Assembly (NCBI GenBank): GCA_001820875.1
Contig: MHRF01000010.1
Location: forward strand, 3,371-67,370
Direction: 5' to 3'
Length of the DNA stretch: 64,000 nucleotides
Origin: Candidatus Taylorbacteria bacterium RIFCSPHIGHO2_01_FULL_46_22b
GTDB lineage: Bacteria > Patescibacteriota > Minisyncoccia > Phycocordibacterales > DSPV01
This document shows positions 1 through 64,000 of the stretch, one piece after another (the first letter of the stretch is position 1; every line of letters starts with the position of its first letter). Below the pieces are notes generated by a model. The model searched no databases and had not been told where the DNA came from. It worked only from the letters and a program-made list of their open reading frames with translations. The translations under genes were made by a program, and so were the position numbers.

Positions 1-335
1 CCTAGTTTATGCCACAACTGCAATCCAGCCGTAAGATTAGTGGGACCTGTCTCAACTGGTGGCTGACCAAAACTATTTATACTCTCGGTCCCATTTCCTG
101 AAGGAAAATTTGATAGACCTCCAAACTTAATCCACCCAATATTGTCTGACCACGCATAGCCCGTCAGGGCACCGCTGTCTTGCTTAAAAACTCCTCCTCC
201 TGAAATGGGAGGTGCAAGATCAATCCACCCGATTGTATCGGACCATCCATAACCCGTAATCGAAACTGGTGCGGCGAGAGAGTGTAAGGGAAAAATAACC
301 GAGAGTGCTAATACTCCAAGCGTACTCCAGATCAT
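1..335 (-). CDS. Partial CDS (3' end outside window): secreted protein with repeated GYxWSDxIGWIxF motifs
   Basis: Manual minus-strand translation from ATG at 335 gives MIWSTLGVLALSVIFPLHSLAAP (signal-peptide-like), then GYGWSDTIGWIDL and GYAWSDNIGWIKFGG repeats. It runs open to the window edge and was not in the ORF track, which lacks a stop for it. Confidence 0.35.
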   Translation of the reverse strand, partial: MIWSTLGVLALSVIFPLHSLAAPVSITGYGWSDTIGWIDLAPPISGGGVFKQDSGALTGYAWSDNIGWIKFGGLSNFPSGNGTESINSFGQPPVETGPTNLTAGLQLWHKL

Positions 336-369
336 ATTGTGCAAAAAGTAACGCACAATACACGGGAAG

Positions 370-996
370 CTAATTCTGTTTTGCACACATAATGGTAAGA
401 TCGCCGACACCATTATCGAATCCCTGCGTCACACATCCATTCGGGTATGGCCAAACACGCGGTGCATCAACTTTATCCGTAGCCAGAAAACATCCGGTAA
501 TATACCACCCATTAGCACTATTGCATGCCAATCCATCCATGTCAGCGAAATCTGTATCCTGACAAACTGTATTTGATATATCGTCCGTATACGTTGGAGC
601 TCCGCCGTTAGACTTTGGATTAGTACATGGTCTAGAGTGTGCATTCAAACCCGCCCCAACAGTATTAACGGCACTTACGGGACTCTCTCCTAAATATCCT
701 AATCCAAGAAAATAAATAAGGGTTCCAACATCATTTCTAGTAACTTGAACAACCTTAAGAGTTCCCTGTGTGCTTAAACATCTCTCGGGACCTGTGCCAT
801 TAGGTGTTTTGGTGCAAATATCTCCACCCTTTACTTGTTTGCTGTTGCCGACATTAATCGGCGCCGTGACATTACCATCTGGTGGCGACTGCGTTGGACC
901 TGTCCATGCAAACAAATAGCCAATGCCAAGCGAAAAAGTCAGCACGAGAAACGAAAACAGAGACGCTCGCAAAACTTCAAGTGAAATTTTCTTCAT
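370..996 (-). CDS. Hypothetical secreted Cys-rich protein
   Basis: 208-aa ORF with an N-terminal hydrophobic signal/anchor (MKKISLEVLRASLFSFLVLTFSLGIG) and several Cys residues. No recognisable family. Confidence 0.5.
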   Translation of the reverse strand: MKKISLEVLRASLFSFLVLTFSLGIGYLFAWTGPTQSPPDGNVTAPINVGNSKQVKGGDICTKTPNGTGPERCLSTQGTLKVVQVTRNDVGTLIYFLGLGYLGESPVSAVNTVGAGLNAHSRPCTNPKSNGGAPTYTDDISNTVCQDTDFADMDGLACNSANGWYITGCFLATDKVDAPRVWPYPNGCVTQGFDNGVGDLTIMCAKQN

Positions 997-1235
997 AAAA
1001 AGGAAAAGCTATTTATTCGCTCTTAAAATACTTCTTTAGTATATCACGCATAAAAGGTGAAAAAACTGTTGATAACCCTCGATTTTAAGCCATTTATGCG
1101 CCTTCGCGAAAGACTTGATTTTTAGCTTTCATTTTTTGACAAAATATGCTATAATTGGTATAGGAGACAGTTCTCCGAAAGTTTCAATAACCAAGAGTGG
1201 CGTAGGCCCTCACAACCAAGAAAGGAGATCTCGCC

Positions 1236-2267
1236 ATGAAAGCGATTCTTCTGTCAGCATTAGTTCTGGTTGCGGGGACACTTGTCGTCTCCGCACAACA
1301 AGTGAGGGTGGCTTCAATGCCAAACCTCACCTCCCTTCCGCTTGGGTCGCGGGAAGTTCTCAGTGCTCAAGTGGAGAAAGAGTGCACAAAGTTCTTCGTT
1401 GGGGTAAGTCTTCCCAACACCGAGGACTATTACCTCGGGCACCAGTTCCCCTACGATGTTTCGCAGGGACCGCTCTGTGATGCGATCAAGCGAGCGATGG
1501 TTGAAGTCATCGACTACAACCTACGTTCGACTGATCCGCGAACTAATGCGGAAATTGCATTTCTGATCGTCGGAGCCAATGTGGCCCTGAACTCTCCGTT
1601 CTACACGGACAAACGTTTGGAGTCCTTCCCGCTCGTATGGGACAGTCAGGGGAAGTTCGTCCCCTCACCTGAGCTTGGGAAGACACTCACGCGCTGGCCT
1701 CTGGTCAAATGGGTCCCGGTCAGCAACGTGCTAACCAACGTCGAACAGGTGGAGTATATTCTTCGGGACCCGAAAAGGCCTCTCACACAGCCACCAAACA
1801 AATCCAGAAACAGTGCCAATGGGATGGACCCTGGAAGTGTGATCCATGAGTCCACCAAAACAAACGGGCACTTGTATTTGGATCTTGACTTCATCGATCC
1901 GGATATGATCCGATCGAACGGATGGGGTGGAGTGGTACGTTTCTACTACCACTGGGATATCTACAATCCGTATAGCAAGACCTTTGAGGACTACGATGTC
2001 CTCACAGGGCAGAAGGTTCGCTCCACCTTCACCACTCTCGAGATCAAACTCGTCAACGGCCAACCGCAGGTCATCATCAGCGGTTTTCCGGGGACAAAAG
2101 TCGCCCTCGAGACAACGCCAGACCTGAAGGTCTGGACTGAACGAGCGCAGATTACGCTCGACGAGGACGGCACAGGGACGTATCCCCTTCCATCCTACGA
2201 GCCGACGAGGCCAGAGCCTCTGCCGGCAGAGTTCTTCCGGACTCGATACCTGATTCCAGGTCTTTAG
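1236..2267 (+). CDS. Hypothetical secreted protein (GC-rich outlier gene)
   Basis: 343-aa ORF with signal peptide MKAILLSALVLVAGTLVVSAQQ. AAAGGAGA RBS lies 7 nt upstream of the ATG. Markedly higher GC than neighbouring genes, and followed by a strong hairpin terminator. Confidence 0.6.
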   Translation: MKAILLSALVLVAGTLVVSAQQVRVASMPNLTSLPLGSREVLSAQVEKECTKFFVGVSLPNTEDYYLGHQFPYDVSQGPLCDAIKRAMVEVIDYNLRSTDPRTNAEIAFLIVGANVALNSPFYTDKRLESFPLVWDSQGKFVPSPELGKTLTRWPLVKWVPVSNVLTNVEQVEYILRDPKRPLTQPPNKSRNSANGMDPGSVIHESTKTNGHLYLDLDFIDPDMIRSNGWGGVVRFYYHWDIYNPYSKTFEDYDVLTGQKVRSTFTTLEIKLVNGQPQVIISGFPGTKVALETTPDLKVWTERAQITLDEDGTGTYPLPSYEPTRPEPLPAEFFRTRYLIPGL

Positions 2268-2280
2268 TCCGAATTTCACA

Positions 2281-2316
2281 GGGGTCGCAACTACGGTTGC
2301 GACCCCTCTTCTTTTT
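2281..2316 (+). terminator. Rho-independent terminator
   Basis: Stem ggggtcgcaac/gttgcgacccc with loop tacg, followed by a T-run (ctcttctttttcc). Confidence 0.6.
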
Positions 2317-2338
2317 CCACAAATCAAAACATTGAAAA

Positions 2339-2366
2339 TTGACAAACAGGATCAATTTTGTATACT
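2339..2366 (+). promoter_or_regulatory. Candidate sigma70-type promoter for nusA
   Basis: TTGACA (2339-2344), 16-nt spacer, TATACT (2361-2366) with TG immediately upstream. A GC hairpin plus T-run (about 2386-2410) lies in the leader before the nusA start. Confidence 0.4.
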
Positions 2367-2464
2367 ACTCAATGTGAAGTTCGCCCACCGGCGGGCTTTT
2401 TTAGTAACCAGTAAGAAGGTAGAGGTATAATAGAAAAATAAACACTACTCGTTAACAATCAATT

Positions 2465-3628
2465 ATGTTATTCGATCTCAAAGTCATAAAGTCGGTACTC
2501 GATCAATTACAAGAGGAACGAGGTATCCCAAAAGAAAAGGTGCTCGAAGCCATCGCGATGGCGCTCGCGACTGCGTACAAAAAAGAGTACGGGAAAAAGG
2601 GGCAGATCGTCCGAGCAACATTTGATCCCGAAACTGGAAAAACTGATTTTTATCAGGTGAAAGTGGTCGTGGATCCAACAAAAGTAATTATGGAAGATGA
2701 GGAGATTGAAGAGGAAACAAAAAACGAAGCAGGAGATATAGAAAAAATCCGTTTCAATTCCGAACATCATATTCTCTTGGACGATGCGAAAAAAATAAAA
2801 GGAGACGCAAAAATTGATGACGAGATTGTCTTCCCACTTGAGACCAAGTCTGACTACGGCCGTATTGCTGCCCAGACTGCAAAACAAGTGATTATCCAAA
2901 AGATTCGCGAGGCCGAAAAAACTTCAGTCATGGAGGAATTCGGCAAGCGACAAGGTGAGGTCGTGAGCGGAACCGTTCAGCGTATTGAACGTGGGAACTT
3001 GTTTGTTGATATGGGACGCACCAACGCGATCTTGCCGTATGAAGAACAAATCCCTGGGGAACGCTACCGACAAGGAGAACGTATCCGTGCATACCTATAC
3101 AAAGTTGAAGAAACACCTAAAGGCGTGTTCCTCAAACTTTCCCGCGCGCATCCAAAATTCTTGGAGAAACTGTTCTCTATCGAAACACCTGAAATAGCTA
3201 ATGGAGTCGTGGAAATCAAAGCCATTGCCCGTGAAGCCGGCTCGCGATCAAAAGTTGCGGTGGTATCTCATGACTCACACGTTGACCCTGTTGGTTCACT
3301 CGTTGGCCAACGCGGTGTCCGTGTTTCGACTGTCATGTCAGAGCTCGGCGGAGAAAAGATAGACATTATTGAGTGGTCTGCCAATCCTAAGCAATTTATT
3401 GAAGACGCGCTCTCCCCTGCTCGAGTAATCTCGGTTGAAGTGATTGACGAAACACAAATGCAGGCTAAAGTAACGGTAGCAGGCGACCAGCAATCACTTG
3501 CTATCGGCAAAGGAGGACAAAATGTGCGCCTTGCAGCCAAACTCACCGGCTGGCGCATTGATATTCAATCGTCTGATGTGCCCGAAGGAGCAAACCCTTC
3601 TGAAGCTGATGGCGCAAAATCAGCGTAA
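2465..3628 (+). CDS. nusA: Transcription termination/antitermination factor NusA
   Basis: 387 aa. N-terminal MLFDLKVIKSVLDQLQEERGIPKEKVLEAIAMAL, an S1-like region and tandem KH regions (GQRGVRVSTVMSELGGEKIDIIEWS; IGKGGQNVRLAAKLTGWRIDI) match the NusA family. Confidence 0.9.
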   Translation: MLFDLKVIKSVLDQLQEERGIPKEKVLEAIAMALATAYKKEYGKKGQIVRATFDPETGKTDFYQVKVVVDPTKVIMEDEEIEEETKNEAGDIEKIRFNSEHHILLDDAKKIKGDAKIDDEIVFPLETKSDYGRIAAQTAKQVIIQKIREAEKTSVMEEFGKRQGEVVSGTVQRIERGNLFVDMGRTNAILPYEEQIPGERYRQGERIRAYLYKVEETPKGVFLKLSRAHPKFLEKLFSIETPEIANGVVEIKAIAREAGSRSKVAVVSHDSHVDPVGSLVGQRGVRVSTVMSELGGEKIDIIEWSANPKQFIEDALSPARVISVEVIDETQMQAKVTVAGDQQSLAIGKGGQNVRLAAKLTGWRIDIQSSDVPEGANPSEADGAKSA

Positions 3629-3661
3629 TTAATTTTTTATTACTTTTAAAACGTACCTATC

Positions 3662-5659
3662 ATGAACCCGTTCGTGTTATTTGCTCTCATTAGTTCAGTA
3701 ATCGCAATCATCTACGGTCTTATACTTGCATACAATATAAACAAGCAGCCTGCCGGAAATGCACGTATGCAGGAGATTTCGTCCGCAATCCGCGAAGGTG
3801 CAAAAGCCTATTTGAATCGCCAGTACAAAACGATTGGGGCAATCGCTATTATTCTCACACTCATTCTTGGCGCCTCGCTTGGTTTGAAAATGGCAGCTGG
3901 ATTCTTGGTCGGCGCCATTTTCTCAGCTCTCGCAGGCTATATTGGAATGAACGTCTCTGTTCGCGCAAACGTACGCACAGCTGAAGCCGCACGCAAAGGA
4001 TTGGGAGCAGCGCTCTCCCTTGCTTTCCGCGGAGGTGCAGTCACCGGACTCTTAGTCGTCGGACTTGCACTTCTTGGCGTAACTGGATTTTACGCGATAA
4101 CTGCAGATGTAACGGCACTCATTGGACTTGGATTCGGTGCTTCTCTTATCAGTGTCTTCGCGCGACTTGGAGGCGGAATTTTCACTAAAGCTGCCGACGT
4201 AGGAACTGACCTTGTGGGAAAAGTCGAAGCAGGAATTCCTGAAGATGACCCTCGAAATGCAGGAGTGATCGCAGACAACGTAGGAGACAATGTCGGCGAC
4301 TGCGCCGGCATGGCCGCGGACTTGTTTGAGACATATGCAGTTACCTCGGTAGCAACAATGCTTCTTGGTTCTCTGCTTTTCCCTGATTTTGTAAATGCCA
4401 TTCTCTATCCGCTCGTACTTGGCGCAGCCGCTATCATTGCGTCAATTATTGGTACATGGTTCGTGCGCCTCGGAAAAGGGAAAAATATCATGGGAGCTCT
4501 TTACAAAGGACTGATCGCGGCGGGAATTCTTTCGGCGATTGCCTTCTATCCAATCACTGCAATTCTGATGGAGGGAAATGGAGTGTACACAACACTTGAT
4601 CTCTTTATCGCCGCACTCACCGGACTCGTCGTCACTGGACTCTTGGTCTGGATCACCGAGTACTACACTGCAACCAAATACAAGCCAGTGCAATCAATTG
4701 CAGCCGCCTCTCTTTCCGGCCATGGCACCAATATTATCCAAGGTCTTGCTATCTCAATGAAATCGACAGCTCTTCCAGCTCTGGTAATTGTAGGCGGAAT
4801 TCTTATCACCTATCAATTTGCAGGTCTTTATGGAATCGCGGTTGCTGCCATGTCCATGCTTTCCATGGCAGGCATTATTGTCGCTATCGATGCCTATGGC
4901 CCTATCACTGACAATGCAGGGGGTATTGCTGAAATGGCGAATCTCCCGCAGGAAATACGCGACATCACTGATCCACTTGACGCTGTCGGCAACACCACCA
5001 AAGCCGTCACTAAAGGATATGCGATTGGATCGGCAGGATTGGCAGCACTCGTACTCTTTGCTTCGTACACACAAGAATTCGCCAATATGGGGAGCGAACT
5101 CACTTTTGCACTGGGTGATCCGAAAGTCCTTGTCGGATTGTTTATCGGAGGACTTCTCCCCTATTACTTTGCTGCACTCGCGATGGAAGCAGTCGGAAAA
5201 ACTGCCGGAGCAGTCGTCACTGAAGTACGCCGACAATTCAGAGAAATCAAAGGCATTATGGACGGAAGTGCAAAACCAGATTACGCACGAGCCGTTGATA
5301 TCGTCACTAGCGCTGCCATCAAACAAATGATTGTGCCTGCATTGATTCCAGTACTCGCACCAATTGTGGTCGGGTTTGTCCTAGGGCCAGTAGCACTCGG
5401 CGGATTGCTGGTGGGTTCTATCATCACCGGACTCTTTGTTGCAATCTCGATGACGTCAGGCGGTGGCGCATGGGATAACGCAAAAAAATACATTGAATCT
5501 GGTAACCATGGGGGAAAAGGTAGCGAGGCTCACAAAGCGGCCGTTACGGGAGACACCGTCGGTGATCCGTATAAAGATACGGCGGGGCCTGCGATTAATC
5601 CTATGATCAAGATATTAAATATTGTTGCTCTGCTTTTGGTAGGTCTTCTCGCCAAGTAA
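3662..5659 (+). CDS. hppA: Membrane-bound proton-translocating pyrophosphatase (H+-PPase)
   Basis: 665 aa, polytopic. Hallmark motifs [55 protein letters not shown] and [16 protein letters not shown]. Confidence 0.92.
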
Positions 5660-5671
5660 TCTTTATACGGA

Positions 5672-5770
5672 TCGGGGAAGGGGTCGGGAAACGGGAGTTT
5701 CCCGTGTCGGAGAGCAGTTCCGAGTCTTCGAGGAACGTTGAGAACCGTGGGTTCTCAAGAAGCGAAACGA
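5672..5770. repeat. About 100-bp double-hairpin repeat element, copy A
   Basis: Contains hairpins gggaaac-ggga-gtttccc and ttgagaacc-gtg-ggttctcaa. Homologous in inverted orientation to 38845-38955. Lies between the hppA stop and a duplicated hppA 3' fragment. Confidence 0.5.
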
Positions 5771-5774
5771 CGAT

Positions 5775-5869
5775 TTGTATAAAGATACGGCGGGGCCTGC
5801 GATTAATCCTATGATTAAAATACTGAACATTGTAGCGCTACCATTAGTCGGACTCTTGGCAAAGTAAAA
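5775..5869 (+). pseudogene. Orphan duplicate of the hppA 3' end (last ~31 codons plus stop)
   Basis: 5775-5869 re-encodes [29 protein letters not shown]. The first ~40 nt are identical to 5565-5605; the rest differs at about 14 synonymous sites and one non-synonymous site (L to P). Confidence 0.6.
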
Positions 5870-5995
5870 GAATCTCCTCTAGAAAAACCTAAGCTTTCAC
5901 AGCTTGGGTTTTTCTTTTTATGCCTTGTTGCAACTCACACTCATCAAGTATAATAGGTGACACAACGAGAGCATATTAGAAAAAATTTTATCTAC

Positions 5996-6796
5996 ATGAA
6001 TATCATCAAAACTGCCGGACTTTTAGGCGCACTAATACTCACTGCATCAGCATCAGTAGTGTCTGCTGAAACAGACGCAGTAGGTACAGCAAATACAACT
6101 CAGTATAAAACTGCATCTACAACGCTTCGCGAGAAAGCCTTGTATGAAAAAGAACTCTTGCAGAAACAACGAGAAGAAATGCAAGCAAAAAATGCTGCTG
6201 CACGTGAACAAATAAAAAATACGGCATCAACCACAAGAGCTGATGTAAAAGAAAAAGTCCAGACGACTCGTGAACAAATAAAAAATACCGCATCGACTAC
6301 TCGATCAGATATACAAGACAGGGCACAAGCAGCACGCGAACAAATCAAGAACAATGCTTCAACTACGCGAGCCGCTATCAAAGCGCGTCTTGACGAACAG
6401 CGCCAGCGCATGATTACCGCGTACGGAGAAAGAACCGTAAATCGATTCAATGCCGCAATAGAAAGACTCACCAATATTGCAGATCGGATCGGCTCACGAC
6501 TTGATAAGCTCGCAGCAGAGGGAATTTCAGTCGACACCGCCCGCGCAAAACTAGCCGTTGCACGAACAGCCATTGCTGACGCAGCAGCCTCGATCGGAAG
6601 TATTATTGACGCAATTGGCACACTCAATGCGTCCGATGATCCAAAAACAGAACTCGAAAGTGTGCGCACAATTATCAAGTCTGTTGAAGAAAAGATAAAG
6701 AAGGCGCATGAAGCGCTCGTAGAAGCCCTTAACTCGGTACAACCTAGAATTAATCGGGCTACCTCCACTCCAGAAAATAACAATGGATCAAATTAA
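5996..6796 (+). CDS. Hypothetical secreted coiled-coil protein with tandem REQIKNTASTTR repeats
   Basis: ATG at 5996 follows a TATAAT-like box at 5948-5953; the ORF-track start at 5957 is GTG. Signal peptide MNIIKTAGLLGALILTASASVVSAETDA. Three approximately 21-aa tandem repeats (AREQIKNTASTTRADVKEKVQTT...). Confidence 0.55.
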   Translation: MNIIKTAGLLGALILTASASVVSAETDAVGTANTTQYKTASTTLREKALYEKELLQKQREEMQAKNAAAREQIKNTASTTRADVKEKVQTTREQIKNTASTTRSDIQDRAQAAREQIKNNASTTRAAIKARLDEQRQRMITAYGERTVNRFNAAIERLTNIADRIGSRLDKLAAEGISVDTARAKLAVARTAIADAAASIGSIIDAIGTLNASDDPKTELESVRTIIKSVEEKIKKAHEALVEALNSVQPRINRATSTPENNNGSN

Positions 6797-6815
6797 ATAT
6801 TAATAACAAATAACC

Positions 6816-7166
6816 ATGGACCAAACGCAAATGAACCAGCCGGCTTCTGCCCCACAAACCCCCTCACAACCGATGCCACCAATACAACAAAATCAGAAAT
6901 CGGTTGGTCCCATAATTGGCATCATTATTATTATTGTTGTGCTCTTGGTGGGCGCTCTCTACTTCTGGGGAGGCACATTAAACAAAAGTACTATGCCAAT
7001 TGAATCGCCAGAACAAATTTCTGCTGGCACTGACACTGTGGTAAGCGGACTGCAAACGGTAGGTGTAACAGATTCGCTCGAAGATATCAGCGCCGACCTC
7101 AATGCAACCGATGTCAGTAGTTTAGACGATTCAGATAATATCGAAAGCGTGGTTAACTCGCAGTAA
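6816..7166 (+). CDS. Hypothetical small membrane-anchored protein
   Basis: 116 aa. Pro/Gln-rich N-terminus, one TM helix (IIGIIIIIVVLLVGALYFWGG), acidic C-terminus. Confidence 0.5.
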   Translation: MDQTQMNQPASAPQTPSQPMPPIQQNQKSVGPIIGIIIIIVVLLVGALYFWGGTLNKSTMPIESPEQISAGTDTVVSGLQTVGVTDSLEDISADLNATDVSSLDDSDNIESVVNSQ

Positions 7167-7188
7167 CTCCTTCGGCTATTTCTACATA

Positions 7189-7222
7189 AAACACCTTTGC
7201 ATCTATATGCAAAGGTGTTTTA
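7189..7222 (+). terminator. Rho-independent terminator
   Basis: aaaacacctttgcat-ctat-atgcaaaggtgtttt: a perfect 13-bp stem flanked by an A-run and a T-run (bidirectional). Confidence 0.6.
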
Positions 7223-7271
7223 TGTAATACAGTGGCAAATCAACACGCGGATGTGGTAGACTGAAAAACCT

Positions 7272-8309
7272 ATGGCAAAAATCATCTATACAGTTATCAG
7301 CGAAAAGGAAGCAGGCAAATCGACGAAAGAATTCGAGATTGAAATTCCGACAGAAGAATTCGAAAAATTCAGAAAGCTAGCTCTGCATAAAGCAGTACAA
7401 AACGCCGAGATTTCCGGTTTCCGCAAAGGAAAAGCCCCTGAAGCAATCGTACTTAAGACAGTTGGAGAAATGGCAATACTTCAGGAAGCGGCCGACGAAG
7501 CCATTCACGAAGCAATTATCGGGGTATTGTCAGAAAAACAAATACGATTTATCGGTCAGCCCCACGCAACGCTTACCAAACTTGCGCCGCACAATCCCCT
7601 GCAATTTAAGATTACAGTCGCGCTGGTCCCTGAATTAACCCTTCCTGAATACAAAAAAATTGCTGCCAAAGAAAACGAAAAACCTCTGCCTGAATCTGCC
7701 GTCACCGATGAAGAACTCAAAACATCGCTCGATCACATCAAGAAAATACTCGCGGGACAAACAGGAGAATCACCAAAAGAGACAGTGGTTGTGCCCGAAC
7801 TTACCGACGAGACCGTAAAAAAACTCGGCAACTTCAAGACAGTGGCAGAATTTACCGAAAAACTCCGCGCCGATCTCTTAAGCGACAAGCAGACCCGCAA
7901 TCGCGAGAAAAGAGTGCTTGAGATTATCGAAAACATCGTTTCGAATACCAAAGGAGATATTCCGGAAGCACTCGTAGAACATGAGTTGGATAGAATTGAA
8001 TCGGAGTTTATGCACGACATTGAGCGGATCGGCATGAAACCAGAGGAATATCTCAAAAAAATTAATAAGACAAAAGAAGTCTTGCGAAAAGAGTGGTTCG
8101 GAAATGCAGAAAAACGGGCGAAGTTTGAATTAGTTCTCCCCCGCATTGCTGCCGCAGAAAAAATTACTGTTCCAGCAGAAGACATCGAACGCGAAACGAC
8201 TCACCTGCTTGAACACTACAAAGATGCAGACAAAGAAACAGCAAAACTCTATATTGAGCGCACACTCTTGCGACAGCATGTGCTCAAGTTCTTGGAAAAC
8301 CAGAAATAG
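7272..8309 (+). CDS. tig: Trigger factor, short form lacking the FKBP/PPIase domain
   Basis: The N-terminal ribosome-binding domain contains GFRKGKAP. The C-terminal arm domain follows directly, with no PPIase segment between them. The conserved tig-clpP neighbourhood is present. Confidence 0.78.
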   Translation: MAKIIYTVISEKEAGKSTKEFEIEIPTEEFEKFRKLALHKAVQNAEISGFRKGKAPEAIVLKTVGEMAILQEAADEAIHEAIIGVLSEKQIRFIGQPHATLTKLAPHNPLQFKITVALVPELTLPEYKKIAAKENEKPLPESAVTDEELKTSLDHIKKILAGQTGESPKETVVVPELTDETVKKLGNFKTVAEFTEKLRADLLSDKQTRNREKRVLEIIENIVSNTKGDIPEALVEHELDRIESEFMHDIERIGMKPEEYLKKINKTKEVLRKEWFGNAEKRAKFELVLPRIAAAEKITVPAEDIERETTHLLEHYKDADKETAKLYIERTLLRQHVLKFLENQK

Positions 8310-8313
8310 AATC

Positions 8314-9015
8314 CTAGAGGAGAATCAGAGAGGAGATTGCGATGGCGGCGGTTTCACTTCGGAGTATCAAGTTGCTGAATGAGAGAATCGGCACGTTTTT
8401 TTGCTTGAATAAATCGATTTCACGGTCGCTCCAGCCTCCTTCAGGGCCAATAAACACTGCAAGATGCTGTTCGTTAATGAAATCGAGTTTGTTGAATCGT
8501 GGCGCATCAGGATGAAACACAACGGACTTCGCATCATACTGCCCGAATGATTCCTCAAGTTTCATCACTTCGTAAAATTTGGGAAGTGTCGGGCGGCCAC
8601 ACTGCTCACTTGCTTCCACCACAATCTTTTTGCATCGCGGGAAGTTTAAACTCTTTTTTTCGCTACGATCTGCAAGAATCGGCATGAACCGAGATACACC
8701 AAGCTCGGTGCCTTTTTGTAAAACCCATTCAAATTTGTCATTTTTGATCAACGATTGGAACAAAAAAACCTCTTGAGAAACCTGATTCTTGCTTTCAAGC
8801 TCTTTGCGAACAACAAGTGTAGCGCCACCGGGAGAAATTCCTGAAAATTCGCAGACAAATTCTGAACCTGAATCATCGAGCAACACCACTTGATCTCCTG
8901 TATTGAATCGGAATACCCGTAGCCATTGGTGAATCTTCTCGGGATCGGCAATAAGCAGTTCCTGCCCCACCTGTTTGCCTAACTTCTGTTCAATAAAAAA
9001 ATGATGTAGACGCAT
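8314..9015 (-). CDS. rsmE: 16S rRNA (uracil1498-N3)-methyltransferase RsmE
   Basis: 233 aa. MRLHHFFIEQKLGKQVGQELLIADPEKIHQWLRVFRFNTGDQVVLLDDSGSEF is typical of the RsmE N-terminal PUA-like domain, followed by a SPOUT fold. Confidence 0.85.
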   Translation of the reverse strand: MRLHHFFIEQKLGKQVGQELLIADPEKIHQWLRVFRFNTGDQVVLLDDSGSEFVCEFSGISPGGATLVVRKELESKNQVSQEVFLFQSLIKNDKFEWVLQKGTELGVSRFMPILADRSEKKSLNFPRCKKIVVEASEQCGRPTLPKFYEVMKLEESFGQYDAKSVVFHPDAPRFNKLDFINEQHLAVFIGPEGGWSDREIDLFKQKNVPILSFSNLILRSETAAIAISSLILL

Positions 9016-9130
9016 CGCTTCATTTTACCTTGTTCACCCACAAACAAAAAGGTAACTAGTGTGCACTGATGGCAAATAAGAAAATTTTTTGTTATACTGC
9101 ACGAGCATTATTCAGATATACATTTCCCCT

Positions 9131-9730
9131 ATGAAAAACCCTTCAAACCAAATTTTGATACCGACGGTTATCGAAAAAACAAGCTATGGCGAGCGGTCAT
9201 TTGATATATACTCACGCCTCCTGAAAGATCGGATTATTTTTCTCGGAGGACCTATTGACGATCATGTTGCGAATATCATTGTCGCGCAACTTCTCTTCCT
9301 TCAGTCGGAAGATTCAAAAAAAGACATCTCTCTCTACGTAAATTCTCCGGGGGGACAAATCACTTCGGGTCTGGCAATCATCGACACCATGAACCACATA
9401 AAGCCGGCCGTTTCGACTGTTTGCGTAGGCATGGCTGCTTCCATGGGAGCGGTCATACTTGCATCAGGCGCTAAAGGAAAGCGGTATGCGCTTCCCAACG
9501 CAGAAATCATGATTCACCAACCGCACGGAGGAGCGGAGGGACAAGCAACAGATATCGAAATCAGTGCTCGGCGCATAATAAAAAATCGTGAGATACTCAA
9601 TGAAATTCTTGCACAAACAACCGGACAACCTGTCTCAAAGATAGAAAAAGATGTTGATCGCGACTTCTTCATGTCTGCCGAGGAATCAAAGAAATACGGC
9701 ATTATAGACGAAATATTCAAGACCAAATAG
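9131..9730 (+). CDS. clpP: ATP-dependent Clp protease proteolytic subunit
   Basis: Start taken at MKNPSNQ. Motifs [65 protein letters not shown] include the catalytic Ser and His context. Confidence 0.9.
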
Positions 9731-9743
9731 ACACGCCCAACTA

Positions 9744-9775
9744 AAAGGCCTCCGCGATAAACGCGGAGGCCTTTT
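9744..9775 (+). terminator. Rho-independent terminator
   Basis: aaaaggcctccgcg-ataaa-cgcggaggcctttt: perfect stem plus T-run. Confidence 0.6.
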
Positions 9776-10000
9776 ACAAGCGGAAAATGACCTACATACG
9801 AGCAGAGACATAGACAAGGATGGGAAACTATACTACTATGAAGTCGTTACTATTGTTAATTATGGAATTCCATTTTTATCTGTCCAATGTTCATGAATCC
9901 TGAAAAACATTTAAACGTATCTTCTAGATTCCCCTTCTTCGAACAGTGTGGCGATCCACACGCGGCACAAGTGTAAAAACCGGAACTCCTTTTCACATAT

Positions 10001-11530
10001 ATGTCGCTTAAAATTGTACTGCTCTTGGCGGGTATTGGCACCCTCGCAGGAGTTGCACTCGGCTACTATCTGCGATTGATCATCTCCCTCGGAAAGAAAG
10101 GTTCGATGGAACTTGAGATCAAGCAGATGATGCTTGAGGCAAAAGAAGAAGCCAAACGTGTCGTAACCGATGCAGAGAAACGAGCTGAAGAAACCCTCAA
10201 AGAAACACGAGGGGAGCTCAAGGAACGAGAAGATAAATTCAAGAAGACCGAAGACCGCCTGATTAAAAAGGAGGAGCTTTTGGATAAACGCCAGAGCGAT
10301 ATTGATAAGGAAGTTGAGGACATGAAGGCAAAAGTCGCTGAGATCAAGCGAGTGAAAGACAAAGTTGATCAGATGGAGACAAGCAAACTCGCGGAAATTG
10401 AAAAAATCTCGCAATTGTCGCGAGAAGACGCAAAAAATGAACTCGTGAAGATGATCGAGAAACAGAGCGAGGAAGATCTCTTGTCGCGCATGCAGAAAAT
10501 GGAACAGTATGGCGAGGAAAAACTCGAGGGTCGCGCGAAAGAAATCCTCACAAGCGCCATTCAACGTCTTGGAAACTCCGTATCTGCTGACGTGCTCACC
10601 ACGACAGTCGCCATTCCTTCAGATGAGCTCAAAGGAAAGATTATCGGCAAAGAAGGACGAAACATCAAGGCCTTCGAGCGTATTACCGGAGTTGAACTTA
10701 TCGTGGATGACACCCCAGGAGCCATCACCATTTCTTCATTTAATCCAATCCGCAGACAGATAGCACGAGTCGCACTTGAAGAACTCATTATTGACGGACG
10801 TATCCAGCCGGCAAAAATCGAAAAGGCGGTGGAAAAAGCCGAACTAGAGATCAATAAAATTATCAAAGAAAAGGGTCAACAGGCAGCCTACGAAGCAGGC
10901 GTGATCAATCTTGATCCCCGACTTATCTCCATCCTCGGACGTCTCCACTTCCGCACAAGCTATGGCCAAAACGTACTCCAGCATTCAGTAGAAATGTCAC
11001 ATGTCGCTGGAATGATTGCAGGGGAACTCGGTGCAAACATCTCGGTGGCACGCGCCGGAGCTCTTTTGCACGATATTGGCAAAGCGGTTGACCACGAAGT
11101 ACAGGGCACACATGTCGAAATCGGACGTAGAATTCTCCAGAAATTCGGTGTTTCTGAAGAAATCGTGAAATCAATGCAGGCGCATCACGAGGAATATCCG
11201 TATGAAACCCTTGAATCTCGTATTGTGCAAACTGCTGACGCGATTTCTGGTGCGCGACCGGGTGCACGACGCGATTCCGTTGAAAACTACCTCAAACGAC
11301 TTGAAGAGCTTGAGAGCATCGCTAAATCATTCAAAGGGGTTGAGAAAGCCTATGCACTTCAAGCAGGACGCGAAATTCGTATATTTGTTACCCCAACTGA
11401 AATCACCGATCTTGAAGCAACCAAACTTGCCCGCGATGTGGCTCTGCGTATAGAAAATGAACTCCACTATCCTGGTGAAATCAAGGTAAACGTGATTCGA
11501 GAAACTCGCGTAGTTGAATTTGCGAGATAA
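10001..11530 (+). CDS. rny: Ribonuclease Y
   Basis: 509 aa. N-terminal TM helix, coiled-coil, KH region (GKIIGKEGRNIKAFERITGVELIVDD) and HD domain (HSVEMSHVAGMIAGELGANISVARAGALLHDIGKAVDHE). Confidence 0.9.
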   Translation: MSLKIVLLLAGIGTLAGVALGYYLRLIISLGKKGSMELEIKQMMLEAKEEAKRVVTDAEKRAEETLKETRGELKEREDKFKKTEDRLIKKEELLDKRQSDIDKEVEDMKAKVAEIKRVKDKVDQMETSKLAEIEKISQLSREDAKNELVKMIEKQSEEDLLSRMQKMEQYGEEKLEGRAKEILTSAIQRLGNSVSADVLTTTVAIPSDELKGKIIGKEGRNIKAFERITGVELIVDDTPGAITISSFNPIRRQIARVALEELIIDGRIQPAKIEKAVEKAELEINKIIKEKGQQAAYEAGVINLDPRLISILGRLHFRTSYGQNVLQHSVEMSHVAGMIAGELGANISVARAGALLHDIGKAVDHEVQGTHVEIGRRILQKFGVSEEIVKSMQAHHEEYPYETLESRIVQTADAISGARPGARRDSVENYLKRLEELESIAKSFKGVEKAYALQAGREIRIFVTPTEITDLEATKLARDVALRIENELHYPGEIKVNVIRETRVVEFAR

Positions 11531-11556
11531 AGAATAGCTTCCTCTAAAGATACACA

Positions 11557-11593
11557 AATACCACGGCTCTATAGAGCCGTGGTATTTGTTTTT
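11557..11593 (+). terminator. Rho-independent terminator
   Basis: ataccacggctct-ata-gagccgtggtat followed by ttgttttt. Confidence 0.6.
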
Positions 11594-11782
11594 ACGATTG
11601 TTTGTCATTTTATATTTGTTTGACATCAAAATGGCTCTATTCCAGAGTTTTAGTGACATTTGACACTGGTTGCCTTAAAAAAGTGGTGGTATATAATAAT
11701 TTGAAGCTACGCTTGAACATTTAACCAGTTCAAGAGGCGTAAGGGGGTCGAACCTATATATTTAGTAATCAATAAAACAATC

Positions 11783-12055
11783 ATGAATAAGCAAGGAATT
11801 GCAGACGCAGTCCACGCGAAAATCGGCGGCACCAAAGTGCAAGCTGAGCAGGCGGTTGATGCGGTTATTGATTCGATCGTCTCTACCCTCACGAAGGGCG
11901 ACGAGGTCTCAATTGCGGGTCTTGGCATTTTTTCGGTCAAGGCGCGCGCAGCTCGGCAAGCACGAAACCCTCGGACAGGAGAGACAATTTCTGTCCCTGC
12001 CATGAAAGTTCCGAAGTTCCGCGCGGCAAAGGCCCTCAAAGACGCTGTCAAATAA
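11783..12055 (+). CDS. hup: DNA-binding protein HU
   Basis: 90 aa. MNKQGIADAVHAKIGGTKVQAEQAVDAVIDSIVSTLTKGDEVSIAGLGIFSVKARAARQARNPRTGETISVPAMKVPKFRAAKALKDAV is a canonical HU/IHF fold. Confidence 0.9.
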   Translation: MNKQGIADAVHAKIGGTKVQAEQAVDAVIDSIVSTLTKGDEVSIAGLGIFSVKARAARQARNPRTGETISVPAMKVPKFRAAKALKDAVK

Positions 12056-12082
12056 GCTTTCAAAAGAGTTTTCTACTTACAT

Positions 12083-12106
12083 AAAACCGCCTCCTAAGGC
12101 GGTTTT
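12083..12106 (+). terminator. Rho-independent terminator
   Basis: aaaaccgcctcc-taa-ggcggtttt. Confidence 0.55.
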
Positions 12107-12182
12107 ATGTTGCATAAAGAAAATCACTTGGTACACGACGCATACCAAGTGATTGAGATGAATACCACGACTAAGGAGGGAC

Positions 12183-12845
12183 TCACCTCCCCAACTTACA
12201 GGTGAGCCCCAGATAGCATCGGAGAAAATCCTGATCATTCCGATGCTGATAGGCCACCGCAAGTGACGAAGACAACGCCGGTGAGATCTTCTGAAGCGGA
12301 ATGGGGAACACGAGCCGAGGACCGATACCCCAAGAATCCCTCTGCCCTGAATAAGAGAAGATGTTTTCCGACTCAATTCCCAATCTCATTTGGTATCTAC
12401 CGAGTGGAATTGGAGTATCCGCTGCCATCCATGTGTACAACCTTCTCCTCTCCTCGCGCGGAAAGTAGGCTAGTTCAGCCATGAGGTTAATCCTCGAGAA
12501 AGTGCGATCGAGAAGCCGGAGATCAACGACGGGGTCATTGTATCCGTCTTCATTTCTCCTCAATCCTCCCATAACCTCAAACCAACTTCCCTTTTTGCCA
12601 TACTGCCAAAGAGGACCTAGAACATGGAAGCTTGCAGTCTCATTATTCTTCGCAGTAACATCAGAAAAGATTGCCCACCCTGCTAATCCGAAACTCCCAA
12701 GTTTGTTCGTGTGGAGATCGACATATTGAATATGGAAGAGACTGCGAAATTGAAAATCGAAGGAGGTGTTACCAAGCTCCCCAGCATCGGCTTTCACTGT
12801 AGCCAAGAACAGCATAGTACCAAGACAGAGGTGTAGTTTTTTCAT
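12183..12845 (-). CDS. Hypothetical secreted protein
   Basis: Start chosen at the internal MKKLHLCLGTMLFLATVKADA, which is signal-peptide-like. The longer track ORF is probably an upstream extension. No family recognised. Confidence 0.45.
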   Translation of the reverse strand: MKKLHLCLGTMLFLATVKADAGELGNTSFDFQFRSLFHIQYVDLHTNKLGSFGLAGWAIFSDVTAKNNETASFHVLGPLWQYGKKGSWFEVMGGLRRNEDGYNDPVVDLRLLDRTFSRINLMAELAYFPREERRRLYTWMAADTPIPLGRYQMRLGIESENIFSYSGQRDSWGIGPRLVFPIPLQKISPALSSSLAVAYQHRNDQDFLRCYLGLTCKLGR

Positions 12846-12946
12846 AGAACATAGTTGTCTGATTGTTTGACTGACCAAGAAGTATGCTATATTATTGAAT
12901 TTGAGTGGCCAATACCACCATAGGGTGTTGATTGCCACCACCAAAT

Positions 12947-13708
12947 ATGAACCAACAAATACTCGAGGAATTGGGATTAAGCCCAAATGAAGCGAGAATA
13001 TACGAATCGCTTATAGAAAGCGGAGAATCTTCCATAAGTGATATTTCAGTTAAAGCAAAAATTCATCGCCGAAATGCGTATGATGTTATGCAACGACTCA
13101 TAAATAAAGGACTGTGCTTTCAGATTCTTTCTAGAGGAGAAAATACTTACAACGCCGTAGACCCTGATAAATTAACAGAGCTGCTGGCAGAAAAACAAGA
13201 AAACCTAGAAAGAATACTCCCCTCATTAAAAAAGAAATTCCAGTCAAGCGTTGCGCCAGAGGAAGCTTATATATACAAAGGACTCGAGGGACAAAGAAAC
13301 ATCTGGAGAGATGTGTTACGTGTTGAGCAAGACAGCTATTTTATAGGAGCAAAAGGATCTTGGTTTGATCCGAATCTTGATGCAGGAAGGGCAGCTTTCT
13401 TTAAGGAAGCCAATCGAAAAAAAATTAAATTTATTCAGCTTTTTGATTATGAAGTTAAATCAGAAATGCCCAATTTTCCCCGCCACTTCCCTGGCGATCT
13501 AAAGTATCGATTTTTACCTAAGAAATACTCGACCAATTCGGCTCTTCATATTTTTGGTGATTTTGTAGTTACCTATACAGGCGTGGCTTTAGGCAAAACT
13601 GGAAAAGACATCGTGATCTTTGTGATCCGGAGTAAAAATCTAGCTGAAAGCTACCGCACATGGTTCTGGTACATGTGGGAACAGTCCACTGAAGACAAGA
13701 AAAAATAA
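12947..13708 (+). CDS. TrmB-family transcriptional regulator
   Basis: MNQQILEELGLSPNEARIYESLIESGESSISDISVKAKIHRRNAYDVMQRLINKGL is a winged-HTH typical of TrmB, followed by a TrmB C-terminal domain. The track start at 12932 is TTG; ATG at 12947 is preferred. Confidence 0.7.
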   Translation: MNQQILEELGLSPNEARIYESLIESGESSISDISVKAKIHRRNAYDVMQRLINKGLCFQILSRGENTYNAVDPDKLTELLAEKQENLERILPSLKKKFQSSVAPEEAYIYKGLEGQRNIWRDVLRVEQDSYFIGAKGSWFDPNLDAGRAAFFKEANRKKIKFIQLFDYEVKSEMPNFPRHFPGDLKYRFLPKKYSTNSALHIFGDFVVTYTGVALGKTGKDIVIFVIRSKNLAESYRTWFWYMWEQSTEDKKK

Positions 13709-13878
13709 CCTTAGCGGTGCGGGACGGGAGAATCTCTCCTTACAGGAGCAGTCTCCTGTTTGGATTTTCTTTTCGCCCAACAAGGGCTTAACAAAATACT
13801 CAAACAGGCTTCGATTCCCCCACGAAAGCGTCTCCACGCTTTCTGTCCCACACAAAAACCCCTTGCGGGGGCTTTTTA

Positions 13879-13949
13879 TGCGGGACGGGAGAATCGAACT
13901 CCCACCAAGAGTTTGGAAAACTCCTATTCTACCATTAAACTAGTCCCGC
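13879..13949 (-). tRNA. tRNA-Gly (anticodon TCC)
   Basis: Hand-folded cloverleaf on the minus strand (71 nt): acceptor GCGGGAC/GTCCCGC, D-arm GTTT-AATGGTA-GAAT, anticodon stem GGAGT/ACTCT with loop TTTCCAA, T-arm GGGAG-TTCGATT-CTCCC, discriminator A. No encoded CCA. A terminator hairpin follows at 13848-13878. Confidence 0.8.
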
Positions 13950-14003
13950 GACGTATACATACTCAAGTGCACCACATGGTAGCAAAAACCGACAGCAGCC
14001 GCA

Positions 14004-15206
14004 ATGGAGATGTCGCGATATAATAGCGACATGCTCTCAATTCTCATATCACTCAAAAATATGTTGATCGGACTAATTGTCTCTGTTGGGCTTTGGCTTG
14101 TACCTATTTCAACACAAATACTCCAAGAACCTGTCTCAAGCACAACAACCGCATCAAAAACAACGGTTGTAAGCACATCAACACACGCACAAGTTATTCC
14201 TGCAAAGACAGCATCAACAAGCAAGCAATCACCTCCCCCAAAGACAACGGCAGTCATACCAACACAAAAACCAATTGAAACATCGGTTGTAGTGGTACCC
14301 CCACTAATCCCAAACCAACCAGTAACAGACACAAGCCCTACCCCTTCGTGGGATGAAATAAACGAGAGTGCGCGAAAGGCAACAGTCAATATACTTTGCA
14401 CATCGGCAAGCGGAGGACTCTTAAGTCCGTTGTCGGCAAGCGGTGTCATTATTGACCCGCAAGGCGTCATCCTAACCAACGCCCACGTAGCGCAGTATTT
14501 TTTAATCAAAGACTATCCAATTAAAGGATTTCTTGAGTGTGTCATCCGACAAGATAGCCCCGCAAAACCCCTATACCACGCTGATTTATTGTACATATCA
14601 CCCACGTGGGTAACAGAACACTACGAAGAAATGCTTGAACAAACTCCCACCGGCACCGGCGAACGAGACTTCGCACTGCTCATCATTCGTGATGGTGTCG
14701 GACCTACCATTCAATTACCGCAAAATTTTCCATACCTTCCGATTTCCCTCATTGATTCACCAACGATTGTCGGTCATCCAGTGATTCTCTCTGCATATCC
14801 CGCAGGATTTCTTGGTGGCATCTTGATACAGACTAACCTCTATCTTTCTTCCGCACCGGCAACCATCCAAGATGTCTTCACTTTTGGAGACACAACTGTT
14901 GACCTCGTTTCTCTCGGGGGGAGTGTTGTTGCACAACACGGATCATCAGGGGGGCCAGTGGTAACAAGCGACGGGAAGGTTTTGGGTATCGTAGTTACAA
15001 GCAGCGAAGCACAAAGTACGGGTGGGCGCAATCTTGATGCAATCACCCTCTCATACATCAATCGTAGTTTCACTGAAGAAATCAAAATCGATCTCCCTAC
15101 ATTTCTGAAAAATAATCTAAAAAATACTGCTGCGGCTTTCTCAACCGACGTAGCGCCCGCACTCACCAAATTATATACAGAGCTTTTCCAAAAAAGCGGA
15201 CGTTAA
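14004..15206 (+). CDS. Secreted trypsin-like (S1/chymotrypsin-fold) serine protease
   Basis: N-terminal TM/signal segment. LTNAHVAQ provides the His context and GSSGGPVVTSDGKVLGIVV the Ser context. A Thr/Ser/Pro-rich linker precedes the protease domain. Confidence 0.8.
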   Translation: MEMSRYNSDMLSILISLKNMLIGLIVSVGLWLVPISTQILQEPVSSTTTASKTTVVSTSTHAQVIPAKTASTSKQSPPPKTTAVIPTQKPIETSVVVVPPLIPNQPVTDTSPTPSWDEINESARKATVNILCTSASGGLLSPLSASGVIIDPQGVILTNAHVAQYFLIKDYPIKGFLECVIRQDSPAKPLYHADLLYISPTWVTEHYEEMLEQTPTGTGERDFALLIIRDGVGPTIQLPQNFPYLPISLIDSPTIVGHPVILSAYPAGFLGGILIQTNLYLSSAPATIQDVFTFGDTTVDLVSLGGSVVAQHGSSGGPVVTSDGKVLGIVVTSSEAQSTGGRNLDAITLSYINRSFTEEIKIDLPTFLKNNLKNTAAAFSTDVAPALTKLYTELFQKSGR

Positions 15207-15499
15207 TCTTTCTTGGGTTTCAAAAGCATATCAAGATCATCACGAGGAGCAGTTCGATTAGGCTTTTCATATCCACACCGAACACAGCGGTGCAATAGTA
15301 TATAGTCCCCTTTCTTCAACGAAAGCGACAAGGGCTCCATCAAACCCCCACACAAAGCGCTACGGTCACCCGGAGTTACATCAACATGCTTACTCCAGAG
15401 ACAAACTGGACAATGATTGGTATACCCGTTACCAAAAACCTGCATACCGCAGTGCTCGCAGATGAAATCTTCTTTATTTTTTTGAAATTGCAGAGACAT
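15203..15499 (-). CDS. RNHCP-domain zinc-ribbon protein
   Basis: 98 aa with CEHCGMQV...YTNHCPVCLWSKHVD...CVRCGYEK, matching the RNHCP domain pattern. Confidence 0.6.
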   Translation of the reverse strand: MSLQFQKNKEDFICEHCGMQVFGNGYTNHCPVCLWSKHVDVTPGDRSALCGGLMEPLSLSLKKGDYILLHRCVRCGYEKPNRTAPRDDLDMLLKPKKD

Positions 15500-16329
15500 T
15501 TAACGCGGCAGGAAAATTCTACCATTAGCTTGGCGTAAAAGCCCCTCTCTAACCATTTGAGAGATTGCCGACTGCACCAGTTTCAATGATATATGTTCTC
15601 TCGAATACAAACGACAAGCTTGCTTGGATGTCATAGAGCCTTCCGCTACCTGTCTAAGAATCCTCCCGCGCAATTGCCGGCGAGATCCGACAAATGGTTT
15701 CTGTTTTGCGTAATGCACACTGTGGACATTAGCGTTACCTACCGTCTTTTTTATCCAAGCACCATAGTCCATAAGCGCTTGATACCACTCGGCCGGCCGG
15801 CGCGCATCAAGCGTTACTTTCACCAGTTTCAACAATACAGAATCACTGACCTTCTTCCTCCGTGGGAAAAAATGATGGATATACACCGTACGTATGTTTG
15901 TTTCAATAAAAACAGCGGGTTGGTTGAATGCAAACGCACATACCGCTGCCGCAGTGTACGGACCAACACCAGGCAATGTATCCAACACGGAAGCATCTTT
16001 GGGAATCATTCCTCTATATTCACGTACAATAATTTCTCCAGCACGCTTGAGATACAATGCCCTTCTGTTATACCCTAAACCGCTCCACAAACGAATAACG
16101 GAGGCAAGCGGTGCCTGCGCTAACAACTCAACGGTAGGAAATTTTTTGACAAACGTGCGAAAAAACGGAACAACCCGATCTGCCTGCGTTTGTTGCAACA
16201 TGATCTCTGAAACCAATATGCGATAGGGGTCTCTAGTCTGCCGCCACGGAAACACTCTACCCTGATCACGGTAGTGCTTCCATACCACATTCCGAAACAA
16301 CTTAACGTCCTTTAGAGGTGGACTCATAA

Positions 16330-16333
<4 letters not shown>
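15500..16333 (-). CDS. HhH-GPD superfamily DNA glycosylase (MutY/Nth-like)
   Basis: EIMLQQTQADRVVPFF...LPGVGPYTAAAVCAFAFNQPAVFIETNIRTV gives a helix-hairpin-helix with a Gly/Pro-rich loop and catalytic Asp context. Confidence 0.7.
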
Positions 16334-17921
<1,588 letters not shown>

Positions 17922-18134
17922 TCATGATTTCAAGAGAAATGCCATTCTGAAGTCTCTCTGGTTGCTGGGAGTGACCCTCCCCAGACGCAAGCTCCGCTTG
18001 CTCACTTCTCGCTTCGCTCGGGCTGCTGGGACGTCTCGACTACCGTCGCGGGTGAGTTTCGATCTGCCTGCGGCAGACAACGAAACCCCTTTCGACTCCC
18101 AACATAAGCTACGCAGGTAGCTTATTGCACTCCT

Positions 18135-18205
18135 TCGGGCTGCTGGGAGTCGAACCCAGACCGCTTGCTCCCAAAGCAAGCATACTACCGCTATACTACA
18201 GCCCG
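18135..18205 (-). tRNA. tRNA-Pro (anticodon TGG)
   Basis: Hand-folded: acceptor CGGGCTG/CAGCCCG, D-arm GTAT-AGCGGTA-GTAT, anticodon stem CTTGC/GCAAG with loop TTTGGGA (G37), T-arm CTGGG-TTCGACT-CCCAG, discriminator A. Confidence 0.85.
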
Positions 18206-18255
18206 TTTATCAGATACAAAAGAATCCTAACATAAAATGTGTGTGGCCCAAAGAC

Positions 18256-18633
18256 TTAGGACAACACATCAGCAATCATTTTTACTCGTGCAATCTTTTT
18301 ATCTTCATCCAACACCACAGAAATCACCGCAAACTCCCACAGAGAATCCACACCCAAACCCGCCTGAGACAGGTAGATCTGCACGGTTCTAGACAAACGT
18401 TTCAATTTCGTACCAGTTACGTGCTCTTCTGGACGATATCCATCACCGCCCAAAGACCCACTCTCCTCTGTTGACTTGACTTCAACAAACAAAAGTGTTC
18501 CAGATTTTTTGGCAATAATATCAATCTCACCAAATTTCTTACGAAAGTTTCTTCCTATAACTACATATCCTTTTTTCTCAAGAAAATCACAAGAAATCTC
18601 TTCTCCCAATTTTCCTATATTTATATGATCCAT
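18256..18633 (-). CDS. yraN: YraN-family (UPF0102) endonuclease
   Basis: 125 aa. GEEISCDFLEKKGYVVIGRNFRKKFGEIDIIAKKSGTLLFVEVKSTE has the YraN/restriction-endonuclease-like signature. Confidence 0.8.
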   Translation of the reverse strand: MDHINIGKLGEEISCDFLEKKGYVVIGRNFRKKFGEIDIIAKKSGTLLFVEVKSTEESGSLGGDGYRPEEHVTGTKLKRLSRTVQIYLSQAGLGVDSLWEFAVISVVLDEDKKIARVKMIADVLS

Positions 18634-18881
18634 TGAGATTTCACATGAAAGTAAGACTTTTACCTGTTACTAAGTAACATCGAAACATCGCAAAAAGACA
18701 TTTAAATCACTAAACGGCCTAAAATAGGCTCTTTTTAAAGTTAAAGAGACATAACAAACTGTCTTTTATACACATATACACAGACTTATCCACATAATCA
18801 ATCTAAAAGCAGAAAATCCTTATAATACAGAGAAAATGTAGGAGTGATCATGAATCGAGGCATAAAAGACACTCTTATTGG

Positions 18882-18952
18882 TGCGGGTAGGGAGAATCGA
18901 ACTCCCGTCTTGTCCTTGGCAAGGACACATTCTACCACTAAACCATACCCGC
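18882..18952 (-). tRNA. tRNA-Gly (anticodon GCC)
   Basis: Hand-folded: acceptor GCGGGTA/TACCCGC, D-arm GTTT-AGTGGTA-GAAT, anticodon stem TGTCC/GGACA with loop TTGCCAA, T-arm GGGAG-TTCGATT-CTCCC, discriminator A. Confidence 0.85.
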
Positions 18953-19069
18953 ATTTCTCATCAAGATTCAAAAAAACAACTGGTGGGATGAGCCATGGTA
19001 ACATTTTTTTTTCCAAATATCTACTTCCGCGGGGACAAATAACTGAAAATATCGTAGAATGCCAAGTAA

Positions 19070-19141
19070 GCTCCCGTAGTGAAACGGATATCACAACGGT
19101 CTTCGGAACCGTTATTGCAGGTTCGAGTCCTGCCGGGAGCA
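19070..19141 (+). tRNA. tRNA-Arg (anticodon TCG)
   Basis: Hand-folded: acceptor GCTCCCG/CGGGAGC, D-arm GTGA-AACGGATA-TCAC, anticodon stem ACGGT/ACCGT with loop CTTCGGA, T-arm GCAGG-TTCGAGT-CCTGC, discriminator A. Confidence 0.75.
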
Positions 19142-19152
19142 TTGAATGCTGT

Positions 19153-20655
19153 ATGAAAAAAGAAACTCTATTTACCATCCCAAATGAAGTAGTTGAGGTT
19201 GCTAAAACCCTAGAAAAGAAGGGTTTTGAGGCATTTCTCATTGGTGGATGCACTAGAGATCTTCTGATCGGTCGAACTCCCAAAGATTGGGACATCACCA
19301 CTAATGCGACTCCTAAAGAAATCATTTCATTATTCACAAAAACATTTTATGAAAATGAATACGGAACGGTGGGAGTTGTAAATGAAAACACAGAAGATAT
19401 TTCGCTCAAAGTAATTGAGGTTACCCCGTATCGTCTGGAATCTACCTATTCAAACAAACGCCACCCTGATGAAATAAAATTCGGAAAAAAGATCGAGGAG
19501 GATCTTAAACGAAGAGACTTCACTATAAACGCCATCGCGGTAAAAGTGGTTGAATCTAAAGGACAGAAAAATTATAAAGGACAAATTATAGACCCTTATA
19601 AAGGACAGTCGGATATATCTGAAAAAATTATAAGGACAGTAGGAGACCCTGATGAAAGACTTCAAGAAGATGCTTTGCGTATAGTAAGAGCACTAAGATT
19701 AGCCACGGAGTTGAGTTTCATGATTAACACAGAGACTCAAGTGTCTATCAAAAAAAATATATCGCTTTTAAAAGAGATTTCACGTGAAAGAGTTCGGGAT
19801 GAATTTATAAAAATACTGATGTCAGACAACCCAATGAAAGGGCTTGAGATGTGTCATGAATACGGACTACTAAAAATATTTCTTCCAGAACTTGAGGCAG
19901 GTATAGGAAATAAACAGAACAAAGCCCATGCATACGACGTATGGGAGCATTCATTGCGAACACTTCAGCACTCTGCTAAAAACAAGTGGTCTCTTGAAGT
20001 AAGACTTGCAGCGCTTTTTCACGATATCGGAAAACCTCCTTCTAGATTATGGTCAGAAGAGAAAGGCGACTGGACTTTTCACGGACATGACATGGTTGGA
20101 TCAAAGATAACAGCAAAAATACTTTCTAGATTAATGTTTCCTGTGAAAACTATAGAAAAGGTAGTAAAGCTAGTTCGCTGGCACATGTTCTTCTCTGACA
20201 CAGACCAGATAACCTTATCTTCTGTGCGAAGGCTTTTAAGAAATGTTGGAAAAGATTCGATTTGGGATCTAATGAATGTTCGAGCATGTGATCGTATAGG
20301 AACGGGTAGACCCAAAGAACAACCCTACCGTCTAAGAAAATACCACTCGATGATCGAAGAGGTTATGCATGATCCAGTTAGTGTTTCGATGCTTAAGATA
20401 AATGGGGCTAAAATCATGGAGATTGCTGGTATCAATCCTAGCCCTAAGATAGGCCATATTTTGCACGCCCTTCTTGAAGAAGTTATGGAGGATCCAAAAC
20501 TCAACACTACAGAATATCTTGAGAAAAGAGTTACAGATCTAAATAAAATGACTGAAAAGGAACTTCAAAATTTGGGTGACATGGGAAAAGCAAAGAAAAA
20601 TGCCCAAGAAGAGTCTGCTATAAAAAAGATACGAGAAAAATACTGGGTAAAGTGA
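19153..20655 (+). CDS. cca: CCA-adding enzyme / tRNA nucleotidyltransferase with HD domain
   Basis: Start at MKKETLFTIP; the 603-aa track ORF begins inside the tRNA cluster and its N-terminus is spurious. Pol-beta-like NTase head (GGCTRDLLIGRTPKDWDITT), then an HD domain (AALFHDIGK...HGHDMVGS). Confidence 0.85.
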   Translation: MKKETLFTIPNEVVEVAKTLEKKGFEAFLIGGCTRDLLIGRTPKDWDITTNATPKEIISLFTKTFYENEYGTVGVVNENTEDISLKVIEVTPYRLESTYSNKRHPDEIKFGKKIEEDLKRRDFTINAIAVKVVESKGQKNYKGQIIDPYKGQSDISEKIIRTVGDPDERLQEDALRIVRALRLATELSFMINTETQVSIKKNISLLKEISRERVRDEFIKILMSDNPMKGLEMCHEYGLLKIFLPELEAGIGNKQNKAHAYDVWEHSLRTLQHSAKNKWSLEVRLAALFHDIGKPPSRLWSEEKGDWTFHGHDMVGSKITAKILSRLMFPVKTIEKVVKLVRWHMFFSDTDQITLSSVRRLLRNVGKDSIWDLMNVRACDRIGTGRPKEQPYRLRKYHSMIEEVMHDPVSVSMLKINGAKIMEIAGINPSPKIGHILHALLEEVMEDPKLNTTEYLEKRVTDLNKMTEKELQNLGDMGKAKKNAQEESAIKKIREKYWVK

Positions 20656-20977
20656 GAAAAGAAAAAGCCGCCTAGTAGAGAAAGGAGATTTTAGTGGGAA
20701 AAATCTAGGCGGCTGGTGGAAGAGCTCGCCCAGGGAAAGAATGTGTGTGGTTCACGTGAAAACCACGATCCGGTACCCAATTTGTTGGTTGTACGCACCG
20801 GTAAACATCTCCGAGCTGTCTTCTCAAAAGAGAGTAAAACTTTTACTCATCTTTTTTATTCGAAGGAACATTGTGTGCCCAAAGCAACTCGAGAGCGAGA
20901 AACCCAGACACCTAAAGATAGTATATAGTTTATAAAAGACATGTAAAGGACAACTGTGGATAAATGTCCTTTAGAAG

Positions 20978-21748
20978 TCATGTGTGAATCTCGATACTTA
21001 CAGGGCAGTGGTCCGAGCCCATAACGTGCTCCAAAATATCAGCAGATTTGAGCTTTTTTTTAAGATCGGGGGTAACAAAAAAATAATCGATACGCCATCC
21101 GACATTTCTATCGCGTGCAAAGAATCTTTGATCCCAGTAGGTGTATATATCTCTTTTATCAGGATAAAAACTTCGAAAGGTATCAACATATCCGAGCTTC
21201 ACCAAACGATCAAGCCATGCGCGCTCGACAGGCAAAAAACCAGTGTTTTCTTGATTCTCTTTTGCGCGCGCAAGATCAATCTCTGCATGGGCAACATTAA
21301 TGTCGCCACACACCACAATTGAATTTCCTTTCTTGCGCAATCCTTCGATTAACTTCAAAAAAGTTTTGCAATATTCCATCTTAAAATCCACTCTAGAAAG
21401 ATCTTGCCTTCCATTAGGAATATATACATTAAAGAGCCAAAAATCAGGGTATTTGAGACCTATACAGCGCCCCTCATCATCAAATTTCTTAATACCCAAA
21501 CCATACATAACCTCTTGGGGTTTCTGTTTAGTGTAAATCGCCACTCCGCTATATCCTTTCTTAATTTTTGAATTATCAAAAAAAGCAAAGTAGCCGGCAG
21601 GGGATTTCATCTCGTCTGGGATTTGATCGGGGTCGGCTTTTATTTCTTGTAGGCAGAGCACGTCAGGTTCTTGATCAAAAAACCAAGCAAAACAAGCCTT
21701 TTTATGGCAGGCGCGGATACCGTTCACGTTCCAAGAAATTAATTTCAT
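20978..21748 (-). CDS. xth: Exodeoxyribonuclease III / AP endonuclease
   Basis: 256 aa. MKLISWNVNGIRA...LCLQEIK...GSDHCPV are canonical ExoIII/EEP motifs. Confidence 0.9.
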   Translation of the reverse strand: MKLISWNVNGIRACHKKACFAWFFDQEPDVLCLQEIKADPDQIPDEMKSPAGYFAFFDNSKIKKGYSGVAIYTKQKPQEVMYGLGIKKFDDEGRCIGLKYPDFWLFNVYIPNGRQDLSRVDFKMEYCKTFLKLIEGLRKKGNSIVVCGDINVAHAEIDLARAKENQENTGFLPVERAWLDRLVKLGYVDTFRSFYPDKRDIYTYWDQRFFARDRNVGWRIDYFFVTPDLKKKLKSADILEHVMGSDHCPVSIEIHT

Positions 21749-21836
21749 AGAAACATCATACAGGAAATCTTTTTAACGAGGGAGAAAAGTCATCTATTGA
21801 CAAATAAAATATAGGTGGTAATGTGCGATTCACTCT

Positions 21837-22157
21837 ATGAAAACATCAATACTATCAACCTGTCTGTCACTGGTAATGGGCTCCGTCATTGTCATTAATG
21901 GCGTATCTGCCAACGTGGACGACATAATTACTGACGCACATAGAGCAGTTAATGGGGCAAACCTCCATCAACTCGCCACAGTGATTGAACTCTATTATTC
22001 AGATAATGGGTATTATCCAAACGCATCCGGAGGGGAAGAACTCATAAATCTCTTTGAACGTGACGGGTATATTATGAACCGTCCGCTCGATCCTTCTGTA
22101 TTTGAATATATTGCTCTTGAAAACGGGCAGAACTACCGCCTCACCAAAACGTACTAA
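21837..22157 (+). CDS. Pilin-like protein (T4 pilin / GspG-type fold) with non-canonical N-terminus
   Basis: N-terminal hydrophobic segment, then ANVDDIITDAHRAVNGANLHQLATVIELYYSDNGYYPNASGG, matching the pilin/pseudopilin ALELYYxDNGxYP motif. It lacks the prepilin G-1/F+1/E+5 cleavage signature. Confidence 0.55.
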   Translation: MKTSILSTCLSLVMGSVIVINGVSANVDDIITDAHRAVNGANLHQLATVIELYYSDNGYYPNASGGEELINLFERDGYIMNRPLDPSVFEYIALENGQNYRLTKTY

Positions 22158-22196
22158 AAGAAACCCCGCGCACCGGAAAACCGGATGCGCGGGGCC
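22157..22196. terminator. Bidirectional Rho-independent terminator
   Basis: aaaagaaaccccgcgcaccgg-aaaa-ccggatgcgcggggcc, between convergent genes. Confidence 0.55.
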
Positions 22197-22213
22197 ACTA
22201 GAGGGGGAACAGA

Positions 22214-22564
22214 TCAGGCGGCGACATGACTGAGAACCGTCAAGGTTGTGTCGCAAGAGGGGTTAGCAGGCAGTTCGACGTACTTGCAGAAGCCGAATTG
22301 CTCAACGACATGGAGAACTTCTGTCTCGGAAGTTCGTCCATTAAAACAAACCAAGTAGGTGGCGAAAGTCCGCCCGTCTGCTCTGGCCTCTCCCGTGCGA
22401 AAGCGCGGGGCATGAGGCTTGGTATTGATCCAGAGACCGGCATGAACCAGTCGGAGTGCTTGATGGAGATCCAAAAGCCGGTTCTCCACGGGTTTTCCTT
22501 CCATGTCACCGTTGGGATTGACCATCACCCACAACTGATGGACTGAGAGGTTGAGACTTTTCAT
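22214..22564 (-). CDS. Hypothetical protein (GC-rich outlier ORF)
   Basis: 116-aa ORF convergent with the pilin-like gene and sharing its terminator. Local GC is clearly above the window average. A plus-strand ORF overlaps the same stretch, so the strand call is uncertain. Confidence 0.35.
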   Translation of the reverse strand: MKSLNLSVHQLWVMVNPNGDMEGKPVENRLLDLHQALRLVHAGLWINTKPHAPRFRTGEARADGRTFATYLVCFNGRTSETEVLHVVEQFGFCKYVELPANPSCDTTLTVLSHVAA

Positions 22565-22712
22565 AAACTAGACGGATTGGGACGTTTGGAGTTTGGGACG
22601 TTTGTGACGAAGGACTTGAAAAACATACAAAACTAAAACTACCCCTAATTGTAGGACAAAAAATGACAGAAGTCAAGGCTCGTATACCCTTAAAATAGCC
22701 AATATTGAGGCC

Positions 22713-23633
22713 TTATTTACCCTTGTTGTGGAAATTCCGATGGACATCCCGCAGGTGCTTATCAGTCACATGTGTGTAGATTTGTGTCGTCCCTATATGT
22801 GCATGACCTAATAGTGCCTGCACACTTCGAAGATCCGCGCCGTTTGAGAGAAGGTCAGTGGCAAAACTATGCCGAATCACGTGCGGCGTTACTTTTTTTG
22901 AGATACCGGCCTTAATCGCGTACTGTTTGATCAACCGTTCAATCGAGCGGGGAGTAAGGCCGAGTGTTTTCTTGCCGCCGACAGCCAGTTTTGCTCCACC
23001 TCTTCCAATTTGTATAAAAAGGGAATCATCCATATCAGCACGCTTGGCAAGATACTTTTTGACCGCCTGACGCGCGTCAGGAGAGATAAAAACCACACGA
23101 ACTTTCTCTCCTTTGCCGCGGACACTAAATTCATCTCGATTGAAATCAACATCCCGCGTCAGCGAACAAAGTTCAGACACACGCAATCCCGTTGAAAACA
23201 AAAGTTCAAGAATAGCCCTGTCGCGCAAAGCGGGGGGCTCTTCTCCTTGGGGAGCGCGCAGGAGACGACCGAGCTCATCGGAGGAGATGAGATCGAGAGA
23301 GCGTTCGGGGACCTTGGCAAGTTCAATACGATCAGGCTGAAGGGAAGTCACTCCGCGCTTCATACAGAATTTGAGAAAGGAACGGAGTGCAATCAAATAG
23401 TAGTTCTGCGTCCTTTTCTTGATAGTCCCTGATGGAGCCGGCTGGCGATTCAACCAGAGTCGAAATTCTCGAACTGCATCTTCAGTAATCGATTTCGGGT
23501 TAGTTATTTTTGAAAACTCGAAGAAACGAGAAAGATAGCGGTCATAGTTCTCAACTGTCTTTAAACTTCGCCCTTTCTCTATCTCAACATATTCGAGAAA
23601 CTGACGCTTCATTTTTTCAATTTCTGTTGCCAT
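22713..23633 (-). CDS. xerC: Tyrosine recombinase XerC/XerD family
   Basis: 306 aa. N-terminal SAM-like core-binding domain. Catalytic region HVIRHSFATDLLSNGADLRSVQALLGHAHIGTTQIYTHV (R..H..R..Y). Confidence 0.88.
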   Translation of the reverse strand: MATEIEKMKRQFLEYVEIEKGRSLKTVENYDRYLSRFFEFSKITNPKSITEDAVREFRLWLNRQPAPSGTIKKRTQNYYLIALRSFLKFCMKRGVTSLQPDRIELAKVPERSLDLISSDELGRLLRAPQGEEPPALRDRAILELLFSTGLRVSELCSLTRDVDFNRDEFSVRGKGEKVRVVFISPDARQAVKKYLAKRADMDDSLFIQIGRGGAKLAVGGKKTLGLTPRSIERLIKQYAIKAGISKKVTPHVIRHSFATDLLSNGADLRSVQALLGHAHIGTTQIYTHVTDKHLRDVHRNFHNKGK

Positions 23634-23753
23634 AGATTAATAGATATCGTGTCGCACAATATTTTAACACGAAACGACTTTTACTTCTTGTGAGCATAAA
23701 ATAGCCTTATGGGACTTGCGAAAATAATGCTTTCGTGCTATTCTTTCCACACC

Positions 23754-24020
23754 ATGCTTTCAAAAACAAAGAAGCTGAAAATCATCAAAGGGGCAGGCGT
23801 ACACGAGAAAGATACCGGTTCTCCTGAAGTACAAGTCTCTATTTTGACGAAAAGAATCGAGGAATTAGCATCTCACTTGAAGAAACATCAAAAAGACAAG
23901 CACTCGCGCAGGGGACTCCTCGCCATGGTTGCCAACCGCCAAAAGCACCTTCAGTATTTGCAAAAGAAAAACCCTAAGCGATACTCTGTGTTGGTCAAAA
24001 AACTCGAGCTGAAGAAATAA
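23754..24020 (+). CDS. rpsO: 30S ribosomal protein S15
   Basis: Start at the internal MLSKTKK. Sequence KGAGVHEKDTGSPEVQVSILTKRIEELASHLKKHQKDKHSRRGLLAMVANRQKHLQYL is the S15 fold. Confidence 0.9.
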   Translation: MLSKTKKLKIIKGAGVHEKDTGSPEVQVSILTKRIEELASHLKKHQKDKHSRRGLLAMVANRQKHLQYLQKKNPKRYSVLVKKLELKK

Positions 24021-24290
24021 AGGAGATAAACTCCTTTGTTCGCTTCGTTCGTTCGGGAGAGAAAAGTATCCTCTTTTTCTCTCCGCACCACAAGAGTGCT
24101 TCCGATTTCTACGTGAGAAATCTAGGTTGCTCACTCACTAGCGAATAACGTTTCTCCTTTCAGCTTTTTCACTTTAGTTCTACAATAGACAGACCGGTGC
24201 AAGACACCGGCGGGGATATAACGGTTGCATATTTTTTTATTTTGCATCACTTTTCCCTTTTTTAGAATTCATTATTCATTATTCATTTTT

Positions 24291-24833
24291 ATGTCAGTTA
24301 TCAAACACAAAGAACAGCGCGTGGGAGTATTTATTGATACACAAAATCTCTATCACAGCGCAAAAAATCTCTATCGCGCCCGCGTTAACTTCGGGCAAGT
24401 CGTCAAAGATGCGCTCGCCGGCAGACATTTGATCCGCGCAGTAGCGTATGTCATTTCAACCGAATCAGGCGAAGAGAAGAATTTCTTCGAAGCACTGGGG
24501 AAGGTTGGGATTGAAGCAAAAACAAAGGATCTCCAAATTTTCGCCGGTGGTGCAAAAAAGGCCGATTGGGACGTCGGGCTCGCGGTTGACGCAATTAAGC
24601 TTGCACCAAAACTTGATGCAGTAATCATCGTTTCCGGAGACGGGGACTTTGTGCCTCTTGTTAAATATCTCCAAGAAAATCAAGGTTGCCAAGTTGAAGT
24701 GGTTTCATTCAGCAAATCTACTTCAGCGAAACTCATAGAAGCGACCGACGACTTCTTTGATCTCGATTCAAACCCGCGCAAATATCTCCTCGGCACCGGA
24801 AGGGGACGTAACAGCGGAACGCCAAGCGAGTAA
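24291..24833 (+). CDS. NYN-domain (LabA-like) protein
   Basis: Start at MSVIKHKEQRVGVFIDTQNLYHSAKN. Motifs DWDVGLAVDAIKLAPKLDAVIIVSGDGDFVPLVKYL are typical of the NYN/LabA PIN-like nuclease fold. Sits between rpsO and pnp. Confidence 0.75.
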   Translation: MSVIKHKEQRVGVFIDTQNLYHSAKNLYRARVNFGQVVKDALAGRHLIRAVAYVISTESGEEKNFFEALGKVGIEAKTKDLQIFAGGAKKADWDVGLAVDAIKLAPKLDAVIIVSGDGDFVPLVKYLQENQGCQVEVVSFSKSTSAKLIEATDDFFDLDSNPRKYLLGTGRGRNSGTPSE

Positions 24834-25007
24834 ACAGCACAGGGGTGGAAACACGAGGACGTCTTAAAAGACGTCCTCGTGTTGTTTGTAGAAAACAAAT
24901 TCACGTGATAGGATGAGGTTATTACACAATAATTGCTGGTCCTTGGATAGGTAGATTTGAAAAACATGTTTTTTCAAGTCTGAAATCCTAGGATCAGCCT
25001 CGTATTT

Positions 25008-27197
25008 ATGCAAAAAAAGGAATTCTCGGTTGAGATTGGAGGGAAACCCTTAGTAGCTCAATTTACAGACCTTGCCGATCAGGCGACTGGCTCCTGTATC
25101 GTCCGATATGGGAATACAACCGTATTGGCGACGGCAGTCATGTCTAAACAAACCCGCGATGGCGACTGGTTCCCATTGACCGTGGACTATGAAGAGCGGT
25201 TCTACGCCGCGGGACAAATCTTGGGATCACGATTCATCCGTCGCGAAGGACGTCCCACGGAAGAAGCTATTCTCTCCGGACGCATTGTCGATCGAACCAT
25301 TAGACCTCTTTTCGACCAGCGAATGCGCAATGAAGTGCAGGTGGTAATCACCGTACTCTCAATTGCCGAGGATGATCCAGATGTACTTTCGGTTATTGCA
25401 GCTTCACTCGCACTTGGAACATCAGAAATTCCATGGAATGGACCGGTATCGGCTGTCCGACTTGGAAAGAAAGTTGCAGACAATAATTTTATTGTTAATC
25501 CTTCATACACCGATCGCAACGCCGAAGATGCCGATCTTGATTTGCTCGTATGTGGCAAAGACGGTCTCGTCAACATGATTGAGGTGGGAAGCAAGGAAGT
25601 CAGCGAGGGAGTGTTGACCGCAGGGCTTGAAGAATCACTCAAACTCATTGAGACCGTACAGGTATTTCAAAATAAAATCATCAAAGAAATCGGAAAACCA
25701 AAAAAACAGGTTGAATTCGCCGAGATGCCAAAAGAATTTGACGCGCTGTTTACAGAAACGATCAAGCCTTCATTCATTGAGTCCGTATTCAGTGGACCAG
25801 GGAAAGCAGGTATTGAGAGCCTAAAGAACACGTGGATCACCGCGGTCAGCGAAAAACTTCCTGATGCAAGCTCGGCACTTGCAGACAGCTATTTTGAAGA
25901 ACAAGTCAACGATCTCTTGCATCGCGAAGCAATCGAAAACAATCGCCGACCGGACGGACGCGGATTTGATGAAATCCGCCCACTGTACGCACAAGCAGGA
26001 AATATCTCGCCAGTACTTCATGGATCCGGAATATTCTACCGCGGTGGCACGCACATTTTTTCAGCGCTCACACTCGGAGGCCCTGGGGAAGCAATGGTAG
26101 TCGATGGTATGGAGGTACAGGGGAAAAAACGCTTCATGCATCATTACAACTTTCCACCATTTTCAGTCGGTGAAACCGGTCGCATGGGCGGCATGAATCG
26201 CCGTATGATCGGACACGGGGCACTCGCCGAAAAAGCGCTGATGCCGGTGCTTCCACCCAAAGAAACATTCCCGTATACCATCCGTATCGTCTCGGAAGCA
26301 TTCGCTTCAAACGGCTCTACTTCAATGGGATCAGTGTGTGGTTCGACACTCGCACTCATGGACGCGGGAATTCCAATAACCAAACCCGTTGCTGGCATCG
26401 CATCCGGACTCATGATGGAAAGTGCGAAGAAATACAAAGTATTGACCGACATTCAGGGACCTGAAGATCATCATGGCGACATGGATTTCAAAGTTGCGGG
26501 AACTCGCGACGGAGTCACTGCCGTCCAAATGGATGTGAAAGTTAACGGAGTCACACTCGAGATGTTGACTGAAGCATTTGAAAAAGCGAAAAAAGCTCGC
26601 TTCCAAATCATTGAAGTCATCGAAAAAGAAATCCCGAAACCACGTGCAGAACTTAATCCAAGCGCGCCACAAATTCTCTCACTAAAGGTAAAAGTCGATC
26701 AAATCGGTATGATTATCGGCACCGGAGGAAAAACGATTAATGGCATCATGGAAAAAACTGGAGCTGAAATCGATATCGAAGACGATGGATCAGTATTCAT
26801 CACCGGCAAAAATGGGTCCGCACAAGCTGCCTATGACATAGTACATGGAATGACGCGTGAATACCTCCCTGGGGAACGCTTCGATGAAGCTGAAGTGACT
26901 CGGCTCATGGATTTCGGCGCATTCGTCAAAATTGGCTACAACACTGAAGGTCTGGTACATATTTCCGAGATGGCACCGTGGCGCGTCAATCAGGTTTCAG
27001 ACCTTGTTAAAGAAGGAGATAAAGTTCCAGTCGTCATCCGTGAAATAGATGAGAAGGGACGAGTCAATCTCTCAATCAAATTAGCTGATCAGCATTTCTT
27101 TGACGCAAAAAAGCCATCAGGGACAGAGGTGTATGCGCCACGCGAGCAAGGAAGCGGACCACGAGGGGGAGACCGACCACATCATCGCCGCAGATAA
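25008..27197 (+). CDS. pnp: Polyribonucleotide nucleotidyltransferase (PNPase)
   Basis: 729 aa. Two RNase-PH domains, KH (GMIIGTGGKTINGIMEKTGAEIDIEDDG) and S1 (GERFDEAEVTRLMDFGAFVKIGYNTEGLVHISEM) domains, and a basic C-terminal tail. Confidence 0.93.
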   Translation: MQKKEFSVEIGGKPLVAQFTDLADQATGSCIVRYGNTTVLATAVMSKQTRDGDWFPLTVDYEERFYAAGQILGSRFIRREGRPTEEAILSGRIVDRTIRPLFDQRMRNEVQVVITVLSIAEDDPDVLSVIAASLALGTSEIPWNGPVSAVRLGKKVADNNFIVNPSYTDRNAEDADLDLLVCGKDGLVNMIEVGSKEVSEGVLTAGLEESLKLIETVQVFQNKIIKEIGKPKKQVEFAEMPKEFDALFTETIKPSFIESVFSGPGKAGIESLKNTWITAVSEKLPDASSALADSYFEEQVNDLLHREAIENNRRPDGRGFDEIRPLYAQAGNISPVLHGSGIFYRGGTHIFSALTLGGPGEAMVVDGMEVQGKKRFMHHYNFPPFSVGETGRMGGMNRRMIGHGALAEKALMPVLPPKETFPYTIRIVSEAFASNGSTSMGSVCGSTLALMDAGIPITKPVAGIASGLMMESAKKYKVLTDIQGPEDHHGDMDFKVAGTRDGVTAVQMDVKVNGVTLEMLTEAFEKAKKARFQIIEVIEKEIPKPRAELNPSAPQILSLKVKVDQIGMIIGTGGKTINGIMEKTGAEIDIEDDGSVFITGKNGSAQAAYDIVHGMTREYLPGERFDEAEVTRLMDFGAFVKIGYNTEGLVHISEMAPWRVNQVSDLVKEGDKVPVVIREIDEKGRVNLSIKLADQHFFDAKKPSGTEVYAPREQGSGPRGGDRPHHRRR

Positions 27198-27263
27198 TTA
27201 ATCTGCTGCCTAGCAGAAACACAAGCATACAAAAGTACGATATTATGTACTTTATATACCCAT

Positions 27264-28193
27264 ATGCCACCTGAAAAAACAAACAGTCGTGCCGAGGAAG
27301 TGAAAGCGTTACGAACATTTGAAACTGATGTTGCTGAAGCCCTCACCGAAGGTAAAACGTCGTCTGCCAAAATTTTTATTGCAGAAAACGCAAAACCTCG
27401 AGGAGAGCGTGAGCAATCAGAACTCCCCAAACCACCCGATCACAGTGCGCGGAACAAATTACTGCTCATCATGGCAGGTATTGTAGCGTTTGCAGGGCTC
27501 GTGGTATTTGTTTCTTATCTCTTACTTAAACCCGCACCTAGACCCACGGCACCAACAACAACGGCAGGAAAAACTATTATCGCCATTGATAGCACAAAGA
27601 CAATCAACATCAACGGACTGACGCAGAAAAAAACTCTTGAAGCTATAAAACAAGAGCGAGACAACATTACCTTGCGATTAAACGCAATCGAGGGCGTCAC
27701 CTTCACTCAAGTAAATAACGACGGGTTCCCCATACCAATTGACGCACCTACTTTTCTTTTGAAAATAGCGCCAAGTATGCCAGCCTCTTTTATTCGCGCA
27801 CTTGATCCTTCTTTTGCATTCGGATTTATCGGTCTCAATGGCAACCAGCCGTTTATTATTTTCCGCACCGGCGCGTTTGAACAGGCGTATGCAGGCATGC
27901 TTACGGGAGAAATTGATTTTTATCGTGAAGCAGGGGACATGTTCGGCACTTCAGAAAACTCGATGCCAGTTCTTGCTACCTCAACCGCAGCCTACTTTGG
28001 ATTGGACCCGAACACCCGAGTTTTCCACGACGTCGTGGTTAAAAATATTGACACGAGGGCAGTAAAAGATAGTGCAGGAGCAATAGTTCTGATGTACGGT
28101 TTTGTAGATCAATACACACTCGTTATCACCACCAACGTAAATACATTCAATGAAATTGTGGTTCGGCTCAAACGTTCCCGTCTGATCCCATAG
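27264..28193 (+). CDS. Hypothetical membrane-anchored protein
   Basis: 309 aa with a single TM helix (LLLIMAGIVAFAGLVVFVSYLLL), a Pro/Thr-rich linker and an uncharacterised extracytoplasmic domain. Confidence 0.5.
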   Translation: MPPEKTNSRAEEVKALRTFETDVAEALTEGKTSSAKIFIAENAKPRGEREQSELPKPPDHSARNKLLLIMAGIVAFAGLVVFVSYLLLKPAPRPTAPTTTAGKTIIAIDSTKTININGLTQKKTLEAIKQERDNITLRLNAIEGVTFTQVNNDGFPIPIDAPTFLLKIAPSMPASFIRALDPSFAFGFIGLNGNQPFIIFRTGAFEQAYAGMLTGEIDFYREAGDMFGTSENSMPVLATSTAAYFGLDPNTRVFHDVVVKNIDTRAVKDSAGAIVLMYGFVDQYTLVITTNVNTFNEIVVRLKRSRLIP

Positions 28194-28222
28194 TTGTTGC
28201 CATTTTCGCTCTCTGTTATCAT

Positions 28223-28591
28223 GTGGATATGGACACCACCACACAAAAAAAATTGCAGCAGGCGCTTGAAGCAGAATTAAAAAAAGTTGAGGGAGAACTG
28301 CGCTCGGTTGGCCGCGTCAATCCGACAAATCCAAAAGACTGGGAAGCAATGCCTGATAAAATGGACATTATTACTGCAGATCCAAATGAAGTCGCAGATT
28401 CTATCGAATCCTACGAAGAAAATACGGGAATCCTCAAACAGCTCGAGATTCGCCTCAACGAAATCAAGGCCGCACTCGAAGGAATGAAAACAGGCATCTA
28501 CGGAACCTGCAGTGTCTGTGGAAAACCGATTGACCCCAAACGGCTAGAAGCCAACCCCGCCGCAGCAACTTGTATCGAACACGCGCGCTAG
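28223..28591 (+). CDS. DksA/TraR-family C4 zinc-finger protein
   Basis: 122 aa. Coiled-coil followed by CSVCGKPIDPKRLEANPAAATCIEHA (CxxC...C zinc finger of DksA/TraR). Confidence 0.75.
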   Translation: MDMDTTTQKKLQQALEAELKKVEGELRSVGRVNPTNPKDWEAMPDKMDIITADPNEVADSIESYEENTGILKQLEIRLNEIKAALEGMKTGIYGTCSVCGKPIDPKRLEANPAAATCIEHAR

Positions 28592-28595
28592 AGCT

Positions 28596-30140
28596 ATGTC
28601 ATTCTCAAAAGTTCACAGTGCGCAGGTGAGAGTCCTCGATGCAGCTGTGATCGACGTAGAAGTCGACCTCTCAGGGGGACTGCATGCTTTTTCTATTGTC
28701 GGGCTACCAGACAAAGCGGTTGAGGAAGCGCGCGATCGCGTCTCATCAGCCATAAAAAATTCGGGTTTTAAATCACCGAAAACAAAAAATCAGAAAGTGG
28801 TCATCTCGCTTGCACCAGCAGATATCAAAAAAGAAGGATCAAATTTTGATCTAGCAATTGCGCTTGGTTATTTACTTGCAGCACAAGATATTCGTTTTAA
28901 TCCGCAGGGGAAATTATTTCTTGGAGAACTGGCGCTCGACGGCAGATTACGACCGGTCACCGGCATCTTGCCGTTAGTGCGACAAGCGCTTGAAAGCGGT
29001 TTCACTGAAGTATACGTGCCAGAAGCAAATGCCGAGGAAGCAGCCTTGATTGGAGATGTAAGTATTTTTGCCGTACCTTCGCTTTCCGCAATTGTTTCGC
29101 ATTTAAATGAAAAAGCAGAGAAAAAAATTTCCCTCAAGAAAAAACCGCAGACAAAAATAGTTCCAGCGGAACCAGACCACGCCGTTGATATCTCGGACAT
29201 AAAAGGGCAGGAAACAGCGAAGCGAGGGCTTGAGATTGCAGCTGCTGGCGCACACAACATCGCAATGTATGGTCCCCCAGGAACAGGAAAAACTATGCTC
29301 GCGCGCGCATTTGCGACACTTCTCCCGCAACTTTCATTTGATGAAATACTTGAAGTAACTTCCATTCATTCAGTTGCCGGTATTCTGAAAGGTTCTCTCG
29401 TGACTGCGCCGCCGTTTCGATCTCCGCACCACACAGCTTCCCATGTTTCGGTCGCAGGCGGAGGAAGTATTCCTAAACCCGGAGAAATTACACTTGCCCA
29501 TCGAGGAGTGCTCTTCTTGGACGAATTTCCAGAATTTGAACATCGAGTCATTGAAGCACTCCGCCAGCCGCTTGAAGATCGAATTATCAGTATTTCTCGA
29601 GTTAAGGGGAGCGCAACATACCCCGCACAATTTATTTTAGTCGCGGCAATGAACCCGTGTCCATGCGGCAACTATGGCACACGCAAAGAATGTATCTGTA
29701 CTCCATCGAATCTGCTTCGCTATCGAAGGAAAATATCTGGACCGATTATTGATCGCGTAGATATGTGGGTAGAGGTAGGGGATATCACCTACACAACGCT
29801 CTCCGCTGAAACTGCCCGCGGAGAAAAAAGTGAACGGGTACGCACTCGTATCAGTACAGCGCGCGAATTGCAAAAAAAGAGATTTTTCGAAAACAATTTG
29901 CAATACAAAACCAACAGCGAGATGCGAGCGCGCGATATTGACACCCTGATTAAACTCACCGAACCGGTGCAAACACTGTTAAATCAGTCCGCAGCTAAAC
30001 TTGGGCTCTCGGGGCGCGCATATCACCGCGTGATGAAATTAGCCCGAACAATTGCAGATTTAGAAGGAAGCGAGACTGTCGAACAATCTCATGTGATGGA
30101 AGCACTGTCATACCGACCGAAGCAACTGACTAGCATGTAG
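28596..30140 (+). CDS. yifB: Mg-chelatase-like AAA+ ATPase YifB/ComM family
   Basis: 514 aa. N-terminal Lon-protease-like domain, then Walker A (MYGPPGTGKTMLARAF) and Walker B (GVLFLDEFPEF). Confidence 0.88.
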   Translation: MSFSKVHSAQVRVLDAAVIDVEVDLSGGLHAFSIVGLPDKAVEEARDRVSSAIKNSGFKSPKTKNQKVVISLAPADIKKEGSNFDLAIALGYLLAAQDIRFNPQGKLFLGELALDGRLRPVTGILPLVRQALESGFTEVYVPEANAEEAALIGDVSIFAVPSLSAIVSHLNEKAEKKISLKKKPQTKIVPAEPDHAVDISDIKGQETAKRGLEIAAAGAHNIAMYGPPGTGKTMLARAFATLLPQLSFDEILEVTSIHSVAGILKGSLVTAPPFRSPHHTASHVSVAGGGSIPKPGEITLAHRGVLFLDEFPEFEHRVIEALRQPLEDRIISISRVKGSATYPAQFILVAAMNPCPCGNYGTRKECICTPSNLLRYRRKISGPIIDRVDMWVEVGDITYTTLSAETARGEKSERVRTRISTARELQKKRFFENNLQYKTNSEMRARDIDTLIKLTEPVQTLLNQSAAKLGLSGRAYHRVMKLARTIADLEGSETVEQSHVMEALSYRPKQLTSM

Positions 30141-30167
30141 CGAAAAACATCCAGCGAATAGGAGGAT

Positions 30168-31505
30168 TTGCTGTATAATCTGAATTCTATGGATGTTATC
30201 AAAGGCCGAGTCATCAAAGGTGAGAACAAAGGTCGGTTGCTCGGATTTCCAACTGCCAATATTAAAATCTCCGAGGCAATTTCCGTCGAAACCGGAATTT
30301 ATGCTGGATACACTAAACTTAACGGTAAATCATACCAATCGGCTTTGTATATAAGGGGGGATAGAATACTAGAAGCTTTCATTTTGGATTTTTCAGGTGA
30401 TTTGTACGACCAAGAAGCGGAAGTGACGATACATAAAAAAATCAGGGAAAGATTGGAATTCAAAAATGATCAAGAGGCAAAAAGACAGATTGCAAAGGAT
30501 GTCTCGTATATTCAGGATTATTTCAAAAGTTTCGATACAAGAGAATCCAAAGAGAAACCGGGACATATGAAAAAATATTCTGCAACACTTAGAAAATGGT
30601 CTCCGTTTTTGGTTTTGCTAGCAGCAATGCTTTGGGCTTCCGATGCCCCTTTTCGATTACATCTCACCAAAGAATTAAGTAGTAATTTCATTGTGCTAGC
30701 TGAACATTTTGTCGATGTGTTATTCGTCTTGCCAATATTACTTTTTAATCTTTCGGGGCTCAAGAAACTCACCTACAAAGAGTGGTTAGCGATTCTTTTT
30801 ATCGCGATCGGTGGCAGTGCTCTGGCCTCGATTTCTTTTACCCAAGCTTTTCATTATCTTAATCCTTCAGTAGCCATCTTACTTCAAAAACTTCAGCCAT
30901 TTATCGCGATCGGTCTTGCTGGTGTTTTTTTAAAAGAGCGTTTCGGCCGACACTTCTGGCTTTGGACGGCGATTGCAATTTTTGGTGCTTACCTAATTTC
31001 GTTCCCAACGCTCATTCCGAAAACATATGCGGATGAAGCTTTTAATTTCAACCTCATTGGGATCTCGCTTGCTTTAGTAGCCGCTTTTTTCTGGGGCGCA
31101 TCCACAGTTTTCGGCAAATACGTGCTTAATAAAACCAATTTCAAAGTAATGACCTCGCTCCGTTTTATCGTTGCTTTTATCTTTTTGATTTTTCTAAATA
31201 TTGCCCAAAATTCTTTTCCGAAATTCTCAAGCATCACCAAAACTGACCTGTTGTTTATATTTATAATCGCCATCACTTCAGGCGTAATATCAATGTTCAT
31301 CTATTATCAAGGACTTGAGTATACTCGAGCTTCCGTTGCCACAATTGCCGAATTGGGTTTCCCGATCGCTGCAATCTTGGTAAATTGGTTGTTCATCAGC
31401 GGTGCGCTTTCATTGGTACAGCTTCTAGGTGTTTTGATTATACTCGGGGCAGTCTTTGGTCTCACCAAACACATCAACAAGCCAGAGATAATTCTGCAGA
31501 AATAG
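30168..31505 (+). CDS. Fusion protein: riboflavin kinase (flavokinase) domain + EamA/DMT-family permease
   Basis: N-terminal ~120 aa carry the flavokinase signature VIKGENKGRLLGFPTANI...YQSALYIRGD...EAFILDFSGDLYDQEAEVTIHKKIR. C-terminal ~300 aa are a 10-TM duplicated EamA fold. One continuous 445-aa ORF. Confidence 0.75.
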   Translation: MLYNLNSMDVIKGRVIKGENKGRLLGFPTANIKISEAISVETGIYAGYTKLNGKSYQSALYIRGDRILEAFILDFSGDLYDQEAEVTIHKKIRERLEFKNDQEAKRQIAKDVSYIQDYFKSFDTRESKEKPGHMKKYSATLRKWSPFLVLLAAMLWASDAPFRLHLTKELSSNFIVLAEHFVDVLFVLPILLFNLSGLKKLTYKEWLAILFIAIGGSALASISFTQAFHYLNPSVAILLQKLQPFIAIGLAGVFLKERFGRHFWLWTAIAIFGAYLISFPTLIPKTYADEAFNFNLIGISLALVAAFFWGASTVFGKYVLNKTNFKVMTSLRFIVAFIFLIFLNIAQNSFPKFSSITKTDLLFIFIIAITSGVISMFIYYQGLEYTRASVATIAELGFPIAAILVNWLFISGALSLVQLLGVLIILGAVFGLTKHINKPEIILQK

Positions 31506-31629
31506 GTTAGTGGCAAATTTCATTCAACGCCTCTTGAAAGCAAGGTGAAAAAATCTCGTCATTCTGTGCTCGGATATCACTTTTATATATGGGGAGACCT
31601 CGCATATACTGCGAGGTCTTTGCTTCACA

Positions 31630-32015
31630 TCAGGCAAATTCTGGAATCAAAGAGGGGTACGGAGACTGAACCGGTTCGGGTTGAGTAGGGCGCCATTTGG
31701 ACGGCCGGCGAAACTCATACAGCTTTATCTGGTCTGGCAAATCTTCTGTCTCTTCTGACTTAACTTCTTCATTGCTGGGTCGTTTTTCGACTAAATGATT
31801 TGCCTCAAGCCACATGAACGCAGCAAGCATCTTTGAACTGTCGATTGGACAGCCCTTCAGCTTCCTCATCTCATCTCGAATGTCTTCGCCTGATTTCCAA
31901 ACTGTAAAACTTACAACTTCGAGCCATTCATACGGATCCACATCCGCATGCTTTTCCGGCGGCCGAAACAAAAAGCGTAAAGCCACAAAAAAAGTGAACA
32001 GAAGAACAATCTCCA
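31630..32015 (-). CDS. Hypothetical membrane-anchored protein
   Basis: Start MEIVLLFTFFVALRFLF at 32015, with a GAGGAGG RBS 6 nt upstream. The 289-aa track ORF is an upstream over-extension that overlaps purS on the other strand. Confidence 0.5.
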
Positions 32016-32178
32016 TAGCTACCTCCTCTGGTAAGGTGTTACTGATTTTGGGTTGGGAAACTCCCAAAAGAGTAACTCGACAGTATCCGCAGGTCAACCG
32101 GCGACCTTTGACAAAAGATTTCGATCGAGTAGCATCAGGGGAAACAACAACGTTCTTCCGCAAGGAGAAAGGGAACTC

Positions 32179-32466
32179 ATGGACCAACAATTTGATGTCA
32201 CTGTCCTCATCACTCCTCGTGGAGTGGTACTTGATCCGCCAGCAGTAGCTGTGCTGAATGCATTGAAACACTTTGAAGCTGGGAAAATTGTCACGAAAGT
32301 ACACATGGGTAGATTCATCTCTCTCACGGTTACCGCGAAGAATCCGGAAGAGGCCAAGGCACAGGTAGATCAAATGTGCCGAGACAATCGTGCGCCAACA
32401 TTGATCTATAATCCGGTGATGGAAACCTTCAGGATCGAAACAGCTGTTCCAACACCTACCAAATGA
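32179..32466 (+). CDS. purS: PurS-like protein (FGAM synthase PurS subunit fold)
   Basis: Start MDQQFDVTVLITPRGVVLDPPAVAVLNALKHFEAGKIVTKVHMGRFISLTVTAKNPEEAKAQVDQMCRDN...PVMETFRIE, with an AGGAGAAAGGG RBS. TGA stop. Confidence 0.7.
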   Translation: MDQQFDVTVLITPRGVVLDPPAVAVLNALKHFEAGKIVTKVHMGRFISLTVTAKNPEEAKAQVDQMCRDNRAPTLIYNPVMETFRIETAVPTPTK

Positions 32467-32509
32467 AAACAGCGCCGCCCGACTCTTCGGGCGGCGCAAC
32501 TTATTTTAA
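32466..32509. terminator. Bidirectional Rho-independent terminator
   Basis: gcgccgcccga-ctctt-cgggcggcgc: perfect GC-rich stem flanked by A-runs and T-runs, between convergent purS and the M23 peptidase. Confidence 0.65.
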
Positions 32510-32512
32510 AAT

Positions 32513-33655
32513 TTAGAACGGATTCTTTGCTCCACGGATCTCAAAGTGGAGATGCGGACCAGTTGATTTGCCCGTTGATCCGAGATTCCCAACTACTTGA
32601 CCTTGCACCACTTCCTGTCCGACATACACAAATACTGCGCTTAAGTGCCCATAAAGGGTCTGTGTACCGTTGGCATGCGAGATTACCACGTAGCTTCCAT
32701 ATCCACCATTCCATCCTCCATCGCGAGCAACAATCACTTCACCTGCCGCAGACGCAAGTACTGGCGCTCCTGAATAATTTTTCAAATCTACCCCGTTATA
32801 TCCATGCAACCCTTGAGTCTTCACTCCACCGATAATAGGACGGATATAGTAGCCTTGGTAGCTCGGTCCGCCCGCGCCACGAAGATTCGAGGTAACGGGA
32901 GAAGTCGCCACAGGCGCGAGCTCGCCATCGGGAATGATGATAACAGAACCAACGGCAAGCGCAGCGCCTTCAGACAAATCGTTGTATTGCAAAACTTCAG
33001 TGACATCTGCTTTATAAAACTTAGCCACACTTACAACGGTATCTCCTTTCTTCACCGTATGCTGCACTCCGGAAATAGGCAAAATAACAAGGGTCTGCCC
33101 CGGACGAATGACCCCTCTTTGAATATCGTTGTTCCACGCAATAGTATTGACTGACACGCCAAACATCTTGGCAATTCCAGAAAGTGTATCCCCTGAACGC
33201 ACAATATAGACACTAATATGCCCGTGCGATGCACTTGAGTCTACATTCGCCAAACTTCCACTCGGACCAGTTTCAGGTAGAAGAGCTTCCTCTCCAATAA
33301 TAGTGATATCTCCTCCTCCCTGCGCCAGTATAGGGTTAGCATTCACTGCGGCTTGTAATAAAGGCATAGTCTGGGAATTTAATGCCGAAACAAGCTGTGT
33401 CTCTGTGCCAACACCACTGGAAGAAAACAAATCAGATATGAAAGAGAGGAGCCCTGCGTTTGCCAAAAAAGGAGTTGAAAGAAAGATAGCAGGTAAAATG
33501 AAACGGAACGCAAAAGCGCCTAGAAATATGGATATTTTCTCCTTCAGTCCCTTCTTTAGCCGTTTTTGGACTGTTGGGTCATTAGAGAGTCGTAAGATAA
33601 GCCTAATGTTAGCCAATAATTCGGTAAAATCAGTATTATGGCTCAACAGAGCCAT
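32513..33655 (-). CDS. LysM-domain M23-family metallo-endopeptidase
   Basis: Two LysM repeats (YIVRSGDTLSGIAKMFGVSVNTIAWNNDI; HTVKKGDTVVSVAKFYKADVTEVLQYNDL). M23 motifs HGYNGVDL...GSTGKSTGPHLHFEIR. Confidence 0.85.
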   Translation of the reverse strand: MALLSHNTDFTELLANIRLILRLSNDPTVQKRLKKGLKEKISIFLGAFAFRFILPAIFLSTPFLANAGLLSFISDLFSSSGVGTETQLVSALNSQTMPLLQAAVNANPILAQGGGDITIIGEEALLPETGPSGSLANVDSSASHGHISVYIVRSGDTLSGIAKMFGVSVNTIAWNNDIQRGVIRPGQTLVILPISGVQHTVKKGDTVVSVAKFYKADVTEVLQYNDLSEGAALAVGSVIIIPDGELAPVATSPVTSNLRGAGGPSYQGYYIRPIIGGVKTQGLHGYNGVDLKNYSGAPVLASAAGEVIVARDGGWNGGYGSYVVISHANGTQTLYGHLSAVFVYVGQEVVQGQVVGNLGSTGKSTGPHLHFEIRGAKNPF

Positions 33656-33848
33656 ATAATCATTACAGTATGTACAACCAACTTACCTACTATACTGCCA
33701 GCACACCTGAAGTCAACGCACAGGAAACTAGGGTGTGGATAGCATCCCAAATAGCTAGGTATAACAGATATAAAAAAGTCAAAATATGGCTAATAAACTA
33801 GATATTATAGTGATTGAGGGGTTGTTGTGGTATAGTCTCTGTTACTTC

Positions 33849-35765
33849 ATGGATAATTTAAACCACGAACAGGAGCAAGCAGTCAAAGCCACGGGTCCGG
33901 TTTTGGTCTTGGCAGGAGCTGGGGCAGGAAAAACACGCACTATTATTGCCCGTATCATCCATTTGATAACAAAAGGGGCTTCTCCAAAGGAGATACTCGC
34001 CATTACATTTACAAACAAAGCAGCCAAAGAGATGCGAGAACGTGTCCGACATGCACTTCTCACGCATCCGATCGCGAGCCGCGATCGCGAGGAGCCATGG
34101 GTGGGAACTTTTCATGCGCTCTGCGCGGAACTCCTGCGTAAGCATGGAGAACTCTTGAGCATAAAGAGACACTTCTCCATTTATAACCGAGGTGATTCTC
34201 GGCAAACTATCAAACACGCGATGGAAGAGATGGGCATTGACCCCAAACAGTTTGATCCGGCGCGAATGTTATCAGCTATTTCGCGCGAGAAGGGAAACCT
34301 CTCTACTCCGGAAAAACTCAAGGGGAATGGGCAGGGAGATAGAGGGCCAGTCTTGATTGCACGTATTTGGGAACGATACGACGCGCTGTTGGCAAAAGAT
34401 CAGGCACTTGATTTTGATGACATACTACAAAAAGCAGTAGTGTTGCTTGAACGGCATCCTGAAATACTCGCGCACTACCAGAAACAATGGAAATTCATCC
34501 ATGTGGATGAATATCAGGATACCAACCGTGCACAGTATGCCCTCATCGAGCTGCTTGCACGTGAACATAAAAATTTGTTTGTGGTGGGCGATGTTGATCA
34601 AACAATTTACACGTGGCGCGGAGCATACATACAAAATCTTCTCAAATTTGAGAAATCATATCCGGGGACAACAGTAGTACTCCTTGAAGACAACTATCGT
34701 TCGACAAAAACCATTATCGAAGCGGCAAATGCAGTCATAAAAAAGAATACGATCCGATACGACAAGACACTGCGCACACAAAATCCTCAAGGAGAGCCGA
34801 TCGGTGTATATGCCGCGTATGACGAAAATGACGAAGCTCTATTTGTCGCTGAAAAATCGCGGGAGCTCATCAATCGGGGAGTGTCCGCAGGGTCGATCGC
34901 GGTGCTATATCGGGCTAATTTTCAATCACGTGTTCTTGAACAAGCGTTTCTAGAACACAATATCCCGTACCAAGTCCTCGGAACTCGATTCTTTGAACGC
35001 AAAGAAGTAAAAGATGTGCTTGCATTCATTCGACTCGCACTCAATCCTGACAGCAGCGGGGATTTAAGGAGAATTATCAATGTGCCGGCGCGTGGAATTG
35101 GCAAACTCACCATCCTGAAAATCCTTGCAGGAAAAGAAGCCGATCTGCCGGCAGGGATGCATAAAAAAATTGCTGACTTTCGAAATTTACTTGAACGCAT
35201 CAAAGTTGTGGCACTTTCAAAAAAGCCATCCGAAACGATAAAATTTGTGATCAGAGAATCGGGACTGGAGACCCTTTTTGCAAGCAAACATGAAGAAGAT
35301 GTCGAACGACTTGAAAACATACGAGAACTCGCCACTGTGGCCACTTCGTATGATCAACTTTCTCCGCAGGAAGGAATTGAAAAGTTGCTCGCCGACGTCT
35401 CACTTGCAAGTGAGCAAGACGAACTTTCGGAGAATCGGGAAGCGGTGCGCCTGATGACCGTGCATGCCGCCAAAGGTCTTGAATTCAATTCTGTATTCAT
35501 CACTGGACTCGAACAAGATCTCTTCCCGCACCTGCGTATGATAGAGTCGCAAACACCTGAAGAAGCCGAGGAAGAGCGCCGACTTTTTTATGTCGCTATC
35601 ACTCGCGCGCGCACCAAAGTATTTCTTACCTACGCAAACATAAGAACTACTTTCGGAAATCGACATACCAACCTCCCGTCTGAATTTCTCTCCGATATCG
35701 AGGAAACCGCGTGGCAAAATGAGACTCCGCCAAGCCAGTCGCCCAAAACGATTTTCTTCGACTAA
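33849..35765 (+). CDS. uvrD: UvrD/PcrA-type superfamily-1 DNA helicase
   Basis: Start at MDNLNHEQEQAV. Walker A VLAGAGAGKTRTI, plus motifs TFHALCAELL, FVVGDVDQTIYTWRGA and TVHAAKGLEFNSVFITG. Confidence 0.88.
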   Translation: MDNLNHEQEQAVKATGPVLVLAGAGAGKTRTIIARIIHLITKGASPKEILAITFTNKAAKEMRERVRHALLTHPIASRDREEPWVGTFHALCAELLRKHGELLSIKRHFSIYNRGDSRQTIKHAMEEMGIDPKQFDPARMLSAISREKGNLSTPEKLKGNGQGDRGPVLIARIWERYDALLAKDQALDFDDILQKAVVLLERHPEILAHYQKQWKFIHVDEYQDTNRAQYALIELLAREHKNLFVVGDVDQTIYTWRGAYIQNLLKFEKSYPGTTVVLLEDNYRSTKTIIEAANAVIKKNTIRYDKTLRTQNPQGEPIGVYAAYDENDEALFVAEKSRELINRGVSAGSIAVLYRANFQSRVLEQAFLEHNIPYQVLGTRFFERKEVKDVLAFIRLALNPDSSGDLRRIINVPARGIGKLTILKILAGKEADLPAGMHKKIADFRNLLERIKVVALSKKPSETIKFVIRESGLETLFASKHEEDVERLENIRELATVATSYDQLSPQEGIEKLLADVSLASEQDELSENREAVRLMTVHAAKGLEFNSVFITGLEQDLFPHLRMIESQTPEEAEEERRLFYVAITRARTKVFLTYANIRTTFGNRHTNLPSEFLSDIEETAWQNETPPSQSPKTIFFD

Positions 35766-35800
35766 GAAAGTGGGTACTTTCCACCGGCCGGAAAATAAGT

Positions 35801-36601
35801 ATGCTTACGGATATGGCACTGTATGCGCAAAAAAGCCTCGGTCAGAACTTCCTCAAATCAAAGTGGGTTATTGACCTTATGGTGGAGGCGGGCAAAATTG
35901 ACTCGCATGACATTATTGTAGAGGCGGGCCCTGGGAAGGGAATCTTGACCGAGGGACTTCTTGCCTGCACGCGCCAAGTGATTGCAATTGAAAAAGATCC
36001 CCGCTTGATATTATTCAATCAGTTAAAATTCAAAAATGAAATCGCGGCTGGCGCACTCAAACTTATCGAGGGAGACGTGATGGAATTTGATCCCGCAAGC
36101 GAAGAACTACAGGCAGGCGGATATAAAGTTATTGCCAATATTCCGTATTATCTTACTGGCCACTTCCTACGATATTTTTTGTCGCATCAAACACCACCAT
36201 CGCGGATGGTACTCCTTCTACAGAGGGAAGTCGTAGATCGCATCATGGCACGCGATGGAAAAGAAAGCATGCTTTCGATCGCGGTCAAAGTGTTCGGCAC
36301 GCCAAAATATATTGAGAAAGTCCCAAGAGAAATGTTCTCTCCGAAACCACGGGTAGATTCGGCTGTGCTGTTAATAGAAAATATCACCAAAGATTCGTTC
36401 AAGCATATTGATGCGAATCATTTCTTCGCCGTGTTGCGCGCAGGATTTGCTCAAAAAAGAAAAAAATTACTTAATAATCTGTCTGCAATCGCGCCAAAAG
36501 AATCAGTAACGGAGATATTCAAAAAACTTTCGTTGTCTGAAAATGTGCGGGCAGAAGAACTCCCTGTCTCCAAGTGGAAACAGCTCGCGCAAGTGCTCTA
36601 A
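35801..36601 (+). CDS. rsmA: 16S rRNA (adenine1518/1519-N6)-dimethyltransferase RsmA/KsgA
   Basis: YAQKSLGQNFLKSKWVIDLMVEAG...VEAGPGKGILTE...VIANIPYY are canonical KsgA motifs. Confidence 0.88.
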   Translation: MLTDMALYAQKSLGQNFLKSKWVIDLMVEAGKIDSHDIIVEAGPGKGILTEGLLACTRQVIAIEKDPRLILFNQLKFKNEIAAGALKLIEGDVMEFDPASEELQAGGYKVIANIPYYLTGHFLRYFLSHQTPPSRMVLLLQREVVDRIMARDGKESMLSIAVKVFGTPKYIEKVPREMFSPKPRVDSAVLLIENITKDSFKHIDANHFFAVLRAGFAQKRKKLLNNLSAIAPKESVTEIFKKLSLSENVRAEELPVSKWKQLAQVL

Positions 36602-36613
36602 AGAATTCAGAGA

Positions 36614-37819
36614 TTACGTACTGCAGCCAAAGAGAGGAGCAATAGGAAGGTTGAAAGTCAGAGAAATGCAGGTTATGCCCGCGTACATCATGCAAGTGCC
36701 TGCACTGGTAATGTATTGCCCCAACCAACCTCCCGCACCACGACAAGAATTTGCTGCCGGTAGCATCCCCGGTTGCCATACCATGAACCCAACTGGTGTA
36801 TTGAAAGTCACCATTGCGCCACTACAGGTGCACACCATTGCCAATGTGTAAAAACCCCCACTCGACATCTGTGCATTGGCAACTGGAACAATCCCCTCCA
36901 ATAAAGACACTACGTGACTTCCCCATGACGAGAACAGCGGGGCAGAGGGGTTCACTGCAGTATCGAAAGGAAACTTCCGCGTACCATGCAAAAGCGCAGT
37001 CTGTGACGATCCGGTTCCATTCGCATTTTTTACCGTTACCCAGAAGAAGTGATACAGAGAATCATCCGTAAGACTTTTGTTGTTGGCGAGTATATCTCGA
37101 AACTCTCCTTCGTTCCTGATCCCTTTATATGGAGTAACCACATCTTCTAAGGTGAGCCCCTTTGCTTTTATTTGAGCTTCTGCTTCTAATCCTAGGTTGT
37201 TCGGCAACACACGGATCTCTGAAGCAGTCATAGTCTGAACTATAGGGGGTGTATAGACAAACGTTATAGTTTTTCCGTCAATGGAAGGGAGGTTGTTAAA
37301 CTCCTGTGTTATTGGCCCATCTCCAAGTATTACGGTATTTCCGCTTGATGAGAAATTAGCACCCGTGATGGTAATTGTCTCTCCACGCTGTGCACGTGTA
37401 GGAGAAACCGAGTAGACAACTGGATTGGTACTCACTTTTTTTGCCGGTATTGAAGAAGTCTCTTGCTGCACCGGCCCCATAGCGAGTCTGGTCAATTTGG
37501 CTCGCGTCATCGCACCAACATATCCGGTAGGCGCGAAAAGGCCCGCGGGGTAGAGAACTTCCGTCCGATACTTATACTGAAACTTAACCACCGCCGCTTT
37601 GGTCAAGCTCCCAAAATAGTCACTCTCAAATCCGGGTGATCCTGCACCTGAAACGCCAATCCTCGTATCAGAATCAACATTAAGCAGTTTCTGTAGTGCG
37701 GTCACATCAGAACCTCGATCACCAAGTTTTAAATCTCTCGTGAGAGATACTGTATCTGCAGACGCCACAGAAGCTGAGAGACATATTGCTATCAAACAAG
37801 TGGAGAATAAACGTTTCAT
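36614..37819 (-). CDS. Secreted protein with peptidoglycan-binding (PG_binding_1-like) domain and Cys-rich C-terminus
   Basis: Start at MKRLFSTCLIAICLSASVASA (signal peptide). LKLGDRGSDVTALQKLLNVDSDTRIGVSG resembles a PG-binding domain. The C-terminal region has several Cys. Confidence 0.55.
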   Translation of the reverse strand: MKRLFSTCLIAICLSASVASADTVSLTRDLKLGDRGSDVTALQKLLNVDSDTRIGVSGAGSPGFESDYFGSLTKAAVVKFQYKYRTEVLYPAGLFAPTGYVGAMTRAKLTRLAMGPVQQETSSIPAKKVSTNPVVYSVSPTRAQRGETITITGANFSSSGNTVILGDGPITQEFNNLPSIDGKTITFVYTPPIVQTMTASEIRVLPNNLGLEAEAQIKAKGLTLEDVVTPYKGIRNEGEFRDILANNKSLTDDSLYHFFWVTVKNANGTGSSQTALLHGTRKFPFDTAVNPSAPLFSSWGSHVVSLLEGIVPVANAQMSSGGFYTLAMVCTCSGAMVTFNTPVGFMVWQPGMLPAANSCRGAGGWLGQYITSAGTCMMYAGITCISLTFNLPIAPLFGCST

Positions 37820-37877
37820 TGAGTTTATTTTAACATACCACAAGACCCAATGACAAAAATCTTGCTATACTATCCCC

Positions 37878-38810
37878 ATGACACCCTCGAAGAAAAAAAC
37901 ACTTATTTTTCTTGTTGCGGCATTGGTAGTACTCGTACTTGGATACTTTTTAGTGTCATATCTTGGACGACCTATTAGCTATTCATCAGATACTGATCAA
38001 CTAAGTGTAAATGCAGGCAACGGACCACAAAACAATCTCACACAAGATTCAGACAGCGATGGTCTCCCTAATTGGGAAGAAGCGCTATGGAAAACTGATA
38101 GCAATAATCCTGACACAGACGGCGACGGGACATCGGATGGTGAAGAAGTAAACACCAACCGCGATCCGCTAGTAAAAGGGCCGCAAGATACACAAGTACG
38201 GTCAGAAACTGTGCCCGATACACAGGGCCCAACTGCTACTCAAAAACTTACCAACGATATCCTCTTGACCTACACTAAATTAAAGCAGAGTAGCGCGGAC
38301 GAAGAGACTCAAATAAATGCTCTGCAAGAATTGGTAGAGAAAAATCAGTTCCCGATTACTGCAAAGACATACGCCACAAAAGATTTCACCACCGTTACAG
38401 AAAACTACTCGTCCATACAAAACTACGCAAAGGACATTAGCACAACCATCACCACACTCAATCTCTCAAGCACAGAAAATGAGCTTTCGGTCTTGCAAAC
38501 GTCACTTGAAAACAACTCTGCGACAGGAATCATCTCGCTTACTACCACCGCAAACCGCTACCGTACCGCAGTAAAACAGCTTCTCGCCATGCCCGTACCG
38601 ACCGGAGCACTAGCCATCCACACAGATATTACAAACGATATGGCTCTGATGGGGGAAACAGTGAGCGCTATGAGTAATTTATATACGGATCCACTTATTT
38701 CTCTTTCAGCACTCAAACAATATCAACCCACCGCACTACGCATCGCAAACAACATGAACGCCTTGTTTGCCTACTTCAAGGCAAGTCAGACGAAATTCAC
38801 AGCACCCTAG
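37878..38810 (+). CDS. Membrane-anchored protein with Asp-rich calcium-binding-like repeats
   Basis: TM anchor LIFLVAALVVLVLGYFLVSYL, followed by DSDSDGLPNWEE...NPDTDGDGTSDGEE (thrombospondin-type-3-like DxDxDG). Confidence 0.5.
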   Translation: MTPSKKKTLIFLVAALVVLVLGYFLVSYLGRPISYSSDTDQLSVNAGNGPQNNLTQDSDSDGLPNWEEALWKTDSNNPDTDGDGTSDGEEVNTNRDPLVKGPQDTQVRSETVPDTQGPTATQKLTNDILLTYTKLKQSSADEETQINALQELVEKNQFPITAKTYATKDFTTVTENYSSIQNYAKDISTTITTLNLSSTENELSVLQTSLENNSATGIISLTTTANRYRTAVKQLLAMPVPTGALAIHTDITNDMALMGETVSAMSNLYTDPLISLSALKQYQPTALRIANNMNALFAYFKASQTKFTAP

Positions 38811-38844
38811 TAAACCCCCTGATATATCTAAAACCAATAAATAA

Positions 38845-38955
38845 GGTCCGGCAGTGGGGTTTATTTGAGAACCTCTCGGTTCTCAACACTCGTCCGTACA
38901 TTGGCGGACTCTTTGCTCTCCTCCACGGGGAAACTCCCGTTTCCCCGACCCCTTT
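38845..38955. repeat. About 100-bp double-hairpin repeat element, copy B (inverted relative to copy A)
   Basis: The reverse complement aligns with 5672-5770, sharing ggggaa(a)ggggtcgggaaacgggagtttccc and gttgagaacc...ggttctcaa. Lies just after the 37878..38810 stop and before the T4SS-like operon. Confidence 0.5.
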
Positions 38956-39053
38956 CCCCTCACACCACGCTCCTTTCATTGATTAGATAAAAAATTATCG
39001 GTGGTGTGAGTAAATCACATAGTAGTGCGTTGGTGCTTGAGGTATAATAACCA

Positions 39054-41114
39054 GTGAAACATACGGTGAACTTCTTTGTCCCAAAAAAGTTGCGGATTTT
39101 AGTCGTCGTGGCGCTTATGTGTTTGCTCGCAGCGCCCGTTAATTTCCTGTTGTCTCCAAAAACGGCCGAGGCGCAAGGACTCGTTCCTACTGGAGACTGG
39201 CTCAACACAGTATTTCAGAGCATCACAAGCGCGGCGACCTATTATGAAGAGCTGAAAGAATCCGTTCTCGACGGTCTTGCGTGGTATGCGGCAAAAATAA
39301 TCATTGAACAAATGACCTCGGAACTCGTTAACTGGATCAATGGCGGAGGAAATGGCGATCCAGCATTTATCAGTGATCCTGCGGGATTCTTTTTGGGTGC
39401 AATTGAAGCGACTGCGGGAAATATTTTACACGACTCTCCACTTGGTTTTCTCTGCGATCCTTTAAAACCGTTTGAAGCGCAGATAAAAGTTACGTTAAGC
39501 AATCGCTATAATAAAAATACTTCGGGATCACTTAACAGAAAGAACTCTTCCTGCGGCATAGATGACATTAGGGATAATTTGTCGGGTTTTTACGCAGGCA
39601 ATAACAAAGGGAAAATAACCAGTTGGGACCAGTGGCTTTCCATTACCCAAATACCCTCAAACAATATTTATGGCGCAACAATCCAAGCAGAACTTGAAAT
39701 GGATGCAGCGATAGGAGGCACACAGTTTCTTAATAAGACAACTGCTGACTGGGGACAGGGATTCCAATCGCAGGGTGAATGTACGTTAGAGAGTGAGGAA
39801 ACGGGAGCATGTTTACAGTATGCAATCGTTACCCCCGGATCATTTATAAAAGATACGCTTACTAATCAACTCGGACTTAGTGGCGATTCCTTGGTGACAG
39901 CCGACGAGATCAGTGAAATTATCGGTGCGATAGTGACACAACTATTCAATAAAGTAGCTACGGGAGGGCTCGCAGGTCTCTCAAAAGGAGGCAACAGTGC
40001 GTATACCAATCAAATAAAGGTTGACAAAAACCCCGCAGCATCTGTTAAGGCAGACGGGAAAGTAACTAAACGAACCACGAACGGCAACGGTCAGCAGGTA
40101 GACGAAGATGTAGATACAACTGAATGGAACAACGCAAACAATGCGGTAAATACTGCAATAAGAAACGAATTTGACGTGCTGTACGAGGAAGAGAATGCGA
40201 GAGCGCAAGCAAATATCCCCACCGGTGGTGGATTTGCGATTGTGGGGACACAACAACCTCGACTCGATCTCCGGAATGCAACTGCTGACCAAATCTGTAC
40301 TGACGACTTCCCAGGTACCACCGGACTATTTATAGGTTCAGCTGACCAAGCGCTTGATGGTTCGGGTACCACTGCGTCGCTCGCTAATGGATGCACCGGC
40401 ACTCCTTACTGGTGGAATGTCACTATCCCAGCAGCAACCAAACTTGATAAAGTTGAAGTGCAAGTTAATAGTGGAAAATATGGACTTGCGGGATGGCCGC
40501 CAGCAGGAGGCGGGAACAACGCACCTCCTATAGGACCATTTCTCGCACTCTACCCTCAAAACACTGCTGGACAAACAACTATTGGGAGTTGGATTTGGAA
40601 TGCTTCAGCGGGACGTTTTGAAAAAAAGCTCACCTACACAGGAGCACTCATTCAAGAAGAGTTGCCGGAGGCCCTACGCAAGATACCTATTACCAAGATC
40701 CAAATTGAATCTAACCGACAAACGGGTGCAGACAGACCGGGCTTAAGTCTTTCAGAAGTCCGCGTCTTCCGCCATCTCCTCCCTGAAATTAATGCAAGTA
40801 AAGTTCCAACATCATTGACGCAAGTACAAGCAACAGACTTCGACCCGACACAAGCAGCGTGGATTACCGCTCAATACTATCCGCTCTATAGCAATCCTGC
40901 AGTACCGATTGATCAAGATAATATCCACGTGGTTATCACGGACACCGCCACTCAAACAGTGGTACAACCAACCAATACGGCCACAGGTACCTACACACTT
41001 CTTCCGGGTACCTATCAATTCTCATACACCGCGACATCACCTGCCTCTGACAATCAAACGAGCGAAACCGTGACTGGTACAGTGCGAGTTATCGCATCGC
41101 CAACAACTCCATAA
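39054..41114 (+). CDS. Large secreted hypothetical protein (first gene of T4SS-like operon)
   Basis: 686 aa. Signal/anchor LRILVVVALMCLLAAPVNFLLSPKTAEAQG. Thr/Gly/Asn-rich. Stop 2 nt before the next gene. Confidence 0.5.
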   Translation: MKHTVNFFVPKKLRILVVVALMCLLAAPVNFLLSPKTAEAQGLVPTGDWLNTVFQSITSAATYYEELKESVLDGLAWYAAKIIIEQMTSELVNWINGGGNGDPAFISDPAGFFLGAIEATAGNILHDSPLGFLCDPLKPFEAQIKVTLSNRYNKNTSGSLNRKNSSCGIDDIRDNLSGFYAGNNKGKITSWDQWLSITQIPSNNIYGATIQAELEMDAAIGGTQFLNKTTADWGQGFQSQGECTLESEETGACLQYAIVTPGSFIKDTLTNQLGLSGDSLVTADEISEIIGAIVTQLFNKVATGGLAGLSKGGNSAYTNQIKVDKNPAASVKADGKVTKRTTNGNGQQVDEDVDTTEWNNANNAVNTAIRNEFDVLYEEENARAQANIPTGGGFAIVGTQQPRLDLRNATADQICTDDFPGTTGLFIGSADQALDGSGTTASLANGCTGTPYWWNVTIPAATKLDKVEVQVNSGKYGLAGWPPAGGGNNAPPIGPFLALYPQNTAGQTTIGSWIWNASAGRFEKKLTYTGALIQEELPEALRKIPITKIQIESNRQTGADRPGLSLSEVRVFRHLLPEINASKVPTSLTQVQATDFDPTQAAWITAQYYPLYSNPAVPIDQDNIHVVITDTATQTVVQPTNTATGTYTLLPGTYQFSYTATSPASDNQTSETVTGTVRVIASPTTP

Positions 41115-41116
41115 CC

Positions 41117-44100
41117 ATGAAAAGATTCTTCTACAAAATAAACACCTTGCGATCCAAGATTACCTTGCGAAATGCCGTGGTTGTCGTGTTGTTACTTGCA
41201 CTTGTTTCTACCGTTGCACCACATCTGGAAGTAGGGACCGCACAAGCATTTACTGGATTCAGCCCCGCTTTAACTCAAGCTGTTGCAGGAGCAGTGGGGG
41301 CAGGCGCATCTGAAGTTGGCGAGAATGCCTCTATGTTAAGCAAGGTGTATGACGCCATCTCAACACTCACAAGTCCTCTAAACGCCCTGCAAACATTTTT
41401 CACTAAAGTTCTGGGGATTATTGTCCTCACTATTATGTCGCTCGTGGTCCGCATTTCTGCGGCCATTATGGAGGGTGCAATGTTTTTGACTGCCAACATG
41501 AGCGAAGTGCTTCGGGTTGTTCCCATGGTTGATATAGGATGGGCACTGTTCCGAGATCTTGCAAACATGGTATTCATATTCATCCTTCTCTACATCGCCA
41601 TCGCCACCATTTTGAACACTGAAACAAACACACGACAAATGCTTGTTGACGTGATCATTACAGCACTCCTCATCAACTTCTCACTCTTTCTCACCAAAGC
41701 AATGGTAGACGGTTCAAACATCGTTGCACTGATGTATTACAATAAAATGAACGCTGTCCAACCAGTAGGGGGAATAGCTCGAGCCTCGCAAGAAACCACC
41801 GTGAAGCTTTTTGGACAAGAGTTAGGAGGCCAGCTTTCTCACGGTCCGACACTGATACTAATAGATGCGCTCGGTATCGCAACATTCTACGATCCAGACG
41901 CTTTCAAACAAGCAGCCGCAACATCACAAACAAATCTCACCGAGGGATGGAATCAGTTCCTTCGGGCGGCAGGAGGAACTCCTGATGCACCGTACACGGA
42001 ACTTGCACGAGTTCTACTCGGAGCTGTATTGATGCTCATTGTTGCATTTGTGTTTGCAACTGCCGGTTTATTGTTGATCATCCGTATTATTGTACTTATG
42101 TTTTTGATGATGCTCGCTCCTCTGGCATTTGTCGCACGCATATTGCCACAAGCCAAAGGACAATGGGAAAAATGGTGGAGCACGTTAATGGCAAACCTTA
42201 TTTGGGCACCAATCTATTTTGCCATGCTGTATGTAATTCTCACCGCCATCAGAGGATTAAATCGAAGCGGCACACTTGCTGGCGGACTGGGGGGGCTTGA
42301 ATCAGATATGGGAAATCTCTTGGGGTACATCTTCATTATCGTTCTCCTCTCAATGACCATCATTATTGCCAAGCAACTCGGACTTCACGGGGGAGAGATG
42401 GTGCACAAATGGTCTGAAAATGCAGCTAAGTGGGCACGTGAAAAGGTTCGACAAGGTCAAGGAGTTGTCGGACGTCACACCATTGGACGTGCAGCTCGAT
42501 ATACAGAGGAAGCTGCTCATGAATCGCCATTCTGGAATAGCGTGGTGGGATCAAAGATTCGTGAATTTACTACACAACCCCTTGCAGATGCAAAGTTTGG
42601 CGGAACAATGTCCGCATGGCAAATGAAGGAAAAGGATAAGGTCCGCCAAACCGGTCAAGTAGAGGCCGAGCGTCTGCAAAAGTTCATGCATGAAGCCGAA
42701 AAAGGAGACGCCGCCAATCCACATGTGCTAGAAGACTTGGCTATCCGATTGGCCCCCCAAACACTTGCCCACACTGATATGAGATTCCTAAGGAAACTGC
42801 CTATCGGCATACTTCCCGACACACACTTCCAAGCGCTTATGGCATCGGATAAGGTACAAAAGGATAAAGACGAGCTCGCTCGCCTACGTCTCAAGCCTAT
42901 GCAGCTTGTTCGGGACAAAGTCAGAGCTCAAACGCTTGCCACTATTATGCTTCAACAACATCCCGAGTTAAAAGACACTTATTTCGAGGCGGACGGACTG
43001 AAGCTATTCAAGAAAAAAGACTTATTGGATGCAAAGCTTGCGGAAGGGAAGGCACTCGCAGATCTTCCTGTTGAAGAAAGACTGTCACCAGCAGAAGAAA
43101 CCTTACTTGCCGAAATGAAATCAAGAGGTATTTCGTGGTCAGCAAAAGAAGAAAAAGCATTTGATCCTGCGTTCGAATTTATACGTGCCAAAAATCCAAA
43201 AGAACTTGGGCAGTTAAACCGTGTCGATCCAGACGCTATAAATGAGCTGGCACCTATCTTAAATTGGTCCCAGTTAGATCCTTTGCGTAAAAGCGACGAC
43301 ATTACCTTCAAACAACGCAACGGACGTGATGGGGGACAATTGCGCGATTACAAGGATCGAATGTTGCTTGATGCGTTAGCCATCGAATATGGGGTATCCC
43401 TCACTGATGCTAACGGAAAACTACGTACGCTTGAAGAGCGCTACGACGATTTTATGAAAGTAAACGGTCTGCTCCGCAAGAAAGTGCGCCAGTTTGGGGT
43501 TGAGTCGATTGAAAATGCGGCGCACTCAAAACACAGCGAATATACCCAAAAAGACATCGATCTGTGGGGTAAATTGAAAGCAATAAGCCCTGCACAAAGA
43601 GATATTGCCCGCCACCTGTTTGAGCAACACCACGAGGGACGGAGTGACTCGGAGCTTACTAAGGGGCGTACTTATCAGCGAAATGACGCAATTAACTTTG
43701 CATCACTCGGAGCTGGTTCAGTACCTTTCCTCATAGATCGAGACAACGACAAGAAAGAGGAACAGGGAGGACAACTGCTAACAGCTATTGCAGAAGATAA
43801 TTTGACGGAACAAAACAAGGAATTCCTTGCCAAGGTGTGGTGGGATCGCGATGCAGATAAATACCTGAAAAATTGGGAGGAGATTGCTCGACGGAATGGG
43901 TGGGAAAACAATGAAAGAGTCAAACTCGCGTTAAAATGGAAAAATGAGGGGGAAGCAGGCAAGAAAAAGTTTAAAGAAGCGGTTAAAGCCATTAAGCATA
44001 CGGATTTCTTTGCGGGTTCAACAACAACCGGAGGAACTAAGTGGGATGAGTTAATTGCAGAGGATGCACCGGCAACTGGAGGCGCAGGAGGCAGGGGAGG

Positions 44101-44254
44101 AGCTGCTGCAGCGCCAGCCGGGAGACCGAGAGTGGCTCCGCCAGCATCAGGGACACCACCACTGCGCGTAAACCGAGGAGGACAAAGTGGAGCAAACCAG
44201 CAAGGACAACAAAATCAATCGGGTCAAAATCCGACTGGAACAAATAATCCTTAA
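41117..44254 (+). CDS. VirB6/TrbL-like polytopic membrane protein with long hydrophilic C-terminal domain
   Basis: 1045 aa. At least 6 TM helices in the first ~450 aa (e.g. LGIIVLTIMSLVVRISAAI, MVFIFILLYIAIATIL, LLGAVLMLIVAFVFATAGLLLIIRIIVLMFLMMLAPLAF). A charged ~500-aa tail ends in a Gly/Gln-rich low-complexity region. This architecture is typical of VirB6/TrbL in Gram-positive-type T4SS. Confidence 0.55.
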   Translation: MKRFFYKINTLRSKITLRNAVVVVLLLALVSTVAPHLEVGTAQAFTGFSPALTQAVAGAVGAGASEVGENASMLSKVYDAISTLTSPLNALQTFFTKVLGIIVLTIMSLVVRISAAIMEGAMFLTANMSEVLRVVPMVDIGWALFRDLANMVFIFILLYIAIATILNTETNTRQMLVDVIITALLINFSLFLTKAMVDGSNIVALMYYNKMNAVQPVGGIARASQETTVKLFGQELGGQLSHGPTLILIDALGIATFYDPDAFKQAAATSQTNLTEGWNQFLRAAGGTPDAPYTELARVLLGAVLMLIVAFVFATAGLLLIIRIIVLMFLMMLAPLAFVARILPQAKGQWEKWWSTLMANLIWAPIYFAMLYVILTAIRGLNRSGTLAGGLGGLESDMGNLLGYIFIIVLLSMTIIIAKQLGLHGGEMVHKWSENAAKWAREKVRQGQGVVGRHTIGRAARYTEEAAHESPFWNSVVGSKIREFTTQPLADAKFGGTMSAWQMKEKDKVRQTGQVEAERLQKFMHEAEKGDAANPHVLEDLAIRLAPQTLAHTDMRFLRKLPIGILPDTHFQALMASDKVQKDKDELARLRLKPMQLVRDKVRAQTLATIMLQQHPELKDTYFEADGLKLFKKKDLLDAKLAEGKALADLPVEERLSPAEETLLAEMKSRGISWSAKEEKAFDPAFEFIRAKNPKELGQLNRVDPDAINELAPILNWSQLDPLRKSDDITFKQRNGRDGGQLRDYKDRMLLDALAIEYGVSLTDANGKLRTLEERYDDFMKVNGLLRKKVRQFGVESIENAAHSKHSEYTQKDIDLWGKLKAISPAQRDIARHLFEQHHEGRSDSELTKGRTYQRNDAINFASLGAGSVPFLIDRDNDKKEEQGGQLLTAIAEDNLTEQNKEFLAKVWWDRDADKYLKNWEEIARRNGWENNERVKLALKWKNEGEAGKKKFKEAVKAIKHTDFFAGSTTTGGTKWDELIAEDAPATGGAGGRGGAAAAPAGRPRVAPPASGTPPLRVNRGGQSGANQQGQQNQSGQNPTGTNNP

Positions 44255-44259
44255 AAACC

Positions 44260-45207
44260 ATGGATGCTGAAAAACGAAAATTACTGGACGAAAAATTCTA
44301 CTTGCTTGCAAAACCCTTGCAGGACGTGATTCTTGATGAAGACGAGAAACTAGAAACTACAGTTGATCTCATAGTACAGAAGTACAAACTTGAACTCGAT
44401 ACTGCACGAATACTGGACGATGAAATCGTTATGGTACTTGGTGGATTTACCAACCCTAAGGACTTTATACGAGCACTTAGTGGAAAACTTGGGACAGATG
44501 CAAGTAAAGCACCCGCAATTGCGCAAGAGATAAACGAAAAAATATTCCGCGCGGTCAAAGACGACCTGCAAAATCTCTATGGACTTCCTATCCCGAAACA
44601 ACCTCAACAAAAACCTTCGCTTGCCACCGAACTTGAAGAAGATGTTGGGCTACGAAAACAACTAGAGCAGGCAAAATCTGCTGAACAGAAACGACCTCTG
44701 TCGGCAGTGTTACAAGATGCGTTACGTGCAGGAGGAAAAGAGACTGAATCTGGAATAACGAATAATGAATTTAGGGAAGAGCAAAATTCAAAATTCAAAA
44801 TTCAAAATTCTGCTAATGAAATTGAACCTCTGCGTACTATGGAACGTGATATGGAATCCGTACGGCATACTGGAACTTCCCGTCCAAGACCAGCGTTTAT
44901 ACCTCCAACTCCAAGAGACAGAGAATCTGGAATAACGAATAATGAATTTAGGGAAGAGCAACTAAAAGAAGAGAAGCCTCCGGTCCCACCAAAACCCCCA
45001 GCTTCTACACCCTTTACCCAAAGCCCAAGACTTCCAGTCCCTCCGCCACCACGTGCACCGAGACAAGAACCCGCCGAAGAGCCCGAGGAGCAACTGAGTC
45101 GCGAAGATATCTTGCGTGGCATTGAAGATCCATCGAGTATTCCACGCGACCGTACCAATAACTCGCCGGTGTACAACGCGGATCCGTATAGAGAACCCAC
45201 AGAGTAG
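44260..45207 (+). CDS. Proline-rich repeat protein (T4SS-like operon)
   Basis: 315 aa. A 39-bp perfect direct repeat encodes ESGITNNEFREEQ twice. A (caaaatt)x4 heptanucleotide tract sits at 44782-44809. The C-terminus is Pro-rich (PPVPPKPPASTPFTQSPRLPVPPPPRAP). Confidence 0.5.
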   Translation: MDAEKRKLLDEKFYLLAKPLQDVILDEDEKLETTVDLIVQKYKLELDTARILDDEIVMVLGGFTNPKDFIRALSGKLGTDASKAPAIAQEINEKIFRAVKDDLQNLYGLPIPKQPQQKPSLATELEEDVGLRKQLEQAKSAEQKRPLSAVLQDALRAGGKETESGITNNEFREEQNSKFKIQNSANEIEPLRTMERDMESVRHTGTSRPRPAFIPPTPRDRESGITNNEFREEQLKEEKPPVPPKPPASTPFTQSPRLPVPPPPRAPRQEPAEEPEEQLSREDILRGIEDPSSIPRDRTNNSPVYNADPYREPTE

Positions 45208-45212
45208 GGGGA

Positions 45213-45232
45213 AGCGAAGAGCGACTAGCGAG
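45213..45232. repeat. IR motif copy 1 (agcgaagagcgactagcgag)
   Basis: Near-copy (3 mismatches in 20) of 45704-45723; inverted relative to 45269-45284. Confidence 0.5.
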
Positions 45233-45268
45233 CAGAAAAGTTAGTTGTTACACTTGGTAGTACTATTC

Positions 45269-45284
45269 GCTAATCGCTTTTCAC
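45269..45284. repeat. IR motif copy 2 (gctaatcgcttttcac)
   Basis: One mismatch to 46103-46118; reverse complement of the agcgaaaagcgattag motif. Confidence 0.5.
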
Positions 45285-45297
45285 TTGTCGCTACGTT

Positions 45298-45705
45298 ATG
45301 CGCTTTCAAGTCCCACAATTTATTGAGATAGAAGATAAGGTATTTGGACCATTTACCTTTAAGCAATTCGTATATATCGCCGGCGGAACAGGTATCTGCT
45401 TTCTGCTCTTATATACACTGCCGAGATTTCTCGCGATCATAGCGGTTATCCCTGTCGCCGCACTTTCCCTTGCGCTCGCCTTTTACCGAATAAACAACAA
45501 ACCGTTCGTGCAAATGGTGGAAGCTTTCTTCAGATACATTATCGGCACACGTCTCTATTTGTGGCACAGAACAGATAAACAAGTAACCGGAAAAGCACCG
45601 CTCGCTCGGCAATACGAACAAATAAAAATCCCTACGCTCGAAGGAAGCAAACTAAAAGATATTCAGTGGAGTTTGGGAGTGAAGAAAGATGGAGTTAGCG
45701 AATAG
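45298..45705 (+). CDS. PrgI/VirB3-like small membrane protein
   Basis: 135 aa with two adjacent TM helices (YIAGGTGICFLLLYTL; FLAIIAVIPVAALSLALAFY), positioned directly upstream of the VirB4-family ATPase as in Gram-positive conjugation loci. Confidence 0.5.
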   Translation: MRFQVPQFIEIEDKVFGPFTFKQFVYIAGGTGICFLLLYTLPRFLAIIAVIPVAALSLALAFYRINNKPFVQMVEAFFRYIIGTRLYLWHRTDKQVTGKAPLARQYEQIKIPTLEGSKLKDIQWSLGVKKDGVSE

Positions 45706-45719
45706 CGAAAAGCGATTAG
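45704..45719. repeat. IR motif copy 3 (agcgaaaagcgattag)
   Basis: Perfect 16-bp inverted repeat with 46103-46118, flanking the four-helix-bundle gene. Overlaps the stop of the PrgI-like gene. Confidence 0.6.
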
Positions 45720-45740
45720 AGAGCAAAAATACTGAAAAAT

Positions 45741-46106
45741 GTGCCGAAACTAAAGACATACAAGGAGTTAATCGTATGGCAGAAATCAGTGACAATTGTT
45801 GAACATGTGTATACACTCACCAAAAACTTCCCTAAGGATGAAATATACGGACTGACTAGCCAGATGAGACGAGCGGCAATTTCTATACCATCTAATATCG
45901 CGGAGGGATGGTCGCGAGAAACTCGAGGAGATTTTGCCTATTTCTTGAGAATCGCCCGCGGATCTAGTTCAGAACTCGAAACTCAACTAGAAATTAGCCA
46001 GCGATTAACGCTTATAACCGATACACGTTATAATGAAGTGAGTGAATTGCTTTCTGAAGTATCACGCATGTTGAATGCAATCTTGCGTAAATTACCTAAT
46101 CGCTAA
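45741..46106 (+). CDS. Four-helix-bundle protein of the 23S-rRNA-IVS-protein / DGR Avd family
   Basis: 121 aa. LIVWQKSVTIVEHVYTLTKNFPKDEIYGLTSQMRRAAISIPSNIAEGWSRETRGDFAYFLRIARGSSSELETQLEISQRL matches the GLTSQ.RRAA.SIPSNIAEG...DF..FL.IA.GS..ELETQL signature. Confidence 0.8.
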   Translation: MPKLKTYKELIVWQKSVTIVEHVYTLTKNFPKDEIYGLTSQMRRAAISIPSNIAEGWSRETRGDFAYFLRIARGSSSELETQLEISQRLTLITDTRYNEVSELLSEVSRMLNAILRKLPNR

Positions 46107-46118
46107 TCGCTTTTCGCT
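46103..46118. repeat. IR motif copy 4 (ctaatcgcttttcgct)
   Basis: Perfect reverse complement of 45704-45719. Confidence 0.6.
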
Positions 46119-46126
46119 TTTTCCCT

Positions 46127-46774
46127 ATGGCAGCATCTTCAAAATCATCACAGGAGTTTGTCCCCGTTAAAGAAGTTCGAGACGGCGTATTGGTCCTGCA
46201 GGATAATTCACTCCGAGCGGTTCTGATGGTTTCCTCTATTAATTTTGCTCTCCAATCGGAAGAAAGCCAGACGGCTATCGTGGCTCAATTCCAAAATTTC
46301 CTAAACTCCCTAGACTTTTCTGTCGAAATTTCCATGCAGTCCCGAAAGATGGATATAAAACCTTACCTTTCTCTCCTTGAGGAACGGTACCAGAAGCAAC
46401 AGAGCGAGCTTATGAAAATACAAACTCGAGAGTATATAGAGTTCATCAAAACCTTTACAGACAATACAAATATTATGACGAAGACATTCTTCATAACTGT
46501 CCCGTATGGTGCAACCATGGTTTCGCTCAAGAAAAACCCTCTGGAAACAATCAGCGGGTTTGTAAGAAAATCTGATACATCTAAAAAAACCAAAGGGGAA
46601 GTTGATGAATTCGAGGAACACAAAGAACAATTGCAACAACGTCTTGCGGTAGTAGAACAAGGGTTAGTCCGATGCGGTCTTAAAACCGCTCGGCTCGGAT
46701 CAGAAGAACTTATCGAACTCTTTTACAGACTTTTCAACCCCGGAGAGGCACAACAGCGAATACCGACTTCATAA
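46127..46774 (+). CDS. VirB4/TraE-family conjugative ATPase, N-terminal domain (upstream of in-frame TAA)
   Basis: VPVKEVRDGVLVLQDNSLRAVLMVSSINFALQSEESQTAIVAQFQNFLNSLDFSVEISMQSRKMD matches the N-terminal domain of Gram-positive VirB4 homologues (PrgJ/TraE/TcpF type). Ends at TAA 46772-46774, in the same frame as the next ORF. Confidence 0.7.
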   Translation: MAASSKSSQEFVPVKEVRDGVLVLQDNSLRAVLMVSSINFALQSEESQTAIVAQFQNFLNSLDFSVEISMQSRKMDIKPYLSLLEERYQKQQSELMKIQTREYIEFIKTFTDNTNIMTKTFFITVPYGATMVSLKKNPLETISGFVRKSDTSKKTKGEVDEFEEHKEQLQQRLAVVEQGLVRCGLKTARLGSEELIELFYRLFNPGEAQQRIPTS

Positions 46775-46780
46775 AAATTT

Positions 46781-48610
46781 ATGGGCATTTTTGACTTTTT
46801 AAAAAAGAAAGAGCAGGCACTACCGTCGATTCTCCCTGGGGAAATCTATGAGGCAGCTTCGCTTGAACTCAAAGATATTATCGCTCCGGGGGCACTCAAA
46901 ATCAGTCCTCGTCAGCTAAACTTGGGGGAGAAAATAGCACGAACATTCTTTGTGGTTTCCTATCCGCGTTATCTCAATGACAACTGGTTCTCACCGGTCA
47001 TCAACCTCGACAAAGTATTTGACATCGCTATCCACGTACATCCGATAGACACTTCGACAATTCTCCGAACATTCCAAAAGAAGGTGGCCGAGGTACAAAG
47101 CCAAATCTCCATGCGCGAAGACAAGGGGTTGGTGCGCGATCCCAAACTCGACACGGCTTACCAAGATCTGGAACAGTTGCGAGATTCGCTCCAGCAAGCG
47201 CAGGAAAAACTATTTGAAGTCGGATTGTATGTCACTCTGTATGGAAGTACCGAGGAGGAATTGACCAAATTGGAAACCGAAATAAAAACCATGCTCGACG
47301 CACGCCTAGTGTATCTAAAACCCGCGCTCTTTCAGCAAGAACAAGGTTTTATAAGCACGGTGCCCTTGGGGGACGACCAACTGCTGGTACACAACAAACT
47401 CAACACGTCTCCGCTATCAAGTATTTTCCCTTTTGTATCGTTCGACCTCACGTCAGACAAAGGAATATTGTATGGTATCAATCGACATAACGCCTCTCTC
47501 GTGCTGTTCGATCGATTTTCACTTGAGAACTACAACTCAATCACATTCGCGAAATCCGGATCAGGAAAATCGTACGCAACCAAACTTGAAATCTTACGCA
47601 CACTTATGTTTGATGCTGATGTGATTGTCATCGATCCCGAACGCGAGTATGAACACCTTGCGGAAGTTACCGGCGGGAAATATTTCAATATTTCGCTCAA
47701 TTCAGAACATCACATAAATCCCTTCGATCTTCCACCCACACGGGAAGGGGAATCGGCGGCAGACGTACTTCGATCAAACATAATCAACCTTGTCGGCCTG
47801 TTTCGAATCATGCTCGGCGGGCTTTCGCCTGAAGAAGATGCGCTGATTGATCGCGCGATTACCGAAACATACGCCCTGAAAGATATTACTCCTGACAGTG
47901 ATTTCTCAAAAATGTCCGCGCCATTGATGTCAGATTTTGAAATGGTACTTTCCGGTATGGACGGTAGCACATCACTCGTGCAGAAACTTTCGAAGTACAC
48001 CAAGGGTACGTGGTCAGGTTTCATCAACCAACCGTCAAACGTCAATATCAATGATCGGTTTATTGTATTCTCCGTGCGAGATATGGAAGACGAACTTAAA
48101 CCAGTCGCCATGTACATTGTCATGCACTTTATTTGGAATGCAATTAGACAGAATCTCCGCAAGCGCCTCCTCGTCATCGACGAAGCATGGTGGATGATGA
48201 AATCAGAAGACACTGCTTCGTTTCTTTTGTCGCTTGCGAAACGTGGGCGCAAATATTTTTTGGGACTTGCCACTATCACTCAAGATGTTGATGATTTCCT
48301 CCGATCCCCCTACGGCCTCCCGATACTCACCAACTCATCAATTCAGATGCTCCTGAAACAATCACCGACCTCTATTGAACGCATCAAAGAAGTGTTTAGT
48401 CTTACCGACGAAGAAAAATACCTTCTGCTTGAATCGGATGTCGGAGAGGGAATCTTCTTTGTTGGACTCAAACATGTAGCCATAAAAATAATCGCATCAT
48501 ACACCGAAGATCAAATCATCACCTCTGATCCTTCACAACTCTTGGCAATTAAAAAAGCAAAAAAAGAGTTTCTTGCACAAGGAGGAGATAGCGGTACTCC
48601 TCTCAATTAA
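46781..48610 (+). CDS. VirB4/TraE-family conjugative ATPase, central and ATPase domains (downstream of in-frame TAA)
   Basis: IAPGALKISPRQLNLGEKIARTFFVVSYPRYL (conserved VirB4 block), Walker A ITFAKSGSGKSYATK and Walker B LLVIDEAWWMM. Frame identical to 46127..46774, separated only by TAA-AAA-TTT. Confidence 0.8.
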   Translation: MGIFDFLKKKEQALPSILPGEIYEAASLELKDIIAPGALKISPRQLNLGEKIARTFFVVSYPRYLNDNWFSPVINLDKVFDIAIHVHPIDTSTILRTFQKKVAEVQSQISMREDKGLVRDPKLDTAYQDLEQLRDSLQQAQEKLFEVGLYVTLYGSTEEELTKLETEIKTMLDARLVYLKPALFQQEQGFISTVPLGDDQLLVHNKLNTSPLSSIFPFVSFDLTSDKGILYGINRHNASLVLFDRFSLENYNSITFAKSGSGKSYATKLEILRTLMFDADVIVIDPEREYEHLAEVTGGKYFNISLNSEHHINPFDLPPTREGESAADVLRSNIINLVGLFRIMLGGLSPEEDALIDRAITETYALKDITPDSDFSKMSAPLMSDFEMVLSGMDGSTSLVQKLSKYTKGTWSGFINQPSNVNINDRFIVFSVRDMEDELKPVAMYIVMHFIWNAIRQNLRKRLLVIDEAWWMMKSEDTASFLLSLAKRGRKYFLGLATITQDVDDFLRSPYGLPILTNSSIQMLLKQSPTSIERIKEVFSLTDEEKYLLLESDVGEGIFFVGLKHVAIKIIASYTEDQIITSDPSQLLAIKKAKKEFLAQGGDSGTPLN

Positions 48611-48616
48611 TCAACC

Positions 48617-49627
48617 ATGGAAGGAGAAGTTCACAAAAGAAGCAACATTGAATGGTTCTTCTTGATTGCAATTGCAATTACTATTGATCTTGTGCAAATA
48701 GGACTTGATCTCCTTGTGGGAGTTGGCATAGTCATTAATCGATTTATTGATCTCATTGTTGGCCCAGCACTTTTTATGTACTGCGCCGTCACGCATATTA
48801 AATTAACTGTAGGTAGAACCGTAAGTATTCTCGGCACTATCGTCGGTGAGATGATTCCCGTTATTGATATCGCTCCATTTTGGACAGCTGATGTTATCTT
48901 CATTATGCTCTCGGTCAAAGCGGAAGAAGGAAACAAACTGGCAAAGGTTGGATTGCTTGCAACTGGCATCGCTGGAGCGGCAGCAGGAGGAGCATTCAAG
49001 GGAAGCAAAAAACCACCGTCAGGAGCGATGGTTGTCAGAAAGGGTGGCCCCAGCCCCCAAACAGCTTCCGGCTTTTCTCGATCTCAACCAAAAGTAAATA
49101 TCCCCAAAAGTAAAAACTGGCAGGCGGCGGGTTTTGAAACAGAGGAAAATGCGAACGAGTGGCACACCGCTCTGATGTCATCAGGTAATTCTCGAATTGT
49201 TCAATCCGAAAAGGCTCGGGCAACTATGGGGCGAATGTGGAAAGACGCTGGCTTTACCCCCGATCAAGCGCGTGAATATATCGCGCAGGGCGTTGTAAAT
49301 CCACAGGCAGCACGTGGGTACAATCTGCCAAGAAGGGCGGAGGTACAACCTCCTCCGATACCGCAGGGTCAGCGCGTGCCCCCGAAAATAAACACCGGAG
49401 GAAAACCGCCGGTAATTCCACCGCCAAAAATCAATGATACACGAAGACCTCCGGTCATTCCACCGCCCAGACTCACTGGAGAAGAACCTACAAAAACAGA
49501 GCGCTTACGCAACTATGCAAAGGAGAAATTGTACGAAAAGGGTAAACAAAAAGTCGAGGATGTAGAGGTGATCCGTGGAAATGCTCCTAGAAAGGAGGAG
49601 CAAGAAGAAGAGGTGGATAGTGCATAA
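48617..49627 (+). CDS. Hypothetical polytopic membrane protein with Pro-rich C-terminal repeats
   Basis: About 4 TM helices in the first 120 aa. C-terminal PPKINTGGKPPVIPPPKINDTRRPPVIPPPRL repeats. Confidence 0.5.
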   Translation: MEGEVHKRSNIEWFFLIAIAITIDLVQIGLDLLVGVGIVINRFIDLIVGPALFMYCAVTHIKLTVGRTVSILGTIVGEMIPVIDIAPFWTADVIFIMLSVKAEEGNKLAKVGLLATGIAGAAAGGAFKGSKKPPSGAMVVRKGGPSPQTASGFSRSQPKVNIPKSKNWQAAGFETEENANEWHTALMSSGNSRIVQSEKARATMGRMWKDAGFTPDQAREYIAQGVVNPQAARGYNLPRRAEVQPPPIPQGQRVPPKINTGGKPPVIPPPKINDTRRPPVIPPPRLTGEEPTKTERLRNYAKEKLYEKGKQKVEDVEVIRGNAPRKEEQEEEVDSA

Positions 49628-49660
49628 GTAAACACGGATGGCTATGGTAAAATAGAAACA

Positions 49661-50671
49661 ATGGTTTTGAAACACTTAGTGGGTAAAACTCTACTTGTTC
49701 TGGTGCTCACCGCACTGTGTTCAGTGAGCAGTACCAGCGCTCACGCACAACTCTTGGGTGGAAATGCTAACCCTTTGATACTAATCACCATACCAGCGTA
49801 CCCTCGCCCAAATTCAGATGTTACCGTTGAGGTACGGAGCACATCTGTTGAAATCGATGTATCAGATATTGGATGGCTCGAAGACGGCGAGCTATCAGAA
49901 AGTGGGCTAGGAAAAACCTCTCATCGCACCCATGTCGGCGACAAGGGAAGTTCGCAAACAGTTACCGCAATCGTACACACACCAGAAGGAAGAACCTATG
50001 AACAAACCATACTGATCCGGCCGCAATCAATCAGCCTCATTTGGGAATCTTCTTCAAGCGTGCCTCCTTTTTATCGAGGCAAAGCACTGTACACGAGCAC
50101 AAACCCACTCACCATAACTGCTATTCCAGAAATCTTTGATGAGTTGGGTGAGCCAATAAGCGCGTCTCAACTTTCATTTATATGGAAATTAAATAACAAA
50201 ACACTGTCAAACAAATCAGGGTACGGCAAAAGTTCTCTCTCGCTCACAGAACCGATTCTTCGGACACCAGCGACCATATCGGTGACCGTACAGAGTCGTG
50301 ACGGGCTTTCGGTCACTACAGGCTCACTCTCAATAGACCAATCACAGCCTTTGGTCCTAATCTACGAAAATAGTCCTTTATACGGAATTCTCTTTAACCA
50401 AGCAATCTTAAATACTTTTACGCTCCGTGGTACCGAGGCAGGAGTAGAAGCATTTCCATATTTTTTTAGCGGCATGCGCCAAAAATTGGGCTTCAGTTGG
50501 AATGTGAATGGAAGAGATATTGAGGGACTTTCAAGTTCCTATATCACTCTGCGAAATACAACAGGACAAAGTGGGACCGCAACTGCTTTTATATCAATCA
50601 CTAACCCATCAAGCTCCTTCGAAAGTGCGGGCAATGGTTTCAATATAAACATCACTCAACCTGAACAATGA
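49661..50671 (+). CDS. Hypothetical secreted protein
   Basis: 336 aa. Signal peptide LLVLVLTALCSVSSTSAHAQ. Overlaps the next gene by 4 nt. Confidence 0.5.
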   Translation: MVLKHLVGKTLLVLVLTALCSVSSTSAHAQLLGGNANPLILITIPAYPRPNSDVTVEVRSTSVEIDVSDIGWLEDGELSESGLGKTSHRTHVGDKGSSQTVTAIVHTPEGRTYEQTILIRPQSISLIWESSSSVPPFYRGKALYTSTNPLTITAIPEIFDELGEPISASQLSFIWKLNNKTLSNKSGYGKSSLSLTEPILRTPATISVTVQSRDGLSVTTGSLSIDQSQPLVLIYENSPLYGILFNQAILNTFTLRGTEAGVEAFPYFFSGMRQKLGFSWNVNGRDIEGLSSSYITLRNTTGQSGTATAFISITNPSSSFESAGNGFNINITQPEQ

Positions 50672-51060
50672 AATACGTAACCGCAGTTTATATTGTAGCC
50701 CTCTGTTGCACATTTTCTTTTGTAACCACCGTGCCACCGGCACAGGCAGAAGATGTAAATTATGTCCCGCTTGCTCCTATCGCCAATGTTAATCCTTCAG
50801 GAGCAACAAGTGTCAATGTTGGAAATTACATGACACAACTGTTCAAACTTGCAATCGGAATCGCCGCAGGTCTTGCAGTTATGCGAATTGCGTATGCTGG
50901 AATAAAATACATGCTTAGTGATGTGATCACCCAAAAATCAGATGCGGTGCAAATGATCAAGAACGCAGTCGGAGGGCTTCTGCTTGCCCTATGCGCATGG
51001 CTAATACTGTACACGATAGGAGGAGACAGCCTTACCAATCTTAACTTCAACAGTATATGA
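50668..51060 (+). CDS. Candidate VirB2/TrbC-like pilin-type small membrane protein
   Basis: 130 aa. Signal peptide (AVYIVALCCTFSFVTTVPPAQA), then two hydrophobic helices (LFKLAIGIAAGLAVMRIAYAGI; GGLLLALCAWLILYTIGG). Size and topology match conjugative pilins; no sequence-level proof. Confidence 0.4.
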   Translation: MKYVTAVYIVALCCTFSFVTTVPPAQAEDVNYVPLAPIANVNPSGATSVNVGNYMTQLFKLAIGIAAGLAVMRIAYAGIKYMLSDVITQKSDAVQMIKNAVGGLLLALCAWLILYTIGGDSLTNLNFNSI

Positions 51061-52310
51061 CGCGTAACCGAGCACTGATTATTATTGTGGGAGTAGTTGC
51101 ACTGGTACTGATTGCGCTTGCTATTTTTTATTTTTTCTTCAGAAATGCTGGTGCACCTTACGAACCAGCTCCTATTATTGACATAAATAACCCATCCCTC
51201 CCTATCAGCCAAAATGCGTCTAATACAAGTATGGGAGGAGGAAATACGGGAATTACGGAAGAAAACCAATTCCAAAATATCCCTCAAACTTTCCAACAAC
51301 TGCGCCTGCTCTCAAGTGTACCAGTCGCTGGTGCTACACTATTTGAGAAAAATGCGGATACGTTTGTACATTACATAGAGCGGGCAACGGGGCATATATA
51401 CGAAGTACAAGCTTCTCAAAAACAAACGCCTTACCGAATTTCCAACACTACTATACCTAAAATCTATGAGGCTTTTTGGACGCAAAACGGACGTGGCATT
51501 ATTGTCCGGTACTTGAAAGAGGGGAGTGACGATATACAAACGTTTTATGCCGGACTCAAAGCAAACACGTCGACATCGAGCGAACAAACTCTTGATGACG
51601 GCACTTTTCTTCCTAATAATATCAGCGACCTTACAGTTTCACCGGCGCAAGACAAAATTTTTTATCTCTCTCGAAATGGAACACAGACGGTAGGAATTCG
51701 ATCCAATCCTAACGGAACAAGTAAAAACCAGCCTTTCTCTTCTTCTGCTCATGAATGGCTTGTGTCTTGGCCAAGCGCGACAAATATCTCGCTGAACACG
51801 CGACCGTCTGCTGAAGTGTCTGGTTTCCTTTTTTTCCTCAATCCATCAACAGGCGGATTGCAAAAAATACTCTCGGGGGTGCAAGGACTTACTAGTCTCT
51901 CCAACAACAATGGGTCACTAGTTATTTACTCGGAAAGCAATGGAACAGGTGTTGCGCTTAAATTATTTGATGTGAAAAAAGGAACTGCAACAGACCTTGG
52001 GGTGCGCACACTCCCAGAAAAATGCGTCTGGAGCAAAAAAGTGAACACTACTTTATTCTGTGCGGTACCCGATTCTGTACCCAGCGGCGCATACCCTGAT
52101 TCGTGGTATCAAGGACAGATATCTTTTACTGATAATTTGTGGGCAATCGACACCAAGACAGGAACAACGAAAATTATTATGACCCCTCAAAGCATAGCTC
52201 AACAAATAATGGACATTGTTCAACCAGTGTTAAGTGAAAAAGAAAACTACATCCTTTTCACTAATAAAAAAGATTTAAACCTCTGGTTATTGAGTCTGTC
52301 CGATTTGTAA
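51057..52310 (+). CDS. Hypothetical membrane-anchored extracytoplasmic protein (last gene of T4SS-like operon)
   Basis: 417 aa. N-terminal TM anchor ALIIIVGVVALVLIALAIFYFFF. Ser/Thr/Asn-rich beta-rich domain. Confidence 0.5.
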   Translation: MTRNRALIIIVGVVALVLIALAIFYFFFRNAGAPYEPAPIIDINNPSLPISQNASNTSMGGGNTGITEENQFQNIPQTFQQLRLLSSVPVAGATLFEKNADTFVHYIERATGHIYEVQASQKQTPYRISNTTIPKIYEAFWTQNGRGIIVRYLKEGSDDIQTFYAGLKANTSTSSEQTLDDGTFLPNNISDLTVSPAQDKIFYLSRNGTQTVGIRSNPNGTSKNQPFSSSAHEWLVSWPSATNISLNTRPSAEVSGFLFFLNPSTGGLQKILSGVQGLTSLSNNNGSLVIYSESNGTGVALKLFDVKKGTATDLGVRTLPEKCVWSKKVNTTLFCAVPDSVPSGAYPDSWYQGQISFTDNLWAIDTKTGTTKIIMTPQSIAQQIMDIVQPVLSEKENYILFTNKKDLNLWLLSLSDL

Positions 52311-52321
52311 GTGAAAAATTG

Positions 52322-52822
52322 TTATAGGGAAGCACTTATATCTCCAACGTACTTGAGTACTATGCGGCGCTGGCTTCCAGTACCTTCTGAATGGGTTTCA
52401 ATATCAGGAACCCCTTCGAAGAAGGTGTGTATGATCATCCTCTCATAAGAAGACATCGGATCCATCTCAACAGTTGTTTTAAATGATCGAGCTCGTTCAG
52501 CGAGAATCTGCGCTTTGGTACGTATCTCACCAAGCAGTCGATCGTGATAATCATTTACATCAACGTAAAAATCGACAGGATTTGCATCAGTTGAGACTGC
52601 ATTGAGCTTCTTGCCAACAATACGCTTTACCAAATGATTAATCGCTGAAATGTGGGCACCCCGTGTTCCTATAAGGATACTCGAATCAGAACTCTTAATA
52701 ACAAAAGCAAGTCGATCTCCTTGTTCAATCACAGTAATTTCCTGAAAAGGCACCCCCAAGCGATTGAGTAGTGTTTCTATAATTTGTCTTATGTGTGTCT
52801 GATGTTCCATATTATTTCCCAC
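52322..52822 (-). CDS. jag: Jag/KhpB-type KH + R3H RNA-binding protein
   Basis: 166 aa. KH-like region and R3H-like C-terminus (…GTGSQRRIVLKYV). Overlaps the yidC stop by 11 nt, the classic yidC-jag pair. Confidence 0.8.
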   Translation of the reverse strand: MGNNMEHQTHIRQIIETLLNRLGVPFQEITVIEQGDRLAFVIKSSDSSILIGTRGAHISAINHLVKRIVGKKLNAVSTDANPVDFYVDVNDYHDRLLGEIRTKAQILAERARSFKTTVEMDPMSSYERMIIHTFFEGVPDIETHSEGTGSQRRIVLKYVGDISASL

Positions 52823-53540
52823 TGCGAGCTTTAAATTGTTTTCGCACGAACCACTCCTGCACTATCGAGAAAACATTGTTTGTCGTCCAATAGAGGGCAA
52901 TAATACCTGACAGGTTGTAAACAATAAAGAAAGCCATGACGGGAAAGAGATATCTCATTTGTATACTCATTGACCGAGCGAGATTATCCTTAAGCGTTCC
53001 TGAACTTCCGGTTGATTTAGGTATAGGCATAGAAAACCGTATCTGAAAGTATTGGCTGATCGCGGTGAGAGCTGCCAACAGATAACTCTTCGCGGTGATA
53101 TCAAGAAGACCTAGAAACTGCATGTTTATTGCACTCGGAGCGTGCACAAAAGTATACAGTAGGCCATCATTAACCACGGGCAAGCCGCTCTTTAGAAAGA
53201 CGTGGTAAAGAGCAAAAATGATGGGAATTTGTATGAGGATCAACAAAAAACCTGAAAGGGGATTGAGTCCTTGAGTGCGGTAAAACTCCATAATTTTTGC
53301 AGCCTGTTGAGTTTTATCAGTAACCGTAGCCTTTATACGGTCAATATCCCCCTGCACATCCTTCAATTTCAGCTGGCTTTCTATAGAACGCCGCGAAAGA
53401 GGGTAGAGAATCAAACGAACAAGTATGGTGAATATAATGATAGCAATCCCAGCATCGTGCCCAGGAATACTGTTCATTAAAAAAATTAACCCATTGTATA
53501 GGGGTTGCGAAAACACCGTCGTAAAAAACCCTGGGTTCAT
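52812..53540 (-). CDS. yidC: Membrane protein insertase YidC (short, Gram-positive type)
   Basis: 242 aa. 5-TM YidC/Oxa1 core (…QPLYNGLIFLMNSIPGHDAGIAIIIFTILVRLILYPL…). Neighbours are rnpA and rpmH. Confidence 0.85.
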   Translation of the reverse strand: MNPGFFTTVFSQPLYNGLIFLMNSIPGHDAGIAIIIFTILVRLILYPLSRRSIESQLKLKDVQGDIDRIKATVTDKTQQAAKIMEFYRTQGLNPLSGFLLILIQIPIIFALYHVFLKSGLPVVNDGLLYTFVHAPSAINMQFLGLLDITAKSYLLAALTAISQYFQIRFSMPIPKSTGSSGTLKDNLARSMSIQMRYLFPVMAFFIVYNLSGIIALYWTTNNVFSIVQEWFVRKQFKARSGK

Positions 53541-53567
53541 AAGGTTATGGTAACGTACTCGGAGATG

Positions 53568-53903
53568 CTATTCAAGTTTGAGTCTCTTCATGGCTTCGGT
53601 GACAAGACCCACTACCAAAGGCTGTAATTTGATGTAAGAAGTGGGTGTCTCCTTGCGCAGGTATATAACACCCTCAAGTGTGGGGAGTGGGTGTATAGAG
53701 TGTAGGATCTCATATATCCGCCTCCGAAGAGTATTACGGGAAACAGCTAGGGGGGCTGCAACACTTGGAATGACTACAGAGAAACGGCCTCCAGCAGAGG
53801 ATCGAGAAAACCTCATAGATAGGCCATTATTAGTAACAACTAAGGAAGACCGTCGTACTATTTGAAAACGGCTCCGATCCAGACGCTTGGTGCGCCTAAG
53901 CAT
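53568..53903 (-). CDS. rnpA: Ribonuclease P protein component
   Basis: 111 aa. Basic N-terminus LRRTKRLDRSRFQIV..., RNR-like motif region. Sits downstream of rpmH. Confidence 0.85.
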   Translation of the reverse strand: MLRRTKRLDRSRFQIVRRSSLVVTNNGLSMRFSRSSAGGRFSVVIPSVAAPLAVSRNTLRRRIYEILHSIHPLPTLEGVIYLRKETPTSYIKLQPLVVGLVTEAMKRLKLE

Positions 53904-53905
53904 AC

Positions 53906-54037
53906 CTACAAAGCAAGCTTAGCTCGGCCAACTCTGCGGCGATTACGCAAAACTCTCCTTCCGTTAGAGGATTTAGTTCGAGTTAAGAATCCATGGGTTC
54001 TTGCTCGCTTTCTTTTCTTTGGTTGATAGGTTACAGA
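53906..54037 (-). CDS. rpmH: 50S ribosomal protein L34
   Basis: Start at the internal [44 protein letters not shown], the canonical L34 sequence. The longer track ORF is an upstream extension. Confidence 0.9.
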
Positions 54038-54202
54038 CATAAAAAGGAGTATAGCAAAAAAATAACCTTTGGCAACCATATCCTGTTTTTCCACTAAAAA
54101 ACACTATCCACATACTATAAACAACTTACGAACACATTCATTGTTGTTAGACAAGTTTGCTAACTATCCAAGCAGTATATAATGGTGCAACAAAACTAAT
54201 TT

Positions 54203-55570
54203 ATGCCCCCAATTATAGAAAACAAAAAACTGTGGGAAGGTGTCTTAGCTGAAATGGAATTAAGTGTCTCTAGAGCAAATTTCTCTACTTGGTTCAAAGA
54301 CACTCATGTGGTCAAACAACAAGACGGCGTTGTATATATAGGAGTCCCTAATACCTTTGTAAAGGACTGGCTGGCTAACAAATACCATAAGTCTATTTTA
54401 AGAATTCTGCGTAACTTCGGAGACTATATCCGAGGAATCGAATATCTCATCTCCACTGATGGAAGAAGTGTCAAAACAGGGAGAACCGAGGGAATTCTTG
54501 CGGGCGAACTTCCTCAAATGAACAAGGAATTACCGTTGCAAGAATATTACATAGATAGGGAGGATAATCTCAATCCTCGTTATACATTTGATTCGTTGAT
54601 CATTGGACCATTTAATGAGCTTGCCCATGCGGCCGCACAAGCAATTATTAAAAAACCGGGGTCTGTATATAACCCTCTCTTTGTCTATGGAGGTACAGGG
54701 CACGGAAAAACACACCTCATCCAGTCAGTAGGAAATCATATTAAAAATGCTTACCCAGATAAAAAGGTATATTACACGAGTTCAGAACGCTTCACTTCGG
54801 ATTTGGTTAGTTCCATACAAACACAGAAAGTCAGTCAGTTCAAAGAAAAGTACCGTAGGTATGATGTGTTTATCATGGATGATATACAGTTTTTGTCTAA
54901 TAAAGAAAAAACTCAAGAAGAGTTGTTTCATTTGTTTAACAACCTCTATGAAAACAATAAACAAATTGTTTTCTCCTCTGATAAACACCCTAACTTTATC
55001 CCTAACCTTGAAGAACGCTTGAAATCAAGGTTTTCTGCCGGAATGTTGGTTGACATACCTCAACCTGATCATGAGTCTCGACAAGCCATTATCCGAACAA
55101 AACTCGCACAACAAAATTATAATTCAGAAGCAGGGGTAATCGAGTACATCGCAACAAGTCTTGATGGAAACATCAGAGAGCTTGAAGGTATTATCAATAC
55201 CATTGTCTGCCAAGCCCAATTGAAAGGGAGGGAGTTGGGTCTTCTTGAAATTAAAAACCTTCTTAAAAATTCAAGTAAACCGAAGAAAAACATCTCAACA
55301 CAGGATTTGGTAAAACTAGTCGCGAATTTCTACAACATTGAAGAAGCCAGTGTGTATGAGAAAACTCGCCGAAAGGAGGTTGTGCGCCCACGACAACTTA
55401 TTATGTACCTTCTGCGGGAAGATTTTAATATCTCTTTTCCTTCTATTGGGCAAAAACTGGGGGGTAGAGACCACACCACAGTTATTCACTCTTGTGAAAA
55501 AATAAAAGGTGAATTAAAAACCAACCCAACCCTTTCCCAAGAGATCAACCAACTTCGAGCAATGATATAA
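54203..55570 (+). CDS. dnaA: Chromosomal replication initiator DnaA
   Basis: 455 aa. AAA+ Walker A GGTGHGKTHLIQSVGN, Walker B VFIMDDIQFL and C-terminal DNA-binding domain (…VRPRQLIMYLLRE…HTTVIHSCEKI). Confidence 0.93.
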   Translation: MPPIIENKKLWEGVLAEMELSVSRANFSTWFKDTHVVKQQDGVVYIGVPNTFVKDWLANKYHKSILRILRNFGDYIRGIEYLISTDGRSVKTGRTEGILAGELPQMNKELPLQEYYIDREDNLNPRYTFDSLIIGPFNELAHAAAQAIIKKPGSVYNPLFVYGGTGHGKTHLIQSVGNHIKNAYPDKKVYYTSSERFTSDLVSSIQTQKVSQFKEKYRRYDVFIMDDIQFLSNKEKTQEELFHLFNNLYENNKQIVFSSDKHPNFIPNLEERLKSRFSAGMLVDIPQPDHESRQAIIRTKLAQQNYNSEAGVIEYIATSLDGNIRELEGIINTIVCQAQLKGRELGLLEIKNLLKNSSKPKKNISTQDLVKLVANFYNIEEASVYEKTRRKEVVRPRQLIMYLLREDFNISFPSIGQKLGGRDHTTVIHSCEKIKGELKTNPTLSQEINQLRAMI

Positions 55571-55779
55571 CTTGTTAATAATATGTGAGTTGTTTGTGTG
55601 TATAAGAGTAAAATAAACAAAAATCCAAAAATACTCCACAGACAGTAAAGGGTTTTAAAAAATTATCCCCAATCTAACGTGAATTTTAATAACACAAAAA
55701 CGGCTTATTTTAAGGTTTTTTAAAACCTATACACATATCAACAGTTATAATCATAGTAATAATCTTTTAAATAAAAAAC
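55571..55779. promoter_or_regulatory. Putative oriC / DNA-unwinding region between dnaA and dnaN
   Basis: About 210-bp, strongly AT-rich spacer with near-consensus DnaA boxes (aattatcccca; tactccaca). Further box-like sites upstream of dnaA (ctatccaca at about 54105). Gene orientation switches strand here. Confidence 0.4.
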
Positions 55780-56880
55780 ATGAAAGTCGAGTGTGTAAAA
55801 ACAAAAATTTCTGGAGTGATTTCAAAAATTGAACGTATCGCTGGAAAAAATCAACATCTTCCGATATTGAATTGTTTTTTACTTGAAGCTATTGGTGGTG
55901 AACTTTCTGTTAGTGTTACAAATCTTGATTTAGGGGTAGTGGTAAAATTACCAGTTCGTGTGTCTGTTGAGGGTCGTGTGGCAGTCCCCGCTGTTGTTTT
56001 TGCAGGTGTTTTATCACAACTTCCTGAAGATAGTAATGTTGTTTTTGAACTTATAGACACTAATTTTGTTGTTTCAACCAAACACACAAAAACAAACATT
56101 AAAACCCTTCCTACTGATGATTTTCCAACAATACCAATATCAAAAGAAGGAGCTCGTGTGGTGTTGTTGGGAGCGGATTTAATAAAAGGACTTCAGTTGG
56201 TTGCGTATAGTTCAGCGACATCTTCAATGAAACCTGAACTGTCTAGTGTTGTGGTGCGAGGAGATCATAAAGATCTTGTTTTTGTTGCCACAGATTCTTT
56301 TCGTTTAGCTGAAAAAAAGATTCCAATGAAGAAGGGGGTTTTGTTTGATAATATCCTACTCCCTTTTAAAAATGTTGCCGATATAACAAAAATATTTGAG
56401 GGATATCGTGGGGAAATAGAACTCTCAATTCATAAAAACCAAATTGTTCTACTTGGGGGTGGTTTTTGTGTGGTTTCGAGAGTTGTTGAAGGTAACTTCC
56501 CAGATTATCAGCAGATTATCCCTAAAGGAGCAACAACAGAAGGAATTGTTTTAAAACAAGACTTGGTTTCTGCACTTAAACTGGCGAATATTTTTTCAGG
56601 AACTTTTCATGAAATTTCTTTTCATATTACACCGAATAAAAAACTATGTGAGTTGAGTTCTGAAAGTGGGCATGTGGGGAAAAATGTCATGCGGCTTGAT
56701 GCTGTGGTAAAGGGTGAGGAGATTTCAGTAAGTTTCAACCATCGGTATATTATGGATTGCTTCCAATCTATTTCAGGAGACAGCGTCTCTCTTAATTTTA
56801 ACGGACCACACAAACCACTCGTGATTCGGAGTGCGGGGGACAGTTCCTTCACTTACTTGGTGATGCCAATGAACAAATAA
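55780..56880 (+). CDS. dnaN: DNA polymerase III beta sliding clamp
   Basis: 366 aa. Three-domain clamp pattern. Conserved dnaA-dnaN synteny. C-terminal LVMPMN(K) motif. Confidence 0.9.
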   Translation: MKVECVKTKISGVISKIERIAGKNQHLPILNCFLLEAIGGELSVSVTNLDLGVVVKLPVRVSVEGRVAVPAVVFAGVLSQLPEDSNVVFELIDTNFVVSTKHTKTNIKTLPTDDFPTIPISKEGARVVLLGADLIKGLQLVAYSSATSSMKPELSSVVVRGDHKDLVFVATDSFRLAEKKIPMKKGVLFDNILLPFKNVADITKIFEGYRGEIELSIHKNQIVLLGGGFCVVSRVVEGNFPDYQQIIPKGATTEGIVLKQDLVSALKLANIFSGTFHEISFHITPNKKLCELSSESGHVGKNVMRLDAVVKGEEISVSFNHRYIMDCFQSISGDSVSLNFNGPHKPLVIRSAGDSSFTYLVMPMNK

Positions 56881-56882
56881 GT

Positions 56883-57146
56883 ATGGAGTGGAAAGACATA
56901 AATCCACTTTTAGAGCGGTTTAAAAAACTGTTGTCAGGATCAGTTGCGTCACGAGAAACGATCTCTCGTCTGGCTTCGGAGGTGCTTAATATACCCATAT
57001 CAATGTCGGCGGTCACTATAAAAAACACCGTGGCGATTTTTTCAGTACACCCCACGATAAAAGTCGAATTGCTCCTAAAAAAAGAGAAACTTCTCTCTTT
57101 GATACACAAAGAGGTTGGGAGTAAGGTGATCAGTGATATCCGTTAA
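56883..57146 (+). CDS. Small DUF721/DciA-like protein downstream of dnaN
   Basis: 87 aa. Position (immediately after dnaN) and size match DciA/DUF721. Sequence similarity is only loosely recognised by eye. Confidence 0.35.
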   Translation: MEWKDINPLLERFKKLLSGSVASRETISRLASEVLNIPISMSAVTIKNTVAIFSVHPTIKVELLLKKEKLLSLIHKEVGSKVISDIR

Positions 57147-57149
57147 ATA

Positions 57150-59675
57150 CTATTGGTTTTCAAACAAAAGACGGAGTCCAACCACAGCCTCGCTTTTATT
57201 AAATACCGAGTCGTACCCAACAACCTTCAGGGTGTTTATGTCGTTTACTTGCCCAATGGAGTTCGGGGTGAAAGTAATGCCAAACGGAGCGTGGCTGCTT
57301 GATCCGATAAACTGGTCGTTGAGGAAGAAATCCACTTTAGTGAGGGGATATTTCCCAAACCCAACAACTGAAACGTAGAGAGAAGAATTTACTTGGTATA
57401 AAGTGTTTTGGTCAATCCCACTTATGTTTAGTTGGGGAGATAGGGAAGGGGTGTGGATATCATCGGTCGCTGTTGGAATAACCGCAGGGGTTTCTGCCAC
57501 AAGATTTTGCTGTGCAACCCATTTTTGGACAGCGTATTCCCAGTATGGGAATTGAGAATCATTCTCTGGATGTTCTGGTGACGGACCCAGAGGGTTATTT
57601 TTGTCTACCCAATATAGTATTGAGTGTACATCTTGTACCACTTTCTCCACTCGAGTTTCCGGTGGGGTGAAAGAGGTAGCAAGTTTACCGGACATACGAT
57701 CGATTGTGTAAGCGATATTCCCCTGCCAAAGACCTCGTAGTACAGGTTTGAGGTTTGTCATGTCAGTTTCCTCGGGGCGTTCGAAACGTTCGTTTGGGGA
57801 AGAGCTTGCAAGTACGGTGTCCATAAATTCATGCCACAAGGGAGCGATAATAAACCCTGCAATTTTTTTCTCCATAGAACTGTTGTCATTGTTTCCTGCC
57901 CACGCACCAACCGCGACAGAAGGAGTGTACCCAACAATCCATGCATCTCGATAGTCATTTGTTGTGCCTGTTTTGACGGCGACCTCCCTTTCTGGGAAAT
58001 AGAGAAGTGAATGACTTCCAAATTCAGGAGCGCGTGCCTTTTCATCTGACAATATGTCGGATATCTCCAAAGTTACTTTTTTAGGGAGAATCGTTGTTGG
58101 GTGGGGATCATATTTTTCAAGCACATTACCATTTTGATCGGTAATTTCAATAATTGCTGTATGAGGATTACGCACTCCTCCGTTTGCCAAGGTCGCATAC
58201 GCACTGGTCATTTCAAGTAGGGTTACTTCGCCACCTCCGAGCACCAGAGTTAATCCATACTGATTTATATCGCCCAGTGTGGTGATGCCAAGATCGCGTG
58301 CGGTTTGGAGAGAGTCACGTATGCCTGCAAGGTACAGCACTTTAATAGCAATTATGTTTACCGACTGTGCCAATGCATTTCGAAGTGTCATCGGGCCTTC
58401 GTATCTGCCATCATAATTTTCAGGCATATAACACTTATCTTCATCAGACGAGTTTATTGGGGTTCCATCAGGGTTGCAGTAAGTTGAAAATTCGGTTCGC
58501 AGATTGAAGAGTGTTGTTTCTGGTGTGTAACCCTTTTTGAATGCGGTTGCATATACGAAGGGCTTAAAGGAAGACCCTGGCTGGCGTTTTGCGAGCGTCA
58601 CGTTGTAATTTCCATCTATTTCTTTGTCGAAGTAATTGCGCGAGCCAACCATAGACAATATCTGTCCGGTTTTTATATCAATCGCGATTAAACCAGCATT
58701 TTCTGCGTTGAATTTTTTTTCATTTTCTTCTGCATGCCGTCTGGCGATTTCTTCGGCTTTCTCCTGCATTTGATAATCCAATGTAGTGATAACCTTCATG
58801 CCCCCATCGCTGATAGCCCGAGGCCCATATTTTGATTCAAGATATTCTTTTACGTATAGCACAAAATGAGGGGCGTAGATCCCAGTTTGCGCTTGTGGTT
58901 TGAATGCGACTTTTTCTTGCTTTGCGGTGTCGTATTCTTCTTGGGTTATGAATTTATTTTCTAGCATCCGCGCCAAAACTAGGTTCTTTCTTTCCTCCAA
59001 TTTATCCAGATGGGTTCCGTACGGTGAATAATAAGTGGGGGCATTAGGTATTGCTGCTAGATACGCAGATTCGGCAAGGGTGACATCTGCTGCATTTTTA
59101 CCAAAATAACTTTGAGATGCTTCTTGTATCCCGTACATGTTTCCTCCATAAGGAGACTCATTCAAATATAGAGTGAGAATTTCTTCCTTGCTTATCAGCT
59201 GCTCTAATTTGACGGATAGCACCCACTCTTTCAATTTTCTTGAGATACTTTTTTCTTTCGTAAGGATGATGTTTTTTACTACTTGCTGGGTGATAGTCGA
59301 TCCTCCTTGGCTGAAAGAAAAGGTGCCGATGTTAGTGAGAACTGCGCGGATGAAAGACGATAATTTAATACCCTTATGTTGGTAAAATTCAGCATCTTCT
59401 ATCGCTACCGCTGCGTTTTTGATGTTCCGACTGATTTGATCAAAACTGACGATCGTCCTGCGGACATCTTGGTGTACGTCATAGAGAAGCACCTGTCCGG
59501 TGCGGTCAAAGATTTTTGTTGATTGGCTGATTTTGCGTTGCTCAAGCCCGCTCAAGTCAGGCATTTTGAAGCTTGATATCCAGAGGATAAATATTCCACT
59601 CAACACAAACCCAAGAGCTACAACAAGCATGAGGGTGTGGGTGAGAGGATGTGGACGTCTCTTTTTTCTGTGCAT
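57150..59675 (-). CDS. Bifunctional class A penicillin-binding protein (GT51 transglycosylase + transpeptidase)
   Basis: Start placed at MHRKKRRPHP…TM anchor. The 878-aa track ORF would overlap the divergent tyrS start. GT51 motifs (IEDAEFYQHKGI; GGSTITQQVVKN) and transpeptidase motifs (SGSSFKPF; SVN; KTGT). Confidence 0.88.
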   Translation of the reverse strand: MHRKKRRPHPLTHTLMLVVALGFVLSGIFILWISSFKMPDLSGLEQRKISQSTKIFDRTGQVLLYDVHQDVRRTIVSFDQISRNIKNAAVAIEDAEFYQHKGIKLSSFIRAVLTNIGTFSFSQGGSTITQQVVKNIILTKEKSISRKLKEWVLSVKLEQLISKEEILTLYLNESPYGGNMYGIQEASQSYFGKNAADVTLAESAYLAAIPNAPTYYSPYGTHLDKLEERKNLVLARMLENKFITQEEYDTAKQEKVAFKPQAQTGIYAPHFVLYVKEYLESKYGPRAISDGGMKVITTLDYQMQEKAEEIARRHAEENEKKFNAENAGLIAIDIKTGQILSMVGSRNYFDKEIDGNYNVTLAKRQPGSSFKPFVYATAFKKGYTPETTLFNLRTEFSTYCNPDGTPINSSDEDKCYMPENYDGRYEGPMTLRNALAQSVNIIAIKVLYLAGIRDSLQTARDLGITTLGDINQYGLTLVLGGGEVTLLEMTSAYATLANGGVRNPHTAIIEITDQNGNVLEKYDPHPTTILPKKVTLEISDILSDEKARAPEFGSHSLLYFPEREVAVKTGTTNDYRDAWIVGYTPSVAVGAWAGNNDNSSMEKKIAGFIIAPLWHEFMDTVLASSSPNERFERPEETDMTNLKPVLRGLWQGNIAYTIDRMSGKLATSFTPPETRVEKVVQDVHSILYWVDKNNPLGPSPEHPENDSQFPYWEYAVQKWVAQQNLVAETPAVIPTATDDIHTPSLSPQLNISGIDQNTLYQVNSSLYVSVVGFGKYPLTKVDFFLNDQFIGSSSHAPFGITFTPNSIGQVNDINTLKVVGYDSVFNKSEAVVGLRLLFENQ

Positions 59676-59751
59676 AATGAGGGTAACTTTGAATATACCA
59701 TATTTTTTCAGCAGAGAGGAAAACCAAATGGAAGTATGGTAAAGTAATTCT

Positions 59752-60972
59752 ATGTTTGGTTTTAAAAAACCCGTATCTAGAGACAAAGAAAAGGTGCGTG
59801 AGCTGTTAGAGCGTGGCGTCTCATCGGTTTATCCCTCAAAGGAACTCCTTGAACAGAGACTGCAAAGTGGCGAAAGACTTACCGTATATCTTGGTATTGA
59901 TCCAACAGGAAGCACTCTGCATTTGGGCCACGCTATTACGTTACGCAAGCTTTCACAATTTCAAGCACTCGGACACGAAGTAATTCTTTTGATTGGAGAT
60001 TTTACTGCAACGATAGGTGATCCGACCGACAAGACAGCGGCACGTGTTTCTCTAAGCACAAAAGAAGTTATTCAAAACGCGAGACTCTATAAACAACAGG
60101 CGGCGCACCTACTAGATTTTCATGGCGCAAACAAGGCGGTTCTCAAATACAACTCAAAATGGCTTGCGAAAATGTCGATGTCGGATTTGTCAAAATTGTT
60201 TTCCATGATTACCTACGCGCAAACAATCAAACGAGACATGTTCCAGAAGAGAATAGCAGATGACAAGGATTTATTCTTACACGAGTTTATGTACCCCGTT
60301 CTTCAAGGGTATGATTCGGTAGCAATGGATGTTGATGGGGAAGTTGGCGGGAATGATCAGGTGTTCAACATGCTTGTTGGGCGTGACCTCATGAAAAAAA
60401 TTAAAAATAAAGAAAAGTTTGTTTTAGCGACTAAATTGCTCACGGACTCTTCTGGAAAGAAGATGGGGAAAACGGAAGGGAATATGGTGGCTCTTAACGA
60501 AGATGCTGATCAAATGTTGGGGAAGATAATGAGTTGGGATGACGCACTGATTATTCTGGGGTTTGAGCTCTGTACCGGCGTGGCTCTCGGTGAAATTGCG
60601 GATTTAAAGAGAAAACTTGAACAAGGGATGAACCCACGAGATGCAAAACTACGTCTCGCAAAAGAGATCGTAGCTCTGTATCACGGTGCTTCTGTCGCAA
60701 ATACAGCCGAGGAAAATTTTGAAAAAACCTTCCGTAAAGGTGAAATGCCTATTGATGCTCCTCGCGCTTCTGTTGCAAAGGACTCTCTCTTGGTTGATGC
60801 ACTCCTGACTGCAGGTCTGGTTCCTTCTAAGAGCGAATTTAAACGATTGGTGGCTTCCGGTGCTCTCTCGCTTGTCGGTGGTGAAGCAATTACTGACGAG
60901 AGATTTGTCATACAACACTCAATCAATGTACGTGTGGGTAAACATCGGTTTATCGCCATTTTGGTACAGTAA
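59752..60972 (+). CDS. tyrS: Tyrosine--tRNA ligase
   Basis: 406 aa. HIGH motif (GIDPTGSTLHLGH), KMSKS motif (KMGKT) and C-terminal S4-like domain. Confidence 0.92.
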   Translation: MFGFKKPVSRDKEKVRELLERGVSSVYPSKELLEQRLQSGERLTVYLGIDPTGSTLHLGHAITLRKLSQFQALGHEVILLIGDFTATIGDPTDKTAARVSLSTKEVIQNARLYKQQAAHLLDFHGANKAVLKYNSKWLAKMSMSDLSKLFSMITYAQTIKRDMFQKRIADDKDLFLHEFMYPVLQGYDSVAMDVDGEVGGNDQVFNMLVGRDLMKKIKNKEKFVLATKLLTDSSGKKMGKTEGNMVALNEDADQMLGKIMSWDDALIILGFELCTGVALGEIADLKRKLEQGMNPRDAKLRLAKEIVALYHGASVANTAEENFEKTFRKGEMPIDAPRASVAKDSLLVDALLTAGLVPSKSEFKRLVASGALSLVGGEAITDERFVIQHSINVRVGKHRFIAILVQ

Positions 60973-60977
60973 CCTCT

Positions 60978-61475
60978 TTATACTCTCCGATATGTTGCAA
61001 GATGGGTAAGCGCAACGGCTATCGCATCATATTCATCATCAAGTCGTACGATTTTTGCAAACTTCAATAATTTTTGAACCATGGTTTGCACCTGCTGTTT
61101 GTCCGCTCCACCATACCCTGCAACCGCAATTTTTATATCACTCGGGTGGTATTCAAATACCGAGAGACCTGCAGCACTTGCGCAACTAGTCACCACCCCA
61201 CGCGCTTCTGCTACCGAGAGTGCGGTTTTTTTATTTTTACTGAAAAAGAGAGTTTCGACTGCAAGTGTTGATGGAGTGTACGTTTTGATAATCGCATCAA
61301 GATGCACTCTAATTTCCCCCAATCGCTCTGGTTTTTCCTTTTTTGAATCAGTCTCAAAACACTCGGAGAAGATAAGTTTTTCTTTCCCATCGATTTTTTC
61401 TATTACGGCGATGCCGAGTCTCCCGTATCCGGGGTCAATCCCGAGTACTCGGTAGGGACTCGGGTTATTCCGCAT
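60978..61475 (-). CDS. ruvC: Holliday junction resolvase RuvC
   Basis: RVLGIDPGYGRLGIAVIEK…(RNase-H-like fold). Start placed at M13 of the track ORF to limit overlap with yebC; the exact start is uncertain (could be 61511). Confidence 0.8.
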   Translation of the reverse strand: MRNNPSPYRVLGIDPGYGRLGIAVIEKIDGKEKLIFSECFETDSKKEKPERLGEIRVHLDAIIKTYTPSTLAVETLFFSKNKKTALSVAEARGVVTSCASAAGLSVFEYHPSDIKIAVAGYGGADKQQVQTMVQKLLKFAKIVRLDDEYDAIAVALTHLATYRRV

Positions 61476-61995
61476 TCGTGTAGACGGCTTGGACATCTTC
61501 ATGGTTCTCAAGTGCGTCTACTAGCTTTTCGAGGAGAACAACATCTTCGTCAGTAAGGGGGACAGTTGTTTCTGCGGTGAATCCTTCATGTGTCTTTTTG
61601 AACGCCCATGCGGCGCTCCCGATACTTGCAAGCGCTACTCCTTGTTCTGAAAGAAGGAATTTAATTTCCTGTGCCGCTTTGTTGCGGTTTCCGGTAAGCA
61701 CCTCGATCATCAGTGCGCATCCTCCGGGGCCATACGCCTCATACACGATAGTTTCCATGGCCCCAGCTCCGCCTCCGACTGCTTTCTGAATGGCGCGCTC
61801 GATATTGTCTGTTGGCATATTTTGCGCCCGCGCCCGTTCTATTGCCGATTTTAAGCCGGCTGCATCGCGATTGCCGTTTGCTTTACGTGCTTCATCAGTA
61901 ATGAGTTTTGCAAGTTTGCCAAACACCTGACTCTTTTTTGCATCAGTTTTCCCCTTCTGATGTTTTATTTGTGACCACTTGTTATGTCCCGACAT
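61465..61995 (-). CDS. yebC: YebC/PmpR-family transcriptional regulator (shortened)
   Basis: MSGHNKWSQIKHQKGKTDAKKSQVFGKL…TIVYEAYGPGGCALMIEVLTGNRNKAAQE…VQAVYTNAE. Only 176 aa; the middle domain is shortened by roughly 70 aa compared with typical ~245-aa YebC. Confidence 0.85.
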   Translation of the reverse strand: MSGHNKWSQIKHQKGKTDAKKSQVFGKLAKLITDEARKANGNRDAAGLKSAIERARAQNMPTDNIERAIQKAVGGGAGAMETIVYEAYGPGGCALMIEVLTGNRNKAAQEIKFLLSEQGVALASIGSAAWAFKKTHEGFTAETTVPLTDEDVVLLEKLVDALENHEDVQAVYTNAE

Positions 61996-61999
61996 GTTT

Positions 62000-63010
62000 T
62001 TATAGTAACGTATTTTTATTTTTCTTTCCTAAATGCTTATATGCCCGTTCCGTGGTTGCGCGGCCGCGAGGAGTCCGTTCCAGAAATCCGAGTTGGATGA
62101 GATAGGGTTCAGTATACTCTTCAATAGTAGCTTCTTCTTCGGCAAGTGCGGCCGCAATAGTGCCGAGTCCCACCGGCCCACCGTTAAATTTTGTGATAAT
62201 GGTGTCGAGAAGCTTGCGGTCGGTGTCGGCAAGACCTGCCTCATCAATGCCGAGAAGTTGCAGGGCTTCGGCAACAAGTTCCATCGCCAAATCTTTTCGT
62301 TTCATTTGAGCAAAGTCGCGACAGCGTTTCAGAAGGTAGTTTGCCGTGCGGGGGGTGAATCGGCTTCGTTTTGCAATTTCAGCAATTGCTTCAGCCGGTG
62401 CCTTGATGCCCAGAATAAGAGCTGACCGGCGGATAATCTCGCCGATTTCTTTCTCGGTGTAGAAATCAAGACGGAATACTCCGCCAGAAAAACGGCTGCG
62501 CAAGGGAGCCGACACGAGTGCAATGCGCGTAGTCGCGGCAATTAATGTAAATGGGGGAAGTTCAAGTTGAATGGTCCGCGCTGAAGGACCTTTGCCTAAA
62601 ATGATATTAAGTACGCCTGACTCCATGGCGGGGTAGAGGACCTCTTCAATCGACTTATTCAGCCGATGTATCTCATCAATGAACAAGATGTCGCCTGCGG
62701 TCAGATTGGTGATAATGGATGCGAGGTCTCCGACCTTCTCAATTGCAGGTCCGGAAGTTACTTTTATTTGCTTTCCCGTCTCATGGGCGATCAAATATGC
62801 GAGCGTGGTCTTACCAAGCCCTGGGGGGCCGTAAAAAAGAATGTGTTCTGGGGGGTGAGAACGCTCTTTGGCTGCTCCTAAGAGGATTTTCAAATTCTCT
62901 TTTATGTTTTCCTGTCCGATATACTCCTCCCAGCGCGTTGGGCGCAATGCTTGATCGAGAAAAGCATCTTCTTTTGCTAGCGGGGTGGTGTTAGGGGTGG
63001 TTCTTGACAT
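62000..63010 (-). CDS. ruvB: Holliday junction branch-migration ATPase RuvB
   Basis: 336 aa. Walker A LFYGPPGLGKTTLA, Walker B ILFIDEIHRL and a winged-helix C-terminus. Confidence 0.93.
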   Translation of the reverse strand: MSRTTPNTTPLAKEDAFLDQALRPTRWEEYIGQENIKENLKILLGAAKERSHPPEHILFYGPPGLGKTTLAYLIAHETGKQIKVTSGPAIEKVGDLASIITNLTAGDILFIDEIHRLNKSIEEVLYPAMESGVLNIILGKGPSARTIQLELPPFTLIAATTRIALVSAPLRSRFSGGVFRLDFYTEKEIGEIIRRSALILGIKAPAEAIAEIAKRSRFTPRTANYLLKRCRDFAQMKRKDLAMELVAEALQLLGIDEAGLADTDRKLLDTIITKFNGGPVGLGTIAAALAEEEATIEEYTEPYLIQLGFLERTPRGRATTERAYKHLGKKNKNTLL

Positions 63011-63130
63011 CTTTTATGTTTCGTGCTAAGCTTCTGTCAGCTTCGAAATTAGCGATATAGTTTATTTTTGTCTGACATATCACCGGTTTTCCGGTGTTTG
63101 ATTTGGTTCCTCTGTATATTCCAAGGCATA

Positions 63131-63274
63131 AATCTCTAAGCAATAGGGTGTCCCACCTTTTGACATCTCATCAAGGGCGTACTGGTCGTTTGCCTCGGCA
63201 AACGTACTGGAGCGTTCCTCGGACGATTTGCCTCGCTTTCGATACCTCGTTATCAAAAGCATTGCTTAGAGATT
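63131..63274. repeat. 14-bp perfect inverted repeat (aatctctaagcaat / attgcttagagatt) enclosing a 116-nt structured spacer
   Basis: Termini 63131-63144 and 63261-63274 are exact reverse complements. The interior has nested palindromes (ggtg-tcc-cacc; cgtttgcc-tc-ggcaaacg flanked by gtactgg direct repeats). Lies in the 373-bp ruvB-pilB intergenic gap. Confidence 0.35.
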
Positions 63275-63383
63275 TATACTTTGGAACTCTTCTCTCCTGA
63301 CTATAAATCTGTTGCGCAAGAAAGCAATAGTGTTTTGCACTGCATCACTCTAGGCTCTCTCTCGTCAACCGGTTCTTACGTCG

Positions 63384-64000
63384 TTACACTTCTGCTTGTA
63401 AGTCAATCACGCGTGACAATTCGTCAATTGAAGTGATTCCTTTTAGTATTTTTACTACACCATCTTGTTGCATATTCAATAATTTTTGATTGCGTGCCGC
63501 TTCCTGTATTTCACGCTCGCTTGGATTGTTAAGTACCGCTTTTTCGATACCCTTATCCATAACAATGGCTTCAAATATGCCGATTCTGCCGCGATATCCA
63601 GTCCCGTTGCATTTATCGCACCCCACCGCGGTATAGATTTTCTCGCGCGGTAGAGAAATATATTCAGTTTGCGACACGGATCTCATGACTGTGTCGACTA
63701 TTTTTCTGTCTGCAGGCGATAGGGGAATTTGTTTTTTGCATTGATCACATAATTTGCGGACGAGTCGTTGTGCCATGGCAACCGTCACGCTTGAACTCAA
63801 AACTTTGGGGTTTACTCCGAAAGATAAAAGTCGCGGGAAGGTACCTGCGGCGTTATTGGTGTGGAGTGTGGAGAACACCAAATGTCCGGTGAGTGCCGCG
63901 TTTATCGCGATATCGGCTGCCTCATTGTCGCGAATTTCACCGACCATAATGATGTCTGGGTCTTGCCGAAGTGCAGAGCGCAGGCCCTCGGTGAACGAGT
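63384..64000 (-). CDS. pilB: Type IV pilus / T2SS assembly ATPase PilB/GspE family (partial; N-terminus outside window)
   Basis: [40 protein letters not shown]…CDQC…[17 protein letters not shown]: His box and tetracysteine zinc motif of GspE/PilB. The reading frame stays open beyond the window end. Confidence 0.85.

Follow-up and report, generated by a model that had tools for sequence, protein, structure and literature searches.

The stretch of DNA analysed here (the window, 64,000 nucleotides) includes a chromosomal T4SS-like operon of a Patescibacteria (CPR) bacterium. Exactly between the prgI-like stop and the virB4-N start of this operon lies, in sense orientation, a unit of ~425 bp (45696-46121) in which an IVP gene is enclosed by inverted arrays of 7-nt repeats. 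The locus comprises the following features.

44746..44810, + strand: weak heptamer inverted repeat with another unit (GAATAAC GAATAAT GAATTT / AAATTCA x4), inside ORF 44260-45207
45212..45243, + strand: arm A of an ORF-less hairpin (AAGCGAA GAGCGAC TAGCGAG), beginning 5 nt past the stop of ORF 44260-45207
45263..45293, + strand: arm B of the ORF-less hairpin, with 92% identity to arm D over 24 nt, ending 4 nt before the prgI-like ATG at 45298
45298..45705, + strand: prgI-like (VirB3-like) host gene (PF12666, E 2.3e-10), conserved in relatives
45696..45722, + strand: left arm C of the IVP cassette (TAGCGAA TAGCGAA AAGCGAT TAG), period 7, 3.4 copies (45696-45719), holding the prgI-like TAG stop (45703-45705)
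45741..46106, + strand: IVP gene (121 aa, GTG start, PF05635/TIGR02436), its last codons (PNR) and stop within the right arm
46096..46121, + strand: right arm D (CTAATCG CTAATCG CTTTTCG CTTTT), complementary to arm C, ending 5 nt before the virB4-N ATG at 46127 (context CTATG)
46127..46774, + strand: virB4-N, N-terminal part of a naturally split VirB4 (profile search), host gene downstream of the cassette
46781..48610, + strand: VirB4 ATPase C-terminal part (NF045971, 378.7 bits, cut-off 325)

The VirB4 split is kept wherever both halves are detected in related loci.

Repeat arms and their folding

The perfect 16-nt inverted repeat reported in the preliminary description (45704-45719 and 46103-46118) is real, and can be extended to 22 nt (91%) or 23 nt (87% complementarity). 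Its arms are built from tandem heptamers of the form AGCGAWW, several with a terminal TAG. Searching for AGCGAAAAGCGATTAG at up to 3 mismatches yields 7 matches, all inside 45213-46118, a count reached in 0 of 100 shuffles (shuffled mean 0.75). The long stem with the gene in its loop, also proposed earlier, is borne out by folding; specifically, the left and right arms are paired in the MFE structure of the 45685-46135 RNA and again in its centroid structure (overall z -2.5), and the C:D arm duplex reaches -35.2 kcal/mol.

Gene boundaries fall in or at these arms—i.e. the prgI-like TAG stop is inside the left arm, the IVP stop is inside the right arm, and the virB4-N start follows 5 nt past the right arm. 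The heptamer make-up of the arms and these stop and start codons had been overlooked in the preliminary description.

The four-helix-bundle ORF is the only coding content of the cassette, which holds no transposase or recombinase; the nearest integrase-family gene (22713-23633) is 22 kb off. No obvious direct repeat is present outside the cassette arms as a target-site duplication, and no sufficiently close filled/empty pair was found among 81 loci. An Rfam scan of the 64-kb window returns four tRNAs only, and the cassette is flanked by protein-coding genes rather than placed in a 23S or 16S rRNA helix.

A second hairpin, which had been described as formed by diverged copies of the same motif, holds up as well, with the copies placed at 45213-45228 on the + strand and 45263-45285 on the - strand. 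This ORF-less structure (45212-45293) is built from the heptamer motif of the cassette and adjoins the prgI-like gene upstream; it folds at -33.6 kcal/mol (z -3.2), with an A:B arm duplex of -34.2 kcal/mol. The prgI-like gene is thus bracketed by arms B and C, as had been claimed for the VirB3-like gene. The heptamer inverted repeat at 44746-44810 folds no better than shuffles (z +0.66), so it is not a stable fold and we did not count it as a further cassette; it may be a decayed relic.

The IVP protein and its distance from DGRs

The product of 45741-46106 matches PF05635 (23S_rRNA_IVP) with an E-value of 4.5e-41 and 139.8 bits (cut-off 33.8) over the entire model (1-106 of 106), and it exceeds the cut-offs of TIGR02436 (132.9 bits vs 24) and NF008911 (149.3 bits vs 137). 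By contrast, both Avd models stay below theirs (NF033474, 36.3 bits vs 80; PF22296, 35.2 vs 40). In the AF2 model (pLDDT 93), helices span residues 7-27, 32-58, 62-88, and 94-117, and Foldseek ranks the IVP structure 2gsc best (TM 0.88), with 2rld at 0.84 and the Avd structures 4dwl and 8ub7 at 0.76-0.78. No catalytic fold is recognisable from this model and the Foldseek search. The protein is a PF05635/TIGR02436 four-helix-bundle protein, a kind first encountered within rRNA, of which Avd is a distant relative only, and the family membership proposed at first (23S-IVS/Avd) is therefore correct on the IVP side. Each of the solved IVP structures (2gsc and 2rld) has five chains per entry. Avd forms nucleic-acid-binding pentamers, and IVP-family genes number many thousands, annotated merely as "four helix bundle protein"; we know of no function for the family outside DGRs (diversity-generating retroelements).

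The distant homology to Avd, with its weak PF22296 and NF033474 matches and its structural resemblance, is what would point to the remnant of a DGR with an orphan Avd. However, the IVP models score far over their cut-offs, an RT domain is found in none of the 40 ORFs of at least 121 aa scanned over the 64-kb window, and the only four direct-repeat families of at least 40 nt in the window include nothing resembling a template/variable repeat (TR/VR) pair. Moreover, the plan of the cassette is common to hundreds of IVP genes with no RT nearby. We consider a DGR remnant extremely improbable, in agreement with the preliminary description, which had seen no support for a full DGR.

Distribution in related operons and across phyla

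Comparison with relatives upholds the earlier proposal that the cassette was inserted into the operon. The spacer between prgI and virB4-N is at most 34 nt and without insert in 40 of 67 related operons, and the gap between virB4-N and the C-terminal part is at most 32 nt and without insert in 50 of 77. Where IVP genes do occur, they use three junctions, namely upstream of prgI (7 loci, one partial and one at 25% identity), between prgI and virB4-N (2), and between virB4-N and the C-terminal part (4); together with 2 divergent members, this operon type holds 15 IVP cassettes over ~80 related loci. IVP cassettes, ORF-less hairpins, and GxxExxY cassettes all sit at varied junctions in a minority of related Patescibacteria operons. 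Because most junctions are tight and lack an insert, and the minority of cassettes lies at differing junctions, the cassette is, as far as sequence comparison goes, an accessory insertion of the rRNA-IVS type, in an mRNA.

Several features are those of a mobile element—i.e. presence and absence at orthologous sites, copies at other sites, and arms held in common within a genome. For example, arms match between junctions of one locus in 8 of 59 pairs vs 8 of 600 between loci, and one locus (L081) has three cassettes that all carry an AGCTTAG-type unit. For this within-genome sharing we used a comparison of junction segments; strict detection of tandem arrays was underpowered (6 pairs). The cassette had been called mobile from the outset, a term to be read as occasional rather than frequent movement, some cassettes of other lineages being long-lived at orthologous sites. 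Specifically, cassettes of Flavobacteriia are found at orthologous sites across species, so movement appears to be rare.

The recurrence of IVP in this operon type may also be taken to mean that the protein is a dedicated accessory or regulatory part of the CPR T4SS-like machinery and no insert at all. Among 20 CPR-titled GTDB loci with the nearest IVP relatives, 7 fall in the same operon, including one of Saccharibacteria, in a sample that is biased because it was picked by similarity to this operon's IVP. These 7 loci might be explained by descent of IVP together with the operon, or by a role that IVP has for the operon, as opposed to repeated invasion. Yet the presence and position of IVP are not constant, as the gene is missing from most related operons and uses three junctions; the same junctions also house ORF-less hairpins or different cargo; and in other phyla the family and its arms are found between sdhA/sdhB, atpA/atpG, PglZ/BrxL, and numerous further gene pairs. 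As such, we regard a T4SS component as very unlikely, and the accessory insertion remains our preferred reading.

We compared ~170 related loci, including 93 IVP cassettes from many phyla, and a recurrent plan emerges from these 93: TAG-rich inverted arrays of 7- or 8-nt units, sense orientation in operons, and a stem whose base carries the upstream stop and the downstream start. The flanking inverted-repeat score has a median of 15.5 vs 8 in mismatched-locus controls, and the median flank duplex energy is -46.6 kcal/mol vs -30.6 in controls (P = 5e-14). Of 85 arms, 60 have a 7-nt period and 20 an 8-nt one. TAG accounts for 7.4% of the trinucleotides in arms vs a background of 2.1%, and 39 of the 93 upstream flanks contain chains of 3-5 TAGs spaced 7-8 nt, as against none of 93 shuffled flanks. 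None of 20 sampled loci lies in rRNA. IVP and its two neighbours share a strand in 55 of 76 loci, and the opposite arrangement occurs in 2. Of 58 cassettes, 22 have the stop of the upstream ORF within the left arm and 34 have TAG as that stop, and a downstream ATG falls -10 to +15 nt from the end of the right arm in 41 of 66. Stops in all three frames are only modestly enriched (35 of 71 left arms vs 23 of 71 in the control orientation); we therefore dropped a three-frame-stop design as a rule and keep it as a contributing feature. The heptamer/TAG arms are a general feature of the IVP cassette family, and this layout suggests a widespread, barely described kind of operon-dwelling insert. In the literature covered (full text, with partial coverage), we found heptamers described for the Coxiella IVS only, and no general account of IVP arms outside rRNA.

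Double changes affect 8-9 of the 21 terminal pairs among 8 orthologous cassettes, and the arm stem is, judging by this pattern, maintained by compensatory evolution. Arm mismatches include 81 of G.U type and 118 of A.C type, so that G.U is not over-represented on the sense strand, and in 59 of 93 cassettes the antisense duplex has a slight edge in stability over the sense duplex; therefore, nothing here points to selection of the stem as sense RNA in particular, and we dropped that proposal.

The lack of a G.U bias would also fit inverted heptamer arrays that act as DNA, i.e. as cruciforms or single-strand hairpins for transposition, recombination, or replication slippage, with the RNA stem being incidental. 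Such arrays can be likened to the ends of IS200/IS605, to REP/RAYT, and to integron attC sites. All units of both arms change together—e.g. between two cassettes (L035 vs L031), CAAAG becomes CTAAG in every left unit and CTTTG becomes CTTAG in every right unit—and this concerted change fits conversion or slippage at the DNA level. Arms held in common by ORF-less and ORF-bearing copies, and a GxxExxY protein of the PD-(D/E)XK nuclease family as an alternative cargo in similar arms, point in the same direction. However, the orientation bias in operons is very strong (the 55 sense vs 2 antisense loci above) and arms are placed at stop and start codons, both of which are expected if transcription and translation matter and are not needed for a purely DNA-level site. 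In addition, IVP lacks a recognisable catalytic fold, and the homologous rRNA stems are proven RNase III substrates (PMC4990558). On balance, we hold that an action as DNA is rather unlikely.

Interpretation and comparison with known systems

We conclude, with a probability of roughly 70%, that 45696-46121 is a promoterless IVS-type cassette carried in the operon mRNA, and that the neighbouring junction (45212-45293) holds an ORF-less derivative with related repeats. The cassette would be transcribed within the operon mRNA, and its arms would pair as a ~23-bp stem at whose base the prgI stop and the virB4-N start meet. By analogy with 23S rRNA IVSs, RNase III may cut this stem, which would free the IVP message and part the upstream from the downstream half of the operon transcript. 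Alternatively, or in addition, ribosomes that reach the end of prgI may open the stem and expose the virB4-N start. Incoming ribosomes would find, in the regularly spaced TAGs, a stop in any frame of arrival, so that insertion at a gene boundary could be tolerated. The element presumably spreads rarely, with ORF-less copies as its deletion derivatives. Processing by RNase III, the re-coupling of translation, and the mode of movement are steps that we infer; no RNase III gene is present among the scanned ORFs of at least 166 aa in the 64-kb window.

A broader joint reading is offered more tentatively, as one that is less likely than not. Heptamer/TAG-armed cassettes could form a class of elements that live in operons across phyla and have so far gone undescribed, with rRNA IVSs as the first-noticed special case. 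Carrying IVP or GxxExxY as interchangeable cargo, these would insert in sense between genes, supply the upstream stop, and bring stop and start back together at the foot of the stem. A pentameric IVP might then read up to five UAG repeats, one per subunit, in a TRAP-like manner, directing RNA processing, arm homogenisation, or spread. TRAP itself recognises (G/U)AG repeats.

What is new here is the heptamer/TAG arms and the position of the prgI stop in the left arm, the IVP stop in the right arm, and the virB4-N start 5 nt on. If the plan (insertion in sense, arms with regularly spaced TAGs, a stop and a start meeting at the foot of the stem, derivatives that lack the ORF, and more than one cargo) holds experimentally, the whole IVP family would become a testable RNA- or DNA-level element living in operons, including rRNA operons. 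The T4SS-like operon is regarded as central to the episymbiotic way of life of CPR bacteria, and the cassette bears on its expression, interrupting a prgI-virB4 junction that is otherwise tight and probably coupled in translation. On the practical side, TAG arrays give rise to spurious gene ends and short ORFs, and may mislead repeat or CRISPR finders.

The cassette resembles MITE/REP-type palindromes in its short terminal inverted repeats, its intergenic, intra-operon placement, the ORF-less and ORF-bearing copies with common arms in one genome, and a presence that varies among relatives. It differs from them in that it encodes no transposase or RAYT, its arms consist of tandemly repeated 7-8-nt units that conserve a TAG rather than of a unique TIR, its sense orientation is nearly strict, and no target-site duplication is seen. 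With the Avd of DGRs (4dwl and 8ub7), IVP shares a homologous four-helix-bundle fold and, in the entries 2gsc and 2rld, a count of five chains; unlike DGRs, the cassette has no RT or TR/VR, its protein scores below the Avd family cut-offs, and its flanking heptamer inverted repeats are not a described DGR feature.

GxxExxY cassettes (TIGR04256, PD-(D/E)XK) use the same junctions and orientation in related operons and have similar inverted heptamer arrays (of ACGAATA / ATACTAA type), whereas their cargo comes from a nuclease superfamily; the window holds none, except for possible arm relics at 44746-44810 and 24267-24287.

The closest match is the 23S rRNA IVS with an S23p/IVP ORF, known from Leptospira, Coxiella burnetii, and others. 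There, the host transcript is rRNA rather than a protein-coding operon and RNase III excision is known, while for the cassette it is assumed by analogy; the overlap or abutment of the arms with host stop and start codons and the ORF-less copy at the adjacent junction also set the cassette apart. In Coxiella, the 23S IVS has a 28-bp terminal stem, within which RNase III cuts, and tandem heptamers (GACAGAT x3) upstream of the S23p ORF (PMC4990558). The rRNA-IVS-like architecture recognised in the preliminary description agrees with this layout, as the cassette has the same protein family, terminal inverted repeats that enclose the ORF in a long stem, tandem heptamers in the 5' arm, a comparable size (~430 nt), and, in all likelihood, transcription within the host transcript.

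The IVP gene and its heptamer arms

The gene at the centre of the cassette, which lies in a T4SS-like operon, was assigned in the preliminary description to the family of proteins encoded in 23S rRNA intervening sequences (IVSs).

Features of the cassette and the neighbouring hairpin
45212-45243, arm A, begins 5 nt past the stop of ORF 44260-45207
45263-45293, arm B, ends 4 nt ahead of the prgI ATG
45298-45705, prgI-like gene (PF12666), stop TAG at 45703-45705 within the left arm
45696-45722, arm C (left), tandem heptamers TAGCGAA TAGCGAA AAGCGAT TAG
45741-46106, + strand, IVP gene, GTG start, 121 aa
46096-46121, arm D (right), tandem heptamers CTAATCG CTAATCG CTTTTCG CTTTT

This assignment is borne out by profile searches and by the predicted structure. 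Specifically, ORF 45741-46106 matches PF05635 (23S_rRNA_IVP) over its whole length (E 4.5e-41) and exceeds the cut-offs of TIGR02436 ("four helix bundle protein") and of its subfamily NF008911. The AlphaFold model has four helices (pLDDT 93) and is closest to the solved structures 2gsc (TM 0.88) and 2rld (TM 0.84), with Avd proteins of diversity-generating retroelements (DGRs; 4dwl and 8ub7) as remoter matches (TM 0.76-0.78). We reject a DGR, and the earlier reading likewise saw no support for a full one: there is no reverse transcriptase domain among the 40 ORFs scanned in the 64-kb window, no template/variable repeat pair in the window, and the ORF falls below the cut-offs of both Avd models (PF22296 and NF033474). 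Its neighbourhood consists of core genes of the chromosome (nusA, H+-PPase, tig, clpP, rny, pnp, dnaA, dnaN, yidC, and ruvABC).

The 16-nt perfect inverted repeat reported around the gene (45704-45719 and 46103-46118) is present and can be extended to 22-23 nt. With as many as 3 mismatches allowed, its motif has 7 matches against 0.75 expected, always within 45213-46118. The long-stem model proposed for the cassette agrees with RNA folding, where arms C and D pair around the IVP ORF in MFE and centroid structures alike, and the second hairpin, predicted from two diverged motif copies upstream of the prgI-like gene, folds separately (-33.6 kcal/mol, z -3.2). Alternative pairings, A:B with C:D or A:D with B:C, have similar energies (-34 to -40 kcal/mol). 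The tandem-heptamer make-up of the arms and the placement of stops and starts are anatomy that had been missed. The right arm contains the last codons and the TAA of the IVP gene, and virB4-N starts at 46127, 5 nt beyond that arm, in the context CTATG. Given these distances, both the cassette and the ORF-less hairpin are wedged exactly between consecutive operon genes.

Other repeats occur elsewhere in the window. The final 96 nt of the gene for H+-pyrophosphatase, with its stop codon (5564-5659), recur 208 nt downstream (5772-5867, 80% identity) across a 112-nt spacer with many short hairpins, as if an insertion had carried in or pushed aside a copy of the gene's 3' end. Upstream of a NYN-domain gene, a 275-nt intergenic stretch (24021-24295) folds beyond shuffles (z -3.6) with no Rfam match; it contains TAGCGAATAACG at 24139 and is closed by three copies of ATTCATT (24267-24287) just ahead of the ATG at 24292. 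This stretch could be what is left of a heptamer-armed cassette or else some unrelated RNA.

Inserts in related T4SS-like operons

Using VirB4-C, we gathered 80 related T4SS-like operons (73-86% identity). The order prgI, virB4N, virB4C is constant among them, and the VirB4 split of the window (46127-46774, 215 aa, and 46781-48610, 609 aa, 6 nt apart) is kept in every related CPR operon with both halves detected, so VirB4 is genuinely two genes and no pseudogene. Most junctions are tight, and at these the stop and start often overlap or abut: the prgI>virB4N spacer is at most 34 nt in 40 of 67 loci, and the virB4N>virB4C spacer at most 32 nt in 50 of 77. IVP genes are found in a minority of these operons only, spread over three junctions, and every one is co-oriented with the operon.

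Inserts in the related operons (L-numbers are fetched comparison loci)
IVP upstream of prgI: L082, L089, L091, L096 (partial), L118 (25% identity), L130, L146
IVP at prgI>virB4N: the window, L093
IVP at virB4N>virB4C: L081, L105, L128, L150; also divergent TIGR02436 members in L091, L122
ORF-less heptamer hairpins at other junctions: L133, L101, L105, L087, L151, and others
GxxExxY genes: L082 2712-3107, L118 3573-3932, L083 1135-1383 (truncated copy)
GIY-YIG-like small genes inside the GC-rich palindrome GTCATTCCCGCGAAAGCGGGAATCC: L088 2311-2591 and 3547-3828, L126 2896-3177

The GxxExxY genes (TIGR04256, PD-(D/E)XK nuclease family) lie in sense at the same operon junctions, inside inverted arrays of heptamers (ATACTAA/ACGAATA type), and the arms of the L083 cassette recur in an ORF-less hairpin at a different junction in L087 (1624-1753). 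The GC-rich palindrome, with a GIY-YIG-like gene (a name that rests on a sequence motif, the family-library search having given no match) or with none, is also present in L119, L123, L121, L104, and L120. These inserts occupy the junctions used by heptamer-armed inserts, and form a second class of CPR operon insert enclosed by a hairpin.

The closest relative, L081 from the same metagenome, has three cassettes, all with the AGCTTAG/GGCTTGG unit. Two lack an ORF and have loops homologous to each other, and the third, at a different junction from the window's, encodes an IVP just 51% identical to it. The arms of L150 (TAGCGATTAGGGAATAGCGATTAG / CTAATCGCTAAACGCTAATCGCTA) are near those of the window, yet its IVP is 49% identical and sits at a different junction. 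Arms of different junctions match almost perfectly over 13 nt or more in 8 of 59 pairs within a locus, compared with 8 of 600 between loci. Judged from these sequences, the inserts are consistent with a family of accessory elements, some of them autonomous-looking and others deletion derivatives. As a counterweight, among 20 CPR-titled GTDB loci, 7 (a Saccharibacteria included) lie in the same T4SS-like operon, mostly just upstream of prgI, a recurrence that suggests inheritance with the operon or preference for it.

ORF 44260-45207 itself contains a 49-nt segment encoding ESGITNNEFREEQ twice (44736-44784 and 44913-44961, 177 nt apart), with four copies of AAATTCA between them (44782-44810) that are partly complementary to both. 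The unit ACGAATA resembles the GxxExxY cassette arms of relatives; the predicted fold of the segment in the window is unstable. The L081 homologue of this ORF carries an in-frame perfect palindrome, TCAACGTCAAGGTCCGACCTTGACGTTGA (1795-1825), and the similar palindrome AAGGTCNGACCTT fills the prgI>virB4N spacer of L128.

Cassette arms, placement and stem maintenance across phyla

From GTDB species genomes we took 80 loci that code for the nearest relatives of the IVP (CPR, Bacteroidota, Proteobacteria, Planctomycetota, Acidobacteriota, Firmicutes, and others); with the cassettes of related T4SS operons added, 93 cassettes were analysed. Flanking inverted repeats have a median ungapped score of 15.5, vs 8 in mismatched-locus controls, and a median duplex energy of -46.6 vs -30.6 kcal/mol (p 5e-14). 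Of 85 arms 16 nt or longer, 60 have a best period of 7 nt and 20 one of 8 nt. The unit varies by lineage (e.g. AGTGGTT, TTAGCTG, GGTTCAGA, and GGGGATA) and is usually TAG-terminated, TAG being the commonest trinucleotide in arms (7.4% vs 2.1% background). TAGs form chains of 3-5, at intervals of 7-8 nt, in 39/93 upstream flanks and in 0/93 shuffled ones, and left-side chains reach at most 5. A large CRISPR survey names "23S rRNA IVP" among the proteins associated with CRISPR arrays, in the legend to a figure (PMC10910872); periodic IVP arms might be the cause of this association, as an artefact or a real link.

None of 20 sampled IVP loci is in rRNA. Neighbours on both sides are on the same strand as the IVP gene in 55 of 76 loci, and both opposite in 2. 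The upstream ORF (at least 80 codons) stops within the left arm in 22 of 58 cassettes, and no more than about 25 nt off in most of the remainder; its stop is TAG in 34 of 58. The downstream ORF has its first ATG -10 to +15 nt from the right-arm end in 41 of 66. Flanking genes include sdhA|sdhB (11-12 loci), PRiA4_ORF3-like|NA37 (7-8), x|prgI (7), atpA|atpG, and PglZ|BrxL. The sdhA|sdhB cassette (L002, L006, L008, L011, L012, L013, L051, L052, L074, L076, and L080, at about 2400-2900) is at an orthologous position in many Flavobacteriia, across genera. Between species of this class, orthologous sites have flanks 80-93% identical and cassettes 69-89% identical, and such shared positions imply that residence can be very long. 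In its arms, orientation, and placement, the window's cassette is typical of a general plan, intra-operonic and sense-oriented.

RNAalifold recovers the terminal stem in 8 orthologous Flavobacterium cassettes, with compensatory double changes in 8-9 of its 21 pairs. When L035 is compared with L031/L032 (alignment A4, columns 25-59 and 526-563, 8-nt units), every left-arm unit has changed from CAAAG to CTAAG and every right-arm unit carries the complementary change, so units and arms evolve in concert; this pattern indicates concerted evolution of the repeat arrays (conversion or slippage). Arm and protein similarity correlate weakly (rho 0.16, from non-independent pairs, so that the nominal p overstates the evidence). 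Mismatches of G.U type do not exceed those of A.C type (81 vs 118), and give no sign of selection of the stem as sense RNA rather than as DNA.

Proposed mechanism and relation to known IVS elements

The comparisons above show how the cassettes are built, oriented, and placed, that they are accessory, and that compensatory changes maintain the stem. Promoter-like sites within the window's cassette do not exceed chance, so its transcription is probably by read-through from the operon. RNase III cleaves the homologous stems of 23S IVSs, and the Coxiella IVS is cut at the first of three tandem heptamers, whose number differs between strains (PMC4990558). The C:D stem, about 23 bp, would be a plausible RNase III substrate, and cleavage would release the IVP message and divide the operon mRNA. 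In the same stem the prgI stop would face the start of virB4-N; ribosomes ending in arm C would unwind the helix and unmask that start, bringing back the coupling given by the tight ancestral junction. Since neither 7 nor 8 is a multiple of 3, TAGs at these periods would offer a stop in every frame, which may be why insertion at gene ends is tolerated. Avd is a pentamer that binds nucleic acid, and from this homology and the five-TAG maximum of left arms, we speculate that the IVP may be a repeat-binding protein.

Insertions in CPR 16S and 23S rRNA also carry IVP ORFs (PMC11270868). A full-text literature search, with incomplete coverage, found no description of the general heptamer/TAG arm plan, of the near-strict sense orientation within operons of protein-coding genes, where stop and start lie at the base of the stem, or of the ORF-less and GxxExxY companions. 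IVS elements with an IVP ORF, and the idea of their former mobility, have been known since the 1990s, and heptamers were previously noted in one IVS element. The window's element is such an IVS-type cassette, in an mRNA operon.

Follow-up and report, generated by a model that had tools for sequence, protein, structure and literature searches.

Two adjacent genes with a conserved break point correspond to full-length VirB4 in a Candidatus Taylorbacteria secretion cluster

The locus and its gene cluster

The window, a 64,000-nucleotide stretch of a Candidatus Taylorbacteria contig, carries two adjacent open reading frames on the forward strand that between them resemble a VirB4 ATPase. ORF1 (46127..46774, + strand) starts with ATG, contains 215 codons and ends in a TAA stop at 46772-46774. 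ORF2 (46781..48610, + strand) has its own ATG and contains 609 codons. The stop of the former and the start of the latter are separated by AAATTT (46775..46780, + strand), an ordinary short operon spacer of 6 nt. An earlier note on this DNA had described the two ORFs as lying in the same frame with only TAA-AAA-TTT at the junction, and translation confirms this description, since positions 46127-48610 read in one frame give a single '*' followed by K-F-M. The standard genetic code assumed in that note was also borne out. No Shine-Dalgarno-like sequence was evident upstream of ORF1 or ORF2 when the sequence was inspected.

A stop codon at this position could in principle have been made by an assembly or sequencing error, which can affect any metagenome-assembled genome, although nothing specific to this locus points to one. 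The exact 215-aa ORF1 product is present on 15 contigs, and ORF1 together with the junction is identical at 8 listed places, each from a different ENA, JGI or Logan sample and assembly. The recurrence of the junction in 8 independent assemblies refutes the note's suggestion of an assembly error, and the probability that we assign to such an error is negligible.

The cluster surrounding the two ORFs was compared with 80 loci of related species, all from Paceibacteria metagenome-assembled genomes, at 51-66% identity. Directly preceding ORF1 is a gene for a small membrane protein of the PrgI family, which is VirB3-like (45298..45705, + strand; Pfam PF12666 PrgI, 2.3e-10). It is the first gene of a conserved PrgI, ORF1 and ORF2 triplet, and 77 of the 80 loci have a homologue upstream of ORF1. 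Further upstream, three large genes encoding proteins of 686, 1045 and 315 aa (39054..45207, + strand) are part of the conserved cluster and had no match in Pfam or NCBIfam. Of the 80 loci, 13, 62 and 23, respectively, have homologues of these genes ahead of PrgI in the same order; many of the loci are cut short upstream.

Downstream of ORF2 (48617..52310, + strand) are genes encoding two 336-aa proteins, a VirB2-like type IV secretion system (T4SS) pilin and a 417-aa protein. The pilin gene (50668-51060, + strand) matched Pfam T4SS_pilin at 1e-05 with 25.9 bits, just below the cut-off of 26.6, and the NCBIfam Mbov_0395 pilin-like model at 7e-05 with 22.4 bits, below the cut-off of 40. The pilin is kept in 53 of the 80 loci and the gene g49661 in 68. 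Thus VirB4 has T4SS neighbors, PrgI and the pilin-like gene, and synteny is conserved across the 80 loci. No VirB6 was identified by profile in the cluster, and neither a relaxase nor a coupling protein was seen among the genes scanned. The cluster lies on the chromosome beside dnaA, and its synteny is kept across species.

ORF1 and ORF2 compared with full-length VirB4

ORF2 would supply the VirB4 ATPase proper (46781..48610, + strand; 609 aa), comprising the second half of the N-terminal domain and a RecA-like C-terminal domain. The protein passed the cut-off of 325 for the CD1110-family VirB4 model of NCBIfam (NF045971) with 378.7 bits and fell below those of two other VirB4 models (114.7 versus 643 for TIGR00929 and 260.9 versus 590 for the Mycoplasma model). 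It also matched Pfam P-loop_TraG at 6.5e-28 and the VirB4 C-terminal domain of PDB 4ag5 at 6.4e-40. Translation, together with alignment to fused homologues, shows an intact Walker A motif, AKSGSGKS, at ORF2 residues 257-264 (47549..47572, + strand), and translation likewise shows an intact Walker B motif, LLVIDE, at residues 463-468 (48167..48184, + strand). In the alignment of the fused family, G460, G462, K463 and S464 of Walker A and D667 and E668 of Walker B are invariant. By sequence, ORF2 thus has the RecA-like P-loop domain with both Walker motifs that is expected of a VirB4.

ORF1 (46127..46774, + strand; 215 aa) appears to encode a stand-alone, TrsD-like protein corresponding to the VirB4 N-terminal subdomain. 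A Candidatus Taylorbacteria protein has the identical sequence (100%), and ORF1 has more than 7,900 homologues, the best 120 of which are all stand-alone proteins of 209-223 aa with 53-71% identity. The Pfam assignment PF26593, 'TraC-like', is a precomputed annotation carried by the identical protein and by all 120 best homologues; our own Pfam profile scan did not report PF26593 for ORF1. On full-length VirB4 models, ORF1 maps to the N-terminal 140-180 positions or so. An AF2 model of ORF1 (pLDDT 74) was compared with known folds, and the 14 best PDB matches were all TrwK/VirB4 chains, a specific but loose resemblance (TM 0.35-0.45). When PDB sequences were searched with a profile of the ORF1 family, nothing was returned even at E 10, so that among PDB entries the link between ORF1 and VirB4 comes from fold comparison. 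Many members of the ORF1 family (280-443 aa) carry long disordered C-terminal tails rich in P, A, Q and T.

When both ORFs were placed on full-length VirB4 models, they occupied successive segments. ORF1 and ORF2 matched positions 3-138 and 183-733 of the CD1110 family model (752 positions), 100-250 and 292-893 of the Mycoplasma ICE VirB4 model (894 positions), 4-177 and 265-726 of TIGR00929 (792 positions), and 15-176 and 298-373 of the TraC_F_IV profile. In all four models the coverage is complementary, collinear and non-overlapping. The VirB4/TraC-type N-terminal domain is not found on the ATPase polypeptide itself, and is instead divided between ORF1 and ORF2. This collinearity upholds the note's proposal that the two ORFs make up a VirB4 in which nothing is lacking, with ORF1 as its N-terminal piece and ORF2 as the rest. 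Judged by these alignments, the pair is complete, and neither polypeptide is complete alone.

Natural fusions of the two parts were also identified. Among the best 120 clusters for P0216, 118 are fused homologues of about 775-807 aa, with named sources in Colwellbacteria, the Patescibacteria group or the Parcubacteria group. The fused proteins align first with ORF1 (40% identity) and further on with ORF2 (55%), and only a short variable linker lies in between. A fused Colwellbacteria homologue was modeled as a single chain (pLDDT 69.6, pTM 0.51), a moderate confidence that suffices for fold assignment and not for interface detail, and the model matched full-length TrwK/VirB4 over about 800 columns (E 2e-25). 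Its pLDDT dips at the linker. The break between ORF1 and ORF2 thus falls within a variable, low-confidence linker between conserved blocks. Two 600-aa proteins of the fused clade, P0291 and P0387, were considered as recent fissions and rejected, as they derive from fused genes broken by frame changes or a deletion and are no clean two-gene forms.

The break point across 80 related loci

The earlier note had proposed two further explanations for the junction, each of which predicts something about related genomes. According to the first, TAA is a recent nonsense mutation that inactivated a formerly single virB4 and left the secretion system dead. The shared frame and the distance of only 6 nt are compatible with this explanation, and truly broken versions do exist in the fused Colwellbacteria-type clade, where the N-domain of L092 and L093 is disrupted by frame changes or a deletion. 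However, a stop at the equivalent position and a separate ATG for the ATPase gene are present in all 80 related loci, in all three relative frames. The ORF1 stop is TAA in 54 loci, TAG in 15 and TGA in 11. Both ORFs retain their length and invariant residues: ORF1 homologues are 207-233 aa long and ORF2 homologues 599-634 aa in 73 of 75 complete cases, and here Walker A and Walker B are intact. Furthermore, ORF2 begins with MGIFDFLKKKE, an N-terminal motif conserved in the 80 loci and present in TraE of pSK41 as well. The claim of an inactivated system is therefore refuted, and we regard a recent nonsense mutation as very improbable.

The second explanation holds that the stop codon is subject to programmed readthrough or recoding, which would yield a single 826-aa VirB4. 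In this genome the common frame and the 6-nt spacer would permit it. Across the 80 loci, in contrast, the frame relations are distributed 18/33/29, so that a common frame is found in only 18 loci and different frames in 62. The shared frame is itself uninformative, since 18 of 80 does not exceed the one-third that an arbitrary frame would give. Spacer length varies between -4 and 442 nt, with a median of 5 nt, and the two genes overlap by ATGA (-4) in 7 loci. Several spacers contain multiple stops or are 99-442 nt long, and in three loci (L041, L046 and L069) an unrelated gene of about 120 aa lies between ORF1 and ORF2. The spacer sequences are unrelated, so there is no conserved recoding context. 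These observations contradict programmed readthrough, which we likewise consider extremely unlikely.

Together the results show two genes with a conserved break point, complementary to full-length VirB4, in chromosomal synteny next to oriC. We conclude that ORF1 and ORF2 are very probably separate, functional, co-transcribed genes that together provide what many other type IV secretion systems have as a single-chain VirB4. The main consequence is for annotation: labels such as pseudogene, recoding site or assembly error would be wrong for these two genes, and the secretion system counts as intact.

A probable two-polypeptide VirB4 and its known relatives

In the arrangement that we favor, ORF1 would be a free-standing protein of the 'TrsD-like' or PF26593 family that corresponds to the first 200 or so residues of the VirB4 N-terminal domain, and ORF2 would provide the remaining N-terminal domain and the Walker A/B ATPase domain. 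The tiny spacers and ATGA overlaps suggest that synthesis of the two products is probably coupled on one mRNA. The products would then probably assemble, with no covalent link, into a VirB4-like unit. In the R388 machine, whose structure has been solved, the membrane-proximal N-terminal part of VirB4 reportedly contacts VirB3 and VirB8, and by analogy ORF1 would form the corresponding membrane-proximal part. The putative ORF1/ORF2 unit would then power the T4SS of Patescibacteria, on which epibiotic growth of the one cultured model depends.

ORF1 might alternatively be an accessory or regulatory protein that descended from the VirB4 N-terminus and does not restore a VirB4 N-terminal domain together with ORF2, for instance an adaptor or an assembly factor present in a stoichiometry of its own. 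The long disordered tails of many family members (280-443 aa) and the location of Gracilibacteria TrsD homologues away from virB4 (PMC12102498) would fit such a role. Against it, ORF2 lacks the segment that ORF1 supplies, model coverage is complementary and not duplicated, natural fusions join both parts through a short linker, and the genes are tightly linked, with a median spacer of 5 nt. We therefore consider an accessory role improbable.

It is also conceivable, although rather unlikely in our judgment, that the split is functionally meaningful. The free N-subdomain and the ORF2 N-terminal motif, M-[S/G]-hydrophobic-F-x-x-hydrophobic-x-x-K-K-E-E, would then act as a docking module on VirB3 that recruits or releases the ATPase. 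This motif is common to ORF2 and pSK41 TraE and is absent from the fused Colwellbacteria proteins. If such a module exists, the Colwellbacteria fusions would be a natural control and a role could be assigned to TrsD.

The earlier note was correct in listing a split, two-polypeptide VirB4 among its options. Its description of this state as unusual does not hold, however, as a two-polypeptide VirB4 is ordinary and already known: it prevails in this lineage, is also found in Firmicutes plasmids and in pSK41 (TrsD/TraD + TraE), and is described in the literature. Quinonero-Coronel et al. (2025, Microb Genom; PMC12102498) reported that a TrsD-like protein is the most abundant T4SS component of Patescibacteria and is usually encoded beside virB4, with 2,272 TrsD homologues in 2,221 assemblies, 1,664 of them associated with VirB4. 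In that study TrsD is described as a remote homologue of the N-terminal portion of VirB4 and has no assigned function, and Gracilibacteria homologues are not adjacent to virB4. The TrsD homologue of Ca. Southlakia epibionticum is listed there as essential, and the locus is essential in this organism (Wang et al. 2023, PMC10633639). The wording 'split' or 'fission' is not used in PMC12102498, nor did we find there the ORF1/ORF2 complementarity, a common break point or the Colwellbacteria fusions. The word TrsD is absent from the main text of Guglielmini et al. (2014, PMC4027160).

Comparison with these systems suggests that TrsD, in Patescibacteria as in Gram-positive plasmids, represents the first half of the VirB4 N-terminal domain in detached form. 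The cut would lie at apparently the same linker even in lineages far apart, and in Colwellbacteria the two parts form a single protein of about 790 aa. This offers a concrete, testable idea for TrsD function, a minor gain for T4SS biology.

In single-chain VirB4 proteins (the CD1110 family, Mycoplasma ICE, TrwK of R388, PDB 7O41 and 8RTD), domain content and order are the same as here, but the first 200 or so residues are part of the chain, whereas here they form a separate polypeptide. In pSK41 (TrsD/TraD and TrsE/TraE of pGO1/pSK41, MPF_FATA class), a 135-aa gene is followed by a 227-aa TrsD and a 672-aa VirB4; the unnamed 135-aa gene, of unconfirmed family, occupies the position of PrgI. 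ORF2 is 24% identical to pSK41 TraE/VirB4 over its full length (E 8e-32), and its residue 3 aligns with residue 2 of that protein (IFDFLKKKEQ versus IMAFLKKKKQ). ORF1 and pSK41 TrsD are only remotely similar. The NCBIfam TrsD model (NF041427) gave ORF1 25.2 bits (E 1.2e-05, profile positions 14-142 of 201) against a cut-off of 200, and hhalign of the ORF1 family with pSK41 TrsD was not significant (E 0.032); we therefore do not claim membership of the curated TrsD family. The placement is nevertheless of the TrsD type, with a protein of about 200-230 aa (here 215 aa) encoded directly before a VirB4 that is short at its N-terminus (here 609 aa). The homology of ORF1 with staphylococcal TrsD rests mainly on gene position and a common match to VirB4 N-termini. 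Additionally, the conjugative plasmid pSK41 has a relaxase and a coupling protein, whereas the cluster described here is chromosomal.

Gene order and split are also as here in Geobacillus pGspE55-1 and the C. difficile BI1 megaplasmids, where PrgI is followed by a 318-322-aa protein and then by a 636-640-aa DUF87 ATPase, although the N-terminal protein is about 100 aa longer than ORF1 and only 24-29% identical to it. Since pSK41 TraE starts at a position equivalent to ORF2 and these Bacillota plasmids have the same gene order, the break point is apparently common to distant lineages, and the arrangement is probably old. The TrsD-like and VirB4 T4SS of Patescibacteria shares with this locus the lineage, the gene pair, the PrgI/VirB3 and VirB2-like pilin neighbors and the position adjacent to dnaA, and has no substantive difference from it.

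Two open reading frames and the VirB4 fold

The earlier note on this DNA described a VirB4 gene interrupted by one in-frame TAA, and coordinates and translation bear out that layout. ORF1 (46127-46774, + strand) opens with ATG and runs for 215 codons to a TAA at 46772-46774, and ORF2 (46781-48610, + strand) has an ATG and 609 codons; a one-frame translation of 46127-48610 contains a single stop, followed by Lys-Phe-Met. ORF2 matches the P-loop ATPase domain of Pfam P-loop_TraG (6.5e-28) and the VirB4 C-terminal domain in PDB 4ag5 (6.4e-40), and its Walker A (AKSGSGKS) and Walker B (LLVIDE) motifs are intact in translation. ORF1 matches VirB4 models at the N-terminal end only, and both ORFs are VirB4-related. 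Coverage of each full-length VirB4 model is collinear and complementary, with ORF1 on positions 3-138 and ORF2 on 183-733 of the CD1110 family model (length 752), 100-250 and 292-893 of the Mycoplasma ICE VirB4 model (length 894), and 4-177 and 265-726 of TIGR00929 (length 792). Thus the two ORFs cover the VirB4 fold in complementary parts and sum to one VirB4 with nothing missing, as had been proposed.

We infer that the two products would join non-covalently to rebuild a VirB4-like unit, in which ORF1 would supply the part of the N-terminal domain nearest the membrane. The corresponding part of VirB4 in the solved structure of the R388 machine touches VirB3 and VirB8. The main rival, that ORF1 is a separate adaptor or assembly factor and not a structural complement, has to be set beside the complementary coverage, and we consider it improbable.

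The junction in related genomes

The protein collection contains more than 7,900 homologues of ORF1. Each of the top 120 (53-71% identity) is a 209-223-aa protein that stands alone and has a precomputed assignment to Pfam PF26593 ('TraC-like'); they come from Taylorbacteria, Paceibacteria and other Patescibacteria. The junction was surveyed in 80 loci, one per species, taken from genome assemblies. All 80 have a stop codon closing the ORF1 homologue (207-233 aa) at the corresponding site (TAA in 54, TAG in 15, TGA in 11) and an ATPase gene with its own ATG. Of 75 complete ORF2 homologues, 73 measure 599-634 aa; the exceptions are one intein-bearing and one frame-shifted gene. The genes are closely linked, and their spacers are of the kind usual under translational coupling (-4 to 442 nt, median 5; the -4 nt spacer, an ATGA overlap, occurs in 7/80). 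Relative to ORF1, the ATPase gene lies in the same frame in only 18 loci, in +1 in 33 and in +2 in 29; therefore the shared frame in the window is a coincidence. Additionally, an unrelated gene of about 120 aa separates the two VirB4 halves in three loci (L041, L046 and L069).

Together these results exclude two of the explanations raised in the earlier note. A recent nonsense mutation inactivating the system is ruled out by the stop and separate ATG in 80/80 loci, with their varied frames and spacers, and programmed readthrough by the differing frames (62/80), the range of spacer lengths and the three intervening genes. Assembly error is ruled out separately: the exact 215-aa product is present on 15 contigs, and ORF1 and the junction are identical in sequence at all eight places shown, which derive from separate samples and assemblies in ENA, JGI or Logan. 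ORF1 and ORF2 are two cistrons. The suggestion of a split, two-polypeptide VirB4 was therefore correct, but not its description as unusual, since in this lineage VirB4 is ordinarily encoded by such a gene pair.

Several loci carry further features. In L014 (4640-4738) and L060 (4640-4720) the longer ORF1-ORF2 spacer opens with a palindromic, G+C-rich hairpin motif (TTTGTCATTCCCGCGAAAGCGGGAATCCAG / TTGTCACCCCTGCGAAGGCAGGGGTCCAGA), suggesting insertion of a small repeat element at the gene junction. The ATPase gene of L072 (2745-2764; Zambryskibacteria CG11, PCVB01000013.1) shifts frame at about residue 490-499, through a frameshift or a sequencing error. In L048 (4652-8443; Parcubacteria group bacterium ant_bin.105, JBKJHK010000019.1) the VirB4 ATPase homologue has its Walker A loop precisely interrupted (GSGK|S...HN|SYATK) by a 662-aa in-frame insertion with LAGLIDADG-type motifs; the insertion resembles a P-loop intein that includes a homing endonuclease.

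Fused relatives and the position of the break

Searching the cluster representatives with ORF1 gave 2,225 matches. Of the best 150, nearly all measure 195-260 aa, some reach 280-443 aa through a low-complexity tail, and only two are full-length proteins. One, P0216 (797 aa; named cluster members Colwellbacteria), is 40% identical to ORF1 over residues 6-215 and 55% identical to ORF2 over residues 230-796. When P0216 itself was the query, fused proteins of 775-807 aa made up 118 of the 120 top clusters, at identities down to 59%. One lineage has therefore fixed the fused form; its members with a source name are Colwellbacteria, Patescibacteria group or Parcubacteria group bacteria. Family alignments equate the last conserved ORF1 block, NPGETEK, with NPxTVEK of the fused proteins, where about 16 variable residues precede ED-IAP, the counterpart of DIIAPGALK in ORF2; the break thus falls in a variable linker. 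Structure predictions agree with this reading of break and fusion. The AlphaFold model of P0216 (pLDDT 69.6, about 61 at the linker; pTM 0.51) aligns across about 800 columns with the complete TrwK/VirB4 of plasmid R388 (E 2e-25), and the 14 best PDB matches of ORF1 modeled alone (pLDDT 74) are TrwK chains (probability 0.92-0.99, TM 0.35-0.45). The Colwellbacteria fusion looks secondary, by parsimony and not from a tree, because Staphylococcus, Bacillota plasmids and most of the Patescibacteria examined all have the break.

Many ORF1-family members bear a long low-complexity C-terminal tail rich in Pro/Ala/Gln/Thr (e.g. P0169, 432 aa; P0215, 443 aa), and the fused protein P0267 has a junction linker of about 100 aa and the same composition (residues ~215-320). 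Two MAGs from the Colwellbacteria-type clade with fused virB4 (L092:1282-3458; L093:1362-3843) have the N-terminal part of that gene broken by frame changes or a deletion, and gene callers give a 600-aa protein only. These breaks are either real disruptions or co-assembly errors, the situation once suspected for the window.

Operon setting and known two-gene systems

The cluster is chromosomal and syntenic between species: large genes without a family match precede PrgI, ORF1 and ORF2, and after two or three further genes comes a VirB2-like pilin. Its end adjoins (52322-56880) the genes for an R3H/KH protein, yidC and rnpA (- strand), then dnaA and dnaN (+ strand), and the cumulative GC skew is lowest at about 50-52 kb, immediately ahead of them. 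The cluster thus adjoins the replication origin, matching the published position of Patescibacteria T4SS. Its context in the window and the syntenic loci gave no signs of an inactivated secretion system.

Between PrgI (45298-45705, + strand) and ORF1 lies a PF05635 gene (45741-46106; 23S-rRNA-intervening-sequence protein/four-helix-bundle, 4.5e-41), flanked by 22-23-nt inverted repeats (45697-45722 and 46096-46121, 87-91% complementary) within an element at 45697-46121. Relatives carry PF05635-type genes in other operon spacers, including between the two VirB4 genes; in the three relatives checked (L041:4638-5047, L046:4313-4749, L069:4634-5035) they are framed by 26-34-nt inverted repeats unrelated in sequence between loci. 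The element looks like a mobile stem-loop cassette akin to an rRNA intervening sequence, here within an mRNA operon, and its stem might be a processing site.

The two-gene arrangement is neither unusual nor new to the literature. Quinonero-Coronel et al. 2025 call the small protein TrsD, a remote homologue of the VirB4 N-terminal portion and the most abundant Patescibacteria T4SS component (2,272 homologues in 2,221 assemblies, 1,664 of the 2,272 VirB4-associated), and point out that the homologue of Ca. Southlakia epibionticum is listed as essential (PMC12102498). The T4SS locus of that organism is essential for epibiotic growth (Wang et al. 2023; PMC10633639).

The actinobacterial SCO6880 family model (length 477) aligns weakly but collinearly with PrgI (13-82), ORF1 (236-292) and ORF2 (363-476), at 18-20 bits each under a cut-off of 60. 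This hints that in Streptomyces a single protein, lacking the ATPase, may combine a VirB3-like segment with the entire N-terminal domain of VirB4; if so, the same VirB3/VirB4 module would be divided there at another point.

The prototype of the two-gene form is the staphylococcal plasmid pGO1/pSK41, where a 135-aa gene precedes trsD (227 aa) and a VirB4 homologue (672 aa). ORF1 is distant from staphylococcal TrsD (hhalign E 0.032), and the curated TrsD family was set aside for it (NCBIfam model, 25 bits against a cut-off of 200). ORF2 is 24% identical to the pSK41 VirB4 across its full length (E 8e-32). Since the alignment begins at the second residue of the pSK41 protein (IMAFLKKKKQ against IFDFLKKKEQ), the ATPase genes of Staphylococcus and of this genome start at corresponding positions, and the break point appears to be shared with pSK41. 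Other Bacillota plasmids share the gene order, those of Geobacillus and C. difficile encoding PrgI, an ORF1-like protein and the ATPase in the same three-gene arrangement.
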